A program made the translations under genes and the position numbers. Below, piece after piece: positions 1 to 64,000 of a DNA stretch of 64,000 nt. How positions within the stretch are numbered: the first letter of the stretch is position 1; each line of letters starts with the position of its first letter. The notes beneath the pieces were generated by a model. That model had not been told where the DNA came from and searched no databases. It worked only from the letters and a program-made list of their open reading frames with translations. The stretch comes from Myxococcota bacterium (lineage in GTDB: Bacteria; Myxococcota_A; UBA9160; JAFDDA01): positions 1,504,001-1,568,000 of the forward strand of contig OZ245817.1 in the NCBI GenBank assembly GCA_965228475.1. Reading direction: 5' to 3'.

Positions 1-866
1 AACAGAGCAATGCGGTTCGGGTGGCGCATGCCGCCCGCCCGGGCCATGGCGACCGCGTAGAGCGCCATGCCGAGGAAGGCCAGGGGCTCGAGGCCGGAGA
101 AGATGCCGCCGATCCAGAGCCAGTAGTCGGGCGTGCCGATGTAGTAGTAGTGGTGGCCCGTTCCGAGGATGCCCGACAGGAACGTGAATCCGACGATCAC
201 GTAGAGCCACTTCTCGATCACCTCGCGGTCGACGCCCGTCAGCTTGATCAACAGGAAGGCCATGATGCCACCCATGATCAGCTCCCAGACGCCCTCGACC
301 CAGAGGTGCACCACCCACCATCGGAAGTAGGAATCGATCACCTGGCTGTCGAAGGTGATCATGCCCGGCAGGTAGAGGAGGGCGGCGGCCGTGAGACCGA
401 CGAAGAGCACGATGCTCGTCGTCGTGAATCGCTTCCCGAACCAGAGCGTCATGCCGATGTTGAAGATGAACAGCAGCACGTCGACCACCACCAGATAGTC
501 GAGGGGACGCGGGATCTCGAGGAACTTGCGTCCTTCCCACCAGTTCATCTGGAAACCGATGAGCGCGATCACCCCGACGATGACGAGCGCCGCCCACTGG
601 ACCACGGCGAGCTTCTCGCTGTAGAGCTCGCGGTCCGCTTCCTCGGGAATCATGTAGTACGCCGCGCCCATGAAGCCCGAGAGCAGCCAGACGACGAGCA
701 GGTTCAGGTGGCTCGCGCGGGCGGCGTTGAACGGGATGTAGTCGTGGAGGACGTCGAAGCCCATGTGCGCCACGGCCATGATGAAGCCGAAGACGATCTG
801 GAGGCAGAAGAGTGCGAGCGAAGTCGCGAAGAAGAGGTAGGCCACACGCTGGGATCGAAACTTCAT
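1..866 (-). CDS. norB: Nitric oxide reductase large subunit (cNOR), runs off left edge
   Basis: Manual translation from ATG 866: MKFRSQRVAYLFF...FNAARASHLN...RWWVVHLWVEGVWE...GTGHHYY. These are canonical NorB haem/FeB ligands; the gene follows norC. Not in the ORF track. Confidence 0.95.
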   Translation of the reverse strand, partial: MKFRSQRVAYLFFATSLALFCLQIVFGFIMAVAHMGFDVLHDYIPFNAARASHLNLLVVWLLSGFMGAAYYMIPEEADRELYSEKLAVVQWAALVIVGVIALIGFQMNWWEGRKFLEIPRPLDYLVVVDVLLFIFNIGMTLWFGKRFTTTSIVLFVGLTAAALLYLPGMITFDSQVIDSYFRWWVVHLWVEGVWELIMGGIMAFLLIKLTGVDREVIEKWLYVIVGFTFLSGILGTGHHYYYIGTPDYWLWIGGIFSGLEPLAFLGMALYAVAMARAGGMRHPNRIAL

Positions 867-876
867 CGGGGCACCT

Positions 877-1566
877 CTAGCGAAGGCTCGCGAGCCACTG
901 GACGAGCTCGGAGCGGGTGGCGTCGGACATGTCGAGCTTCGGCATGGCGGTGCCGGGTTTCACCGCCGGCGGATCCGCCAGCCAGCGGTCGAGCTCGGCG
1001 ACGGAGAGCCGGGACCCCACGCCGTCGAGGGCGGGGCCGACCACACCGCCGCTTCCGCCCACGGCGTGGCAGGCAATGCAGACGCTGCTGAAGAAGGCCG
1101 GCGTCGGCAGGCCCGCATCCGGCGTGGCGGTTGCGACGACCACGGCTCGGGCGAGGTCCGGCTCCGGCGGGAAGCCGTTCGTGTCGATCTCGCCGATCCA
1201 ACCGAGGAACGCGATCACGTCCTCGATCTCCTGCTCGCTGAAGTCGTACTGGATCATGCGCCGCTGGCCCGGGAACATGGCCTCGGGGTCGCGCAAGAAG
1301 ATCGCGATCCACTCGGCGCCGCGGCGCTCGACCACCCTCGTCAGCTCCGGCGCGTAGTAGGCGCCCTCACCGAGGATCGTGTGGCAGCCCATGCAGTTGT
1401 TCTTGTCCCAGATGTGCTTGCCGCGAACGACCGATTCGGTCATGCGGTCCTGGTTCTGGAGCTTCGGGATCTCGCGGAGCGTATCGATCGTGAGGAAGAT
1501 GAAGATCGCACTGAAGAAGAGGGTTCCTCCGACGAAGAACCCGCGCGCTTGTGATTTCGAGAGCAT
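877..1566 (-). CDS. norC: Nitric oxide reductase cytochrome c subunit with an extra C-terminal cytochrome c domain
   Basis: N-terminal TM, GKHIWDKNNCMGCHTILGEGAYYAPEL (NorC signature), second CIACH...PGTAMP domain. Confidence 0.92.
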   Translation of the reverse strand: MLSKSQARGFFVGGTLFFSAIFIFLTIDTLREIPKLQNQDRMTESVVRGKHIWDKNNCMGCHTILGEGAYYAPELTRVVERRGAEWIAIFLRDPEAMFPGQRRMIQYDFSEQEIEDVIAFLGWIGEIDTNGFPPEPDLARAVVVATATPDAGLPTPAFFSSVCIACHAVGGSGGVVGPALDGVGSRLSVAELDRWLADPPAVKPGTAMPKLDMSDATRSELVQWLASLR

Positions 1567-1748
1567 CGCCGTCCCCTGCACCGACAGGTGCCGAAATCAG
1601 CACATGCAAGTGCGGGACCAAGCTCCCCTGGATCTCAGCGCTTCTCCCGTGTGCGCCCGTCCGGCCCGCGGGGTGGAATGTCCCAGCCGCCGAGGCGCTG
1701 AGGCGGCCCGGCGCAGGAGAGCGACCTCCTGCGCCAGCGGCCTTCGCG

Positions 1749-2012
1749 CTACACGAGCTTGCGTACGTGCTCGTAGCCCTCGCGGATCTCGTCGAGCAGG
1801 AGACGGGCGGCGTCGCCCACGTCCTGCGCCGAGGCGCGGGTCTCGGAAGCGAGCAGGTTGAGCTTCGCCTCGAGGTGCTCCCAGCTCTTCTCCGCCGCTT
1901 CGTAGCGTTCCTGGGCTTCGAGCTTCGCCAGGTGGATCTGGACGCGCAGCTCGTCGCGAAGACTGCGCAGCTCGTCGGCTTCGGCCTGGATCCGGTCTTT
2001 CAGGTCGGACAT
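1749..2012 (-). CDS. Small helical/coiled-coil hypothetical protein (87 aa)
   Basis: MSDLKDRIQAEADELRSLRDELRVQIHLAKLEA...; start overlaps the USP stop, GGAGA RBS. Confidence 0.75.
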   Translation of the reverse strand: MSDLKDRIQAEADELRSLRDELRVQIHLAKLEAQERYEAAEKSWEHLEAKLNLLASETRASAQDVGDAARLLLDEIREGYEHVRKLV

Positions 2013-2935
2013 CAGTTCTCCCCTTCGTCTCGGTTTCTGCGGACCGTCAGCACGGGGCAGGGCGCGCGGCCCACCGCCCGCTCCGCGGTGCTGCCGAGCA
2101 GCAGGTGCGGCAGGAACGATCGTCCGTGCGTGCCCATGGCGATCAGGTCGACGTCGCGGCGGCGCGCCTCGCTCTCGATGCCCTCGGCGGCGTCGCCCTC
2201 CATGCAGGCGGTCGTGATCCGGTAGCCCTTCTCGCCGAGGGGCTTCGCGGCCTTCTCGAGCTCCGCGCGCGCCTGCTCGAGGGCGCCCCGCGTCATGTCG
2301 GAGAGGACGAAGCCGCCGGCCAGGTGGATGTACTCCGGCGGGATGTGGAACGCGTGGAAGAGCACGAACTCGGTCTCCTCCCCGGCGCCGAACAGATCGA
2401 GGGCCGTCTGCAGCGCGAGGGCGGCGTCTTCGGAGAAGTCCGTCGGCACGAGCACGCGCTTCAGCTGCTCGGGGGGCAGCATGTCCGTCTGGACCGTCAG
2501 CACCGGTACCGCGGAATGCTGGACCAGGCGCTTGGCCGTGCTGCCGAGCACGAGGTGGCGCAGGCCGCGCAGGCCGCGGGTCCCGCTGATGATCAGGTCG
2601 GCCTCGTGCTCCTCGGCGGCGGCGAGGATCGTCGGGGAGGCGGGGCCGACCCGCAGGTCGCTCACCGCGTCGATGCCCTCGGCCCGGAGCCGCTGGACCT
2701 CTTCGTCGAGCCGGTCGCTCACCGCCTTGCGGTACTGGACGTGGAGCTCGGCCGGGTAGGCCGCGAACTCGGGGAACCCCGGCGCGCCCTGGGGCGGTGC
2801 CAGCGCATGCTGCAGCACGAGGCGCGCGCCCCGCTGCTTGCCGAGGAGCCTCCCCCAGGCCAGCGCCACGTTCGCGCACTCGGAGAAGTCCGTGGCGACG
2901 AGGACGGTCGAAAGGGGAGCCGGGTTCGGGGGCAT
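2012..2935 (-). CDS. Universal stress protein, tandem USP domains
   Basis: Two repeats of VLV(A/P)TDFS...DLI.(S/M)GT.G...LGST. Confidence 0.95.
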   Translation of the reverse strand: MPPNPAPLSTVLVATDFSECANVALAWGRLLGKQRGARLVLQHALAPPQGAPGFPEFAAYPAELHVQYRKAVSDRLDEEVQRLRAEGIDAVSDLRVGPASPTILAAAEEHEADLIISGTRGLRGLRHLVLGSTAKRLVQHSAVPVLTVQTDMLPPEQLKRVLVPTDFSEDAALALQTALDLFGAGEETEFVLFHAFHIPPEYIHLAGGFVLSDMTRGALEQARAELEKAAKPLGEKGYRITTACMEGDAAEGIESEARRRDVDLIAMGTHGRSFLPHLLLGSTAERAVGRAPCPVLTVRRNRDEGEN

Positions 2936-2990
2936 TGCGTTTCCTCCTGTTCCGTAGATCTAAGACGCTTCGCGGCGCATGCAAGCGATT

Positions 2991-3005
2991 TCAAGTCGCA
3001 TGCCA
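2991..3005 (-). promoter_or_regulatory. Sigma-54 promoter for USP operon
   Basis: TGGCAT-GCGAC-TTGA on minus strand; -12 is GA rather than GC. Confidence 0.55.
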
Positions 3006-3099
3006 GCAGGGCAGAGCGCTGCGGTGCGCCTTTCGGGCCCGCCTGCGCCAGAACGCCCCACTGCCCGAGCCGTCCCCGGCGGCAGAGGCGTCCGGAGTG

Positions 3100-3115
3100 C
3101 GGCACGATCGATGCA
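3100..3115 (+). promoter_or_regulatory. Sigma-54 promoter for CBS gene
   Basis: CGGCAC-GATCG-ATGCA with correct GG-N10-GC spacing. Confidence 0.6.
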
Positions 3116-3169
3116 ACGCTGCAGGGAACGAGGCGGCGAGCGTCAAGCAGCGCTCGCCGAGGAGGAGCC

Positions 3170-3604
3170 ATGGATCCGCGCGAGGTACCGGTTTCGGAGA
3201 TCATGCAGGCCGACTTCGTCCACATGTCGCCGGACGACGATCTCGACTACGTCTCGGAGCTCGTCCAGCTCGGGCGAGTCCGGCACTTCGCCGTGCTCGA
3301 CGAGGGACGGCTCGTCGGCATCGTCTCGCAGCGCGATCTGTTGAAGGCCTCTCTCACGAAGGCGCTGCCGGTCGCCGAGGAACGGCGCCGGGAGTTCCTG
3401 CGCACGGTGCGCGTCGGCGAGGTGATGGCGACCGACGTCCACACCGTGGCGCCGGACACGCCGCTCTCGGACGTCGCCCGGCTCCTCGATCGCTACAAGA
3501 TCGGCTGCGTGGTCGTCGTCGAGGGCGACAAGGCGGTCGGGATCGCGACGGAGACCGATCTCCTGCGACGCGCCTACATCGGAGATCGCCCCGCCGGCAG
3601 CTAG
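3170..3604 (+). CDS. CBS-domain pair protein
   Basis: GGAGG RBS; VSEIM...LVGIVSQRDL...VGEVM...VGIATETDLL. Confidence 0.9.
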   Translation: MDPREVPVSEIMQADFVHMSPDDDLDYVSELVQLGRVRHFAVLDEGRLVGIVSQRDLLKASLTKALPVAEERRREFLRTVRVGEVMATDVHTVAPDTPLSDVARLLDRYKIGCVVVVEGDKAVGIATETDLLRRAYIGDRPAGS

Positions 3605-4980
3605 CCGGCCTTGCTCTCCTCGGCCGAGGCGCGGCGGCGCTCGCCGCGCCGGTAGAGGGTTCGCCGATTGATTCCGAGGATCTCGGCCGCGCGGACCTTG
3701 TTGCCGCCCGTTTCCGAGAGCACGAGGTCGATGTAGCGGTCGCCGAGGTCGTGGAGCGTGACGCGATGCTTCGCGAAGGCCCGCAGGTCGCCGTCGGTCC
3801 CGCTGGCGGCGGCGCCCTCGTCGCCGAGCGGCAGGTCCTCCTCCTCGATCCGCTCGCCGTCGCAGAGCGCGAGCGCGCGCTCGATCACGTTCTCGAGCTC
3901 CCGAGCGTTCCCCTCCCAGTTGCAGCGCATGAGCCGCGCGAGGGCGCCCGGCGAGAGCGTGCGCGTCTCGCCGTCGGCGTGCTTCTCGAGCAGGGCCTCC
4001 GCCAGGGGGCGGACGTCGTCCGGCCGCTCGCGCAGGGGCGGGATGTGGATCGGGATCACGTTCAGCCGGTAGAAGAGGTCGCGCCGGAAGCGGCCCTCGT
4101 CCATCTCGGCCTCGAGCTCCTTGTTGGTGGCGGTCACGATGCGGACGTCCACCTTGACGGTGTGGTTCCCGCCGACCGGCCGGATCTCCCGATCCTGGAG
4201 GACGCGGAGGAGCTTGCTCTGCAGGCCGAGGCCCATGTCCCCGATTTCGTCGAGGAAGAGCGTTCCGCCGTTCGCTTCCTCGAAGAGCCCTCGCTTCGAA
4301 GCGTGCGCGCCCGTGAAGGCACCGCGCACGTGGCCGAAGAGTTCACTCTCGAGCAGGCCTTCGGGGATGGCCGTGCAGTTGATCGGGATGAACGGGCGGT
4401 CCTTGCGCGAGCTGGAGAAGTGGAGCGTCCTCGCGACGACCTCCTTGCCCGTGCCGCTCTCGCCCGTGATGAGGACGCTGCTCCGGTTGTCCGCGACCTT
4501 GCGGATCAGCGCGAAGATCTCGCGCATCGCGTCGCTCTCGCCGATCAGGTCGCCGAAGGCGCTCGTCCGGTCGACGGCGCGGCGCAGGCGCCGGTTCTCC
4601 TCTTCGAGGGCGCGGGTCTCGAAGGCGCGCTCCAGGGCGAGCAGCAGCTCTTCGCGCTTGAAGGGCTTGGTGATGTAGTCGAAGGCGCCGGCGCGCATGG
4701 ACTCGACGGCCGAGTCGATCGAGCCGAAGGCGGTCATCAGGATCACCGGGGTTCCCGGCCGCACGGCGCGGATCTCCGCCACCAGCTCGAGCCCGCTCCG
4801 GCCGGGCATGCGGATGTCCGAGACCACCGCGTCGGCATCGAGGTCGCGCAGCCGTTCGAGGGCCTTGTCGGCTCCCGACTCGCCGTGGGCCTCGAAGCCC
4901 TGATCGCAAAGCACCGAGACGACCATTTCGCGCATCGCGTCGTCGTCGTCGACCACCAAGACGTGTCGCCGTTCACTCAT
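3601..4980 (-). CDS. Sigma-54-dependent response regulator (NtrC/AtoC family: REC-AAA+-HTH)
   Basis: VLVVDDD, SDIRMPG, GESGTGKE, GAFTGA, FLDEIG, C-terminal Fis-type HTH. Confidence 0.95.
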   Translation of the reverse strand: MSERRHVLVVDDDDAMREMVVSVLCDQGFEAHGESGADKALERLRDLDADAVVSDIRMPGRSGLELVAEIRAVRPGTPVILMTAFGSIDSAVESMRAGAFDYITKPFKREELLLALERAFETRALEEENRRLRRAVDRTSAFGDLIGESDAMREIFALIRKVADNRSSVLITGESGTGKEVVARTLHFSSSRKDRPFIPINCTAIPEGLLESELFGHVRGAFTGAHASKRGLFEEANGGTLFLDEIGDMGLGLQSKLLRVLQDREIRPVGGNHTVKVDVRIVTATNKELEAEMDEGRFRRDLFYRLNVIPIHIPPLRERPDDVRPLAEALLEKHADGETRTLSPGALARLMRCNWEGNARELENVIERALALCDGERIEEEDLPLGDEGAAASGTDGDLRAFAKHRVTLHDLGDRYIDLVLSETGGNKVRAAEILGINRRTLYRRGERRRASAEESKAG

Positions 4981-4996
4981 AGCTACCCTTCGCCAA

Positions 4997-5012
4997 AGCA
5001 CGGCCCGTGCCA
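4997..5012 (-). promoter_or_regulatory. Sigma-54 promoter for the response regulator
   Basis: TGGCAC-GGGCC-GTGCT on minus strand. Confidence 0.6.
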
Positions 5013-5144
5013 GCGGGAGGGGCGCTGAGGCGGCTCTCCGGGCTCCCCGCCGGTCGAGTCGAGCCAAGAAGGCACACTCTCGGACTGAGTGTAGCAATAA
5101 GTCTCATGTCGTCCCGCTGCGCCGGGCGGTCTTCGCCCCGCGCT

Positions 5145-5160
5145 TGGCACGCGCTCTGCA
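5145..5160 (+). promoter_or_regulatory. Sigma-54 promoter for second CBS gene
   Basis: TGGCAC-GCGCT-CTGCA. Confidence 0.65.
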
Positions 5161-5172
5161 CCCAACTCGGGC

Positions 5173-5565
5173 ATGCACGCGGTCCAAGATCTGATGCGGA
5201 GGCAGTTCATCCGGATCGAGCCGGATGCCGACCCGCGGGCCGCCCTCGAGCTCATGGAGATGGCGCGGGTCCGGTCGCTGCCGGTGCTGGCTCGCGGAGC
5301 GCCCCCCGGCTGGATCCTGCACCGGGATCTGGCCCAGGCAGCCCTCGACGGCAGCCTCGATCAGGAGTCGGGCATCGGCCGCTGGGTGCGGCCCGGGCTG
5401 CCGGTCCCCGTCCACATGCCGCTCTCGGACGCCGTCGAGAAGATGCTCGAGGCGGATGCGCCGTGTCTCATGGCGGCGGACTTCGAGGCCGACCCGCCGC
5501 ACATCGTCGGCCTGGTCACCGAGTCGGATCTGCTGCGCGCCGCGTACCTGAGCGCCAACGCCTAG
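5173..5565 (+). CDS. CBS-domain pair protein
   Basis: VQDLM...RSLPVL...IVGLVTESDLLRAA. Confidence 0.8.
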   Translation: MHAVQDLMRRQFIRIEPDADPRAALELMEMARVRSLPVLARGAPPGWILHRDLAQAALDGSLDQESGIGRWVRPGLPVPVHMPLSDAVEKMLEADAPCLMAADFEADPPHIVGLVTESDLLRAAYLSANA

Positions 5566-5573
5566 CGGTTGGC

Positions 5574-6875
5574 CTAGGCCGTCTCCGGAGCGTCGGCCTT
5601 CGCCTGCGCCAGCGGGAGCCGGATCTCGAAGCACGTTCCCTTGCCGACTTCGCTCGTCACGTCGAGGACGCCCCCGTGGTCGCCCACGATGCCCTGGGCG
5701 ACGACCAGGCCGAGGCCGTTGCCCTGGCCCGCGGGCTTGGTGGTGAAGAACGGCTCGAAGATGTGCGCGAGCTGGTCCGCATCCATGCCCGCGCCGGTGT
5801 CCGCGAAGGTCAGCTCGAGTGTTTCCTCCGCGCCGGGACGGAGGGAGACGGTCAGGGTGCCGCCGCCTTCGGCCATGGCGTCGGCGGCGTTGAGGGCGAG
5901 GTTCAAGAAGAGCTGTTGGAGCTTCTCCGGGTCCCCGAGGACCGAGGGCGTCGGCTGGTAGTCCGTCTTCACCTCGACGGCGAGCCGCCGGAGCTTCACG
6001 CCGAGGAAGGAGAGGGTCGTCTCGAGCAGGGGCTCGAGCGCGACGGGCTCGCGGATCGACTCGCGCGGCCGCGCCATGTTCAAGAGCGCCTGGATGATGC
6101 GCGAGATCCGGTCGATCTGGTCGCGGATGGTGTTCAGCCGCCAGCGGGCCTTCTCGTCGGAGACGGCGGGTTCGAGCGCTTCGGCGTGGCCCTGGATCAC
6201 GCTCATGGGCGTCCCGATCTCGTGGGCGAGGCCGGCGGCCAGCGTGGCGACGGAGGCGAGGTCCTCGGCGGCGCGCGCGCGCCGGCTCGTCTGGCGCAGC
6301 TCGTGGGTGCGGTCGTCGAGGGTGCGGGTGAGGGAGCGGCTCGCTTCGGCGAGCTCGCGGTTCAGGTGCTCGAGCTGCTCCTCGTGGCGCGCGATGTAGG
6401 TCTCCATCGCGAGCTGCGCATCGAGCATCAGGCGCTTCATCAGTGCGGAGAGGGCGAGCTCGCAGCGGTCGACGGCCTGGCCGAAGGCGTCGCGCACGAT
6501 CGGCATGAGCAGCGTGAAGTAGAGGGTGTAGGCGCCGAGGTACCAGCGCGGTTCGAGCCCGATCCGCGCGTGGACCTCCCCGATCCGCAGCCGCTCGGCG
6601 ACGTAGGTCTCGTCGATGTCCGAGCCGAAGAGCGAGATCAGGTACGCGCGCTGGCTCTTCAGGAGGCGGGCCTTCACGGCCGGGTCCGAGAGCAGCCCGC
6701 GGGTCTCCTCGAAGGAGAGCAGGTGCCGGTAGAAGGCCGAGACGAGCGTGTCCGCCCGCTTCTCGACGTCGGGGCGCAGGCTCGCCAGGAGGCGGAGCTC
6801 GCCCGCGTCGAGGTTCAGGAAGGCCAGCCGGGTCTGGAGATCCGTTTGGAAGTCGCGGGTTTCCACTGCCCCCAT
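5574..6875 (-). CDS. Globin-coupled sensor histidine kinase
   Basis: Sensor globin (FYRHL; RLRIGEVHARIGL proximal His) + H-box LAHEIGTP, NAADAM, DTGAGM, FEPFFTTK, GNGLGL; start may be 6875 or 6935. Confidence 0.9.
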   Translation of the reverse strand: MGAVETRDFQTDLQTRLAFLNLDAGELRLLASLRPDVEKRADTLVSAFYRHLLSFEETRGLLSDPAVKARLLKSQRAYLISLFGSDIDETYVAERLRIGEVHARIGLEPRWYLGAYTLYFTLLMPIVRDAFGQAVDRCELALSALMKRLMLDAQLAMETYIARHEEQLEHLNRELAEASRSLTRTLDDRTHELRQTSRRARAAEDLASVATLAAGLAHEIGTPMSVIQGHAEALEPAVSDEKARWRLNTIRDQIDRISRIIQALLNMARPRESIREPVALEPLLETTLSFLGVKLRRLAVEVKTDYQPTPSVLGDPEKLQQLFLNLALNAADAMAEGGGTLTVSLRPGAEETLELTFADTGAGMDADQLAHIFEPFFTTKPAGQGNGLGLVVAQGIVGDHGGVLDVTSEVGKGTCFEIRLPLAQAKADAPETA

Positions 6876-7011
6876 TGTGGGGAACTCCCGGTGGGGGTCA
6901 ATCCGAGGAAACCGCACCGGCCGTTCTGTGCCCATCCGTCACGCCTTCCCGGGCCGGGTGGGGCGGGCTGTCGCTCAGCCGACACGAAAGGCGAACTCGA
7001 CGTCGGATTTC

Positions 7012-7026
7012 TGGCACGGCGCTTGC
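7012..7026 (+). promoter_or_regulatory. Consensus sigma-54 promoter for the di-iron operon
   Basis: TGGCAC-GGCGC-TTGC, exact consensus. Confidence 0.85.
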
Positions 7027-7071
7027 GATGCATCCCTCCCAGGTCTCGCAGCACCGCAGACGGAGGACGAC

Positions 7072-7962
7072 ATGTCGGATTTTCTCTCGGGTTACTCGAT
7101 CCAGTACTGGTTGGAGTCCTGCCCCCAGGGCTACCTCGAAGACACGGAGTTCGGTCACAAGGCCGACGCCAAGGAGCCCGCGCTCGTTCTCGAGAACGAC
7201 CTCATGCGGCAGCAGGCCATCCAGGTCACGACCCAGATGGTCGTCGGCGAGCGCTGTGCCCTGGCCGCCTCCTCGGGCCTGATCAACGCCGCGCCCGACG
7301 AAGCCGCGAAGCGCTTCCTCGCCACCCAGACCCTCGACGAAGCGCGACACGTGGAAGTGTTCACCCAGCGCCTGTTCGACCTCGGCGTCAAGAAGCAGGA
7401 TCTCGAGTCGACGATCCGCGAGTACGCGAACCCGAACCTCGTGAAGTTCGCCGAGCGGCTGCTCGAGAAGGTCGACAACAAGGACTTCATCCCCGGCGTG
7501 GTCGGCCAGAACATCATCCTCGAAGGGATGGCCTTCAGCGTCTTCGAGATGACGCACGCGGCCAACAAGGAGCTCAACCCGAAGTTCGCTCAAACCCTCG
7601 CCGGTACGATCGCCGACGAGCGGCGTCACGTCGGGTTCGGTGAGAACTACATCGGGGCCCTGATCAAGGCGCAGCCGGAGAAGAAGGCCGAGATCGAGAA
7701 GATGCAGAAGGAGATGTCCTACTACATGCTCGCCACCTTCGCGGACCAGTTCCGCGGCGACGAGAACCGCAAGGAGCTCGACGAGATGCGCCGCCAGGCG
7801 CGCGAGGCCGGCGGCACGGGCGAAGGCACGTGGCAGGGGCAGAACCTCTCGGATCTCGAACCGGACCAGATGGAGGGGCTGCTCTCGGACACGGTCCTGC
7901 ATGAGTTCAAGACGCGGCTCGGGCGGATCGGGATCGACTACCAGACGCCGTCGCAGCCCTAG
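7072..7962 (+). CDS. Ferritin-like di-iron carboxylate protein A
   Basis: GGAGG RBS; ligand pattern VGE...DEARH...ILE...DERRH. Confidence 0.85.
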   Translation: MSDFLSGYSIQYWLESCPQGYLEDTEFGHKADAKEPALVLENDLMRQQAIQVTTQMVVGERCALAASSGLINAAPDEAAKRFLATQTLDEARHVEVFTQRLFDLGVKKQDLESTIREYANPNLVKFAERLLEKVDNKDFIPGVVGQNIILEGMAFSVFEMTHAANKELNPKFAQTLAGTIADERRHVGFGENYIGALIKAQPEKKAEIEKMQKEMSYYMLATFADQFRGDENRKELDEMRRQAREAGGTGEGTWQGQNLSDLEPDQMEGLLSDTVLHEFKTRLGRIGIDYQTPSQP

Positions 7963-7973
7963 AGGAGACCCCG

Positions 7974-8756
7974 ATGGCAGAGTCGGCCGAGGTCCATGGC
8001 CTCACCCCCGAAGAGTTCGAGGAGCGGGTTCACTCCTTCCAGTTCTGGTTCGATTCGGTCCAGGGCTATCTCTCGGGGAGCGAGTACGGCCATCAGGCCC
8101 ATTCGCCGCCCGCTTCCGAGGACATGGACGCCTCGGAGAAGGACCGGCTCATCACGGTGCTCTGCAACTACTGCGTCGGAGAGACCGCTGCGCTCGATGG
8201 AGCCAGCGGCCTCGTCGCGGGGGCGCCCAACCGGCTGACGAAGATCTTCCTCTCGACCCAGGTCGTGGACGAAGGCCGGCACCTCGAGGTGCTGCGCAAC
8301 CGGCTCGTCGAGCTCGGCGTGGCCGACCCGGAGGAGGAGATCGAGCGCCGTGCGACGCCGCGCCTGCGGGACTTCCGTTCCCGGCTCCAGGCGCTCGTCG
8401 CCGAGCGGGATTGGGAGGCGGCGATCTTCGCCCAGAACGTGATCCTCGAAGCGATGGAGTTCGCCACCTTCCACACCCACGCGCAGCACGCGGACCCGGT
8501 CACGCGGGAAGTGCTGCAGGGGATCATCAAGGACGAGCGCCGGCACATCGGGTTCGGCGAGCGGGAGCTCGGACGGCGCCTGAAGCACCACCCGACCCTG
8601 CGCCATCGCCTGGCGCGCGTGCGCAGCCAGCTCGACCCGCTCGTGCTTGCCTCCTTCGAAGACGCCATGGGGGAGCTGAAGGTCCCGGTCGACGAGCGCG
8701 AGCAGCTCGGCCGGAGCTACCTCGAGGCGGTGGAGCGCCTGGGGGTGGGGCTGTGA
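7974..8756 (+). CDS. Ferritin-like di-iron carboxylate protein B (paralog of A)
   Basis: AGGAG RBS; VGE...DEGRH...ILE...DERRH. Confidence 0.85.
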   Translation: MAESAEVHGLTPEEFEERVHSFQFWFDSVQGYLSGSEYGHQAHSPPASEDMDASEKDRLITVLCNYCVGETAALDGASGLVAGAPNRLTKIFLSTQVVDEGRHLEVLRNRLVELGVADPEEEIERRATPRLRDFRSRLQALVAERDWEAAIFAQNVILEAMEFATFHTHAQHADPVTREVLQGIIKDERRHIGFGERELGRRLKHHPTLRHRLARVRSQLDPLVLASFEDAMGELKVPVDEREQLGRSYLEAVERLGVGL

Positions 8757-9046
8757 GCGGGCAGATCGTCGAGATGAACCCGGATGCGCCGCGCAAGCGC
8801 TACGAACTCCTGGACGACACGGGCTTCGACGAGGTCCCGAAGAAGTACCGGAAGTTCTACCGCCGCTGGGAGGGTGCGGGCGATTCGCTCGCCCCGAACG
8901 AAGTCCTCTGCCCCGTGTGCAAGGTCGTGATCCGCTCGAACCGCGAGCTCCGCATCGGGGACCGCGTCTACTGCATGGCGTGCATGGCCCGCATGCGGGT
9001 CGTGCGGGACGAGGGCGGCCAGCTCGTGGCCGAGGTCGAGTACTAG
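8753..9046 (+). CDS. Small CxxC...CxxC (zinc-ribbon/rubredoxin-like) protein, 97 aa
   Basis: GTG start overlaps upstream stop (GTGA); LCPVCKVVI...GDRVYCMACMARMRVV. Confidence 0.75.
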   Translation: MSGQIVEMNPDAPRKRYELLDDTGFDEVPKKYRKFYRRWEGAGDSLAPNEVLCPVCKVVIRSNRELRIGDRVYCMACMARMRVVRDEGGQLVAEVEY

Positions 9047-9064
9047 GCGCGCGAGCCCGGCGGG

Positions 9065-9259
9065 CTAGCGGCTCGGCGGAGGCTCCGCGGCCTCGGCCCG
9101 TTCTTCGCGCTCCGGGCAGGCGTCGTCGTCCTCGAGATGGCGGTGGGCCGGCCCTTCCCAATCGTCGAACTCCCCGCGCCGGACGGAACGCACGACGATC
9201 CACAGCAGCACGCCCGCGAGCAGGAGCGAGGCCGGGATGGTGATGGCGAGGAAGCTCAT
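9065..9259 (-). CDS. ccoS: cbb3-type oxidase assembly protein CcoS/FixS
   Basis: TM + SVRRGEFDDWEGPAHR, last gene of cco operon. Confidence 0.85.
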   Translation of the reverse strand: MSFLAITIPASLLLAGVLLWIVVRSVRRGEFDDWEGPAHRHLEDDDACPEREERAEAAEPPPSR

Positions 9260-9269
9260 CCCGCTGCCC

Positions 9270-11483
9270 TCATGAGCCCGGCTCCCAGCGGAGCAGGCGG
9301 ATGCTGTTCGCCGTCACCGCGACCGAAGAGAGGCTCATCGCGACCGCCGCCCAGAGCGGCGTGAGCACGCCCGTCGCGGCCAGAGGGATCGCGACGATGT
9401 TGTAGCCGATGGCCATGGCCAGGTTCTGGCGGATGCGCCGAAGCGTCACCCGCGAGAGCTCGACGGCGTCGGGCAGGGCCTCGAGCCGCGGCGCCCGGAT
9501 CACCACGTCGGCGGCGTGGATCGCCACGTCGGCACCGCGGGCCATGGCGATGCCGACGTCCGCGGCCGCGAGGGCCGCCGCGTCGTTGATGCCGTCCCCG
9601 GCCATGAGCACGCATTCTTCCGCCGCCTGGTGGCGCGCGACGGATTCGACCTTCTCCTCGGGAGACACCTCGGCGGCGAAGGTCTCGATCCCGGCGCGGG
9701 CGGCGGCCCGCGCGACGGCGCTCGCGTGGTCCCCGCTCAGCAGGGAGGTCTCGCTGCCGAGGGCACCGAGCCGTTCGACCGCGCGGGCCGCGTCCTCGCG
9801 CGGTGCGTCCGAGAAGGCGAGCAGGCCCGTGACCGCAGCGTCTTCGGCGACGAAGGCGAGGGAAGCGCCGCGCTCCCGGGCCTCGCGCGCGGCGGCTTCG
9901 AGACGTGCGTCCGGAACGAGGCCGTGCTCGGCGAGCCACTTCTCGGAGCCGACGAGCACGCGGTCGTCGCCTTCGCCGGCGGCGACGCCGAGCCCCGCGC
10001 GGGCGGTGCGGTGCGTCCGCTCGCGCACGTCGAGGCCCGCCTCCGCGGCGGCGCGGGCGATGGCGGTCGCCACCGGGTGGAGACTCGTCCCTTCGGCGGA
10101 GGCGGCGGCCCGCAGGACGTCCTTCGCATCGCGGCCCTCGGCCGCATCGATCCGTTCGAGCGTGAGCCGCCCTTCGCTGAGCGTTCCGGTCTTGTCGAGG
10201 ATCACGCGGTCGACGCGCGCACAGCGTTCGATGGCTTCGCCCGACTTGAACAGGATGCCCTTGGCGGCCGCGCGGCCGATCGCCGCGGTGATGGCCGCAG
10301 GGGTCGCGAGCCCGAGAGCGCACGGGCAGGCGACGATCAGGACGGCAGCGGTGTAGAGGGCGACGTCGAGGGGCGCCGCGCCGCGCAGGGCCGTCATCAC
10401 CGCGGTCAGGGCGGCGATGGCGAGCACCGCCGGCGCGAAGACGGTGGCGACGCGATCGACGAGCCGTTGGACCCGGGGCTTTTCGGTCTGGGCCCGCTCG
10501 AGCAGGGCGACCATGCGTGCGAGGTTGCCTTCGCGCGGCGCGGCGGTCACCCGCAGCTCGATCTCCGCGAGGAGGTTGCGCGAGCCGCCGACCACGGCGT
10601 CACCGGGGCCCCGGGTCACGGGGAGCGACTCCCCCGAGAGCAGGGCTTCGTCGAACTCGCTCTCGCCGTAGAGGAGGATCGCGTCGGCGGGAACGCCCTC
10701 GCCGGGGGCGACGACGATGACGTCGCCGGCCACGAGCTCGTCCCGGGGCACCGTTTCGAGACCGGCACCGCTCCTTCGCCGTGCCGTCTCCGGGGCGAGC
10801 GCGGCCAGCGATTCCACCGCGGCCGAGGCACGCGCACGGGCCCGCCGTTCGAGCGTTCGACCGAGCAGGACGAGGAAGACGATCATCGCGGCCGAGTCGA
10901 TGTAGACGTGGTGGCTTTCGCCGAGCGTCGCCGCGATCGAGGCGGCGAAGGAGACGCTGATCCCGAGCACGACCGGCACGTCGATCGGGATCGTCCCCGA
11001 GCGGAGCCCGCGGAAGGCCCCCTTCCAGAAGGGCGCGGCGCACCAGGTGACCGCGGGGACCGAGAGGGCGACCGCGATCCAGCGCAGGCCCCGTCGCGTC
11101 GTCTCGTCGATGCCCTCGAAGGCGCCGATGTAGAGCGCGACGGCGAGCCACATCACGTTGCCGGCCAGGAATGCCGCCACGAGCACGCGAACCAGCGCGT
11201 CGCGGGCCTGCTGCTCCGCCGGGCGATCGAGGGCGGCCGGATCGTAGGGCGTGGCTTCGTAGCCGAGCTCCTCGATGCAGCCGACCAGGGCTTCGGTCGG
11301 CGCCTCCTTCGCATCGTGGCTCACCCGCGCGCGGTGGTTCGTGTAGTTGACGACGGCCTCGCGGACGCCGGGCAGCTCGCGCAGCGCCCGCTCCACCCGC
11401 CCGACGCAGCCCGCGCAGCGGAGCCCGTCGAGGAAGAGACCCGTCTCGGACGTTCCGGGGGCCCCGGCCGTCGATTCACTCAC
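9270..11483 (-). CDS. ccoI: Copper-type P1B ATPase CcoI/FixI
   Basis: CAGC HMA domain, CPCAL, DKTGT, HP, GDGIND. Confidence 0.92.
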   Translation of the reverse strand: MSESTAGAPGTSETGLFLDGLRCAGCVGRVERALRELPGVREAVVNYTNHRARVSHDAKEAPTEALVGCIEELGYEATPYDPAALDRPAEQQARDALVRVLVAAFLAGNVMWLAVALYIGAFEGIDETTRRGLRWIAVALSVPAVTWCAAPFWKGAFRGLRSGTIPIDVPVVLGISVSFAASIAATLGESHHVYIDSAAMIVFLVLLGRTLERRARARASAAVESLAALAPETARRRSGAGLETVPRDELVAGDVIVVAPGEGVPADAILLYGESEFDEALLSGESLPVTRGPGDAVVGGSRNLLAEIELRVTAAPREGNLARMVALLERAQTEKPRVQRLVDRVATVFAPAVLAIAALTAVMTALRGAAPLDVALYTAAVLIVACPCALGLATPAAITAAIGRAAAKGILFKSGEAIERCARVDRVILDKTGTLSEGRLTLERIDAAEGRDAKDVLRAAASAEGTSLHPVATAIARAAAEAGLDVRERTHRTARAGLGVAAGEGDDRVLVGSEKWLAEHGLVPDARLEAAAREARERGASLAFVAEDAAVTGLLAFSDAPREDAARAVERLGALGSETSLLSGDHASAVARAAARAGIETFAAEVSPEEKVESVARHQAAEECVLMAGDGINDAAALAAADVGIAMARGADVAIHAADVVIRAPRLEALPDAVELSRVTLRRIRQNLAMAIGYNIVAIPLAATGVLTPLWAAVAMSLSSVAVTANSIRLLRWEPGS

Positions 11484-11664
11484 CGCCGGCGCCCGGCCGT
11501 TCGAGCTCGCGGGCGTACTCGAGCCCTGCCCGGTAGGCGTCGTCGACGACGGTCGGGTCCGGGTTGCGGATCGCCGTCGCCAGGAAGAGGAGCGAGACGC
11601 TGATCATTCCGCCGAGCAGGCTCGCGATGATCCAGGGCCAGGGTTCACGTCGATCATCCGCCAT
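11476..11664 (-). CDS. ccoH: Short FixH/CcoH-like protein (62 aa)
   Basis: REPWPW-TM-VVDDAYRAGLEY FixH N-terminal motif, between ccoG and ccoI. Confidence 0.7.
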   Translation of the reverse strand: MADDRREPWPWIIASLLGGMISVSLLFLATAIRNPDPTVVDDAYRAGLEYARELERPGAGGE

Positions 11665-12997
11665 GGAAGGCTCCTTGCTGTGCAGACCCCTGGGCCGAAA
11701 CCGGGGCGACGAAGGTGGACTCGCGGACGAGCTCGCGGATCTCGCCGTCGCTGCGCCGGAGTCGGAAGGAGATGGGCATCGCACCGGCGCCGAGCTCCGG
11801 CGCGCCCGGGTCGACCACCACGAACACGCGCGTCTCGACGTGCCGGATGGGGGCGACCGAGACCGGGTTGCTCCCGGCGACCAGCTCGAAGCCGTCCGGT
11901 GCGTCGAGCAGGATCTCGAAGGCGTGGGCCTCGCGGTCGCGGTTGGTGATGAACACGGTGTAGGCGTTCGTGAGCCGGCCGTCCCCGGTGGAGCCGAACA
12001 TCTGACTCCGGTTGTGCTCGACGTCGAAGTCGACGGGAACCCGCTGGCCGAGCAGGACGAGGAACGAACCCGCGATGACCGCGAGCATCGTCGTGTAGAC
12101 CAGCACCCGGGAGCGGAAGATCCGGGCTTCGCGCAGGCCCTCGAGGCTCACCCAGGCCCGGTAGTCGATCAGGCCGCGTTTCCGCCCGAGGCGGGCCATC
12201 ACGCCGTCGCAGGCGTCGATGCACTGGGTGCAGGTGATGCACTCGAGCTGCATGCCGTCGCGGATGTCGATCTCCGACGGGCAGACGGCCACGCACAGCC
12301 CGCAGTCCACGCAGTCTCCGGCGGTCGAACCGCGCTTGCCGCGGGGCTCGCCGCGCGCGGCGTCGTAGCCGATCACGAGCGTGTCGCGGTCGAAGAGCAC
12401 GCTCTGGAGCCGGGCGTAGGGGCAGAGGAACTTGCAGAAGGTCTGGCGCACGAAGGCGAAGTCCAGATAGGCCAGGGCCGAGAGGACGAGGACGAAGCCG
12501 CCGGCGACGGCCGGGGGTTCTCCCCGGAAGGTCGAAGCGAGCAGTGCGTCGATCGGGTGGAAGTATCCGACCACGTGCACGCCCACGACCAGCGCGATCG
12601 CGAGGAACACGAGATGGGTGAGCGCCTTTCGCCAGGGGGCGATGCGGCGCGGCGGGCCCCCGGCGCTCCAGCCCTGGATGCGGCGCGCGATCCCAGCGAA
12701 CACGTCCGTGAAGACGGTCTGCGGGCAGGCCCAGCCGCACCACACGCGGCCGGCCAGCGCCGTGAAGAGGAAGAGCGCGAGCGCGACGCCGGCGATCAGG
12801 AGCCAGAGGAAGAGGAGCTCCTGGGGGAAGATCACGAGGCCGAACACGTGGAACTTGCGCCCCGGGATGTCGAGCCACACGAGCGGGTCGCCCTGGATGC
12901 GGATCCACGGGATGCCGAGGAGCACGGCGATCAGGACGACGTTGGCCCAGGTTCGAAGCGTCCGGAAACGACCCCGGACGGGGCGCGCGCTCAGCAC
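11654..12997 (-). CDS. ccoG: Cytochrome c oxidase accessory protein CcoG
   Basis: GRVWCGWACPQTVF, CKFLCPY, CVDCGLCVAVCP, CITCTQCIDAC. Confidence 0.95.
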   Translation of the reverse strand: MLSARPVRGRFRTLRTWANVVLIAVLLGIPWIRIQGDPLVWLDIPGRKFHVFGLVIFPQELLFLWLLIAGVALALFLFTALAGRVWCGWACPQTVFTDVFAGIARRIQGWSAGGPPRRIAPWRKALTHLVFLAIALVVGVHVVGYFHPIDALLASTFRGEPPAVAGGFVLVLSALAYLDFAFVRQTFCKFLCPYARLQSVLFDRDTLVIGYDAARGEPRGKRGSTAGDCVDCGLCVAVCPSEIDIRDGMQLECITCTQCIDACDGVMARLGRKRGLIDYRAWVSLEGLREARIFRSRVLVYTTMLAVIAGSFLVLLGQRVPVDFDVEHNRSQMFGSTGDGRLTNAYTVFITNRDREAHAFEILLDAPDGFELVAGSNPVSVAPIRHVETRVFVVVDPGAPELGAGAMPISFRLRRSDGEIRELVRESTFVAPVSAQGSAQQGAFHGG

Positions 12998-13003
12998 GGC
13001 GCC

Positions 13004-13567
13004 CTAGCTCCCGGGCGGAGCGGCGTCGGGCGCACCCACCCCCGGTTCGTCGGACTTCGGCAGCGTCTCCAGGTACGCCAGGGCCTTCCAGATCTTCTCG
13101 GACCCGAGCTGCACGCCCCAGGGCGGCATCCCGAGCGGGCGCCCTTCGGCCACGCTCACGTACAGCGCCTCGTCGTCGTCCCCGTACTTCCAGTAGGGAT
13201 CGACCAGGCTCGGCCCGACCAGGCCGCGGCCGTCCGCGAGGTGGCAGGCGGCGCAGGTCGTGGCGAACACCTCGCGGCCCTCCTCGATGGCCGCGGCGTC
13301 GCCGCGGAACGGGTTCTCCGAGGGCAGCTCCGGGCGGTTCGCCGCGATCACCGCCTGGGCGGTCTCGACCTCGGCCCGCCACTGACCCTCGGCGGACCAG
13401 CCGGAGAACAGGTAGTAGGGCGTGTAGATGCAGGCGAAGAGGATCGACGCGACGAAGGTCCAGTTGAACCACGGCGGGATCGGGTTGTCTTCCTCTTCGA
13501 TGCCGTCGCGCATCGGCGCGCCTTCGGTCGGGAGCTCGGCGATCTTCTCGTGCAGTTCGTCGTTCAT
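13004..13567 (-). CDS. ccoP: cbb3 oxidase subunit III (mono-haem)
   Basis: DGIEEEDNPIPPWF N-terminal motif; single CAACH; MPPWG. Confidence 0.88.
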   Translation of the reverse strand: MNDELHEKIAELPTEGAPMRDGIEEEDNPIPPWFNWTFVASILFACIYTPYYLFSGWSAEGQWRAEVETAQAVIAANRPELPSENPFRGDAAAIEEGREVFATTCAACHLADGRGLVGPSLVDPYWKYGDDDEALYVSVAEGRPLGMPPWGVQLGSEKIWKALAYLETLPKSDEPGVGAPDAAPPGS

Positions 13568-13716
13568 CCCTCGTCCTCTTCGAGCATGCGCCGCGCCGGC
13601 GCTTCCAGGCGTTCCCGGTTGGCGGGGCGGTACAGGTAGGCGGTGATCCCGGCCAGCACGAGAGCCAGCAGCGCAAGGCGGCCGAACTTGTAGATGGCGA
13701 CCCAGTCTTCCGTCAC
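13564..13716 (-). CDS. ccoQ: cbb3 oxidase subunit CcoQ
   Basis: 50 aa TM + YRPANRERLEAPA; overlaps ccoO stop and ccoP start. Confidence 0.75.
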   Translation of the reverse strand: MTEDWVAIYKFGRLALLALVLAGITAYLYRPANRERLEAPARRMLEEDEG

Positions 13717-14423
13717 GGTGCACTCTCCATTCGCGAGGCCTCGAAGGATTCCCGCGTCACCGCGGTGCCGAGGGCCTGGAGGTAGGCGATCAGGGCCAGC
13801 GCCTCGCTGCGCATGTTCTCCTCGGAGAGCGTGAGCCCGTCCTTCTGCAGGGAGGCGACGACGGTGGCGGCCTCGGCCCAGGCGTCGTCGGCCGCGTTCG
13901 CGATCTCTTCGTCGGAGTAGGGGTGACCGAGACCCCGCAGGACGGAGAGCTTCTTCGAAGAGAGCGACGTATCGAGCTCGTTCGTCAGCAGGAAGCCGAA
14001 GTCCGGCATGTTCGAGCGCGGCTCGATGCTGCGCGGCTCCTTCAGGTGGATCCAGTGCCAGGAGTCCGGGTACTTCTTCCCGATGCGCGCCAGGTCCGGC
14101 CCCGTGCGCCGCGAGCCGAACAGGAATGGGCGGTCGTAGACGTGCTCGCCGGCCATCGTGAAGGGGCCGTAGCGATCGGTTTCGCTGCGCAGCGGACGGA
14201 TCTGCTGGCTGTGGCAGACGTTGCAGCCCTCCCGGATGTAGATGTCCCGGCCCTCGAGCTCGAGCGCGCTGTAGGGCCGCACGCCGGGGATCGCGACGAT
14301 CGTTCCCTGGAGGAAGTAGGGCGGGATCAGGAGGGCGAGGCCGCCCACCGCGATCGCGAGCAGCGTCAGCACGGTGAACGTCACGCCCTTGGCTTCGAGC
14401 TTCCGGTGTCCTTCCCACGCCAT
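13713..14423 (-). CDS. ccoO: cbb3 oxidase subunit II
   Basis: GRDIYIREGCNVCHSQQIRP, GSRRTGPDLAR. Confidence 0.96.
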   Translation of the reverse strand: MAWEGHRKLEAKGVTFTVLTLLAIAVGGLALLIPPYFLQGTIVAIPGVRPYSALELEGRDIYIREGCNVCHSQQIRPLRSETDRYGPFTMAGEHVYDRPFLFGSRRTGPDLARIGKKYPDSWHWIHLKEPRSIEPRSNMPDFGFLLTNELDTSLSSKKLSVLRGLGHPYSDEEIANAADDAWAEAATVVASLQKDGLTLSEENMRSEALALIAYLQALGTAVTRESFEASRMESAP

Positions 14424-14424
14424 C

Positions 14425-15873
14425 TCAGCGTCCCCCCGCCACGGCGCCGATCGGTTCGCTCGACGGTTCTGGGATGCGGCTCGTTCCCTGCTGGATGGTG
14501 CGGATCACGTTGTAGAACATGATCAGCGCGCCCACGAGGAACACCGCGCCGCCGCCGGCGCGCAGCACGTCGTAGATGCGGATGGCCGACACCGTCTCGA
14601 TGAACGAGTAGGTCAGGCTCCCGTCGTCCTCGTACGCGCGCCACATCAGGCCCTGGGTCACGCCGGACACCCACATCGGCGTCACGTAGAGGAGCACGCC
14701 GATCGTCGCCGTCCAGAAGTGCACCTCCGCCAGCCGCACGCTGTAGAGCGTGGTGTGCCAGAGGCGCGGGATCAGGTAGTAGAGCGTCGCGAAGCAGGTG
14801 AGGCCCACCCAGCCGAGGGCGCCCGAGTGCACGTGGCCGATCGTCCAGTTGGTGAAGTGCGAGAGCGAGTTCACCGTCTTGAGCGACATCATCGGCCCCT
14901 CGAAGGTGCTCATGCCGTAGAAGGTCAGGCCGACGACGAACATCTTGAGGAGCGGGTCGGTGCGCAGCTTGTCCCAGGCGCCGCGCAGGGTGAGCAGGCC
15001 GTTCAGCATCCCGCCCCAGGAGGGCAGGATCAGCATGATCGAGAAGGCGGTCCCGAACGTCTGCGCCCAGTCCGGCAGCGGCGAGTAGATCAGGTGGTGG
15101 GGGCCGGCCCAGATGTAGATGAAGATCAGGGACCAGAAGTGCAGGATCGAGAGCCGGTGCGAGTAGATCGGCCGGCCCGCCTGCTTGGGCAGGAAGTAGT
15201 ACATGAGACCGAGGATGGGCGTCGTCAGCAGGAACCCGACGGCGTTGTGCCCGTACCACCACTGGATGTTCGCGTCGTGGATGCCGGCGTAGATCGAGTA
15301 GGACTTCCACATCGAGACCGGCATCTCGAGGCTGTTGAAGATGTGGAGCATCGCGATGGTCAGGACGGTGGCCAGCCAGAACCAGATCGCCGCGTACATG
15401 CTCTTCTCGCGCCGCTTCGCGAGGGTCCCGAAGAAGTTCACCGCGTAGATCACCCAGACGACGGCGATGGCGATGTCGAGGGGCCACTCGAGCTCCGCGT
15501 ACTCCTTCGAGGTGGTCTTGCCGAGGGTCAGGCTCACGGCCGCCGCGACGATGATCGCGTTCCAACCCCAGAGATTGATGCGCGAGAGCGTGTCGGAGAA
15601 CATCCGGACGCGGCACAGGCGCTGGAGGCCGTAGTAGGACCCGGCGAAGACGACGCCGAGCGTGAAGCCGAAGATCACGGCGTTGGTGTGGATGGGCCGG
15701 AGCCGCCCGAAGTGCAGGATTCCCCAGTTGGTCTCGGGCCAGGCCAGCTGGATGGCCGCGATCAGGCCGACCAACATGCCGACGATGCCCCAGACGAGTG
15801 CCGAGATGGCAAACCCCCGCACCACGGCCATGTCGTACTCGACCGGTCCCTCTTGCGTGACAGCCTCGCTCAA
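14425..15873 (-). CDS. ccoN: cbb3 oxidase subunit I
   Basis: [33 protein letters not shown] start with GGAGG RBS. Confidence 0.96.
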
Positions 15874-15926
15874 GATGATCCCCTCCACGGCGCGCGGGCA
15901 GGCCCGCACGGCGTGCCCTGCCGGAT

Positions 15927-15942
15927 TGCAAAGGCAGTACCA
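15927..15942 (-). promoter_or_regulatory. Sigma-54 promoter for cco operon
   Basis: TGGTAC-TGCCT-TTGCA on minus strand. Confidence 0.75.
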
Positions 15943-16065
15943 AGGGCGGGGCGAAGGGATGGCTCGCTCCGCACTGCGGTGTGCCTTTCTGGCGCAATCG
16001 AGGGGTTTCGAGGGACGAAACGGCACGAACCCGAGGTCGTCGGCCGGAGCTTCGGGCCGTCCCGC

Positions 16066-16081
16066 TGGTACAAAACCTGCT
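16066..16081 (+). promoter_or_regulatory. Sigma-54 promoter for hemerythrin gene
   Basis: TGGTAC-AAAAC-CTGCT. Confidence 0.65.
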
Positions 16082-16093
16082 CTAAGATGCGGA

Positions 16094-16534
16094 ATGTCCA
16101 GCCGCGAAGATCAGACCGGCCTGCGCCTGCGCATCGACCGCGAGGCGCGCCGCATCTCCTCCCAGCACCGCCAGCTCGATGTCTTCTACGAGCGCGTGAT
16201 CCACTTCCTCACCGGTGGCGACGCCGCCCGCGCCCGCGCCGAGTTCCTCCGGCTCTGCGACGCGCTCGAGGCACACTTCACCGTCGAGGAGCGCATGCAC
16301 TTCCCCGCATTGCACGGCCTGCGTCCCGAGCTCGACGCCGAGCTCGCCGGGCTCGTGGAAGAACACAAGGCGTTTCGCTCGGCGCTCGAAGCGATCACCG
16401 GACATCTCCAAGGCTCGGAGCTCGGCCGGGCTTCCGCGGCCCTCGACCGGCTCGTGGTCGACCTGGCCGCCCACGAAGGGCGCGAGGAGAAGATGGCCGA
16501 GCAGCTCGATCGGTCGCCCGGCGAGACCCGCTGA
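16094..16534 (+). CDS. Hemerythrin-like (HHE) domain protein
   Basis: QH...[11 protein letters not shown]...EEH...HEGREE. Confidence 0.85.
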
Positions 16535-16605
16535 CACGCTCCGGGGCCGTTTCGTGACCCTTTGCCCCGTTCGTTCCCGCCGCGAGCGATGAGTTCGCGC
16601 AGGAG

Positions 16606-16621
16606 CGGCACGCTCCTTGCT
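16606..16621 (+). promoter_or_regulatory. Sigma-54 promoter for OM barrel gene
   Basis: CGGCAC-GCTCC-TTGCT. Confidence 0.7.
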
Positions 16622-16652
16622 CATGGACATGGCAATCCCAGAGGAGGGTGTC

Positions 16653-17624
16653 ATGTCTCTCAGGCGCATCACTCGCGCAATCGCCGTCATCGTCTTGTTC
16701 GCCGCCAACCCGGTATCGGCCGCGGCCCCCGAAGACTGTCCCAAGTGGTTCCCCGACTTCCGGTGTGACCGGGCCCCGCGCTACGAGGGATTCGTCATGC
16801 CCATGACGGCGCCCTACCTCTTCGAGGAGCCCTTCGTGAACTCGGGCTTCGCGCTGCAGTACGTGCACCACGACTTCCCGGACGACTCGGTCCTCGACGG
16901 CGGGTACGCCTCGGTGCTGGCGCTCCAGGCGCGGGTCGCGATCACCGACCGCCTGGCCTTCATCGCCACCAAGGACGGCTACACCTGGCTTCGGCCGGGC
17001 CACCGCCTCCTGCGCGACCAGCAGGGATTCTTCGACATCACGGCGGGCTTCAAGTACGTCCTGATCGATCGGCCCGAGGACAACTTCATCCTCACGCCGA
17101 GCCTCCGCTTCGAGGTGCCGACGGGCAGCTCGGACGTCTTCTCCGGAAACGGCAACGGCGTGGCGATCCCGGGCGTGTCCTGGGGCTGGGGCCTCGGGAA
17201 CTTCCACATCCTCGGGAACCTCGGCGGGCAGATCCCCTTCGACCGCGGGGACGAGAGCACGTCGCTCTTCTACAACTTCCACTTCGACTACGGCGTCCAC
17301 AAACACTTCGTGCCCTTCATGGAGCTGAACGGCCAGCACTGGACCGACAGCGGCACCGGCGGCTTCCGCGTGCGCACCCGGGTCGGGACGCTGCCGCTTC
17401 GCACCATCCAGAACCTGCTCGGGAACGGCCGCGGCGACGGCAACGACGTGGTGAACCTGGGCTCCCAGGGCGTGGACGGGAACAACATCGTGACGCTGGC
17501 CTTCGGCGCCCGGATCCCGCTGACGAAGCACGTGCACGCGGGCTTCGCCTACGAGTTCCCGGTGACGTCGCGGGAAGATCTCTTCCAGCAACGCGGGCAG
17601 GTCTCCCTGAACTACGAGTTCTAG
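16653..17624 (+). CDS. Putative outer-membrane beta-barrel protein
   Basis: Signal peptide, amphipathic beta strands, C-terminal ...QVSLNYEF BAM-type signal. Confidence 0.75.
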   Translation: MSLRRITRAIAVIVLFAANPVSAAAPEDCPKWFPDFRCDRAPRYEGFVMPMTAPYLFEEPFVNSGFALQYVHHDFPDDSVLDGGYASVLALQARVAITDRLAFIATKDGYTWLRPGHRLLRDQQGFFDITAGFKYVLIDRPEDNFILTPSLRFEVPTGSSDVFSGNGNGVAIPGVSWGWGLGNFHILGNLGGQIPFDRGDESTSLFYNFHFDYGVHKHFVPFMELNGQHWTDSGTGGFRVRTRVGTLPLRTIQNLLGNGRGDGNDVVNLGSQGVDGNNIVTLAFGARIPLTKHVHAGFAYEFPVTSREDLFQQRGQVSLNYEF

Positions 17625-17673
17625 GTCCGCGGCGGCCGGGGCCGCCGGATTCGAGCTTCGTTATCGTCGGCCG

Positions 17674-18183
17674 GTGTCGGAGATCCGCCTTCCGAAACAG
17701 ATCGAACCCGCGTGCGCGGACCGGCTCGTCGCCGCCTTTCGGGCGAGCGAGCGGCAGCTCTGGGACCGCGGGAGCCTGTCCGTTCCGGATGCGCGCCTGA
17801 CCGCGCGGGTCCGCGAGGCCCTCGCTTCGGCCCGGGCGGCCAGCCGACTCCTGCGCGGATTCGAGGCCGCGGAGCGGGCCCTCGACGCGGAGGCACGCGG
17901 GCAGCGCCGCGTCGATCGCAAGACCGGCGTCGCGCGTGGCGGCCGCGTCTCCCGGCTGCTCCTGCTCGCGGACGATGGCTCCGAGCGGTTCTACCGCAAC
18001 GCGGAGTCGCTTCTCCTGCGTCACGAACCGCGCGTCCTCGCGATGCGCTTCGCGGCCGACCAGAACGAGCTCGGCGAGCTGTGTTTCGGACCCGGGCACG
18101 TGGCCCGGGCGTTGCTGGTCGAGCACAAGGACGCGGTGGCGGACGTCCTGGTGGCCATGGACGAAGACCGGGATGTTGCCTGA
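17674..18183 (+). CDS. Divergent L7Ae/L30e (YlxQ-like) fold protein
   Basis: LASARAASRLLRGFEAAERAL...LLLLADDGSE...ELGEL pattern matches the L7Ae family by eye. Confidence 0.55.
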   Translation: MSEIRLPKQIEPACADRLVAAFRASERQLWDRGSLSVPDARLTARVREALASARAASRLLRGFEAAERALDAEARGQRRVDRKTGVARGGRVSRLLLLADDGSERFYRNAESLLLRHEPRVLAMRFAADQNELGELCFGPGHVARALLVEHKDAVADVLVAMDEDRDVA

Positions 18184-18544
18184 TCTCGCGCCCGAGCTGA
18201 CCGGGGCCGAGCGCCGGGTCCTCGAGGAACGTCTCCGGGCGCTTCGGGAGGAGCTCGCGGAAGCGCTCGAGGGCGCCGGCGAAGCCTCGAAGCCGGTGGA
18301 TCTCGACGAGCCGATCGGCCGCGTCTCCCGGATCGATGCGATCCAGCAGCAGCAGATGGCGCGCGCCGGGCGGGAGGGCCTCGTGCTGCGCGCGAAGCAG
18401 GTCCAGGCGGCGCTACTCCGCATCGAGGCGGGGACCTACGGGGAGTGCCTGGCCTGCGAGGAGCCCGTCGGCTTCGCACGGCTCTCGGCGCGGCCGGAGA
18501 CGCCCTTCTGCATCGCCTGCCAGGCGCGGCGCGAGCGGCGCTGA
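18173..18544 (+). CDS. TraR/DksA C4 zinc-finger protein
   Basis: GRVSRIDAIQQQQM; GTYGECLAC...RL.ARPETPFCIACQ. Confidence 0.9.
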   Translation: MLPDLAPELTGAERRVLEERLRALREELAEALEGAGEASKPVDLDEPIGRVSRIDAIQQQQMARAGREGLVLRAKQVQAALLRIEAGTYGECLACEEPVGFARLSARPETPFCIACQARRERR

Positions 18545-18557
18545 GTCTCCGTCGTTT

Positions 18558-19169
18558 CTAGGGTCGGGGCGTTGCCGGCGCGATCACACCATGGAGCAGG
18601 GTCTCGATCACGGTGTCGACCCGCCGCACGCTCACCTCGGCATCGGCGCGCTCGAGCACGAGCAGGGTGTAGGAGACGAACACTTCGGAGATCACGTGGG
18701 CCATGTCCTCGACGGGCAGGTCGGCGCGCACGTCTCCGCGGCGCACGCCCGCCTCGAGGATCTGGGCGATCAGCCGGGGGAGGAGGGCGCGGCCTTCGTC
18801 GAGCACGTCCCCGATGAGGAACCGCACGAGCCCGGCGTCGCGGAGCAGGATGCCGCGCAGCACCGTGCGCGTGCGGGCGAACTCGAGGCAGGCCGCGAGT
18901 ACGAGGCGGATCGTGTGTGCCGTGCCCGGGGTCGTTCGCGCGGCCTCCGCGGCGAGCACCTCGTTCCACTCCTGGAAGACGCGCGCGGCGACCCGGGCGA
19001 ACAGGCCCGGCTTGTCTTCGAAGTAGCGGTAAACCAGCGGCCGCGAGACCTCGGCTGCGGCGGCGACGTCCTCGAGGGTGGTCTTGCGGTAGCCACGCTC
19101 GCCGAAGATCGCCTCGGCGGCGTCGAGAATGGCCCCGTAGCTCGGCGGGCGGCGCGCTTCCTCAGACAT
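18558..19169 (-). CDS. TetR/AcrR family regulator
   Basis: ILDAAEAIFGERGYRKTTLEDVAAAAEVSRPLVYRYF. Confidence 0.92.
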   Translation of the reverse strand: MSEEARRPPSYGAILDAAEAIFGERGYRKTTLEDVAAAAEVSRPLVYRYFEDKPGLFARVAARVFQEWNEVLAAEAARTTPGTAHTIRLVLAACLEFARTRTVLRGILLRDAGLVRFLIGDVLDEGRALLPRLIAQILEAGVRRGDVRADLPVEDMAHVISEVFVSYTLLVLERADAEVSVRRVDTVIETLLHGVIAPATPRP

Positions 19170-19184
19170 ACCGGGGGTTTCTTC

Positions 19185-19256
19185 TGACAGACTTTTCGTC
19201 AACAAACTCGCCCTCAAGGCGCTCAGGAGGTGTATTTTGGTGACGAATCATCATCA
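19185..19256. promoter_or_regulatory. Candidate TetR operators
   Basis: TGAC-N9-GTCA at 19185-19201 and related TGACGAA...ATCA at 19241-19256 between divergent tetR and oxidoreductase. Confidence 0.4.
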
Positions 19257-19282
19257 ACTTGTATACACGAGTGGAGACCCGA

Positions 19283-20674
19283 ATGGCGAGCGATTCCTAC
19301 GACGTGATCATCGTGGGCGGTGGGATGGGCGGCCTGAACCTGGCGGCGCTCCTGGCCAAGGAGGGCCGGCGGGTGCTCGTCCTCGAGAAGGGCCCCCGCT
19401 CCCAGCTCGGCGGCCGGGCCGCGAGCGGCCGCGTCGGCAGCGCCGCCGTCGACAACGGCATCAAGGGTCTGATCATGGTCGGGAGCCAGGACGAGATCTT
19501 CCGCCGCATCGGCAAGACGATGCCGGAGAACGTCTGCCGCTGGACGAGCTCGGGCCAGGTCCACATGAACGGCGAGTGGCGCGACCTCGACAAGCTGATC
19601 CGGGGTTCGCTCGGCGAGTTCGTGAAGCTCTACGTGGAGACCGCGAAGGACTGGAGCTACGAGGAGCTCGAAGCGATCGAGGACGTCTCGATCGAGCAGT
19701 TCGTCCAGGAGCGCACGGACGACCCGGGCGTGATCGACTTCTTCCGCTACCTCGGCTGGCTGTTCGGCGGCACGCGTGCGATCCCGAACGACTTCTCCGC
19801 CGGGGCGCTCTTCTACAGCGTGAAGAAGCAGTACGAGGTGCACGGACACTTCCCGTCGCAGTCCTACTGGGTGAAGGGCGGGAGCGGCGCCATCGCGGGG
19901 CCGCTCATCGAGGCGATCGAGGAGAATGGCGGCGAGATCCGCACGGAGGCGTCGGTCTCACGCATCCTCATCGAACGCGGCCGCGCGCGCGGCGTGGCCC
20001 TCGACGCGAGCCCTCGGCGCGTGCCGACGGAGCTGCCTGAAGCCGAGATCCTCGAGGCGCCCGTCGTGGTGAGCGCCGTCGCCATCTGGGACATCTTCAA
20101 CGTTCTCGACGAAGACGACCTCTCGCCCTGGTACGCGGATCGCCTGCGTCACACCCACCGCAAGGTCGAGAACGATCTCACGCTCACCTTCGGCCACGAC
20201 GACCCGGATCTCTGGGACCACACCGGGATTCGCTGGGTCCAGGAGGGGCCGGTCTCGGGCCGCCCCTGGAGTGCCAGCTCCCTCGAATACTCGGACGATC
20301 CGAACGAGTACCAGGTGACGTTCTGGATGCAGCTCGGCTGGTGGGAGAAGCCGAACTACTTCCAGATCCGCGAGGCGAGCCATCGCAAGGCGCTCGAGGA
20401 GCTGTTCGAGGCCTGGGAGGGCGACGTTCGTGCGCTCTTCCCCGGCGTCGTGGAGAAGGCCCATTGGCGCCTGCGCTCCTTCGGTCCGGCGACCCTGATC
20501 GAGACGCCCGGCAACGTCGGGCGCAACCTCGTGGACGTGAAGGCCGAAGGCGTCGAGGGCCTCTACCTCGTCGGCGAGCGGACGAGTGCCGCCAAGGTGA
20601 TGGGCGTCTACGGGGCGGCGCAGACGGCGCTCGAAGCGGCGCGGCTGATCCTCGAAGACGCGCCGCGCCGCTAG
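19283..20674 (+). CDS. FAD-dependent oxidoreductase (phytoene desaturase-like)
   Basis: DVIIVGGGMGGL...VLVLE...GGRA; C-terminal GLYLVGE. Confidence 0.85.
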   Translation: MASDSYDVIIVGGGMGGLNLAALLAKEGRRVLVLEKGPRSQLGGRAASGRVGSAAVDNGIKGLIMVGSQDEIFRRIGKTMPENVCRWTSSGQVHMNGEWRDLDKLIRGSLGEFVKLYVETAKDWSYEELEAIEDVSIEQFVQERTDDPGVIDFFRYLGWLFGGTRAIPNDFSAGALFYSVKKQYEVHGHFPSQSYWVKGGSGAIAGPLIEAIEENGGEIRTEASVSRILIERGRARGVALDASPRRVPTELPEAEILEAPVVVSAVAIWDIFNVLDEDDLSPWYADRLRHTHRKVENDLTLTFGHDDPDLWDHTGIRWVQEGPVSGRPWSASSLEYSDDPNEYQVTFWMQLGWWEKPNYFQIREASHRKALEELFEAWEGDVRALFPGVVEKAHWRLRSFGPATLIETPGNVGRNLVDVKAEGVEGLYLVGERTSAAKVMGVYGAAQTALEAARLILEDAPRR

Positions 20675-20751
20675 TGGCTCCGCCTGGGACGATCCGGAGC
20701 CGCCCGGCGCGCTAGGATCCGGCGCCGCTGCGGGGCGGTTCGGGAGAGAGC

Positions 20752-21852
20752 GTGGTCGCGAGCGTGCAGCCGGAAAAGTCCGCCGCCGGAGGGCGAATCG
20801 AAGCCTTCGACGGTCTGCGCGGCTACGCGGCGCTGACGGTCGCCATCTCCCACTGCCTGACGGCGGTGGCGCTCTCCGCCGAGGAGCGCTGGCTCGTCGC
20901 GGACACGCCGTTGGCGGTCTTCCTGCGGCCGGCCGGGGCGGTGCAGCTCTTCTTCGTGCTCTCGGGCTACGTGCTGGCCTTCTCGCTCTCCCGCGGCGGA
21001 GGACTCGCGGACGTCGGCGTCTACTACGCGCGGCGCGTGTTCCGCATCTACCTTCCCTATGCGGCGGCCCTCGGGGTCGCCTGGCTCGCGGCGTTCCAGT
21101 ACCCCGTCACGCCGCCGGGCCAGGGCCTCACGCGTTGGATCCGGAACTACGCGGGGATCCACGTCGACGCCGCCGCACTCCCGGGCTTTCTCTGGCTCCC
21201 GAGCATGGCCGGCGGACAGCTGCCCGTCGGCTGGTCCCTGCGGGTCGAGGTGATCTTCTCGCTGCTCCTCCCGCTCATGTTGCTGTTGGCGCGCCGCCTC
21301 CACTGGGCGCTGCTCGTGCCGCTCGCGCTGGCCGCGGTCTCCTGGGGGAACAGCCTGCAGACGCCGCGCTTCGCCCTCGACTTCACCCTGGGGATCATCG
21401 TCTTCCTCGAACGGGAACGGCTGGCGGCGCTGGTCGCGCGGATCCCGAAGCCGGTCGTACCGCTCTGCGTCGCCGCGGCGGCGATGCTCTTCGCCTTTCC
21501 GGGCGGGCTCGGCCCGGTCTCCGGAAGCGACCTCGAGGTCGTGGCGATGGGTCTCGGGAACGCCGCGCTGCTCCTGTTCGTGGCGGAGGTGCCCTGGCTC
21601 GGCGCGCTGTTCGCGAGCCGCCCGATGGTCTTTCTCGGGCGGGTCTCGTACAGCCTCTATCTGCTGCACTTCACGGTGCTGATCCTGCTGGCGCCGCACC
21701 TCGTGGGCCGCCAGCCGACGCTCCTCGACGGAGCGATCCTGACCGTCGCGGTTCTCGCGGTCTCTTTGGTGGCCTCGGAGATCTTCTACCGCGTCGTCGA
21801 GCGTCCCTCGATCGACATCGGTCACGCGCTCTCGCGGCGGCTGCGGGGCTAG
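20752..21852 (+). CDS. Acyltransferase 3 (OafA-like) membrane protein
   Basis: DGLRG, FFVLSGY, RRVFRIY, WSLRVE, GRVSYSLYL. Confidence 0.9.
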   Translation: MVASVQPEKSAAGGRIEAFDGLRGYAALTVAISHCLTAVALSAEERWLVADTPLAVFLRPAGAVQLFFVLSGYVLAFSLSRGGGLADVGVYYARRVFRIYLPYAAALGVAWLAAFQYPVTPPGQGLTRWIRNYAGIHVDAAALPGFLWLPSMAGGQLPVGWSLRVEVIFSLLLPLMLLLARRLHWALLVPLALAAVSWGNSLQTPRFALDFTLGIIVFLERERLAALVARIPKPVVPLCVAAAAMLFAFPGGLGPVSGSDLEVVAMGLGNAALLLFVAEVPWLGALFASRPMVFLGRVSYSLYLLHFTVLILLAPHLVGRQPTLLDGAILTVAVLAVSLVASEIFYRVVERPSIDIGHALSRRLRG

Positions 21853-21865
21853 ACCGGGCGGCGGC

Positions 21866-22609
21866 CTACTTCTTGCCGCCGTAGCTCGAGCCCGGCCCGT
21901 AGCTCTTGCCCTTGCTCCCGCCGAGGGGCGGCGTCGGGTGGCTCGGGATCTCCGGAATGCTCGGGATGTCGGGCAGGAGCCCGCGCTGGCCGGGGTTGCT
22001 CGTCGGGAGGCCCTGGTCCTGGGCGTTGAGCGGCGCCTTCTTCTTGGCGGCCCCCGCGGCCTTCTTCCGGGCCGCCTTCTTGCCGCTGCCCCTGGGCGGT
22101 GCGCTCCCCGCGCCGCCCTTGCCCTCGGCGTTCTTCGGATTGACCGTGCCCTTGCCCTTGCGGATGTCGCGCTTGCCCCACTGGACGTCGTCGAGGTCGA
22201 TCTTGCCGTCCTCGTTCTTGACCTTGAGCTTGCCCTTCACCTTCGTCTTCTTCACGGTGATGTTGTTCTTCCCGAGCTCGTCCTTGACTTCGACGTCCTT
22301 CGGGCCGGAGAGACCCCGCACCTCGACGTTGTCGTCGCCGCCGCGCAGGTTGACCTTGAGCTTCCCCGTCACCTTCTTGCCGGTGGTGTGGCTCTTGCCG
22401 CCGTTCACCTTCGTCGTGCCGTTGCCCTTCACGGTGATCGTGCCGTTCTTGTTCTGGGTGATGGTGACGTCGTCCTTGCCGGCGCCGCCGTTGACGCGCA
22501 GGCCGCCCTTGCCGTCGACCTGGCCGACCTGGACGTCCGCCAGGGCGGGCGCCCCCAGGAGCAGTGCGAGGCTCATCCAAAAAGCGAAGTGTGCATGGGC
22601 TCGGCTCAT
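21866..22609 (-). CDS. Secreted Lys/Gly-rich hypothetical protein
   Basis: Signal peptide ending ALA-D, repetitive beta-strand GG-DD-V motifs, basic/Pro-rich tail. Confidence 0.7.
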   Translation of the reverse strand: MSRAHAHFAFWMSLALLLGAPALADVQVGQVDGKGGLRVNGGAGKDDVTITQNKNGTITVKGNGTTKVNGGKSHTTGKKVTGKLKVNLRGGDDNVEVRGLSGPKDVEVKDELGKNNITVKKTKVKGKLKVKNEDGKIDLDDVQWGKRDIRKGKGTVNPKNAEGKGGAGSAPPRGSGKKAARKKAAGAAKKKAPLNAQDQGLPTSNPGQRGLLPDIPSIPEIPSHPTPPLGGSKGKSYGPGSSYGGKK

Positions 22610-22702
22610 GGGATCCCCCGCGGTGGTCGAGAACATCGCGCGCCGGCGCTCGCGAACAGGGAGAGCATCGCGTCTCCATGGCCGCTCGTCTACCGTTCGG
22701 CC

Positions 22703-23740
22703 ATGCGCCGCTTCGCCGCCATCGTTCTCGCCCTCGTCGCGACGCTGGCGCTCCTCGAGCTGGGGGCGATCGCCCTGGCTCGCTCGGACGTCCTGGTCGT
22801 GCCGCGTCCGCATCACGGGAACACCGGTTTCTGGTGGCACGATCACCCCACCTTCGGTGCCTGGCACCATCCGGACAGTGAGGGCGATCACAACGGCGCC
22901 TGCTACAAGGCCCGCTACGAGACGAACGACGTCGGCGCCCGGGACGTCGATCGCCCCGAGCGCGCGGCGTCGCGCCGGGTGGTGGTGCTGGGCGACTCCT
23001 TCCTCGAGGGCTACGGCGTCAACGCCGAGAACCGCTTCTCGAACCTGCTCGAGCGCGAGACCGGCGTCCCGCACCTGAACTTCGCCATGGCGGGCTTCGG
23101 GCCGTACCAGCAGCTCCTCGTCTACGAGGCGCTCGCGAAGCGCTACGACCACGAGGCCGTGATCGTCTCGATCTTTCCCGGGAACGACTTCGCGGATCTC
23201 GACCCCCGCGAGTGCGCGGCCCTCGGAGACCCGGACTACTGCTATCGGCCGTTCCTGGTGGACTCGGGGGATGGGTTCGAGCATCACGTGCGGCGGGAGT
23301 CGGGGCTTCGCAGGCAGCTGCGTCTGCACAGCCAGGCGTGGAACGCCCTCGCGGCGGTCGCGCGCGGTCGCGCTGCGCAGGAGGCCGGCGGGACGGGCTC
23401 GCGCTTCTACGACTTCGCGGCGGAGAACCAGGCGGTGCTCGAGGCGGTGCTCGATCGCTTCGTGACGGCGGCCGCGGGCAAGGAGCTCGTCCTGCTGCTC
23501 ATCCCGAAGGCGTCCGATCTCGCGGCCTTCCTCGAGCGCGGGCCCGCACCGCTCTCGGGCTGGCTCGCCGGCTGGGCCGAGCGCAACGGCGCCGCGCTCG
23601 TGGACCTCCTCCCCGCGATGGCGCAGCACTCCCGCCGCTGGGACCCGTACTACCTGGCCTGCGACTTTCACTGGAGTCCGTACGGGAACCGCGTCGCGAG
23701 CGAACTCTTCTTGAAGCAGCTCGCGGGCTGGGGCGGCTAG
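22703..23740 (+). CDS. SGNH/GDSL hydrolase family protein
   Basis: N-terminal TM, LGDSF, GND, DFHW. Confidence 0.85.
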   Translation: MRRFAAIVLALVATLALLELGAIALARSDVLVVPRPHHGNTGFWWHDHPTFGAWHHPDSEGDHNGACYKARYETNDVGARDVDRPERAASRRVVVLGDSFLEGYGVNAENRFSNLLERETGVPHLNFAMAGFGPYQQLLVYEALAKRYDHEAVIVSIFPGNDFADLDPRECAALGDPDYCYRPFLVDSGDGFEHHVRRESGLRRQLRLHSQAWNALAAVARGRAAQEAGGTGSRFYDFAAENQAVLEAVLDRFVTAAAGKELVLLLIPKASDLAAFLERGPAPLSGWLAGWAERNGAALVDLLPAMAQHSRRWDPYYLACDFHWSPYGNRVASELFLKQLAGWGG

Positions 23741-23745
23741 CCCGC

Positions 23746-24519
23746 TCAGCGCTTGCGGGCCTTCGCCTTCTTTCCCGGCGGGGCCGGGCGCGCGGCCTCG
23801 CTGTGGGGCGCCGGCTTCCTGCGCTCGGGATGGACGCAGATCTGGTCGACCAGGAGCGCGAACGCCCGCGCCTCGTAGTCGAGCTCTTCCAGCACGTCGA
23901 GTCCGAGCAGGTAGGCGTGGATGCGGAACGTGTTCAGACCGATGAAGCGCCAGGCGATGAGGTCGCAGTCGAGATCGGGGAGGAACTCTCCGTTCTCGAC
24001 GCCTTCCTCGAGGATCTGGCGCACCATGTCCGCGTTGCGCTCGACCGAGGCCTTCACGAAGCCCGCGAGCTCCCGGTCCGATTGCAGCTCCGTCACGACG
24101 AGGGCGTTGAAGATCGCGCGATCGCCGAGCCCGCGGGAGCGGACGGCCTCGCCGAGCGCCCAGAGGCGGTCCCGGGTGGTGGAGGTGGCGTCCCGCGAGC
24201 GCGCCAGGTCGATCGTGTTGGGGCCGACGGTCCAGGCCACCGCCGCGCGGATCAGCTCCACGCGGCTTCCGAAGATCCGGTAGATCTGCGCCAGGGTGCA
24301 GTCCGCGCGCTCGGCGACGGCCCGCATGCTGACCTTGTGGATCGAGCCGCGCTTCACCGATTCCTCGACGAAGGCCACGAGGATCGAGGCGCTCCGGACC
24401 GCCGAGGGGACCCGCGAGCGGCGCTCCTTCCCGCTCGCCGTCTTCTTCCTGCTCGCCGTCGTCTTCCGCTTGCGCGCCGCCACGGAGGCATCTTCGGGGA
24501 TTTGTCGCACCGCTGCCAT
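23746..24519 (-). CDS. TetR family regulator (start uncertain, 24483 or 24519)
   Basis: VSMRAVAERADCTLAQIYRIFGS HTH; EEGVENGEF C-terminal motif. Confidence 0.8.
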   Translation of the reverse strand: MAAVRQIPEDASVAARKRKTTASRKKTASGKERRSRVPSAVRSASILVAFVEESVKRGSIHKVSMRAVAERADCTLAQIYRIFGSRVELIRAAVAWTVGPNTIDLARSRDATSTTRDRLWALGEAVRSRGLGDRAIFNALVVTELQSDRELAGFVKASVERNADMVRQILEEGVENGEFLPDLDCDLIAWRFIGLNTFRIHAYLLGLDVLEELDYEARAFALLVDQICVHPERRKPAPHSEAARPAPPGKKAKARKR

Positions 24520-24554
24520 TCCCGGCGAGGGGCCCGGCGGCGGGCCCCCGCGCC

Positions 24555-26621
24555 TCAGTTCGTTCCGTTGTCCTCTTCCGCCGGCACGAGTTCGAGGAAG
24601 AGGCCCGTGAAGCCCTGATCCCGGACCGACTCCACCGGGCCGAGGCCGAAGCCGAGCAGCGTCGGGAGATCGAAGGCGGCGATGGCGTTGGTGAGCTTCG
24701 GGAGGATCTCCTGCTCGAGGAAGCTGCCGTTGGCGATGAAGAGATCCACCAGGGCCGTCGGCGGAATCCACTGGGCGAGCGGCGTGGTCAGGTAGGCCTC
24801 GATGGTGGTGAAGCTCGCATCGGGGGCGCACGTCGGCGTCCCGCTGCACGTCTCGATGTCGAACTCGAGCTTCGTGTCGGGGACGAAGCCCGGCGGATAG
24901 ATCACGCCGCCGGCGTACGGGTCGTCGATCACGGCCGAGATCCCGCCGTTCAGGCGGAGGATGCCGCGCACCAGAAGCGCCGGGCCGCGCCGGAGCTCCA
25001 TCACCATTCCGGCCAGCTGCAGCGCGGATTGAGAGGTCAGCGGCCCGGCGCTGCCGGTCAGGATCGGCGCGGCGGTCGGGGAGTAGCGAATGGACATCGC
25101 GTCCGTGGGGGCGATGTCGTTCTGGAGCTCCGGCGGGATCGTCCCGAAGAGGCAGGCGCCCGTCAGGGTGGGGGAGCCCGTCGGCGTCCCATCGTCGCAG
25201 CTCGGGTCTTCCGTGATCTCCCCGGAGAGGCCGCCGGTCTCCACGAAGCCTGCGAAGAGCTGGTTCATGAAGCTGTCCGAGAGGCCGATTCCGAGGTCGA
25301 AGGGCAGGGCGCCCGGCGAGAGTGCTCCCCAGACCGGCGGGCTCACCGGAACGCGGAAGCGCTCGGGGGGCAGCGCCGGGCACGCACCGTCGAAGAGCTG
25401 CCCCTGGGCGCAGAGCGTGTCGTTCGCCACCGCAGCGGTGTCCACCATGTAGCGGATGCCGTCGACGTCCTCGTCGATCGCGACGATCGAGGAGTTCAGG
25501 TCCATCATGAGCGTGGGTTCGATGGCCTGGGCGATGCCGAGCGCGTTGATCTCGGCTTCGACCGCGTCCGCGATCACCGAGCCGCCGCCCGGCGGGTTCA
25601 GGCTGTCGGCGACGAGGGTGAGCGCGCTCGCCTCGAAGTCCGCGCCGAGCGTGCCGACCAGATAGGCCTCGAAGGTGCTGTAGGCGCAGGGTCCCAGCGT
25701 GAAGTCGACGGTGAAGGTGCCGAAGGCGACGGCGAGGTTCGTCTGGGTGACGTCGATCTGGGGGCTCGCCGGGGTCTGATCGAGCTGCGCATCGACCATG
25801 AGCGGGTCGATGGTGACGGTGCCTTCGCAGTAGATGAGCGGCGCGCCCGGCGGCGTGAACGGGTCGTGCAGCTTGAAGTCGACCTCGAGGGCCGGCAGCG
25901 CGACGCCGAGATGGGTCACGCCGGCGCTCGGCGTGATGTCCACGCTCGGTTCTCCGTGGGTGACGGTCTCCACGAACACGTCGATCGGAAGGCCGCCTTC
26001 CGTGACGCAATCCTGGGTCGGGTCGATCTCGGGGAAGCAAAGACCGCCGAAGCTCGTGCCCTCGAGGGCCGTGAGATCGAGGCTCCCCGTCACGGTGGGC
26101 GCGACGAAGTCGGCGATGGCGTCGAGACCCGGCTGGGCCAGGCGGAGCGCGATCCCGTTCTCCGTCGATGCGTTCCACTGTTCGCCCGGATCCTCGCCGA
26201 CGACGAGGGTGACGTGGGCGCGGCGCTGGAAGGCGTTGTTGGTCGAGTCCGTCAGTACCGCGATCACCGTGTTCAGGTGGGGCTCCGCGTCGGCGCCCGG
26301 GACCCGGTAGTCGATCGGGACGGCCGCGCTGAAGGTGACCGGGTTGGTGTCGTGGACGGTCGCCTGGATCGGGCTGCCGAGAATTCCGTTCACGTAGAGC
26401 TCGACGACCGCGTCGGCGGCGGCGAGGCCCTCGTAGCGGAACTTCCCGGTCACCAGGACGTCGTCGCTCGGGCTTCCGGGGGTCGGCGAGGAAAGCTCGT
26501 GGAAGCTGCCCATGGCCGGCGAGTCGAACTTCAGCGGCACGTTCGTGCTGCACGCTCCCATTCCGGAGTAGAGGCCTGCCAGGACGGTCAGGGCGGCGAA
26601 CGCCCAGCGCTGCACGCTCAT
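24555..26621 (-). CDS. Lipoprotein, Ig-like + BPI/LBP(TULIP)-like domains (paralog A)
   Basis: GMGAC lipobox-like; GIALRLAQPGLDAI and IGLSDSFMNQLF motifs; fold inferred by eye. Confidence 0.6.
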   Translation of the reverse strand: MSVQRWAFAALTVLAGLYSGMGACSTNVPLKFDSPAMGSFHELSSPTPGSPSDDVLVTGKFRYEGLAAADAVVELYVNGILGSPIQATVHDTNPVTFSAAVPIDYRVPGADAEPHLNTVIAVLTDSTNNAFQRRAHVTLVVGEDPGEQWNASTENGIALRLAQPGLDAIADFVAPTVTGSLDLTALEGTSFGGLCFPEIDPTQDCVTEGGLPIDVFVETVTHGEPSVDITPSAGVTHLGVALPALEVDFKLHDPFTPPGAPLIYCEGTVTIDPLMVDAQLDQTPASPQIDVTQTNLAVAFGTFTVDFTLGPCAYSTFEAYLVGTLGADFEASALTLVADSLNPPGGGSVIADAVEAEINALGIAQAIEPTLMMDLNSSIVAIDEDVDGIRYMVDTAAVANDTLCAQGQLFDGACPALPPERFRVPVSPPVWGALSPGALPFDLGIGLSDSFMNQLFAGFVETGGLSGEITEDPSCDDGTPTGSPTLTGACLFGTIPPELQNDIAPTDAMSIRYSPTAAPILTGSAGPLTSQSALQLAGMVMELRRGPALLVRGILRLNGGISAVIDDPYAGGVIYPPGFVPDTKLEFDIETCSGTPTCAPDASFTTIEAYLTTPLAQWIPPTALVDLFIANGSFLEQEILPKLTNAIAAFDLPTLLGFGLGPVESVRDQGFTGLFLELVPAEEDNGTN

Positions 26622-26634
26622 GTCGGACTCCTTC

Positions 26635-26770
26635 GATATCATTAGATATCTTTTATTGATCTCTTGAGTGATATAAAACTTATATAAATCAATTATTTAA
26701 AGATCGAAAAGAACCACTGGAAACAATCTATCACAGATTTTGATTGCAAACGTTATCAATTGAGCGTAGA
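26635..26770. promoter_or_regulatory. AT-rich divergent promoter region with IHF consensus
   Basis: AATCAA-TTAT-TTA (26687-26699) fits WATCAANNNNTTR; GATATC-ATTA-GATATC; TTGAT-N10-ATCAA (26740-26759). Confidence 0.65.
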
Positions 26771-26809
26771 TCGGTTTTCGACGGGCTTCGCCCCGGGGAG
26801 GAGGATTCG

Positions 26810-28822
26810 ATGCCGACTGGGCTTCGTTCACTGCCGATTGGGCTTCGTTCGCTGCGGACTGGGCTTCGTTCGCGGATCTTGTTGTTGGCGCTGGCGTTCG
26901 GCGCGACCGGTTACAACTGTGGCGCGCCGCCGTCCATCTACATCTCTTCGCCGACCAGCGGCGCGTTCCACATCCTCTCGGCCTACGGCCCGAACATCAC
27001 CGTCGACGGCCAGCTGAACTGCCTGCCGACGACGGGCGTCGAGGTGCGCCTGTGGTGGGACGAGGTCGGCCCCGACTCCCAGGCCGTCCTGGCGAGCGTC
27101 GCGCCCTCGACGCTCTTCACGGCCACGATGCCGGTGCCCACCGACGGGAAGGTGCTCCACACGATCATCGCCGAGGTCCGCTACGGGCCGGCGCTCTCGC
27201 TCTCGCGGCGTCACAGCGTGGTCGTGCACGTCGTCGACTACACGTCGAACGTCGGGACCGGCGACGACTTCACCACCCTGATCCGCCTGACGGACCTCGG
27301 CCTCGACGAGATGGAGCCCGCGCTCTCCGCCCAGGCCTCGGCGGCCTTCGACCTGAACGCGACCCTCCAGTGGCAGGACCTGCTGAACGGGACGGAGCCC
27401 TGCTTCGTCAACGGCCCGTTCGGCAGCTGCTTCGGACGCCTCCACCAGGCGTTGGTCACCAACGCTTCGATCGGCAGCGTCGGCGTCGAGCTCGACGCCG
27501 TTTCGGGCGCCGTCGCGACGGACATCGCGCTTTCGGACATCGACCTGAACGCCCAGCTCCAAGGGAAGCTGGCCGGCTTCGGCTTCACGTGCGACGCCGC
27601 CCTCAACACGGACGAGGCGGACCTCGACGTGGAGATGGACCTCGAGAAGGACCCGGCGGATCCGAGCCGGCTGATCGTGGTGCAGAACGGGAACGTGGGG
27701 GTCGGCCCGCTGAACTTCCTCGCCCTGGACCTGAACTGCTCCGGCGTGATCGGCGGCGTCCTCGGCAACCTGTTCGACACCGTCACGGACTCTCCCGAGA
27801 CGCTCGAGCGGGTCCAGACCGGCCTCGCAGACATGATCAACTCGAACCTCGTGCTCGCGGACGGCTTTCAGGATGCCCTCGACGAGATCGCGCTCGCAGA
27901 CGCGATCGGAACGTCGCTCGGCATGGACCTGGGCGTCACGCTCGGCGGCGATCCGCTGATCAACGGCACGGGGATCTCGGTTGTGGCCGGAATCGACCCC
28001 CAGCCGACCACCACCGAGTGCAGCCCCGGCAACCCGCTCGCCGGCAACGGCTGGGCCTGCCAGGCGCTCCCCGACACGGTCTTCCTCGCGAACAGCGGCG
28101 GCAACTTCTGGGGATGGGACGACACGGCGCCGAGCGGTCCGAGCTACGACGTCGGCGTCGGGATCGAAGATACGGCGCTGAACCTGCTGCTCCGGGCGGT
28201 CGCCGAGCAGGGCAAGCTCTCGCGGCGGGTCACGTCCCTCCCGGGAATCCCCGGGAACCTCACCTGGGACGCCCTGATCAGTCCGGCGGGCTGCGCCGCC
28301 ATCGGGATGCCCTGTTCGGACCGGGTCGACATCAAGATCTCGCCCGTCGTGGCGCCCTTGGTCCGGGGCAACGCCGGAATCGGCGGTTCGATCACCGACC
28401 TCGTGTTCCAGCTGAACCTCGAGTTCGCGACGCCCGGGTTCAACGCGTCCTACGACGTCCCGCGGCTGACGATGCTCCTGACCGTCGAAGCGGGGCTCGA
28501 CCTCGTCGTTGCCAACGACGAGCTGGGCTTCGAGTTCAAGCTCTGCGACCCCGAGCCGTGCACGCCGAACTTCGACCTGAACGCGATCTACACGTTCTTT
28601 CCGAACGTCTCGATCGGTCCGCGTCTGATCGACGGCGTCTTCATCGGCCAGCCCGACATCCAGGACGCCGTGACGGATCTGCTCACCACGAGCCTCGCGA
28701 GCGCCATCCAGGGCTTCCCGTTGCCGGAGTTCCAGGGGCAGACGCTCACGCCCATCACGATCGAGCGCGAGGGAACGCTCTCGACCACGACGGGATACAT
28801 GACGGTGTTCGGGGACCTCTAG
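26810..28822 (+). CDS. Exported protein, Ig-like + BPI/LBP(TULIP)-like domains (paralog B)
   Basis: GGAGG RBS; signal peptide ending in Cys; IRLTDLGLDEM and VGIEDTALNLLL motifs. Confidence 0.6.
   Translation: MPTGLRSLPIGLRSLRTGLRSRILLLALAFGATGYNCGAPPSIYISSPTSGAFHILSAYGPNITVDGQLNCLPTTGVEVRLWWDEVGPDSQAVLASVAPSTLFTATMPVPTDGKVLHTIIAEVRYGPALSLSRRHSVVVHVVDYTSNVGTGDDFTTLIRLTDLGLDEMEPALSAQASAAFDLNATLQWQDLLNGTEPCFVNGPFGSCFGRLHQALVTNASIGSVGVELDAVSGAVATDIALSDIDLNAQLQGKLAGFGFTCDAALNTDEADLDVEMDLEKDPADPSRLIVVQNGNVGVGPLNFLALDLNCSGVIGGVLGNLFDTVTDSPETLERVQTGLADMINSNLVLADGFQDALDEIALADAIGTSLGMDLGVTLGGDPLINGTGISVVAGIDPQPTTTECSPGNPLAGNGWACQALPDTVFLANSGGNFWGWDDTAPSGPSYDVGVGIEDTALNLLLRAVAEQGKLSRRVTSLPGIPGNLTWDALISPAGCAAIGMPCSDRVDIKISPVVAPLVRGNAGIGGSITDLVFQLNLEFATPGFNASYDVPRLTMLLTVEAGLDLVVANDELGFEFKLCDPEPCTPNFDLNAIYTFFPNVSIGPRLIDGVFIGQPDIQDAVTDLLTTSLASAIQGFPLPEFQGQTLTPITIEREGTLSTTTGYMTVFGDL
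26813..26875 (+). repeat. 3 x 21-bp tandem repeat in the signal-peptide n-region
   Basis: ccgactgggcttcgttcactg / ccgattgggcttcgttcgctg / cggactgggcttcgttcgcgg (PTGLRSL PIGLRSL RTGLRSR). Confidence 0.9.
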
Positions 28823-28849
28823 GTCTCGCTAGAGGGAAGGGGAAGAGAG

Positions 28850-29959
28850 ATGGATGTTGTCGTTCGAAGAAGGGTCGTCGCGCAATGGGGGTTCCTCGCG
28901 CTGCTCCTGGCGTCGTTCCTGCTGCCGGGCTCGGCCCGCGCCTACACGATCGGAGCGGCCGAGGGCACGAACACCGCGACGCAGCTCGAGCTCCGGCTCA
29001 CGCTCTGGGACGACGGGAACCCGCTGCAGGCCGTCTTCCACGAGACGGGCTGTGAGCCGGACGAAGATTGCCCGTTCTCCCTGACGCTCGGGGTCGCGCC
29101 GGTCTTCGTGTTCGGGCCGGGCGGAAGCTTCGGGACCTTCGACTTCTCCGCGACCCTGCGGCACGAAGGCTCGGCGGAGTCCGTGCAGTTCTCGGGCTAC
29201 GGGCACGAACTCGGCACGCACCCGCTCGACGTAGCGGGTCCCTTCTGGCAGCAGGTGAGCTTTCACCTCGCCGAAGGGCCGGGCGAGTCCTACCTGACGG
29301 TCTCGGCCACGGTCCCCGAGCCGCGCTCCCTCGCGCTGCTCGGTCTCGCGGGGATCGTCTTCGTGCTTCTGCGCCATGCGTTCCCCCCGCGTCGCCGGAG
29401 GGGGTTCCGGGGGGCTCTCCAGCCGGCGAGGCCGGGTGCCACCGTCGCCGCGTGCTTCCTCGCGGCGGCGGTCGGCCTCCCCGGCACCGCCCGGGCCTTC
29501 ACGGTCGACGTCGTTTCGCTGACGAACGAGCCGGGTCTGTTCGCAGCCGTCGTCCGGGTGCTCCACGACGGAAACGCGGACCCGCTCGAGGCGCGCATCT
29601 CCGGCTGCGTCCCGGACGTCCCGAGTGATGCGTGCCCCTTCACCCTGAACCTCCAGGTCTGGCCCGTGCCGATCCTGCCCGGCGTCTTCGACTTCCAGGT
29701 GATCGGCAACCTCGCGCACGTCGACTCGGCCTTCGCGCCCGCCTTCGAGCTGCACAACCACGATCCCCAGATCGGCACCGAGATCGTGCTCGGCCAGGAC
29801 GAGGTGTGGCAGACCTGGAGCCTCGGCTGGGACGGCGCCACGCGATTCGAGCTCGTCGCGACGGCGGCCGTCCCCGAGCCGCAGCTCGCGGTCCTGACCG
29901 CGGCCCTCGCTGCGACCTTCGGGTTGCGCCGCAGGCGCAGGGAGCCGCGTCCGGTATGA
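28850..29959 (+). CDS. Tandem double PEP-CTERM-like protein
   Basis: Two homologous units, each signal peptide (ARA|) + ~120 aa domain + VPEP-TM-basic tail. Confidence 0.75.
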   Translation: MDVVVRRRVVAQWGFLALLLASFLLPGSARAYTIGAAEGTNTATQLELRLTLWDDGNPLQAVFHETGCEPDEDCPFSLTLGVAPVFVFGPGGSFGTFDFSATLRHEGSAESVQFSGYGHELGTHPLDVAGPFWQQVSFHLAEGPGESYLTVSATVPEPRSLALLGLAGIVFVLLRHAFPPRRRRGFRGALQPARPGATVAACFLAAAVGLPGTARAFTVDVVSLTNEPGLFAAVVRVLHDGNADPLEARISGCVPDVPSDACPFTLNLQVWPVPILPGVFDFQVIGNLAHVDSAFAPAFELHNHDPQIGTEIVLGQDEVWQTWSLGWDGATRFELVATAAVPEPQLAVLTAALAATFGLRRRRREPRPV

Positions 29960-30008
29960 TCGAGTCGCTCGCCCGGAGGCGGGTCGCCGCCCACCTGCCG
30001 GAGCGAGC

Positions 30009-30851
30009 ATGCACTACGGGGTCTCGATCTTTCCCACCGACTACGCGATGGCGCTCCCGGAGCTGGCCGTCGCCGCCGAGGCCCGGGGCCTCGAATCGCT
30101 CTGGGTCGCCGAGCACTCCCACATCCCGTCCTCCCGCAAGAGCGCGTTTCCCGGCGGCGGCGAGCTGCCGAAGATGTACTACGACACGCTCGACCCGTTC
30201 GTCGCCCTCGCGGCGGCGGCCTCGGTGACGACCCGGATCAAGCTCGCCACCGGCATCTGCCTCGTCGTCCAGCGCGACCCGATCCACACCGCGAAGGAGG
30301 TCGCCTCCCTCGACCAGCTCTCCCGCGGCCGCTTCCTGTTCGGCGTCGGCGCCGGCTGGAACGAAGAGGAGATGGCCGCCCACGGCACGCGCGATTTCAA
30401 GCGCCGCTTCAAGCTGATGCGGGAGCGCATCGAGGCGATGAAGGCGCTGTGGTCGGAGAAGGAGGCGCGCTACCGCGGCGAGTTCGTCGAGCTCGAGCCC
30501 TCGTTCCAGTGGCCGAAGCCCGTCCAAGAGCCCCACCCGCCGATCCACGTGGGCGGCGTCTTCCCGGGCGGCGCGAAGCGCGCGGTGCGCTACGGCCAGG
30601 GCTGGATCCCGATCGGCGGGAAGGGAGACGGTCTCGAGGAAGCGATCCCCGCCTTCCACGCCATGGCCGAGGAAGCCGGTCGGGAGCGTCTCGAAGTCAC
30701 GGCCTACGGCATCGTGCCGACCGAGAAGGTCGTGGATCGCTATGCGCGGGCCGGAGTCGATCGGATCGTCTTCGCGCTGCCGCCCGCGCCGCGGGAGGAG
30801 CTCCTGCCGCACCTCGACCGCTGCGCGGCATTCGTGAAGGAGTCGAAGTAG
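30009..30851 (+). CDS. LLM-class flavin/F420-dependent oxidoreductase
   Basis: WVAEHSHIP, DPFVAL, LDQLSRGRFLFGVGAGWN, PKP. Confidence 0.9.
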   Translation: MHYGVSIFPTDYAMALPELAVAAEARGLESLWVAEHSHIPSSRKSAFPGGGELPKMYYDTLDPFVALAAAASVTTRIKLATGICLVVQRDPIHTAKEVASLDQLSRGRFLFGVGAGWNEEEMAAHGTRDFKRRFKLMRERIEAMKALWSEKEARYRGEFVELEPSFQWPKPVQEPHPPIHVGGVFPGGAKRAVRYGQGWIPIGGKGDGLEEAIPAFHAMAEEAGRERLEVTAYGIVPTEKVVDRYARAGVDRIVFALPPAPREELLPHLDRCAAFVKESK

Positions 30852-31969
30852 TGGCGAAGCGTCAGGAACAGGAGACGGCGCGCACCGAGGTCACCGAGGT
30901 GGCGCCCGACGTGCTGCGCATGGAGCTGCCGATCCGGATGCCCGGGCTCGGCCACGTGAACTGCTACGCGATCGTCGACAAGGACGGTGCGGCGGTGGTC
31001 GACCCGGGAATGCCCGGCCCCGCCACCTGGAAGGCGATCCAGGACCGCCTGAAGCAGGCCGGGCTTTCGCCGAAGCACGTCCACACCGTGGTCATCACGC
31101 ACTCGCACCCCGACCACTTCGGCTGCGCGATGCGCTTCGCCAAGGAGTCGGGCGCGAAGATCGTGGCCCACCGGAAGTTCACGTTCGGCCCGCCCCAGGC
31201 GGCGGAGCCCGAGGTCTCCGCCGACGACCTCGCGGCCCATGCTTCCCACGACGGCCATGCCCACGGCCCGAAGCTCGAAGAGCGCGACGAGAACGATTCC
31301 GGGGAGGGCGACGAGGCGCTCCAGCGCATCCTGAAGAGCGGCCCCGGCCGCACGCCCTGGGGCGGCGAGCGCCCGCGCCCCCCTTGGCGGGTCAAACTGA
31401 AGTGGCGCGTGATGGGCATGCTCGGGCACCGCATCGTCCCGGTCGTGACCGACCCGGTGGAGCACGGCGATGTGCTCCGCCTCGCGGGGCGCGAGTGGTT
31501 CGTCTTCCACACCCCCGGCCACACCCAGGATCACTTCTGCCTGCACGACCCGGCCTCGGGCATCTTTCTCGCCGGCGACCACGTGCTCCCGACGATCACG
31601 CCCCACATCTCGGGCATCAGCTCCTCCCCCGATCCGCTCTCGACGTTCTTCTACTCGCTCGACCGGGTCGCCGAGATCCACGACGTCGAGCAGGTGCTTC
31701 CCGCCCACGGTCACCCGTTCCACGACCTCGCCGCGCGTTGCGAAGCGATCAAGCTCCACCACGACGAACGGCTCGAGAAGGTGAAGGCGATCGGCCGCGA
31801 GCTCGGGCCGGCGCCGGTCTCGGCCTTCTCGGAGCGCCTGTTCAAGCCGCGCAGCTGGGGCGCGATGGCCGAGAGCGAGACCTACGCCCATCTCGAGCAC
31901 CTGCGCATCGCCGGCGACGCGGGCCTGCGGCGGGACGAGGATGGCAAGCTGATCTACGAGACCGGCTGA
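30851..31969 (+). CDS. MBL-fold metallo-hydrolase
   Basis: THSHPDH, TPGH, GDHVL, PAHG. Confidence 0.9.
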   Translation: MAKRQEQETARTEVTEVAPDVLRMELPIRMPGLGHVNCYAIVDKDGAAVVDPGMPGPATWKAIQDRLKQAGLSPKHVHTVVITHSHPDHFGCAMRFAKESGAKIVAHRKFTFGPPQAAEPEVSADDLAAHASHDGHAHGPKLEERDENDSGEGDEALQRILKSGPGRTPWGGERPRPPWRVKLKWRVMGMLGHRIVPVVTDPVEHGDVLRLAGREWFVFHTPGHTQDHFCLHDPASGIFLAGDHVLPTITPHISGISSSPDPLSTFFYSLDRVAEIHDVEQVLPAHGHPFHDLAARCEAIKLHHDERLEKVKAIGRELGPAPVSAFSERLFKPRSWGAMAESETYAHLEHLRIAGDAGLRRDEDGKLIYETG

Positions 31970-32079
31970 GCGCGGCGCGCACCCACGCCGCGTCGTGCGC
32001 GGATGCGTACGATCCCGCGGAATCGACGCATTTCGCGAGAATGGAACCTGTTACAATTCGTCGCCTGGAGGTCCTCTCG

Positions 32080-33321
32080 ATGTCCGGTGACACGTTCGGC
32101 TTCAACCTCGTCGGGCCGGCCGACTACGCCGCCCACGGCTACCCCCACGAAATCTGGACGAAGCTCCGCAAGGACGACCCGGTCCACTGGTGGACCGAGA
32201 CCGAGGGCATGCCCTTCTGGGCCATCACCAAGCACGCCGACATCACCACGATCTCGAAGCGGCCGGACATCTTCCTGAACAACCCGCGCATCACCGTCTC
32301 GCACCAGAAGGAAGAGCCGCGGCTCGACCAGTTCCCGGACACCCTGATCCAGATGGACAATCCGCGCCATCGGGCCTTCCGCAAGATGATCTCGAGCCGC
32401 TTCACGCCGCGCGCGCTGAAGAAGATCCACGACCCGATCGAGGCGATCGGCAAGGAGATCGTCGACGCATTGGTGGCCGACAAGGACGAAGGCGAGTGCG
32501 ACTTCGTCGCGGAGGTCTCGGCGCCGCTCCCGATCGCCGTGATCGGTTGGCTGCTCGGCGTCCCGAAGTCCGATTGGAAGCTGCTCTTCGACTGGACGAA
32601 CCGTATCCTCGGCGCCCAGGACCCGGACTTCCAGGAGGAGGGCGTCGAGCCCATCGAGGCGGCCCGCTCGACCATGGTCGAGCTCTTCACCTACTTCGCG
32701 AAGCTGCTCGAGGAGAAGAAGGGCGGCGACGCCGACGACCTGATGACCCTCTTCACGCAGCTCGAGTACGAGGGCAAGCCCCTCGACGTGATGGACCAGC
32801 TCGCCTGGTGCCTGATCATCGTGGTCGCGGGCAACGAGACCACGCGCAACGGCACGAGCGGCGGCATGCTCGCCTTCGTCGAGAACCAGGGCGAGATCCG
32901 CAAGCTCCAGGAACGGCCCGAGCTGCTGGCCGGAGCCGTGGAGGAGGTCGTGCGCTGGTCGAGCCCGATCATCCACTTCGCGCGCACCGCCGACGCTGAT
33001 TTCGAGCTGCGCGGGAAGACGATCCGCAAGGGGGACGCCTGCGCGCTCTTCTACCCCTCGGCCAACCGCGACGAGGAGGTGTACGAAGACCCCTTCGTCT
33101 TCCGCATCGACCGCCCGCGCAACCCGCACCTCGGGTTCGGGATCGGCGAGCACTTCTGCGTCGGGTCGCACCTGGCGCGGCTCGAGCTCGCCGTCGCGTA
33201 CAAGTACCTGCTTCCGCGGGTCGAGGAGATCGAGCTCGCGGGCCCGGTCGAGCGGCTGCACTCCGCGCTCGTCGGCGGCGTGAAGAAGCTGCCGATCCGC
33301 TACAAGCTGCGCCCGGAGTAG
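32080..33321 (+). CDS. Cytochrome P450
   Basis: AGNETT, EEVVR, HLGFGIGEHFCVG. Confidence 0.95.
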   Translation: MSGDTFGFNLVGPADYAAHGYPHEIWTKLRKDDPVHWWTETEGMPFWAITKHADITTISKRPDIFLNNPRITVSHQKEEPRLDQFPDTLIQMDNPRHRAFRKMISSRFTPRALKKIHDPIEAIGKEIVDALVADKDEGECDFVAEVSAPLPIAVIGWLLGVPKSDWKLLFDWTNRILGAQDPDFQEEGVEPIEAARSTMVELFTYFAKLLEEKKGGDADDLMTLFTQLEYEGKPLDVMDQLAWCLIIVVAGNETTRNGTSGGMLAFVENQGEIRKLQERPELLAGAVEEVVRWSSPIIHFARTADADFELRGKTIRKGDACALFYPSANRDEEVYEDPFVFRIDRPRNPHLGFGIGEHFCVGSHLARLELAVAYKYLLPRVEEIELAGPVERLHSALVGGVKKLPIRYKLRPE

Positions 33322-33330
33322 GGCGGCGGG

Positions 33331-34062
33331 CTACTCGCCCGGGTCTTCGCCCCGGGCCGCCTTGATCTCTTCGAAGTGCTGGCGCCGCTCCATCAGCTTC
33401 TCGATGCGCTCGACGGGGACCGCGATGAAGATGCCTTCGGCCTCCGCGCAGAGCGTGTGCCCGGCGAAGACGCGGGCCTCGCAGAAGGTCTTGCGGCCCT
33501 CCACGCGGACGAGTTCCCCTTCGAACAGAAGCTCCGTGTGGAGCGGCGTGGGGGCGCGGTAGCGGACGGTCAGCGTGCCCGTGAAGCCGGGGTTCCCGCC
33601 GAGGGACTGCACGTAGCCGAGCACCTCGTCGAAGGCCGCGGCCACGAAGCCGCCGTGGACCGAGCCCGGCGGCCCTTCATAGGCCGAGCCGAAGGTCACC
33701 GACGCCACCGCCGTGCGTTCGCTCGCCTTTCCGATCGTGATGGGCGGCGCGAGCGGGTTTGCGAGTCCGATCAGCGGGCTCTGGTCGAAGAAGGCACCGA
33801 CGTCGCCGGCGGTCGAGGATTCCGAGGCGCCCATGAACTTCTTCAGCCGGGGGTGCGCCGAGAGCGTCTCCGCGTAGCGTTCGAGGCCTTCGGCGGCCCG
33901 GCGCAGCTCGTCGGCGGGGGCGTTGCTCGGGACGAGGCGTTCGATCACCTCGCGCATCGCGCTCGCCACGCGGCGCTTCTGCTCCCAGGCCTCGACGTTG
34001 TCGGCCTTGGTGTGGTCTCCGTAGAGCTCGACGGGGACGCCCTGGATCTGTCCCCGGCTCAC
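33331..34062 (-). CDS. PaaI-like hot-dog thioesterase
   Basis: YEGPPGSVHGGFVAAAFDE, TGTLTVRY. Confidence 0.85.
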   Translation of the reverse strand: MSRGQIQGVPVELYGDHTKADNVEAWEQKRRVASAMREVIERLVPSNAPADELRRAAEGLERYAETLSAHPRLKKFMGASESSTAGDVGAFFDQSPLIGLANPLAPPITIGKASERTAVASVTFGSAYEGPPGSVHGGFVAAAFDEVLGYVQSLGGNPGFTGTLTVRYRAPTPLHTELLFEGELVRVEGRKTFCEARVFAGHTLCAEAEGIFIAVPVERIEKLMERRQHFEEIKAARGEDPGE

Positions 34063-35924
34063 GAGGCGGTCTCCGTACCTTCTTCGGGAAGCCAGGGCGC
34101 TTCGTCGTAGGGGAAGGTGCGGCAGGCGGCGAGCGCTTCGTAGTCGCCGCGGCCGAAGCCGCGGCTGAAGGCCCAGGCGGCGAGCTCGCGGTAGACGTAG
34201 CAGCGCTCGCGGTCGTCCCGGAGGCGTTCGTCCTCGGCGACGCCGGCGATCACCGTTTCGATCGTCACGGGCTCGGAGCCCATGCGGACGCCGCCGTCGG
34301 ACTCGGTATCGAGGATCACGTAGCGGTGGGCATCGTCGCTCGAGTCGTCCCAGGGGAGCCAGGCCGGCAGCGTGCCGTCGCGCCCGGTGCCCGGGTCGCC
34401 CGAGGCCGCGAACTCCGCCCAGTAGGACATCATCTGCTCCGAGAGCTCCCGCCGCGCGCGGCGGTTGAAGGGCGTGAAGATGCCGATGGCTTCCGGCCCG
34501 AGTTCGAAGTGGCCGAACACGAAGGGAATCTCGAAGCCGTGGGAGGCGCCGAGCATCTCGTCGAGGCGTACGCCCGGGAGCGAGAGCTCTTCGTCCCAGT
34601 CGAAGCGGTAGACCCAGACCTGGCCGCGCTGGTGGTTCTGCAGGGCCATGGCGGGCATGTCGGCGCCGGTGGCCTTCCAGAAGGTCGAGAGGTGTTCGGC
34701 CAGGGCGTGGAAGCGGTCGGGGTCGTGGGCCGTCGGGATGAGGCCGAAGCGCCGCGTGGCGTAGCGCTCGTCGAGCGCGTGGAAGAGCTTGTTCTCGTCG
34801 CGGTTCGTGCCGAGGATCGCGGGCACGGCGTTGAAGCCGCCGCGGCGGAAGCGGGCGAGCGCTTCCTGGCGCGGCAGTACGACGCCGTCGGCGAACATCT
34901 GCGGTACTTCCATGCCCCCGTCCTCGCGCCGGTAGGGTTCGAGCACGTCGTAGGCCGGGACCTTGCGGAGATACTCCGCGATCTCCCAGTCGTCGAGCGT
35001 GGCGAGGTAGGCGCGCGCGGCGTCGCGGTCCGCGGCGGTGCCGTCGGCGACGAGCCAGTGCGCGAGCGCCTCGTTCGAGCTGTCGGGGGCGCCGCCCTCT
35101 TCGCTCCAGTTCTCGGCCCGGGCCGGCGGCATCGTTCCGGTGCCGCCGCTCTGGGCGATCGCGCGGTGGAACAGGCCGCGCGCCTCGCGCGAGAGCATCA
35201 GCATGAAGACGTTCCGGGCGCCGGCGGACTCGCCGAAGATCGTCACGCGATCCGGGTCGCCGCCGAAGGCTTCGATGTTGGCCTGCACCCATTCGAGGGC
35301 GCGGATCTGATCGAGAATGCCGAAGTTGCCCGAGCGGCCGGCGGCCGTGGTGCCCTCGCCGCGCAGGGCCACGTTGCGGAACCAGCCGAAGGGGCCGAGC
35401 CGGTACTGGAGCGCTACGACGATCACGTTCTGGCTCGCCGCCAGGTTCCCGCCGTTGTAGAAGCCCGCGAGGCCGGTGACGTTGCCGCCCCCGTGGATCC
35501 AGACCATGACGGGCAGTCTCTCGTCGCCCTCGGGCACCTCGGCCGGGGCGAAGCGCGGCGCCCAGATGTTCAGGGTGAGGCAATCCTCGCTCCCGACGGC
35601 CGTGTCGGGTTCGGCGTCGTTCACGCCGGCGAGCGGCGTCGCGAGCTGGACGCAGGGCTCGCCGAACTCGAGCGCCTCGAAGGTCTCCTCCCAGGGCAGG
35701 GCCATGCGGGGCGCCTTCCAGCGCAGGTCTCCGACCGGCGGCTCCGCGAAGGGGATGCCGAGCCAGGCGTGGCTTTCGTACTCGGCCGCGAGGCCGACGA
35801 CGGGCCCGGCGCTCGGGGCGCGGAGCGTGTCCGCATCGGCGACGCGGGCGGCGCGCTCCGGGGCTTCGCTGCAGCCGGCGACGGCGAACAGCAGGGTGGC
35901 GGCGGCGAACAGGCGGCGGTCCAT
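34059..35924 (-). CDS. Carboxylesterase type B lipoprotein
   Basis: VAGC lipobox, EDCLTLNI, HGGG, FGESAG. Confidence 0.93.
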   Translation of the reverse strand: MDRRLFAAATLLFAVAGCSEAPERAARVADADTLRAPSAGPVVGLAAEYESHAWLGIPFAEPPVGDLRWKAPRMALPWEETFEALEFGEPCVQLATPLAGVNDAEPDTAVGSEDCLTLNIWAPRFAPAEVPEGDERLPVMVWIHGGGNVTGLAGFYNGGNLAASQNVIVVALQYRLGPFGWFRNVALRGEGTTAAGRSGNFGILDQIRALEWVQANIEAFGGDPDRVTIFGESAGARNVFMLMLSREARGLFHRAIAQSGGTGTMPPARAENWSEEGGAPDSSNEALAHWLVADGTAADRDAARAYLATLDDWEIAEYLRKVPAYDVLEPYRREDGGMEVPQMFADGVVLPRQEALARFRRGGFNAVPAILGTNRDENKLFHALDERYATRRFGLIPTAHDPDRFHALAEHLSTFWKATGADMPAMALQNHQRGQVWVYRFDWDEELSLPGVRLDEMLGASHGFEIPFVFGHFELGPEAIGIFTPFNRRARRELSEQMMSYWAEFAASGDPGTGRDGTLPAWLPWDDSSDDAHRYVILDTESDGGVRMGSEPVTIETVIAGVAEDERLRDDRERCYVYRELAAWAFSRGFGRGDYEALAACRTFPYDEAPWLPEEGTETAS

Positions 35925-36005
35925 GGGGTCTCCTCGGGCGGTGCCGAAGAGTACCGCGTCCCGTCGGGGTGACGAGCCGTCTGCGGCCTCGCAGCCCGGT
36001 CCCGC

Positions 36006-36337
36006 CTAGTGGAGCGGCTCTTCCCGGAGCACGTACTCGCCCTCGGAGTCGACGTCGAACATCTCCCCCATGAGCGGGTGGCGGTGCGGTTCGTCGGAGT
36101 CGTCCGGCAGGAGGTTCTGCTCCGAGACGTAGGCCTCGTAGGTCGTCTCCGCGTTCTCGGCCAGCAGGTGGTAGTAGGGCTGGTTCTTCGCCGGGCGCTT
36201 GTCGGCGGGAATGGATTCCCACCACTCGTCGGTGTGGTCGAAGACCGGGTCGACGTCGTAGATGACGCCGCGGAACGGGTAGAAGCGGTGCTTCACCGGG
36301 TCGCCGATTCCGAACTTCGCCTTGCGCACGGGCTCGC

Positions 36338-36341
<4 letters not shown>
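36006..36341 (-). CDS. hspQ: Heat shock protein HspQ (YccV-like)
   Basis: KFGIG..VKH...FRGVIYDVDP...QPYYHLL...AYVSEQNL. Confidence 0.88.
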
Positions 36342-38056
<1,715 letters not shown>

Positions 38057-38147
38057 GAGGGTTCCAGGCGGGGCGGTTGCGGGATCGTTCGGGGCCGGAG
38101 GGTAGCGGTCCTCTCCGGCTCGGGGAGGCCTTCCTCGGCGCATCCGA

Positions 38148-39149
38148 TCAGGGGAGCTCTTCGTCCTCCGCCGCCAGTTCGTCGAGCGCATCGCGCAGCT
38201 CGGCGGCCTCGGCGAAGAACGCCTCGGGCGTCTGGCGCGGGAGCCATGCCGTGGGCAGGGGCTCGAGGCGCGACCAGTAGGGCAGGGTGGTCACCCACAG
38301 GTCCTCGTCGGCGACCTGGTTCGCCCAGTCGAAGGCGATGAGCAGCGCGGCCAGGCACGCGCCCGCGAGGACCCGCCGGGAGGGCCGGAGCGCTTCGGCC
38401 ACCGTGAGGTGGGCGGCGAGGTTGACCGCCATGATCGTCGCGCCGGCGATGGACTCGGCCATCATCATCGGCTCGATCGGGGCGAACACGAAGCGTGCCT
38501 GCCCGAACAGCTCGGCCTCCGCGTAGCGGGCCACGGCGGTCACCGCCGCGATCGCCCAGTGGGCGAGGAAGCGCGAGCGGCCCGTGAGGAGCCGGGTCAC
38601 CAGGGCCCATGCCCCGGCCCAGGCCGCGACGACCAGCAGCAGGAGGGCCGGTTCGGTCCACAGCTCGACCGCCTCGTACTCGGCGTAGGTCTCCCGCCAG
38701 GCCTCTCCGACACCGAGGAACCAGAGCAGCGCCGCAAGGAGGACTCCGCCCACCGGGTGACCGAGCCAGCGCAGGGGGCCGCTGACCGGGGCGAGGGGGA
38801 CGGTCTCTGCCAGGGCCTCTCGGGAGTCCGCGAGGCGCAGCACCGTCCGGCCGAGGCGCAGCCGCGCTCCCGGTGCGATGGCCGTGCGCTCGACGGCGCG
38901 GCCGTCGACCCGCGTGCCGTTGCGGCTTCCGAGGTCGCGCAGCGAGACGACGCGCTCCTCGTCGAGTTCGAGCACGGCGTGGTGCGGGCAGACGTGGGGG
39001 TCGTCGAGGATCAGGTCGTTGTCGAAGGCGCGGCCGATCCGGAGTCCGGGGCCGGTGAGGCGCACGCGCTCGACCACGCTGCCGTGGCGGTCGAGCCGCT
39101 CGACGAAGAGGCTTGCCTCGGTGGAAGGCCGACGGTCGATCGGGGTCAC
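38148..39149 (-). CDS. FHA-domain membrane protein
   Basis: IGRAFDND...HHA...DLGSRNGT + several TM helices. Confidence 0.85.
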   Translation of the reverse strand: MTPIDRRPSTEASLFVERLDRHGSVVERVRLTGPGLRIGRAFDNDLILDDPHVCPHHAVLELDEERVVSLRDLGSRNGTRVDGRAVERTAIAPGARLRLGRTVLRLADSREALAETVPLAPVSGPLRWLGHPVGGVLLAALLWFLGVGEAWRETYAEYEAVELWTEPALLLLVVAAWAGAWALVTRLLTGRSRFLAHWAIAAVTAVARYAEAELFGQARFVFAPIEPMMMAESIAGATIMAVNLAAHLTVAEALRPSRRVLAGACLAALLIAFDWANQVADEDLWVTTLPYWSRLEPLPTAWLPRQTPEAFFAEAAELRDALDELAAEDEELP

Positions 39150-40381
39150 TCCTTCCACGCGAGCGACTCCAGGTAGCGGCGCGCGAGCCGTTCGCCCGAT
39201 TCGAAGGAGACGCCCGAGAGCGTGAGCGTCGTGTTCAGGGCCTCCTGGTCGTGGCCGAGGGAGGCGGCCTTCAGCACGACGTCGAAGAGCCCTTCGATCC
39301 GCTTGTAGCGCCGGGCACAGAGCGCCGTCTTCCACAGCAGGCCTCCCTGCTCGACGAAGCGCGTGTTGCAGCGGAACGCGGTCAGGTCGTCTTCGTCCCC
39401 GTCGAGGGCGAGCTCGTTGTCCTCGAAGAACCAGGTGTGAAGCGAGTGGAAGCGCACGGCGCCGAGGCGCTCGCTCGAGACGCGATCGTGGCTCACGTGG
39501 ATCCACTCGTAGGTGTGGTCCTCGGAGAGGTAGATCTGATCCTCGGTCGCGCAGGTCTGGTAGGCGAGCTGGTAGAGCCAGTCGTCCTCGCTCTCGGTGT
39601 CGCCCCAGCAGCTGAAGAAGGGCGCGAGCCGGCCGGGCACGACGAAGGGCCCGATGCGCGCGGTTTCGAACGGCTCCGCGAGGATCGCCTCGACGAAGCG
39701 CTCCTGGTAGCCGAGGAGCTGTCGCCGCAGCGATGCCCGATGGTCGGGGTCGGGCGCGCGCTCGAGCAGGGCGCGCACCTCCCCGGCCGGAACGAGGAAG
39801 CTCACGTCGTCGCCCGAGGTGGAGACGTTCACGCCGATCAGCCGGCCCGCGTCGTCGAGCGCCGGGCCTCCGCTCATGCCCGGGTTCAGGGAGCCGGTGA
39901 AGTGGATGCGCTCGAGGAACGCGTTCTCGAGGCGTCCGTTGTAGGTGCCCGAGACGATCGAAAGGCCGATGTCGAGGGGGTTGCCGAGGGCGTGGATCGC
40001 GCTCCCCGCCGCGGGCGGCTCCGCCTCTTCCCGGAAGGCGACGAACCGCTCGGTCGTGCGTTCGGTCTTCAGGACGGCGAGGTCGGCCACCGGGTCGAAG
40101 GCCAGGAGCGTGGCTTCGTAGCGGGTTTCGGCCCGGTCGAGCACCTCGATCCGGTAGCGCTCGGGCCGGTGAACCGTCTCCGCGACGACGTGGTAGTTGG
40201 TGACGATGCGGCCATCCGCCGCGGCCGCGAAGCCCGAGCCGATGCCGCGCTTGGCGGAGCTCGCGAGGTCGATCACCTGGACCTGCAGCACGAGGTCGGC
40301 GTGGTCCCGGAACACGTCCCGCGCGCGCGCGGCCTCGGCCGGCGGGCTCGCCGTGCCGAGGCCGATCGCCAGCGCGAGCAC
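39146..40381 (-). CDS. Secreted trypsin-like (S1) serine protease (start uncertain)
   Basis: GSGF, TNYHVV, DLAVL, GMSGGP. Confidence 0.85.
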   Translation of the reverse strand: MLALAIGLGTASPPAEAARARDVFRDHADLVLQVQVIDLASSAKRGIGSGFAAAADGRIVTNYHVVAETVHRPERYRIEVLDRAETRYEATLLAFDPVADLAVLKTERTTERFVAFREEAEPPAAGSAIHALGNPLDIGLSIVSGTYNGRLENAFLERIHFTGSLNPGMSGGPALDDAGRLIGVNVSTSGDDVSFLVPAGEVRALLERAPDPDHRASLRRQLLGYQERFVEAILAEPFETARIGPFVVPGRLAPFFSCWGDTESEDDWLYQLAYQTCATEDQIYLSEDHTYEWIHVSHDRVSSERLGAVRFHSLHTWFFEDNELALDGDEDDLTAFRCNTRFVEQGGLLWKTALCARRYKRIEGLFDVVLKAASLGHDQEALNTTLTLSGVSFESGERLARRYLESLAWKE

Positions 40382-40437
40382 GGTGCGCAGGAGAAGGGTG
40401 CGAAGCCCTCCTCCTTTCTCTTCGCGAGGCGTTCCTC

Positions 40438-41838
<1,401 letters not shown>

Positions 41839-41881
41839 GGCTCCTCCCGGGCGACGGTGGGGCGGTCGCCACCTCGGGAGT

Positions 41882-42670
41882 CTAGCCTTTGCTCGCCTCG
41901 AGTTGGGGCCGCTCCTTCGGCGTCGGTGCGGGCCGGCGGAGCGCGGAGGGGGCGAGCAGGCTCGCGAGGAGCACCGCCAGGGAGGGAGCGGGCACCGAGG
42001 CCGGCGGCGCCGCGAACAGCGCGGACGGGTCCTCGACGCTGTCGAAGACCCGGACGTCGTCGAGGTCGCCCTGCCAGAAGTTGTTCGTGTTGCGGTTGGT
42101 GCCGAGGCGGAAGTTCTGGAGCCCGCCCGGGTTCGTGCCGAAGCTCGCGCCCACCTGGACGCCGTTCAGCCAGAGGTCGCCGTCGTTGCCGCCGAACTTG
42201 CGGACGACGATGTGGTCCCAGACCCCGAGGCCGCTCGGCGCGCCGATCGTGTAGAGGTTCTGCCAGGTGCGGAACTGGTAGACGCCGCCCGCGCTCTCGA
42301 CCTGCCAGGAGTAGTTCGCGCTCGGGCTCGTGTTGTTGCTGAAGAGGCCCTGGAAGGCGCCCTGATCGAGGGCGCCCTGGGAGCGGACCCAGAGGGAGAT
42401 CGTCCAGTTCGGCATGCCGCCCGGGCCGGAGGTCTCGAGGAAGGACGGGCTGGCTTCACTGCCGTCGAAGCGGGCGAAGCCCAGCGAGAGGTCCGGGCCG
42501 CCGCCCACCGCGCCGAGGTCGTAGTCCGTGGCGCTGCCCGAGACGTCCGCGGCGGTGCCGCCGTCGAAGTCCCAATGGGCGATCAGCGTGGCCCGGGCGG
42601 GGGTCGCCAGGAGGAAGAGGGCGGTGGCGAGCCAGAGGGCCCGGCACCGATGGGGGGATTCGTGCTTCAC
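41882..42670 (-). CDS. Secreted LamG-like jelly-roll protein with PEP-CTERM-like tail
   Basis: LIAHWDFD, WTISLWV, WDHIV, GDLDDVRVF, VPAPS-TM-RR. Confidence 0.8.
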   Translation of the reverse strand: MKHESPHRCRALWLATALFLLATPARATLIAHWDFDGGTAADVSGSATDYDLGAVGGGPDLSLGFARFDGSEASPSFLETSGPGGMPNWTISLWVRSQGALDQGAFQGLFSNNTSPSANYSWQVESAGGVYQFRTWQNLYTIGAPSGLGVWDHIVVRKFGGNDGDLWLNGVQVGASFGTNPGGLQNFRLGTNRNTNNFWQGDLDDVRVFDSVEDPSALFAAPPASVPAPSLAVLLASLLAPSALRRPAPTPKERPQLEASKG

Positions 42671-42814
42671 CCCCAGCCCATCGACCGGGGGAAAGCCCTA
42701 CTGAAGCCGAAATGTGTTCAAAAACACACGATTCGAGAGAGCGCGGGGGCGCACGGGTTTGGGGCAGACGTTGCGGGGCCCCTGCGCGACCCCGCCCGTG
42801 CAGCACTCCGGCAG

Positions 42815-45800
42815 CTACGGAGTCGAGGCGACTTCGAGTCCCTTCGGCGCGGCCTCTTCGGCCTCGGCCGCGCGGCAGGCGCTCGGGTCGCAGCCGTCGA
42901 CGAGCGGCTCGAGCGCCGGGGCGAGCATGCGCAGCACCTGGGAGGGCAGGCTGCTCGTGAAGTCGTACTGGCCGGCCTGGCGGCCTTCGACGTAGGCGGT
43001 CAGCACGCCGAAGTGATCGTCACCGAGGAAGAAGGCGAGGGTGGCCGAGCGGCTCGCGACCTCGGCCGAGAGGAGGCGCCCGTCGCTCGCGAAGCGCTTG
43101 CGCCGGTTGTCGCCCGTGCCGGTCTTGCCGCCGATCGCGACGGGCTGGCCGTCGAGCGTGTGGAGTGCGCCGTTCGCGCGCCGCGCGGTGCCGTTCGCGA
43201 CGACGTCGAGCAGGGCTTCGCGGGTGGCGCGGGCGACCTCCGGGCGGAGCACCCGCTCGGATTCTCCGTCCACCGGGCGAAGGCGCGTCTCGAAGGGCGT
43301 GCGTTCGGCGAGACGGATCCCGTCGATGCGGCGGGCCGGGCGGCGGAGCCCGTCGTTCTGCAGGATGCCCATCAGCTCGGCCAGGGCGGCGGGTCGATCC
43401 GCCGAGGAACCGATCGCCGTGGCGTAGGAAGGCACGAGGCTCGGGAACGGATATCCCATGCGCGACCAGTCCGCGTGGATCTGTTCGAAGGCGTCGCGCT
43501 CGAGCTCGGCGCGGATGCGGAGCTTCTTCCCGCTGCGGCGGCCGTTGCGCAGCCAGTCGTAGATGTCGGAGCGCACCTTGGCGCTCGCGGTGCGGAGCTC
43601 CGCGGCATCGGCCTCCGGGTTCTGAGCGCGGTAGTGCACCAGCCAGAGCTCGAGCGGGTGGAGACCCGTCAGGAAGGCGCGGTCCGCGAGCGAGAGCCGC
43701 CAGGGGTTCGCCTGGGCGTGCCAGCGCCGGAGGTCGTCGCCCGTGTAGCGCGTGCCCGGGTTCGCCTGCGAGAGGAAGCGATGCATCGCGGCGACGTCGC
43801 CCGCCGGGTGGAGGGAGCGGTACACGACGGCCTGCCGGAAGCCGCCCTTGCGCGCCCGGTTCGCGAGCTGGATCTCGCGTTCGAGCGGCGTTCCTTCGCG
43901 ATAGCGGCGGACGAAGGTGGTCAGGAAGCCCAGGCTCTCGCGCTCGATGAAGCGCTCGAGCAGGGCCTGGCCGTAGGGGTCGCCCGGGTCGTCGAGGGCG
44001 CGCGCGCCCGGGCCGCCCGGGCCGAAGGTCAGGTGGTCGGCGACCTCGCGCATGAGGCGGATGAACGGAAGGTTCACCGAGTGGCGCAGGGCGAGGCGGA
44101 GGGGGACGTGGCTGCCGTCGAAGGTCGAGTCGAAGTTCCCGAAGTGGTGGGAGCCGCCGCCGGTGTAGAAGCGGCCGGGCCGCGCGGAGATCGGCCGGTC
44201 GAGGGCGGCCGCGATCATGCCTTCCAGGGAGAGCCCGGGGCGAGCGCGCAGCGTGTCCACGACGAAGCGCGTGAGCGTGTCGCGCGGGTCGATGACGAGG
44301 GCGCCGAGCTCCCGGCGCGAGAGGCCCGCGTGGGCGTCGAACACGCCGGCGACGAGCTCCAGGTGATGCAGCAGCGTGCGCAGCTTCGCGGTCGAACCGA
44401 GGTCGAGCATCATGCCCTCGTTCACGTCGAAGGGCTGATCGAGCGTGTCGGCCTGGACGCGCAGCACGTTGGCGTCGCCCTCGCGCTCGTAGAGCAGGAA
44501 CGAGTAGACCACCTGGCTCGGGTCGCCGTTCTCGAGCAGCCGCGGCGCCTTGAGCTGGGCGCCGAGGCCCCGGGGATCCGCGAGTTCGCGCAGGACGCGC
44601 GAGACCTCGGCCTGGGCCGGTGCGTCGAGCGTGGCTTCGACCGTGAGGTCCATGCGGTCGAGGTCGTAGGCGCCGGGGACGTCGAGCCAGCCGAGCAGCT
44701 CCGCGCGGACGGCGTGGGCGGCCTTGGGACGCGGTCCGTCCACGGCCGGCTTCCGGTATCGGCCCGCGAGGAACCCGGGCCGGGCGGCGAGGGCGGCTTC
44801 GCGCAGCGGTTCGTCGATGACGCCCGCTTCGCCGAGCAATCCGAGGTAGACGTCCGTCAGCGCGTGCAGGTCTTCCTGGCCCGCGCGCAGGTAGTGGGAC
44901 GGCCGGCGCTGGGCGAGGAAGAGCGACAGCACGCGCCGGTAGGCGAGGGCGCGTTCCTCGAGCGTGCCCGCTTCGAGCGCGCGCGCCGTCTCGCGGTGGT
45001 CCGCGCCGAACCAGGCGTGCAGGCCATCGGGGACGCCGTTCACTTCGCCGAAGCCGGCGCGCGCCGCGAGCGGGACGGTGTTCACGTAGTCGGTCACGAT
45101 GCGGCGGCGGGAGTCCCGCGTGTCGGGCCCGCCCTGGTAGGCGCGGAGCGTCGCTGCCGTGATCTGCCGGACCTTCTCCGGGACGGAATCGGTGAGACCC
45201 CCCGGCGAGTGGCGGTACTTCTCGATCTGGATGGCGAGGGTGCTCGCGCCCGGCCGCCGGCCGCCGCCGCTCGGCAGGACCTGGAGGAGCGCGGCGTGAA
45301 GGAGCCGCGGCCACTCGATCACCGGGCTCCGGTACGGGAAGCCCGGTTCGAGCAGCTGCCGGTTCTCGATGAAGAGCAGCGTCTCCACCACGAGCCGCGG
45401 GACTTCGTCGAAGCTCGCGAAGTGGCGCTGGGGGTAGATCGTCCGGGTGAGCGGCGCGCCGTCGCGTCCGAGGATGGTCAGGCCAGCGCGCGCCTTCTCG
45501 GGATAGATGGCCGGGAGCCCGAGAGCCGCGAACCGTTCGCTCTGGAGGCTCGGGCGCGCCTGGGCGATGACCTCGAAGCCCGCGCCCTCGAGGGCGGCGA
45601 CGTGCTCCGAGAGGCGGTCGTAGCCGAGGCGGCGGTCGTAGGGGCCGTCGGCGGCGAGCAGCGGCGCGGGGTTCTTGCCGCCGAGGACGTGGAAGTCGGC
45701 CCGGGCCGAGGCATCCGAGGTGGCGAAGGCCTGGACGCGGTTGGTGCGGACCTCGGTCCGGACGGCGGCCATCACGAGGAGCAGCCCGAGCAGGGTGACG

Positions 45801-45913
45801 AGCCCGCGGCCCAGGCGGGACGGCCGGCCTCCGAGGAGCACCGGCTTGCGCGGCGCCTGAACGCCCGGCGAGGCGATCGGCTTCCGCGGCGCGCTGACGA
45901 GGCTCGAGTCCAT
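42815..45913 (-). CDS. Large class A PBP-like protein (GT51 + transpeptidase)
   Basis: N-terminal TM, GASTLAIQ, STAK, SVN, KTGT. Confidence 0.8.
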   Translation of the reverse strand: MDSSLVSAPRKPIASPGVQAPRKPVLLGGRPSRLGRGLVTLLGLLLVMAAVRTEVRTNRVQAFATSDASARADFHVLGGKNPAPLLAADGPYDRRLGYDRLSEHVAALEGAGFEVIAQARPSLQSERFAALGLPAIYPEKARAGLTILGRDGAPLTRTIYPQRHFASFDEVPRLVVETLLFIENRQLLEPGFPYRSPVIEWPRLLHAALLQVLPSGGGRRPGASTLAIQIEKYRHSPGGLTDSVPEKVRQITAATLRAYQGGPDTRDSRRRIVTDYVNTVPLAARAGFGEVNGVPDGLHAWFGADHRETARALEAGTLEERALAYRRVLSLFLAQRRPSHYLRAGQEDLHALTDVYLGLLGEAGVIDEPLREAALAARPGFLAGRYRKPAVDGPRPKAAHAVRAELLGWLDVPGAYDLDRMDLTVEATLDAPAQAEVSRVLRELADPRGLGAQLKAPRLLENGDPSQVVYSFLLYEREGDANVLRVQADTLDQPFDVNEGMMLDLGSTAKLRTLLHHLELVAGVFDAHAGLSRRELGALVIDPRDTLTRFVVDTLRARPGLSLEGMIAAALDRPISARPGRFYTGGGSHHFGNFDSTFDGSHVPLRLALRHSVNLPFIRLMREVADHLTFGPGGPGARALDDPGDPYGQALLERFIERESLGFLTTFVRRYREGTPLEREIQLANRARKGGFRQAVVYRSLHPAGDVAAMHRFLSQANPGTRYTGDDLRRWHAQANPWRLSLADRAFLTGLHPLELWLVHYRAQNPEADAAELRTASAKVRSDIYDWLRNGRRSGKKLRIRAELERDAFEQIHADWSRMGYPFPSLVPSYATAIGSSADRPAALAELMGILQNDGLRRPARRIDGIRLAERTPFETRLRPVDGESERVLRPEVARATREALLDVVANGTARRANGALHTLDGQPVAIGGKTGTGDNRRKRFASDGRLLSAEVASRSATLAFFLGDDHFGVLTAYVEGRQAGQYDFTSSLPSQVLRMLAPALEPLVDGCDPSACRAAEAEEAAPKGLEVASTP

Positions 45914-46035
45914 CCATCTCCCCAGAGAGAAGTCTCCGTGGAGTGGGTCGATTCCAACTCGGTCGAGGTGACGAAAGCGGCAATCCGCCGGCAGGAGGGG
46001 TGCATCGAGGCCGCTGCATGCACGAAAGGTGTGCA

Positions 46036-46063
46036 TTGAAAGATATATCGTTCGATATATCCT
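46036..46063 (+). promoter_or_regulatory. Sigma-70-type promoter overlapped by PadR operator
   Basis: TTGAAA-16-TATCCT; perfect dyad GATATATCG-TT-CGATATATC at 46042-46061. Confidence 0.7.
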
Positions 46064-46070
46064 CCGATCC

Positions 46071-46595
46071 ATGTACAAACAACGACACCGACGACGACAC
46101 CACCGGCGCAAGCGCTTCGCGCGCGGGCGCTTCTTCGGACGCGGCGAGGTGCGCCTCGCCCTGCTGGGCCTGCTGGCCGAACGGCCGCGGCACGGATACG
46201 AGCTCATGAAGGCGCTCGAGGAGCGTTCCGGCGGGGCCTACCGGGCCAGCGCCGGCACGATCTACCCGACCCTCCAGATGCTCGAGGACGAAGGCCTCGC
46301 GGCCGTCCAGCACGAGAACGGAAAGCGCGTCTACCGCGTCACCGAAGAGGGCCGGGCCCTCCTCGAGGAGGAGCAGGAGACCGTCGAGGAGATCTGGCGC
46401 CGGGCCGAGGACTGGAGCGACTGGGGCCCCTTCGGGCTCGGCGACCCCGACGCCGCCGAGGTGCTGAAGCCGGCGCTCCGCCTGGCCAAGACCGCGGTGC
46501 GCGCGGTCTCCCGCGAGCCGGACCTGGCCGACGAGGTCCGCGCCATCCTGCGCCGCGCGCGCCGCGACGTGCAGAGCCTGACGAAGATCGGATAG
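46071..46595 (+). CDS. PadR family regulator
   Basis: RPRHGYELM...SAGTIYPTLQMLEDEG. Confidence 0.92.
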   Translation: MYKQRHRRRHHRRKRFARGRFFGRGEVRLALLGLLAERPRHGYELMKALEERSGGAYRASAGTIYPTLQMLEDEGLAAVQHENGKRVYRVTEEGRALLEEEQETVEEIWRRAEDWSDWGPFGLGDPDAAEVLKPALRLAKTAVRAVSREPDLADEVRAILRRARRDVQSLTKIG

Positions 46596-46667
46596 GGCAC
46601 CGCCCCGCTCTGGTACGCTGCGCAGCGCTCGGAGGCACCGCCGCCTCCCGGTCGGACGGAGGATCGC

Positions 46668-47426
46668 ATGTCGCTAGCGGGACGCGTGGCACTGGTGACG
46701 GGAGGCGGGCGCGGCATCGGCCGGGCCATCGCGCTCGCCCTGGCCGAGGACGGCGCCGACGTCGCCATCAACTACCGGAGCGACGCGGACGCGGCGGCCG
46801 AGACCGTCGCCGCCATCGAGAAGCTCGGCCGCAAGGCCGCGGCCTACGCCGCCTCCGTCGACGACCTCGACGCCTGCCAGGCCATGGTCGATGCGGCGGC
46901 GAAGGATCTCGGGACCGTCGGCATCCTCGTCAACAACGCTGGCATCGCGAGCCGCGGCCAGAGCATCAAGAACACGGACCCGGCGGAGCTCGAACGCGTG
47001 ATGCGCATTCACGCCCTCGGCCCTCATGCCCTGTGCGGCATGGTGATCCCGGGCATGCGCACGCTCGAGCGCGGCGACGTGATCATGATCTCGAGCGCGG
47101 CGACCCGGTACAACAACGAGGGCGGCGCGCCCTACAACATGGCCAAGGCAGCCGGGGAAGCCCTCGCTTTCACGCTCGCGCGCGAAGAGCGCAAGCACGG
47201 CATCCGCGCCAACATCGTGGCGCCCGGCCTCGTCGAAACGGAGATGGGTCGTCGTCTGATGAAGGCCGTCGCGGGAGTCGACGATCTGCGGAAGCTCGAC
47301 GCGACCATGCCCTTCGGGCGTGTCTGTCAACCTGAAGACGTGGCGGCCGTCGTGCGCTTCCTGGTCTCTCCCGGTTCGGGATATGTGAACGGCCAGCGCG
47401 TCTACGTCGACGGCGGCGGCGCCTAG
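46668..47426 (+). CDS. SDR oxidoreductase
   Basis: TGGGRGIG, NNAG, YNMAK. Confidence 0.93.
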   Translation: MSLAGRVALVTGGGRGIGRAIALALAEDGADVAINYRSDADAAAETVAAIEKLGRKAAAYAASVDDLDACQAMVDAAAKDLGTVGILVNNAGIASRGQSIKNTDPAELERVMRIHALGPHALCGMVIPGMRTLERGDVIMISSAATRYNNEGGAPYNMAKAAGEALAFTLAREERKHGIRANIVAPGLVETEMGRRLMKAVAGVDDLRKLDATMPFGRVCQPEDVAAVVRFLVSPGSGYVNGQRVYVDGGGA

Positions 47427-47454
47427 CCGCCGGGTTCAGTCTGGCGGCGAGGCG

Positions 47455-49167
<1,713 letters not shown>

Positions 49168-49290
49168 CGCGAGATCTCCATCCAGGGAAGGAAGGCAGAC
49201 TACCATACGGTCTTCCGGTATCGTCGCCCGGCCCGCCCCCGGTCCCCGCCTCGCCCCGGTCCCCACCTCGGGTACCCAGGAGTCTCCCCC

Positions 49291-50652
49291 GTGTCCGGCC
49301 CGTCCCTTCGCGAAGAGGGCAGAACCCTCGTCCGCCTGTCGCTGCCCGTGGTGGCCGCGCAGGTCGGCACGATGTCGATGGGCATCGTGGACACCGCGAT
49401 GCTCGGGCGCGTGAGCGTCGAAGCCCTCGCTGCCTCCTCGATCGGGAACGCCTGGGTCTACTTCACGCTGCTCTCCTGCAACGGCCTCCTGATGGGCATG
49501 GACCCGGTGGTGAGCCACGCCCACGGCCGGCGCGACGGCCACACCGCGGCCATCGCGCTGCAGCGCGGCCTCGTGCTGGCGGTGTTGCTGAGCGTCGTCG
49601 TCGGCTTCCTGTGGACGGGCACCGAGGCGCTGATGCGGCTCATGCGTCAGGAGGAAGCGCTCGTTCTGGCGAGCGCGCGCTACGTCGAGGTCCAGATCCC
49701 GAGCATCGCGCTCTTCCTGGGCTTCACCGCCCTGCGCCAGCAGCTCCAGGCCCGGGAGCTCATGCGGCCCGCCATGTACGCGACGCTCGTGGCGAACGTT
49801 TCGAACGCGGCGCTCAACTGGGTGCTGATCTTCGGGAACCTCGGCTTCCCGGCGCTCGGCCTCGAGGGCGCCGGCATCGCGACGGCCGTGAACCGCGGCG
49901 TGATGTTCGCCCTGCTCGTGTTCTTCGTGTGGAAGGCGGACCTGCTCGAGGGCGCCTGGGTGCCGTGGTCGCGCGCGGCGGTCTCGCCGGCCGGGCTGAT
50001 GAACATCCTTCGGCTCGGCATCCCGGTCTCGATCCAGGTGGGGCTCGAGGTGCTCGCCTTCACCGGGTCGACCTTCCTGGCCGGTTGGATCGGCGCGTCG
50101 TCGATCGCGGCGCACCAGGTCACGCTGAACTTCGCGGCGCTCTCGTTCATGATGCCGCTCGGGGTTTCCCAGGCGGCCGCCACGCGGGTCGGGAACCTGC
50201 TCGGGGCGGAGCACCATGATCAGGCGCAGCGGGCGGCCTGGCTCGCGCTCGCGCTCGGCGCGGGCATCATGGTCTTCTGGGCCGTCGTCTTCATCCTCGG
50301 CCGCGCGCACCTGCCCAAGCTGATGACGGTGGACCCGGAGGTCGTCGCGCTCTCCGCCTCGATCTTCCCGATCGCCGCGGCCTTCCAGATCTTCGACGGC
50401 ACCCAGGTCGTCGGCTGCGGGATCCTGCGCGGCATGGGGCGCACGCGGCCGGTGGCCTGGTTCAACCTCGTCGCGTACTGGGTGATCGGCCTGCCGATCG
50501 GCGCCTGGTTCGCCCTCCGCGCCGGGTGGGGGCTTCCGGGCATCTGGTGGGGGCTCTGCCTCGGGCTGGCCGTGGTGGCCGGGGCCCTCGTCGCCTGGAT
50601 CCGGGTGCGCGGGCCGGCCAGCCTCGTCGGCGCCGATCCGATCCGGGCCTGA
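49291..50652 (+). CDS. MATE family efflux transporter
   Basis: VDTAMLGR, AAHQV, FQIFDGTQ; multiple TM helices. Confidence 0.92.
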   Translation: MSGPSLREEGRTLVRLSLPVVAAQVGTMSMGIVDTAMLGRVSVEALAASSIGNAWVYFTLLSCNGLLMGMDPVVSHAHGRRDGHTAAIALQRGLVLAVLLSVVVGFLWTGTEALMRLMRQEEALVLASARYVEVQIPSIALFLGFTALRQQLQARELMRPAMYATLVANVSNAALNWVLIFGNLGFPALGLEGAGIATAVNRGVMFALLVFFVWKADLLEGAWVPWSRAAVSPAGLMNILRLGIPVSIQVGLEVLAFTGSTFLAGWIGASSIAAHQVTLNFAALSFMMPLGVSQAAATRVGNLLGAEHHDQAQRAAWLALALGAGIMVFWAVVFILGRAHLPKLMTVDPEVVALSASIFPIAAAFQIFDGTQVVGCGILRGMGRTRPVAWFNLVAYWVIGLPIGAWFALRAGWGLPGIWWGLCLGLAVVAGALVAWIRVRGPASLVGADPIRA

Positions 50653-50672
50653 GTCGAGCGCATTCGCGGCGG

Positions 50673-52094
50673 CTACTCCCCCGCTTCGGCCGGCTCGTTT
50701 CCGCGCAGCAGTCCCCGGATCTTGCGGCCGGTGTTCCGGAACGCATCCGCGACCGCACCGAGGCTCCGCCCGGGGATCCGGCTGGGGTGGGTCTCGAGTT
50801 CGGGGTGGGGCAGGGCGCCGCCGATCGTGACGGGCACGGCCGGCCAGCCGGCCAGGTGGAGCTCGCCTTCGAGTTCGAGGGAGCGGTCGAGGCCGACGCT
50901 CCCCGCCGCCCGGAGCTCGTAGTCGCCCGTGACGAGGGTCGCCGCCTCGCTGCGGACGCGGCCGTCCCGCAGCGTCACCGGGGCTTCGAGGGATTCGACG
51001 GGAGTCGTGCGCGGTTGCTCGAGCCCCATGCCGAAGGCGTCGGAGAGCTTCGCGCTGAGCGACGTCGTCGGGAGCGTTCCCCCGGTGATCGTGAGGTGCC
51101 CGTCGCCGTGGCCGCGTTCGAAGCGCGGCCCGCCGTCCCAGGGGATGCGGAGCTGCCAGGCCGTCCGGAGGCGGCCGAGGTCGGCCAGCGCGTCGTCGGG
51201 GCGCGACGTGCCGAACAGCCGCGCGACGCTCACGTCCGTGATCCGGGTCTCGAAGTCGAGCCGCGTGCCGCCGCGCAGGTGGACCACGCCGTCGGCCTGC
51301 CAGCGGCCGTCGAAGCTCACGACGTCGAGCGGATCGACCTCGACGCGACCGTGGTCGTAGCGGAAGCGGGCGCGCACGTCGCGGCCGCTCCACCAGCCGA
51401 CGTAGGCCTCCTCGGCGCGGACCCGCCCGTCCTCGAAGGAGAAGCGATCCGCGTGCCGGACCAGCCGACCGCGCAGCTGGAGCGGGCGGACGGACCAGCC
51501 GTGATCCGCGCCGCCGACCCGGCCGGCGAGCACGAGCGGGGCGCCGAGGGTTTCGTCGTCGCCCTCGTGGAAGCGGGCCAGCGAGAGCGACTGGAGCCCG
51601 ATCACCGCCGAGACGTTCTCGCCCTGGACGATGCGCAGCTCGCCGCGCTGGGCTTCGACGCGAGGAAAGGCCCGCCAGTCGAAGGGTGCGCCCGATTCAC
51701 GCGGCGCCACGATCGGCTCGAAGCCGCCGTCCTCCCGGCGGTACAGCGTGACCGCGAGGTCTTCGAACCGGACGGAGCGCGCGACGACCTTTCCGCGCAG
51801 GAGCGGCCGCGTGCGGACGTCGACCTCCGCGGCGCCCGCCGTTCCGAGCCCGGCGAGTACGACCCCTTCCATGCGCACGCGGGGAAGGGGCGTGAGGGAG
51901 AGCGCGACCGAGTCGATCGAGATGTCGCGGCCGAGCCCGCGGGAGAGGTGCGCCGCGAAGGGCTCAGGGGCAAGGGAGTGCTGCAGCACCAGGGCCGCCG
52001 TCCCCGCCGCCGCGACGAAGATCATCGCCGCGCCCGAGAGGATCAGGGCGACGGGTCGAGCCCAGCGGCTGCGTTGGGGTGCGGGGGGGCGCAT
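50673..52094 (-). CDS. AsmA family protein
   Basis: N-terminal TM, LSRGLGRDISI, AsmA-like C-terminal strands. Confidence 0.7.
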   Translation of the reverse strand: MRPPAPQRSRWARPVALILSGAAMIFVAAAGTAALVLQHSLAPEPFAAHLSRGLGRDISIDSVALSLTPLPRVRMEGVVLAGLGTAGAAEVDVRTRPLLRGKVVARSVRFEDLAVTLYRREDGGFEPIVAPRESGAPFDWRAFPRVEAQRGELRIVQGENVSAVIGLQSLSLARFHEGDDETLGAPLVLAGRVGGADHGWSVRPLQLRGRLVRHADRFSFEDGRVRAEEAYVGWWSGRDVRARFRYDHGRVEVDPLDVVSFDGRWQADGVVHLRGGTRLDFETRITDVSVARLFGTSRPDDALADLGRLRTAWQLRIPWDGGPRFERGHGDGHLTITGGTLPTTSLSAKLSDAFGMGLEQPRTTPVESLEAPVTLRDGRVRSEAATLVTGDYELRAAGSVGLDRSLELEGELHLAGWPAVPVTIGGALPHPELETHPSRIPGRSLGAVADAFRNTGRKIRGLLRGNEPAEAGE

Positions 52095-52255
52095 CCAAGC
52101 AGCATCGGCGGGCGCAGGCCTGCGCTGGAGGGGCGAGAGCTCTGGCCCGGCGGCGAGCCCGCCGGCGAAGCAGGGGACGGGCAAGACGCGCGCAGGCGCG
52201 CGGCAACGCCCTGTGCGGGAGTCCGCGCCGAACCCGGCCGCCGAGCCGCGGGCGG

Positions 52256-53401
52256 CTACTTGATGGCCTGGGCCTCGCGGAGCTTGCCGAGGTCTTCGCT
52301 CGAGAAGCCCCAGTCGGCGAGTGCCTCGTCCGTGTGGGCGCCCGTGTGGGGCGCGCCGCGTTCGATGGCGCCGTCGGTTCGGCTGAAGCGCGGTGCGGGC
52401 GCGGGTTGGGCGATGCCGTCGACCTCGACGAAGACGTCCCGGGCCCGGTTGGCCGGGTGGGCGACGGCCTCCTCGGGCGAGAGGACGGGCGCGAAGCATA
52501 CGTCGCTGCCCTCCATGAGCTCGCACCACTCGGCGCGCGTCTTCGTCTTGAAGATCTCGCCCAGGCGGACCTTGAGGGCCTCCCACTGGGAGCGATCCAT
52601 CTGGTGCGGGAGCTCTTCGCCGGCGAGGCCGGTCTTCTCGAGCAGCTCGGCGTAGAACTGGGGCTCGATCGAGCCGATCGAGACGTACTCACCGTCGCTC
52701 GTTTCGTAGACCTCGTAGAAGTGCGCGCCGGTGTCGAGCATGTTGGTGCCGCGCTCGGGATTCCACACGCCCATGTTCTTGAACATGTAGAACATGGTCG
52801 TCAGCGAGGCGGCGCCGTCGACCATCGCGGCATCGACGACCTGGCCCTTGCCCGAGGTCTGGCGCTCGAGCAGCGCACACACGACGCCGAAGGCCAGGTA
52901 CATGCCGCCGCCGCCGAAGTCGCCGACCAGGTTCAGCGGCGGCAGGGGCGGCTCGCCCTTGCGGCCGATCATACCGAGGGCGCCCGACTGGGCGATGTAG
53001 TTGATGTCGTGGCCGGCGGCGTGGGCGAGGGGGCCGTCCTGGCCCCAGCCGGTCATGCGCCCGTAGACGAGCCGCGGGTTGCGGGCGAGGCACTCTTCCG
53101 GGCCGAGGCCGAGGCGCTCCATCACGCCCGGCCGGAAGCCCTCGGTCAGCACGTCGGCCTTCTCGACGAGCTTCAGCACCGCCTCGACGCCGTCCGGATG
53201 CTTCAGGTTGATGCCCACGCTGCGGCGCCCGCGCGCGAGCAGGTCCGAGTTGGCACCGGTCGGGATCTCGTCCTTGACGCGGTCCGCGCGGTCGATGCGC
53301 AGCACCTCGGCGCCCATGTCGGCGAGCATCATGCAGCCGAACGGGCCGGGCCCGATGCCTGCGATTTCGAGTACGCGGATGCCGGTGAGCGGTCCTGCCA
53401 A
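52256..53401 (-). CDS. CaiB/BaiF CoA-transferase, alpha-methylacyl-CoA racemase-like
   Basis: GIGPGPF, EGFRPGVMERLG, GHDINY, NLVGDFGGG. Confidence 0.92.
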   Translation of the reverse strand: MAGPLTGIRVLEIAGIGPGPFGCMMLADMGAEVLRIDRADRVKDEIPTGANSDLLARGRRSVGINLKHPDGVEAVLKLVEKADVLTEGFRPGVMERLGLGPEECLARNPRLVYGRMTGWGQDGPLAHAAGHDINYIAQSGALGMIGRKGEPPLPPLNLVGDFGGGGMYLAFGVVCALLERQTSGKGQVVDAAMVDGAASLTTMFYMFKNMGVWNPERGTNMLDTGAHFYEVYETSDGEYVSIGSIEPQFYAELLEKTGLAGEELPHQMDRSQWEALKVRLGEIFKTKTRAEWCELMEGSDVCFAPVLSPEEAVAHPANRARDVFVEVDGIAQPAPAPRFSRTDGAIERGAPHTGAHTDEALADWGFSSEDLGKLREAQAIK

Positions 53402-53487
53402 CGAAAGCTCCTGGTCTTGGATGGTCAGGCCACCCTGACACGATTCTGGGTAGGCGGGGCCAACCTTGTCTGACTTCTGACCTTCGG

Positions 53488-54633
53488 TCAGACCTTTTCG
53501 AGGATGTGGATCGCGCACGCCGAGCCCAGACCGATCACGTGGGTCATGCCGAGCCGTGCGCCTTCGACCTGGCGCTTGCCGGCTTCGCCACGCAGATGGG
53601 TCGAGACCTCGAAGATGTTCGCGATGCCCGTGGCGCCGAGCGGGTGCCCCTTCGAGAGCAGGCCGCCCGAGACGTTCACCGGCACCTTGCCGCCGAGGGC
53701 CGTCGCGCCCTCGTCGATCATCTTGCCCGCCTCGCCGTCCGCGCACAGGCCGAGGTTCTCGTAGTGGAGGATCTCGGCGGTCGCGAAGCAGTCGTGCAGC
53801 TCGACGAGGTCGATGTCGTCGGGGCCGCAGCCCGCCATCTCGTAGGCCGTCCTCGCCGCCATGCGCGTGCAGGTGTTGACGTCGGGCATGACGAGGTCGC
53901 GCTCCTGCCACGGGTCGCTCGCGAGGGCGCTCGCCTTCACGCGCACGGCGCGCTCCATCAGGCCGAGCTCCTTCGCCTTCTTCTCCGAGCAGAGCACCGC
54001 GGCGGCCGAGCCGTCGACGTTCACCGAGCACATGAGCTTCGTGTTCGGGTAGGCGATCATCTCGGCGCCCATCACCATCTCGAGGGGCGTCTCCTTCTGG
54101 TACATGGCCTTCGGGTTCAGCGTCGAGTGGTGGTGGTTCTTCACCGAGACCTTGGCGAACTGCTCGAAGGAGGTGCCGTACTTGCGCGCGTGCTCCTGGC
54201 CCGCCTCGGCGAACACCGCCGGCATCAGGCCCGAGCCGAGCAGCCCTTCCTTCGGGATGCCCTTGCCGCCGCCGCCTCCGCCGAGGAGGCCCTTGCCCAT
54301 CTGCTCGACACCGACCGCCATCACGACGTCGTAGACGCCGGCCTTCACCGACATCCAGGCGTCGCGGAAGGCCGTCGCACCCGTGGCGCAGGCGTTGGCG
54401 ACGTTCACCACCGGGATGCCCGTCTGGCCGATCTCCTGGAGGATGCGCTGCCCCACCATGGCGCCGGCCTGGTAGAGGTTCCCGCACCAGAGCGCCTGCA
54501 TGTCCTGGATCTTCAGGCCCGCGTCGTCGAGGGCGCCGAGGGCCGCCTCCGCCGCGATGTCCGGAACGGTGCGCTCGGGGAAGCGCCCGAACTTGATCAT
54601 GTCGATGCCGACCACGTAGACGTCTTCAGACAC
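53488..54633 (-). CDS. SCP-x type thiolase
   Basis: NACATG, ELHDCF, GHPLGATG. Confidence 0.92.
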   Translation of the reverse strand: MSEDVYVVGIDMIKFGRFPERTVPDIAAEAALGALDDAGLKIQDMQALWCGNLYQAGAMVGQRILQEIGQTGIPVVNVANACATGATAFRDAWMSVKAGVYDVVMAVGVEQMGKGLLGGGGGGKGIPKEGLLGSGLMPAVFAEAGQEHARKYGTSFEQFAKVSVKNHHHSTLNPKAMYQKETPLEMVMGAEMIAYPNTKLMCSVNVDGSAAAVLCSEKKAKELGLMERAVRVKASALASDPWQERDLVMPDVNTCTRMAARTAYEMAGCGPDDIDLVELHDCFATAEILHYENLGLCADGEAGKMIDEGATALGGKVPVNVSGGLLSKGHPLGATGIANIFEVSTHLRGEAGKRQVEGARLGMTHVIGLGSACAIHILEKV

Positions 54634-54647
54634 GGTGCGATCCTCCG

Positions 54648-55070
54648 CTAGCCCTGCGCGGGCTCGAAGAAGTAGGAAACGTAGGCGTTGCCCTCTTTGT
54701 CCTTGCGGCCGAGGGCGTCCTTGTAGACCACCTTCACGGGCATGCCGAACTGGATCTTCTCCGGGTCCGGGTCGATGCCGATCAGGTTCCCCTTCACGGT
54801 GCCGCCGCCGTCGAGGTCGACGATCGCCGAGACGTAGGGCACCTCGATGCCGGGAAAGGAGCGGTGCACGATCGAGAAGACGTGCAGCGTGCCCGTGTCG
54901 GAGAGCTTCGTCGCCGTGAACTTCCCGCGGGCGCCGCACTTGCTGCAGACCTTGCGCTCGCCGAGGAAGATCGACCCGCACTCGCCGCACTTCTGCCCTT
55001 CCAGGAAGGGGGCGCCGTCGTCCGGGAGTTTCAGGTAGGAGACCGCGGGGAGCGGCTTCGCTTCGGCCAT
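54648..55070 (-). CDS. DUF35 zinc-ribbon/OB-fold protein
   Basis: CGECG...CSKCG + OB fold, upstream of thiolase. Confidence 0.9.
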   Translation of the reverse strand: MAEAKPLPAVSYLKLPDDGAPFLEGQKCGECGSIFLGERKVCSKCGARGKFTATKLSDTGTLHVFSIVHRSFPGIEVPYVSAIVDLDGGGTVKGNLIGIDPDPEKIQFGMPVKVVYKDALGRKDKEGNAYVSYFFEPAQG

Positions 55071-55111
55071 GGGGGTCCTCGCTTAGATCGCTCGACCGAG
55101 GTCGAGGCCCG

Positions 55112-55165
55112 TTGATTCTGGAATCAATCTGCGGCCATGGTGCGCGGAACGGGCGAGGAGGTCAA
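55112..55165 (-). promoter_or_regulatory. Sigma-70-type promoter plus downstream palindromic operator
   Basis: Minus strand TTGACC-17-CACCAT, then TTGATTC-N2-GAATCAA dyad (55112-55127). Confidence 0.6.
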
Positions 55166-55170
55166 GCCAT

Positions 55171-56016
55171 TTAGGGCCGTGGGCCGAGTGCGGTGTCGTT
55201 CAGGCGCCAGTCGTAGGGGATGCGCTCGATCCGGAAGCCTGCCGCCTCGGCGCGCCGCAGGGCGGCGGCGCGTTCGGCGTCGCCGAGGTGGTCGGCGACG
55301 AAGGCGAGGAGCGTCGGGTCGGCGCCCCGATGGCGTTGCCAGCGTTCGTAGTCGCCGCGGTACCAGAGCAGGATCTCCGAGATCTCGACGACCCGGCGCT
55401 CCGCATCGATCCGCAGATTCCGCGTCCCGGCGAAGAACCGCGCCGTCTCCCGGGCGAGCTGCTCTTCGAGCCGGCCCGGCACGAAGGCTTCGGCGGGCAG
55501 GACCGGGCAGCCGAGGGACGCACAGTTCAGCGCGAAGTGGAGGCGCGCGTCGGGGAAGCGCGCGCGCACGATGCGGTTCTCGAGGGCGTAGAGGCTCGTC
55601 GGGTCGCCGCCGATCGGGTAGCGAAGGGCGAAGAAGAAGCCGGCGCCGTCCGGCAGCGGCCGGGTCCAGAGGGGCGCCACGTCCTGCACCGAGCCGAGCG
55701 GATGGTGCGCCAGGACGAAGTGGATCGTGATCGCGTTGTAGGCGTTGATCCAGTAGGCGAAGCGGTCGGCTTCGCTCGGGAACGCCCGGGGGTGGGAGTT
55801 GGGGCTGCGCTCGCGGATCGCGCGCAGGTAGGTATCGAACTCGGCGCGATCCTCGGCGAGGGCGGCGTAGTCGACGAGCCCCTCGGCGTCGACGAAGGCG
55901 CTCAGGACGCGGTCGAAGGCGTCGTGACGGAAGGGGGCGGCGGACTCCGGCGGCGGGATCGTCGCGCAGCCGCCGAGTGCGAGCGTGAGCGCCGCGAGGG
56001 CGGTGAGACGCCTCAT
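55171..56016 (-). CDS. DUF547 lipoprotein
   Basis: LGGC lipobox, AYWINAYN, RLHFALNCASLGCP. Confidence 0.88.
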   Translation of the reverse strand: MRRLTALAALTLALGGCATIPPPESAAPFRHDAFDRVLSAFVDAEGLVDYAALAEDRAEFDTYLRAIRERSPNSHPRAFPSEADRFAYWINAYNAITIHFVLAHHPLGSVQDVAPLWTRPLPDGAGFFFALRYPIGGDPTSLYALENRIVRARFPDARLHFALNCASLGCPVLPAEAFVPGRLEEQLARETARFFAGTRNLRIDAERRVVEISEILLWYRGDYERWQRHRGADPTLLAFVADHLGDAERAAALRRAEAAGFRIERIPYDWRLNDTALGPRP

Positions 56017-56768
56017 CGCTTGCGCAGGGCGTTCAGGGTCCAGTCGTAGTCGAGATAGACGAGGTCCATCTCGTCGGCGTACTCGCGCAGCCAGGGTCGG
56101 TCGGCCTCCGGCGCGTACTTCGTGATGAACGCGACGATCCCCTCAGCCTTGCCGAAGTCCTCGGAGAACCAGTTGAAGATCGAGGAGACGTACACGTCCT
56201 CGGAGTCCCGATCGATGCGAAGGCCCTTCTCCGGGCTCGCGAGGAACTCCCGGGACTGCTCGTCGAGCTGGCGATCGAGGGCGTCCGCGCGGAACGGTTC
56301 CCGGCGCAGCGAAGGGCAGGAGGTCGAGGCGCACACGATCGCCGCGTGGATGCGCGGCTCGTCCATCTTGCGCAGGATGGCGTGCTCGACCTCGTCGAGG
56401 CTGACGTCGCGCCCGGCCACGCGGCCGGCCTTCTTCTTCCAGACCGGGCGAAGCAGGTTCCCGAGGTCCCGGATGCTCTTCTTCGGGTTGCCCTGCACGA
56501 CGACGTCGATGGCGAGCGCGTTGTAGACGTTGATCCAGAAGGCGAGCCGCTCGTTGCGGGCTTCGGGCACCTCGGCGCGCGCGAGGCCTTCGATGAAGCT
56601 TCGCCACTCGGCCGAGCGGCGCAGGCCTTCGTAGTCGACGCGCGTGCCGGCCGGGTCGTCGACGGCCCGGGTGTGCTGCTCGAGGAGCCTGGCGTAGCGG
56701 TCGAGATCCAAGGAGGCCTCCGCGGGCGCGGCCGCGAGCAAGGCGAGGACGAGGAACAGGGTTTTCAT
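56013..56768 (-). CDS. DUF547 secreted protein
   Basis: AFWINVYN, RIHAAIVCASTSCP, YDWTLN. Confidence 0.88.
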   Translation of the reverse strand: MKTLFLVLALLAAAPAEASLDLDRYARLLEQHTRAVDDPAGTRVDYEGLRRSAEWRSFIEGLARAEVPEARNERLAFWINVYNALAIDVVVQGNPKKSIRDLGNLLRPVWKKKAGRVAGRDVSLDEVEHAILRKMDEPRIHAAIVCASTSCPSLRREPFRADALDRQLDEQSREFLASPEKGLRIDRDSEDVYVSSIFNWFSEDFGKAEGIVAFITKYAPEADRPWLREYADEMDLVYLDYDWTLNALRKR

Positions 56769-56820
56769 GCTGACATGGATGCCGCGGCGCGCTTCGGGGT
56801 TTCGGGGGCCGCCAGGCAAC

Positions 56821-57885
56821 CTAGCCGCGCAGCGCCTCGACGACCCGCAGGAAGTTCCCGCCCATGACCTTTCGCACCCGCTCGATCGACCAGCCCCGCC
56901 GCAGCATGTGGTCGACGAGCCGCGGGAGTTCGTAGGGCGTCACCAGATCCCGCGGCGGCGTGATCGCGCCGTCCCAGTCGCTGCCGAGCGCGGCGTGATC
57001 CTCGCCGACCGTTTCGACGATGTGCGCGATGTGGTCGACGACCCGCTCCGAGGTCACCTCGCCGCGTCCGAGGAAGCTCTGCTGGTACATGACGCCGATG
57101 GTGCCGCCGAGATCCGCGATGGCGCGCAGCTGCTCGTCGTCGAGGTTCCGCCAGTGGCGGTGGACGCCGCACACGCCGGTGTGGGTGACGAGCGCCGGCT
57201 GACTCGCGTCGTGGTGGGCGAGGGCGTCGAAGAACCCGGCCCGGTTGATGTGCGCCAGATCCAGGAAGATCTTGCGCTCGTTCAGCTTGCGGACGTATTC
57301 GCGGCCGAGGTTCGAGAGCCCCTCGTCCTTGCGCGAGCCCGCGGCCGGCGAGCTCGTCACGCCGAGGCTCGAGGTCGAGAGGTGGACGAGGGTGATGCGC
57401 AGGATCAGGCCGTCCGGGATGCGGTCGAGGTCCGCGAGATCCTGGTCGAGGGCGTTTCCGCCCTGGATGCCGAGGAAGGCGCCGTGCTTGCCGGCCGCGC
57501 GCGCGGCGCGGTACTCGGCGGTGTTGCGCACCACGGCGATGTCCGGAGCGCGCTCGAGGGTCCGCTTCAGCCGCTCGAGGTTCTTGAAGAAGGCGCCGGG
57601 CCGGCCGCCGCCGGGCCGGAACGGGTTCGTCGTGATGACCCAGGTGGCGCCGGTGACCTGGCCGTCGCGCATCCGGGGGATGTCGATCTGGCTGTAGAAG
57701 CGTCCGCCGAACAGGCCCGTGCCGTGCCGCCGGTGGAGGTCGTAGCCGAAGATCCGGTTCCAGATGAAGGTGTCGACGTGGCCGTCGAGGACGTCGCATT
57801 CCAGGTAGAGCTCGACGGCCTCCTTCGGGATGCCGAGGCGTCGCGCCCATTCGGCCGGGTCCGAGCGGTGATCTTCGAAGCGCAT
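56821..57885 (-). CDS. Membrane dipeptidase (M19) family
   Basis: DGHVD, DLAH, THTG, RNLDDEQ, LGSDWDG. Confidence 0.88.
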   Translation of the reverse strand: MRFEDHRSDPAEWARRLGIPKEAVELYLECDVLDGHVDTFIWNRIFGYDLHRRHGTGLFGGRFYSQIDIPRMRDGQVTGATWVITTNPFRPGGGRPGAFFKNLERLKRTLERAPDIAVVRNTAEYRAARAAGKHGAFLGIQGGNALDQDLADLDRIPDGLILRITLVHLSTSSLGVTSSPAAGSRKDEGLSNLGREYVRKLNERKIFLDLAHINRAGFFDALAHHDASQPALVTHTGVCGVHRHWRNLDDEQLRAIADLGGTIGVMYQQSFLGRGEVTSERVVDHIAHIVETVGEDHAALGSDWDGAITPPRDLVTPYELPRLVDHMLRRGWSIERVRKVMGGNFLRVVEALRG

Positions 57886-57941
57886 CGCGCGAGCCTGACG
57901 GAGGCGCCGGGGCCGGTCAAGCGCCCGCGGCCCGAGCCGCG

Positions 57942-58424
57942 CTAGTTGAGGGCGTTGATGACGGCCATGGCCTCGGCCTGGGTCAGGTGGCTCTTCTTGG
58001 CGAGGCCGGCCATGCCCGGCGCCTTCTTGCCGTTCGAGAAGACGGGCAGCTGCGGCGCGGGCTGGAAGAGTTCGAGATCCCGGTCGTCCCAGCCGGCGGC
58101 GGTGAGGACGATGCCCGCGGCATCCGTGCCGGTCGCGACGATGCGGCCTTCCTTCACGGCGAACCCCATCGGCAGGTCGGCGACCAGCCGCTCGCGGGCC
58201 ACGGCGTCCCGCACGCTGGCGACGCTCTCGGGCGTGCGGACGAGGAACACGAGCACCGGCGGGCGGGCATCCGGCAGGGACAGGCGGGGCAGGGTGATCT
58301 CGGCCGGAGCTTCGAGGGAGCCGACCAGCGCCGCCGGCTCCCGGCCGGTCCGGTGGACGGTCTCCGAGAAGATCACCATCGAGACCACGAGGCACCCGAT
58401 CGAGAGATAGAACCAGCGCAGCAC
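57942..58424 (-). CDS. Hypothetical protein with N-terminal TM
   Basis: 160-aa ORF co-oriented with neighbours, fills the gap. Confidence 0.6.
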   Translation of the reverse strand: MLRWFYLSIGCLVVSMVIFSETVHRTGREPAALVGSLEAPAEITLPRLSLPDARPPVLVFLVRTPESVASVRDAVARERLVADLPMGFAVKEGRIVATGTDAAGIVLTAAGWDDRDLELFQPAPQLPVFSNGKKAPGMAGLAKKSHLTQAEAMAVINALN

Positions 58425-58448
58425 GCCGGCCTTATCGGCCGCCCGGGC

Positions 58449-59558
58449 CTAGAACTCCACCACCGTTCGGATCGACTCCCCGGCGTGCATCATCTCGAAG
58501 CCCTCGTTGATCTGCTCGAGGGGCAGCTTGTGGGTGATCAAGGGGTCGATCTCGATCTTTCCCTCCATGAACCAGTCGACGATCTTCGGCACCTGGGTCC
58601 GGCTGCGCGCCCCGCCGAAGGCCGTTCCCTTCCAGACGCGGCCGGTCACGAGCTGGAACGGGCGGGTCGCGATCTCCTCCCCGGCGCCCGCGACGCCGAC
58701 GATCACGCTCTCGCCCCAGCCCCGGTGACAGCACTCGAGCGCCTGGCGCATGGTGTCGACCCGGCCGATGCACTCGAAGCTGTAGTCCGCGCCGCCGCCG
58801 GTGAGGTCGACGAGGTGGGCGACGAGGTCGCCGCCGACCTCCTTCGGGTTCACGAAGTGGGTCATGCCGAAGCGCTCGGCGAGAGCGCGCTTCGAAGGGT
58901 TCGTGTCGAGGCCGACGATCTTGTCCGCCCCGGCCATGCGCGCGCCCTGGATCACGTTCAGGCCGATCCCGCCGAGCCCGAAGACGACGACGTTCGCGCC
59001 CGGCTCCACCTTCGCCGTGTTGATGACGGCGCCGATCCCCGTCGTCACGCCGCAGCCGATGTAACAGATCTTGTCGAAGGGAGCGTCCTCGCGGACCTTC
59101 GCCACGGCGATCTCCGGCAGCACCGTGTGGCTCGCGAAGGTCGACGTCCCCATGTAGTGGTGCAGCACGTCCTTGCCGAGGGAGAAGCGGCTCGTGCCGT
59201 CGGGCATGAGGCCCTGCCCCTGGGTCGCGCGGATCGCGATGCAGAGGTTCGTCTTCCCCGAGAGGCACGCCTTGCACTGGCGGCATTCCGGGATGTAGAG
59301 CGGGATCACGTGGTCGCCCGGCGCAACCGATTGCACGCCGGCGCCGACCTCGACGACCACCCCCGCGCCCTCGTGGCCCATGATTGCGGGGAAGAGGCCC
59401 TCGGGGTCCTTGCCCGAGAGCGTGAAGGCGTCCGTGTGGCAGAGCCCGGTGGCCTTCACTTCGACGAGCACCTCGCCGGCCTTCGGCCCCTCGAGCTGCA
59501 CGGTTTCGATGGCGAGAGGCTTGCCGGCCTCCCAGGCGACGGCGGCGCGCACGTCCAC
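58449..59558 (-). CDS. frmA: S-(hydroxymethyl)glutathione dehydrogenase / class III ADH
   Basis: CHTDAFTLSG, GHEGAG, TRPFQLVTGRVWKGTAFGG. Confidence 0.95.
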   Translation of the reverse strand: MDVRAAVAWEAGKPLAIETVQLEGPKAGEVLVEVKATGLCHTDAFTLSGKDPEGLFPAIMGHEGAGVVVEVGAGVQSVAPGDHVIPLYIPECRQCKACLSGKTNLCIAIRATQGQGLMPDGTSRFSLGKDVLHHYMGTSTFASHTVLPEIAVAKVREDAPFDKICYIGCGVTTGIGAVINTAKVEPGANVVVFGLGGIGLNVIQGARMAGADKIVGLDTNPSKRALAERFGMTHFVNPKEVGGDLVAHLVDLTGGGADYSFECIGRVDTMRQALECCHRGWGESVIVGVAGAGEEIATRPFQLVTGRVWKGTAFGGARSRTQVPKIVDWFMEGKIEIDPLITHKLPLEQINEGFEMMHAGESIRTVVEF

Positions 59559-59623
59559 GGGTGTCCTCCTCGGGTGTGCGGCCGAGGGTAGCGTCCGGGG
59601 AAGGGCCCGCGCGGCCCGCGGGC

Positions 59624-60451
59624 TCAGAGGCCCCGGCGGAGGGCGCGCTCCGTGAAGCGCTCGTCGGGGACCGGCGTCGTGTAGTCGATCTTGCTGAAGT
59701 CGAGCGTGGTCGCGTGGCCGGTCTGGTGGTTCCGGGCCTCGAGCCGGTGCGGCGTCCAGACGCCGTCGACCTCGCGGACGTCGGAGACGAGCACGGTCTT
59801 GAGCTTCTTGCCCCGCTCGTCCCAGTACTCCGAGCGGCGCACGAGCCAGAGTTCTTCGTCCACCCAGGTGCGGACCCGGCCGTAGCCGAGCTCCCGGGCC
59901 ACGTCCTCGGAGACGGGGACGTGCTCCACCACGACGCACGGGTGGCCGTCCACCGGCTCCCGGGAAAGTGCCGTGTGGACGTAGTCTTCCGCGCCGAGCT
60001 TCGTTTCCTTCTTCAGGTCTTCGTAGCTGAAGTCGGTGCCGAGGAAGGCGCCGCCGCGGTCGGCCCCGGCGATGCGGCGCGACTTCCGGAGGGCCGGCAG
60101 GTAGAGCCACTGGTCGTCGTCGCGGCCGGCCTCGGGGTAGTCGTAGGTGAGGAGAGCGGTGTCCTTCACGTTCTTCGGCGCGGTGTAGACGAGGACGCTC
60201 CGCCGCTCGCCCGGGAAGTCCTTGCGGAAGCTCCGGGTCTCGCGCGTGCGGACGTTCCCCCGCTTGTCCGTGAGGGTCATGGTGAGCGTGCGCGTGACCC
60301 GGGCGCCGTCGTCGCGGGCGTTCACCCGGGCCACGACGGCGTCGCCCGTCGGCAGCTCGGCCGCCGCATCGAGGGCGTCGGCGCTCACGCCGCGCGCGGA
60401 GAGGCTCGGCACCGTCAGGCTCAACAGCAGCAGGAGCGAGGCTCGCTTCAC
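59624..60451 (-). CDS. Outer-membrane lipoprotein-sorting (LolA-like) protein
   Basis: Signal peptide; [26 protein letters not shown]. Confidence 0.82.
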
Positions 60452-60545
60452 TTCAGAAAGTCTCCCTAAGTCCGCAGGATCCCATCGATTCTTGCCGGCT
60501 CGCGGAGGATGCCCCAAGATCCGATACGAAGCAGGGGGGATTCCG

Positions 60546-61490
60546 ATGGCGAGAGCCCGTTTTCCGCAATCCGAGCGGCCGCGCGAGCGAAAGCCGCCCT
60601 GGCTGCGCGTGCGGCTTTCCCCCTCGCCCGTCTTCGACGAGACGCGGGCCATCGTGAAGAGCCATGGCCTCCACACCGTGTGCGAGGAGGCCAACTGCCC
60701 GAACGTCCGCGAGTGCTGGGCGAAGCGCCACGCCACCATGATGATCCTGGGCGACGTCTGCACGCGCACCTGCTCCTTCTGCAACGTCGCCACGGGGCGG
60801 CCGCGCACCGTCGATGCCCGCGAGCCCGAGCGCCTGGCCGACGCCGTCGCCGAACTCGGCCTCCACCACGTCGTCGTCACCTCCGTCGACCGCGACGATC
60901 TCCCGGACGGCGGCGCAGGGCACTTCGCCCGCTGCATCGAGCAGATCCGCGAGAAGACGCCGAGCACGACCGTCGAGGTGCTGACGCCGGACTTCCTGCG
61001 CAAGGAGGGGGCCCTCGAAACCGTCGTCGCCGCGCGCCCCGACGTCTACAACCACAACATCGAGACCGTCCCGCGGCTCTACCACACCGTGCGGCCGGCG
61101 GCGGACTACCGCCATTCGATCCGCTTGCTCGAGCGCGTCCGCGAGCTCGACCCGGCGATCTTCACCAAGTCCGGCCTGATGGTCGGCCTCGGCGAGAAGC
61201 CCGACGAGGTCCTCGCCCTGATGGACGACCTGCGCGGTGCGGACGTCGACTTCCTCACGATCGGCCAATACCTGCAACCCACCCTCCGCCACATCGCCGT
61301 GGACCGATATGTGACGCCGGAGGAGTTCGCGGGATTCAAGCGCGCCGGCGAGGATCGGTGCTTCCTGCTCGTGGCGTCCTCGCCCCTGACGCGCTCCTCG
61401 CACCACGCCGGCGAGGACTTCGAGCGGCTGCGTGCGGCGCGGGAGGCCCGGCTCGCGAGGAGCGGAGGAGGGGCGCCCGCGAGCGCCTAG
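60546..61490 (+). CDS. lipA: Lipoyl synthase
   Basis: [23 protein letters not shown]. Confidence 0.96.
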
Positions 61491-61918
61491 CGGGGCCCGG
61501 TGAGCCCGAGGATGAGCTCCCGGACCTTCGGGAGCACCGCCGCGAAGACCAGCCAGAACGGGGCGTAGAGCAGGGTGATGTGGCCGTTCGAGAAGTCGCT
61601 GGCCCAGCCGTGCTCGTAGCGCCAGGGCCAGAGTCCGGCCGTCGCGTAGGCGGCGCCGAAGGCCCACTCGATCGCGTAGATCGCGACCACCGTGAGGGGG
61701 AGCCGCACCGCGGCGCCGTCGAACCCCAGGCGCTTCAGCAGGGCGAGCCCCGGCCCGAGAACCGCCCAGGCGAGGGCGTAGACCGGGATCATCAGGAGCG
61801 AGACCTCGCCGCGGAAGTTCCCGCCGAAGCCCGCCGAGACGCCGGTGAAGACGATTTCGGTGCAGAGCCCGAAGGCGATGAAGAGGACCGTTCGCGTGAG
61901 GGCCGTGCCGGGCTTCAA
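61487..61918 (-). CDS. Small integral membrane protein (DUF1113-like)
   Basis: EIVFT...PWRY...[11 protein letters not shown]. Confidence 0.6.
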
Positions 61919-62367
61919 AGGGGCTCCTTGCCGGGCTGGGTCGCATGGCCCGCCAGGTGGGCGACGTACTCGCTCGGGAGGGCGGCGTCGCGGGCGCCGC
62001 GCAGGATGTGCTCGAGGTACCAATCGTAGGGCAGGGCGCCCTCGAGCAACCGACGGGAGACGTAGGTCTCCGCCCGGACGCGGCCGTCGGCCCGCTCGAC
62101 CGTGACGGCCTCGCGTTCATAGCCGCCTTCGTAGCGGTCGAGCTCCCCGACCTCCGCGAGCGAGAGTTCCCAGAGCACGCCGAAGACCTCGCCCGTGGGG
62201 TCCGGCGCGAGGTTCGCCTTGGCGGAGCCGTCGCGGCCGCGCTTGTCCATCCGGAACGCGTAGCCGGGCAGGCGGCCCGTTCCGCGCACCGCCGCTCCGG
62301 GCACGCGCAGCCGCATGCGCTCCGCGTGCATGTTCGAGCCGTAAGCGAAGATCAGGGTTCGGGACAT
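61915..62367 (-). CDS. Gamma-glutamylcyclotransferase family protein
   Basis: FAYGSNM, LDRYEG. Confidence 0.88.
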   Translation of the reverse strand: MSRTLIFAYGSNMHAERMRLRVPGAAVRGTGRLPGYAFRMDKRGRDGSAKANLAPDPTGEVFGVLWELSLAEVGELDRYEGGYEREAVTVERADGRVRAETYVSRRLLEGALPYDWYLEHILRGARDAALPSEYVAHLAGHATQPGKEPL

Positions 62368-62448
62368 CGGATCGTGCGCGAGGGTACCCGCCCGCGCAGG
62401 CCGATGCGCCCCTACAGCGCCCGCGCGGCTTCGCCGATTTCACCCGGG

Positions 62449-63389
62449 ATGTGGCTCGACCTCGCAGCCCTCGGGATCCTGCTCGCCGCCGCCTTCGTGG
62501 GGATGGTGCGGGGCACCCTCGTCTCGACGGTCCGGCTGGCCGGTGCGGTCGGGTCCTACGTCGGCGCGTGGTGGCTCGCGCCGCGGGTCGCCCCGTGGGT
62601 CGAGGCGCAGTTCCAGGTCGGGGGGACCTTCTCCGTCGTCGCCGGCGGGTTCGCCTCCTTCGTCGTGCTCCTCATCGGGGTCGAGGGGCTGAGTCAGCTC
62701 GTCCGGATCCTGGACCACCGCTGGCGGGACGGCGCGGAGCGGAGCCTGGCCGACCGCCTCGGCGGCGCGGGCGCCTCCCTCGTCGCCGGTTTCGCCTTCG
62801 CCGTTCTCGTGGCCTGGCTCGCCTTTGCCGTGGATGCCCTGCGCGCCAGGGCAACGAAGCCCTGCCCTCGACCGAAGGCTCCCGCTTCGCGCCGGTGGCC
62901 CGCACCGTGATCCGAGGGTTCGGGGAGTGGATGCTCGGCGATCGCGGGCCGAGCGGGACCGCCGTGGCCCGGGCCGCGAGCGACCCCGTCGAAACCATGG
63001 AGCGCGTCGAGCGGCTCTTCGCGAACCCGCACCTCGTCGATCTGAAGGACGACGACCGGTTCTGGATGCGCGTCGAGGCCGGCGAGTACGAGCACGCCGT
63101 CAGCCGCGCGAGCTTCCTGGCCCTCGCCTACGACGGCTCGACCCGCCGCGAGTTCGCCGCGCTCGGGCTCGTCGACGAAGAGGCCGCCCGGAGCTCCGCC
63201 GCCTTCCGCGACGCTTCGGTCGAGGCCCTGGCCGCCGTCGCGCCGCGTCTCCAGGCGATCCGAGAGGATCCGGCGCTCGCGCGCCTCGCCGAGGATCCCG
63301 AAGTCCGCACCCTCGTCGACTCCGGCGACACCCTGGCCCTGCTGCGCCACCCCGACGTCCGCGACCTCCTCTCCCGCGCCCTGCACTGA
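62449..63389 (+). pseudogene. CvpA family protein with a -1 frameshift near 62847 (real or sequencing error)
   Basis: CvpA-like TM domain (…ADRLGGA…) to DALRA, then plausible coding continues in another frame as QGNEALPS... Confidence 0.7.
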
Positions 63390-63403
63390 CCGGGGAGGCG
63401 GTC

Positions 63404-64000
63404 CTAACGCCCCTCGGGTTTCAGCGCCGAGTTCGCGCGGAGGTGGCGGACCGCGTCCGCGTAGTCCTGGCGCTCGCGCTCGAGGTAGTCGCCGACGGCT
63501 CCGGCGAGGCGGGGGTCCGCGAGCCAGTGGGCCGAGAGGGTGGGCGTCGCGTCGAAGCCTCGCAGCTGCTTGTAGTCGCCCCCGGCGCCAGGCTCGAAGC
63601 GGCCGATGCCCGCCTCGATGCAGTGCCGGATCGCCTCGTAGTAGCAGACGGTGAAGTGCAGGTAGCGGACGTCGCGCAGGCAGCCCCAGTAGCGGCCGTA
63701 GAGGGCATCCCCCTCCTGCACGTTCAGCGTGCCGGCGATCGGTTCGTCGCCCGCGAGGGCGACCACGAAGCACAGGCGATCGCGGAAGCGCGCCCGCAGG
63801 GCGTCGAAGAACTCGCGGTTCAGGTAGCGCCGCCCGTAGTAGTGGCGGTCGACGTTCGTCCGGTAGAACTCGAACATCACGTCGAACCAGGCCTCCGGGA
63901 TGGCGTCGCCCACGGCCGTCTCCACCCGCACGCCGGCCTCCGCGACGCCGCGCAGCTCGCGCCGGATCTGGTTGCGCCGCTTGCTGCGGAAGCGCGCGAG
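63404..64000 (-). CDS. FemAB-like GNAT (DUF482) protein, 3' part
   Basis: LYGRYWG, LHF..CYY, FEPGAGG. Confidence 0.85.
   Translation of the reverse strand, partial: LARFRSKRRNQIRRELRGVAEAGVRVETAVGDAIPEAWFDVMFEFYRTNVDRHYYGRRYLNREFFDALRARFRDRLCFVVALAGDEPIAGTLNVQEGDALYGRYWGCLRDVRYLHFTVCYYEAIRHCIEAGIGRFEPGAGGDYKQLRGFDATPTLSAHWLADPRLAGAVGDYLERERQDYADAVRHLRANSALKPEGR

Follow-up and report, generated by a model that had tools for sequence, protein, structure and literature searches.

A three-gene cassette from a Myxococcota bacterium that may encode an O2-activating di-iron oxidase or oxygenase

Our question was what two paralogous di-iron proteins and a small four-cysteine protein, encoded side by side in the closed 5.0 Mb genome of a Myxococcota bacterium, do together and how far their function is tied to the gas-sensing and respiratory genes that surround them. 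Enzymes with a ferritin fold and a di-iron site catalyse difficult reactions with O2, namely alkane formation, desaturation, N-oxygenation and the generation of radicals. The reading we favour, at a probability of roughly 0.6, is that the three genes, called A, B and C below, form a self-contained O2-activating di-iron carboxylate oxidase or oxygenase cassette that is here under the control of a haem sensor and sigma-54. We analysed a window of 64 kb around the genes, together with 80 related loci from genomes of Myxococcota, Binatia and Acidimicrobiia.

The operon and its inheritance

The features of the cassette are as follows, in coordinates of the window.

7012..7026, + strand: sigma-54 (-24/-12) promoter TGGCACGGCGCTTGC, an exact TGGCAC-N5-TTGC, 45 nt 5' of the A start codon
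7072..7962, + strand: gene A, a 296-aa ferritin-fold di-iron protein of the VlmB-like type, the more conserved paralog
7974..8756, + strand: gene B, a 260-aa paralog of A, more divergent, with the full ligand set kept
8753..9046, + strand: gene C, 97 aa, GTG start, basic in its N-terminal half and zinc-ribbon-like (CPVC-17-CMAC) in its C-terminal half, with Tyr as the last residue

The exact promoter pattern occurs once in the window, compared to 0.05 expected, and at least once in 5 of 100 shuffled versions of the window. Across the whole genome there are 27 exact matches versus 7 for a reversed control pattern. The site has GG at -24 and GC at -12 with exact spacing, it is kept in relatives, and both rpoN and an activator gene are present. 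When seven loci are aligned, the only invariant blocks of the intergenic region are TGGCA, TTGC and the ribosome-binding site. Scanning the + strand gave no sigma-70-like site, and scanning 3' of C found no intrinsic terminator. The gap between A and B is 11 nt, and the stop of B overlaps the start of C by 4 nt, as GTGA. A, B and C are a genuine three-gene operon with translational coupling, and the first-pass annotation was right both in placing an exact sigma-54 promoter ahead of three coupled genes and in reading the third of them as a 97-aa CPVC...CMAC protein.

Over 218 aa, A shares 39% identity with B (E 4e-47). Both proteins have the E...ExxH...E...ExxH pattern on a four-helix core that marks the ferritin-like di-iron carboxylate proteins, and the structure model of A is helical (pLDDT 89.2). 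The ligands of A are E60, D89-E90-A-R-H93, E151 and D182-E183-R-R-H186; those of B are E70, DEGRH (E100/H103), E159 and DERRH (E188/H191). The six ligands themselves are invariant in each family (E60, E90, H93, E151, E183 and H186 in 46 A sequences; E70, E100, H103, E159, E188 and H191 in 38 B sequences). The two proteins also have in common an N-terminal S-I/F-Q-x-W...QGYL...GH motif that is conserved in their relatives, so that the early description of A and B as paralogs with complete di-iron sites and a common N-terminal motif stands in all its parts. In the tree they form separate clades, each with an SH-aLRT support of 99, and the branches are longer in B. By these alignments and this tree, A and B are old paralogs, both with a canonical 4-Glu/2-His di-iron site.

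A complete A-B-C set was found in 65 of the 80 loci, and two further loci have A-B with the contig ending 550-590 nt downstream. The remainder have A-C (five loci) or A alone (eight loci), and these forms are scattered within the A clade. It follows from them that B is not essential to A. C is present in 70 of the 80 loci, which upholds the proposed link between the di-iron pair and the four-cysteine protein, and the stop of B overlaps the start of C by 4 or 1 nt in 50 of the 65 A-B-C loci. Clustering of all open reading frames within 8 kb on either side in the 80 loci gave no fourth conserved gene; the largest clusters other than A, B and C are a CBS protein (16), a histidine kinase (16) and an activator (13). 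Matches to A come from 2011 sequence clusters and matches to C from 1486, and no cluster among them bears a curated domain or a name that says anything about function. Judged from this distribution, A, B and C are inherited together across several phyla.

Probable gas-sensor control at this locus

The flanks of the cassette contain the following genes.

<1-866, - strand: norB, truncated at the start of the window (E 6e-115 against NorB of P. aeruginosa, 3o0r_B)
877-1581, - strand: 234-aa two-domain cytochrome c in the NorC position, preceding norB
2012..2935, - strand: tandem universal stress protein (Usp 1.9e-57, two stretches)
3601..5097, - strand: NtrC-type sigma-54 activator, REC - AAA+ sigma-54 interaction domain - HTH_8 (Sigma54_activat 1.1e-72), the probable cognate regulator
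5173..5565, + strand: CBS-domain protein, between kinase and activator
5574..6935, - strand: globin-coupled sensor histidine kinase, Protoglobin-HisKA-HATPase_c (Protoglobin 2.4e-38), divergent from A
9065..16026, - strand: ccoN, ccoO, ccoP, fixG, fixI and fixS, for the cbb3 oxidase and its maturation, convergent with C

The surroundings described in the first-pass annotation are borne out for the divergent globin kinase, norB, ccoN/O/P and fixG/I/S, and the two-domain cytochrome c holds the NorC position. The arrangement recurs in close relatives. A globin kinase adjoins the trio in 7 of the 80 loci, being divergent in six from Myxococcota (L009, L016, L020, L042, L045 and L046) and downstream in one from Binatia (L014). 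All six loci with the divergent kinase have a -24/-12 motif 49-84 nt upstream of A. Orthologs of the activator, 62-78% identical, lie beside the trio in Myxococcota loci L009, L016, L044, L046, L053 and L065, and the CBS gene takes the same position in L009, L016 and L046. Given that the CBS gene lies on the opposite strand and separates the kinase from the activator, the pairing of these two regulators would follow from their conserved adjacency alone.

The proposal that the trio goes with O2-related genes holds for part of the loci. At least one O2/redox-type neighbour (hemerythrin, NnrS, Crp/Fnr-type and cco genes are those that recur) is found in 26 of the 80, a count made without a genome-wide control, but the rest have none and a globin kinase is adjacent in only the 7 mentioned above. 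The sigma-54 motif is present in 13 of 79 related loci, again counted without a genome-wide control. Since the motif and the O2/redox neighbours are each limited to such a fraction, the gas-sensing link is specific to certain lineages, and by this comparison the sensor and sigma-54 wiring is an overlay of those lineages and not a property of the cassette.

In this genome a haem-based gas sensor probably controls the trio, as far as gene order and promoter sequence can tell. We would expect the cassette to be transcribed from the sigma-54 promoter here and in close Myxococcota relatives, with the adjacent haem-globin kinase phosphorylating the NtrC-type activator, and expression would then vary with O2 (or NO/CO), together with that of the respiratory nor and cbb3 genes. 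A close solved relative of the kinase was not found, the best match of its globin domain being HemAT at 1.3e-15, and for this reason we do not transfer the O2 response of studied sensors to it.

Relatives of the three proteins

Taken as whole proteins, A and B stay below the curated family cut-offs of Pfam and NCBIfam. The closest characterised protein to A in both sequence and fold is VlmB, the azoxy synthase of valanimycin biosynthesis in Kitasatospora setae (8wvr/6d9f). With phmmer, residues 10-270 of A, including the N-terminal motif, match 6d9f at an E-value of 4.9e-16, and with Foldseek the A model matches 8wvr/6d9f at an E-value of 2.8e-9, a TM of 0.80 and 25% identity. Like A, VlmB is a ferritin-fold di-iron protein of ~300 aa with an N-terminal YWL..QG.L...E.GH segment. 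It differs in being a single gene in a secondary-metabolite cluster, where it oxidises a hydrazine to an azoxy group, as described in the review PMC11705231, whereas here there are two paralogs and a 4-Cys protein with no biosynthetic neighbours.

The resemblance to cyanobacterial-type aldehyde-deformylating oxygenase (ADO) that was first pointed out is real, as A and B belong to the same superfamily and have the same ligand pattern, but it is more distant than that to VlmB in sequence and in fold (target-TM for A up to 0.77). ADO is shorter, at ~230 aa, and has neither A's C-terminal extension nor the N-terminal motif. R2lox is also more distant, with a fold TM of up to 0.70 to A and a match of NF006200 over A residues 46-233 (E 4.3e-9), although the scores of 36.0 for A and 25.9 for B are far from the cut-off of 194. 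Unlike the trio, R2lox forms a homodimer and is not known to have a small partner. In overall composition the trio is similar to PaaA/PaaC/PaaB and to the soluble methane and phenol monooxygenases, which also combine two ferritin-fold paralogs with a protein of ~100 aa. In those oxygenases the second paralog lacks the iron ligands, while here both paralogs keep them and there is no reductase gene; both A and B fall below the cut-off of the Phenol_Hydrox Pfam model. Some public automatic annotations name homologs of A '1,2-phenylacetyl-CoA epoxidase catalytic subunit'.

For C the comparison relies more heavily on structure. The four Cys and the 17-residue spacer are kept in 70 of 70 orthologs, and a C-terminal Tyr, usually in V-A-Y and directly after the last strand, in 69 of the 70. 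The basic N-terminal half is also conserved. In the structure model of C (pLDDT 86.8), the top fold match by two aligners is LysW (Foldseek E 0.027; VIA Z 4.4). VIA places C residues 48-97 on LysW residues 1-48 with an rmsd of 2.0 over 48 residues, and its next match has a Z of 2.7; among its 16 matches with a Z of at least 2 there is no rubredoxin chain, although C could still be rubredoxin-like in fold. The nearest named Atlas clusters are LysW as well (0.86), which we take as a lead only. Sequence models are less informative. When 43 C members were compared with zinc-finger, LysW and rubredoxin models all matches were below threshold, with weak ones to the LysW model PF21344 in 2 of the 43 (best E 0.056) and to rubredoxin PF00301 in 6 of the 43 (best E 0.024), and when solved structures were searched with a sequence profile of C, the matches were to LIM/RING/GAGA zinc fingers and none was significant (best E 0.02). 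With modest confidence, the modelled C-terminal half of C has a LysW-like zinc-ribbon fold, which is a nearer description of C than the rubredoxin-like character first ascribed to it.

The likeness to the zinc-ribbon domain of LysW, the amino-group carrier protein (PF21344), amounts to 25-28% identity in the superposition and has clear limits. LysW ends in a flexible acidic tail, with Glu as its last residue, that carries the substrate, and it has an ATP-grasp ligase as partner. C ends at the Tyr after its last strand and has an extra conserved N-terminal half of 48 residues, and no ATP-grasp ligase was found among the scanned neighbours of the trio. Longer proteins containing C could have hinted at its contacts, and a search for such fusions gave seven matches; of the four examined, two read through from B into C across a stretch that is out of frame and two continue into unrelated-looking sequence. 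None is a clean fusion, so we discarded them as contact evidence. A three-chain prediction of A, B and C with C as the partner speaks neither for nor against binding, since a control outscored the query.

That the trio is not a described module, as had been supposed, agrees with the missing Pfam and NCBIfam assignments and with a literature search that gave nothing on it. Searches for a globin-coupled kinase with sigma-54, or for a ferritin-like di-iron protein with a zinc ribbon in one operon, returned nothing, and literature on VlmB as a di-iron or azoxy enzyme was limited to natural-product work.

Candidate chemistry and what it would mean

In the reading we favour, the enzyme would belong to the VlmB/ADO/R2lox branch of the ferritin-like superfamily, with A and B acting as a hetero-oligomer. 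A appears the more constrained and is probably the principal catalytic subunit. C may be a third subunit that the enzyme requires and that binds to the acidic A and B (computed pI of 4.9 for A, 5.3 for B and 7.6 for C). Its four invariant Cys are compatible with either Fe or Zn. We prefer a structural or adaptor Zn ribbon, at about even odds, over an Fe(Cys)4 electron relay, which we consider somewhat improbable. As the trio has no conserved biosynthetic neighbour, the substrate could be a common small metabolite instead of an intermediate of one particular pathway. Points that count against this reading are that the cassette encodes no reductase and that A occurs without B in the A-only and A-C loci.

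The alternative put forward in the first-pass annotation is a heterodimeric O2/NO-reactive enzyme, induced at low O2, that scavenges O2, NO or H2O2 with C as a rubredoxin-like Fe(Cys)4 donor. The location between norB and the cbb3 genes next to a haem sensor is suggestive of this, as are the recurring O2/redox-type neighbours, the four invariant Cys of C and its weak rubredoxin matches. Small Cys-rich partners do re-reduce ferritin-like proteins, such as YfaE for RNR R2 and Bfd for bacterioferritin. We nevertheless regard it as unlikely. The fold of A is that of substrate-channel enzymes (VlmB, ADO, R2lox) and not of rubrerythrin-type peroxidases (Rubrerythrin Pfam score 14.7 versus a cut-off of 22.8), C is closest in fold to a Zn-binding domain, and most loci lack O2/NO neighbours. 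An FNR-type box (TTGA-N6-TCAA) is found 5' of A in none of the 80 loci, and a looser TTG-N8-CAA pattern in one.

A role in lipid or hydrocarbon chemistry, in which a fatty aldehyde, an acyl chain or a similar lipid would be oxidised in the manner of ADO, R2lox or a desaturase, is a doubtful alternative as well. The C-terminal half of B (residues 133-245 only) passes the Ald_deCOase model PF11266 with 36.9 versus a cut-off of 28, where A scores 20.2, and it matches ADO chains with E-values down to 5.9e-10. The PDB title of 6d9f even gives aldehyde-deformylating activity for the VlmB protein itself, and a search on aldehyde deformylation in Kitasatospora setae found no literature. A wax-ester synthase/DGAT gene is near the trio in 8 of the 80 loci, and in L009, the closest relative, it directly follows C; together with acyl-CoA dehydrogenase, SDR, lipase and P450 clusters the lipid-type count reaches 19 of 80. 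However, these counts were made without a control in lineages that are rich in lipid genes anyway, and none of these genes accompanies the trio consistently. Both paralogs are far below the ADO equivalog cut-off (TIGR04059, 18.8 for A and 36.9 for B versus 222.65), and no acyl-ACP reductase partner appears among the scanned neighbours.

The closeness of A to VlmB in sequence, fold and N-terminal motif, together with Atlas neighbours named VlmB or VlmB family (0.94-0.95), might suggest an N-oxygenase acting on a hydrazine or amine in the biosynthesis of a natural product with a nitrogen-nitrogen bond or an N-oxide, but we think this very unlikely. The identity to VlmB is only ~25%, and the ~70% identity of A across phyla is more in line with a role in general metabolism than with a specialised metabolite. 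Among the gene clusters within 8 kb of the 80 loci, no N-N-forming or N-hydroxylating partner is conserved beside the trio; neither the partners named in PMC11705231 (VlmO, VlmA and VlmH/R) nor other biosynthetic genes are. Just as unlikely in our view is that C serves as a LysW-like carrier or precursor, its terminal Tyr being presented to the di-iron sites and oxidatively modified, under gas-sensor control, into a cofactor or signal derived from tyrosine and either kept on the protein or released, for which two fully liganded paralogs could perform two successive oxidations.

For an O2-activating di-iron cassette, the preferred reading, the wider interest is in the family and in the circuit. 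The A-B-C branch is large and without a curated family, and its three-part make-up is unlike that of every characterised relative. It is common in Binatia and one Myxococcota order, groups that are known almost only from metagenomes. Here the genome is a closed sequence and, of the sequencing runs that contain this stretch, three are labelled single-organism, so a growable organism may exist. If it does, knockouts and O2-shift experiments would become possible. To our knowledge the outputs of globin-coupled sensor kinases are rarely known, and this circuit offers such a kinase a concrete candidate target operon.

Layout of the trio

The first-pass annotation had described a sigma-54 operon encoding two paralogous di-iron proteins (A and B) and a small four-Cys partner (C). 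The trio and its surroundings are laid out below.

Features of the trio and its neighbourhood in the window
877-1581 (-), cytochrome c, 234 aa, two c-type domains, in the NorC position, preceding norB
2012-2935 (-), tandem Usp
3601-5097 (-), NtrC-type sigma-54 activator (REC, sigma-54-interaction, HTH_8)
5173-5565 (+), CBS-domain protein
5574-6935 (-), globin-coupled sensor kinase (Protoglobin-HisKA-HATPase_c), divergent from A
7012-7026 (+), predicted sigma-54 promoter TGGCACGGCGCTTGC, exact TGGCAC-N5-TTGC
7072-7962 (+), A, ORF of 296 aa
7974-8756 (+), B, ORF of 260 aa, 11 nt past A
8753-9046 (+), C, ORF of 97 aa, GTG start
9065-16026 (-), fixS, fixI, fixG, ccoP, ccoO and ccoN, convergent with C

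The tight coupling claimed for the three genes is evident in the short gap between A and B and in the overlap of the GTG start of C with the TGA stop of B, as GTGA. Across 218 residues A and B share 39% identity (E 4e-47). Both carry the full di-iron ligand sets attributed to them (E60, DEARH with E90/H93, E151 and DERRH with E183/H186 in A; E70, DEGRH, E159 and DERRH in B), and none of the six ligands varies among 46 A and 38 B sequences. The proposed N-terminal motif is present in both proteins, as is CPVC...CMAC in C. The divergent globin-coupled kinase was also correctly named, as were, among the cco genes, ccoN, ccoO, ccoP, fixG, fixI and fixS. The placement between norCB and cco holds, because the ORF at the window start, completed from the flanking genome to 447 aa, matches P. 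aeruginosa NorB (E 6e-115) and the cytochrome c sits in the NorC position.

That cytochrome c has SoxX as its best NCBIfam match (64.5 bits; cut-off 61); canonical NorC is mono-haem and shorter. Translation of the kinase may begin from the second Met of its ORF (residue 21), and a sigma-70-like TTGACC-16-CACAAT lies at 6901-6874 (-), within the longest form of that ORF.

The cassette across genomes

A one-genome-per-species scan returned 158 stretches encoding relatives of A, and the best 80 were analysed. These loci come from Myxococcota, Binatia, Acidimicrobiia and a few other labels, nearly all as metagenome-assembled genomes. Their architectures were assigned by tblastn and ORF calling.

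Architectures of the 80 loci
A-B-C, 65 loci
A-B, contig ending 550-590 nt downstream, 2 loci
A-C, 5 loci
A alone, 8 loci

The link to the small protein is thus widely kept, and in 50 of the 65 complete loci the stop of B and the start of C share 4 or 1 nt. The suggested link to oxygen-related genes stood only in part. Clustering of every candidate ORF up to about 8 kb away gave a histidine kinase at 16 loci and hemerythrin at 7, alongside CBS (16), sigma-54 activator (13) and wax-ester synthase/DGAT (8) clusters, but no fourth gene conserved beyond A, B and C. Since, in addition, the genes next to the trio on the same strand are of mixed kinds, the A-B-C cassette is self-contained. Within the window's phylum C occurs in 39 of 401 sampled genomes, the window's own included; these are concentrated in its own order and one further family, with almost none in the other families searched.

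The tree separates A from B (SH-aLRT 99 for each clade), gives B the longer branches and spreads the A-only and A-C forms through the A clade. It follows that the duplication is old, with A as the more constrained copy, and that B has on several occasions been lost or left behind. The A family is large yet tight. A matches 2011 clusters, and each of the best 120 is 68% or more identical and has no more specific name than 'ferritin-like domain-containing protein'. At E <=0.001 A also matches 537 representatives of a 50%-identity library, of which only 43 reach <=1e-30.

In the closest relative (L009, A 80% identical; 9988-11945, +), C is followed after 16 nt by a wax-ester synthase/DGAT gene, whose end is overlapped by a hemerythrin gene, so that the operon there may have five genes. 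Three of the four loci of one A-only clade (L023, L030, L039) have an M48 peptidase near A, directly downstream of it in L023 and L039, and at another A-only locus, L037, A is flanked on one side by a P450-ferredoxin fusion and on the other by an FAD oxidoreductase. The window's genome also encodes about ten more distant ferritin-fold di-iron paralogs (e.g. L003-L008; 31-37% identity to A), an unusually large set for 5 Mb; all six that were scanned match the AurF N-oxygenase model PF11583 (E down to 3.7e-14), five of them above cut-off.

Promoter and regulators

The promoter described ahead of the three genes is the window's sole exact TGGCAC-N5-TTGC, against 0.05 expected, and 5 of 100 shuffles gave at least one match. 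Across the 5.0-Mb genome, which contains rpoN, the sigma-54 motif occurs 27 times versus 7 for the backwards-read pattern. A plus-strand scan upstream of A found no sigma-70-like site. When the kinase-A intergenic region was aligned with those of six loci sharing the divergent arrangement (L009, L016, L020, L042, L045, L046), the only invariant blocks were TGGCA and TTGC, at -24/-12 spacing, and the ribosome-binding site, which argues that the promoter is functional.

Sigma-54-like matches in the window total six against 2.1 expected. One-mismatch motifs include TGGCACGCGCTCTGC (5145-5159, +), 14 nt ahead of the CBS gene, CGGCACGCTCCTTGC (16606-16620, +), at the start of ORF 16617, and TGGTACTGCCTTTGC (15928-15942, -), within ccoN at its 5' end as annotated; a true ccoN start downstream of this motif would make it a cco promoter.

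Among the 79 loci with sufficient upstream sequence, 13 have TGGYAY-N5-TTGC within 300 nt of A, and other lineages place other sensors near the trio. A second Myxococcota group (L044, L053, L065; about 1500-8000) has a PAS histidine kinase, the activator, Usp, K+ channel and hemerythrin genes upstream; the Binatia locus L014 has a protoglobin kinase and activator downstream. The gas-sensor/sigma-54 wiring is thus an addition to the cassette that recurs but is specific to certain lineages. In that Myxococcota group a Coq4-like gene, uncommon in bacteria, also precedes the trio on the same strand with the kinase and activator, and the added genes vary (Usp in L044 and L065, TrkA-type K+ channel in L044 and L053, hemerythrin). 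A search for a close solved relative of the globin kinase found none.

Identity and proposed working of A, B and C

Neither A nor B passes a curated whole-protein cut-off. The resemblance to aldehyde-deformylating oxygenase (ADO) survives in part: B passes PF11266 (ADO) and PF13794 over part of its length and matches ADO chains in its C-terminal half (E down to 5.9e-10), but A passes none, both fall far under the ADO and R2-like ligand-binding oxidase (R2lox) equivalog cut-offs, and the nearest solved protein is the valanimycin azoxy synthase VlmB. By sequence, the best solved relative of A is 6d9f/8wvr (E 4.9e-16, residues 10-270, N-terminal motif included; 2.1e-8 for B). The AlphaFold model of A (pLDDT 89.2, pTM 0.87) finds the same entries first (E 2.8e-9, TM 0.80, about 25% identity), followed by R2lox, ADO and Chlamydia R2. 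Both are one Kitasatospora setae protein, titled 'azoxy synthase VlmB with its substrate' in 8wvr and 'protein 60 with aldehyde deformylating oxidase activity' in 6d9f, and Atlas neighbours of A are named VlmB or VlmB family. The review PMC11705231 describes VlmB as forming the azoxy group of valanimycin by oxidising a hydrazine intermediate, in a cluster alongside VlmO, VlmA and VlmH/R; the trio has no such surroundings.

On the earlier idea of a rubredoxin-like donor, C gave no significant rubredoxin match. All 1486 clusters matching C are without a domain or informative name. In 70 orthologs there are exactly four Cys, a 17-residue spacer between the CxxC pairs and a terminal Tyr (69) or Phe (1), mostly as V-A-Y, and the N-terminal half (DTGFDEVPKKYRKFYRKW...) matches the Cys half in conservation. 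Across 43 members every sequence-model match was insignificant: ZNF512 and GAGA fingers (41 members, best E 5e-4), Rubredoxin (6, 0.024) and LysW (2, 0.056). In the model of C (pLDDT 86.8), the C-terminal half is beta-rich, and two aligners give as its top match the zinc-ribbon domain of LysW, the lysine-biosynthesis amino-group carrier protein (Foldseek E 0.027, target TM 0.67; VIA Z 4.4, rmsd 2.0 over 48 residues, 25-28% identity, next row Z 2.7). The nearest named Atlas clusters are also LysW, at 0.86, a lead only. LysW bears an acidic carrier tail, which C lacks. We therefore term C a putative zinc-ribbon-type four-Cys protein with a LysW-like fold, whose metal may be Zn or Fe.

Two reactions each have some support. 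N-oxygenation draws it from VlmB being the nearest characterised protein, and lipid chemistry from the ADO-like features, the ADO activity named on deposition of the VlmB protein and the wax-ester synthase directly past C in the closest relative; conserved context backs neither. No curated family (Pfam/NCBIfam) or paper on the A-B-C trio was found, in keeping with its having been unrecognised as a described module; it lies within a known superfamily and is not a new kind of system.

The sequence shows genes for two VlmB-like di-iron proteins with complete ligand sets and for a four-Cys protein, translationally coupled on one predicted transcript, with a conserved sigma-54 promoter and an adjacent globin kinase and NtrC-type activator. 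A and B would act together, and C, with a pI of 7.6 versus 4.9 for A and 5.3 for B, may dock on these acidic proteins as a third subunit. The complex would activate O2 at its di-iron sites and oxidise a common small metabolite, and in the window's lineage the haem sensor would set its expression jointly with the nor and cbb3 genes.
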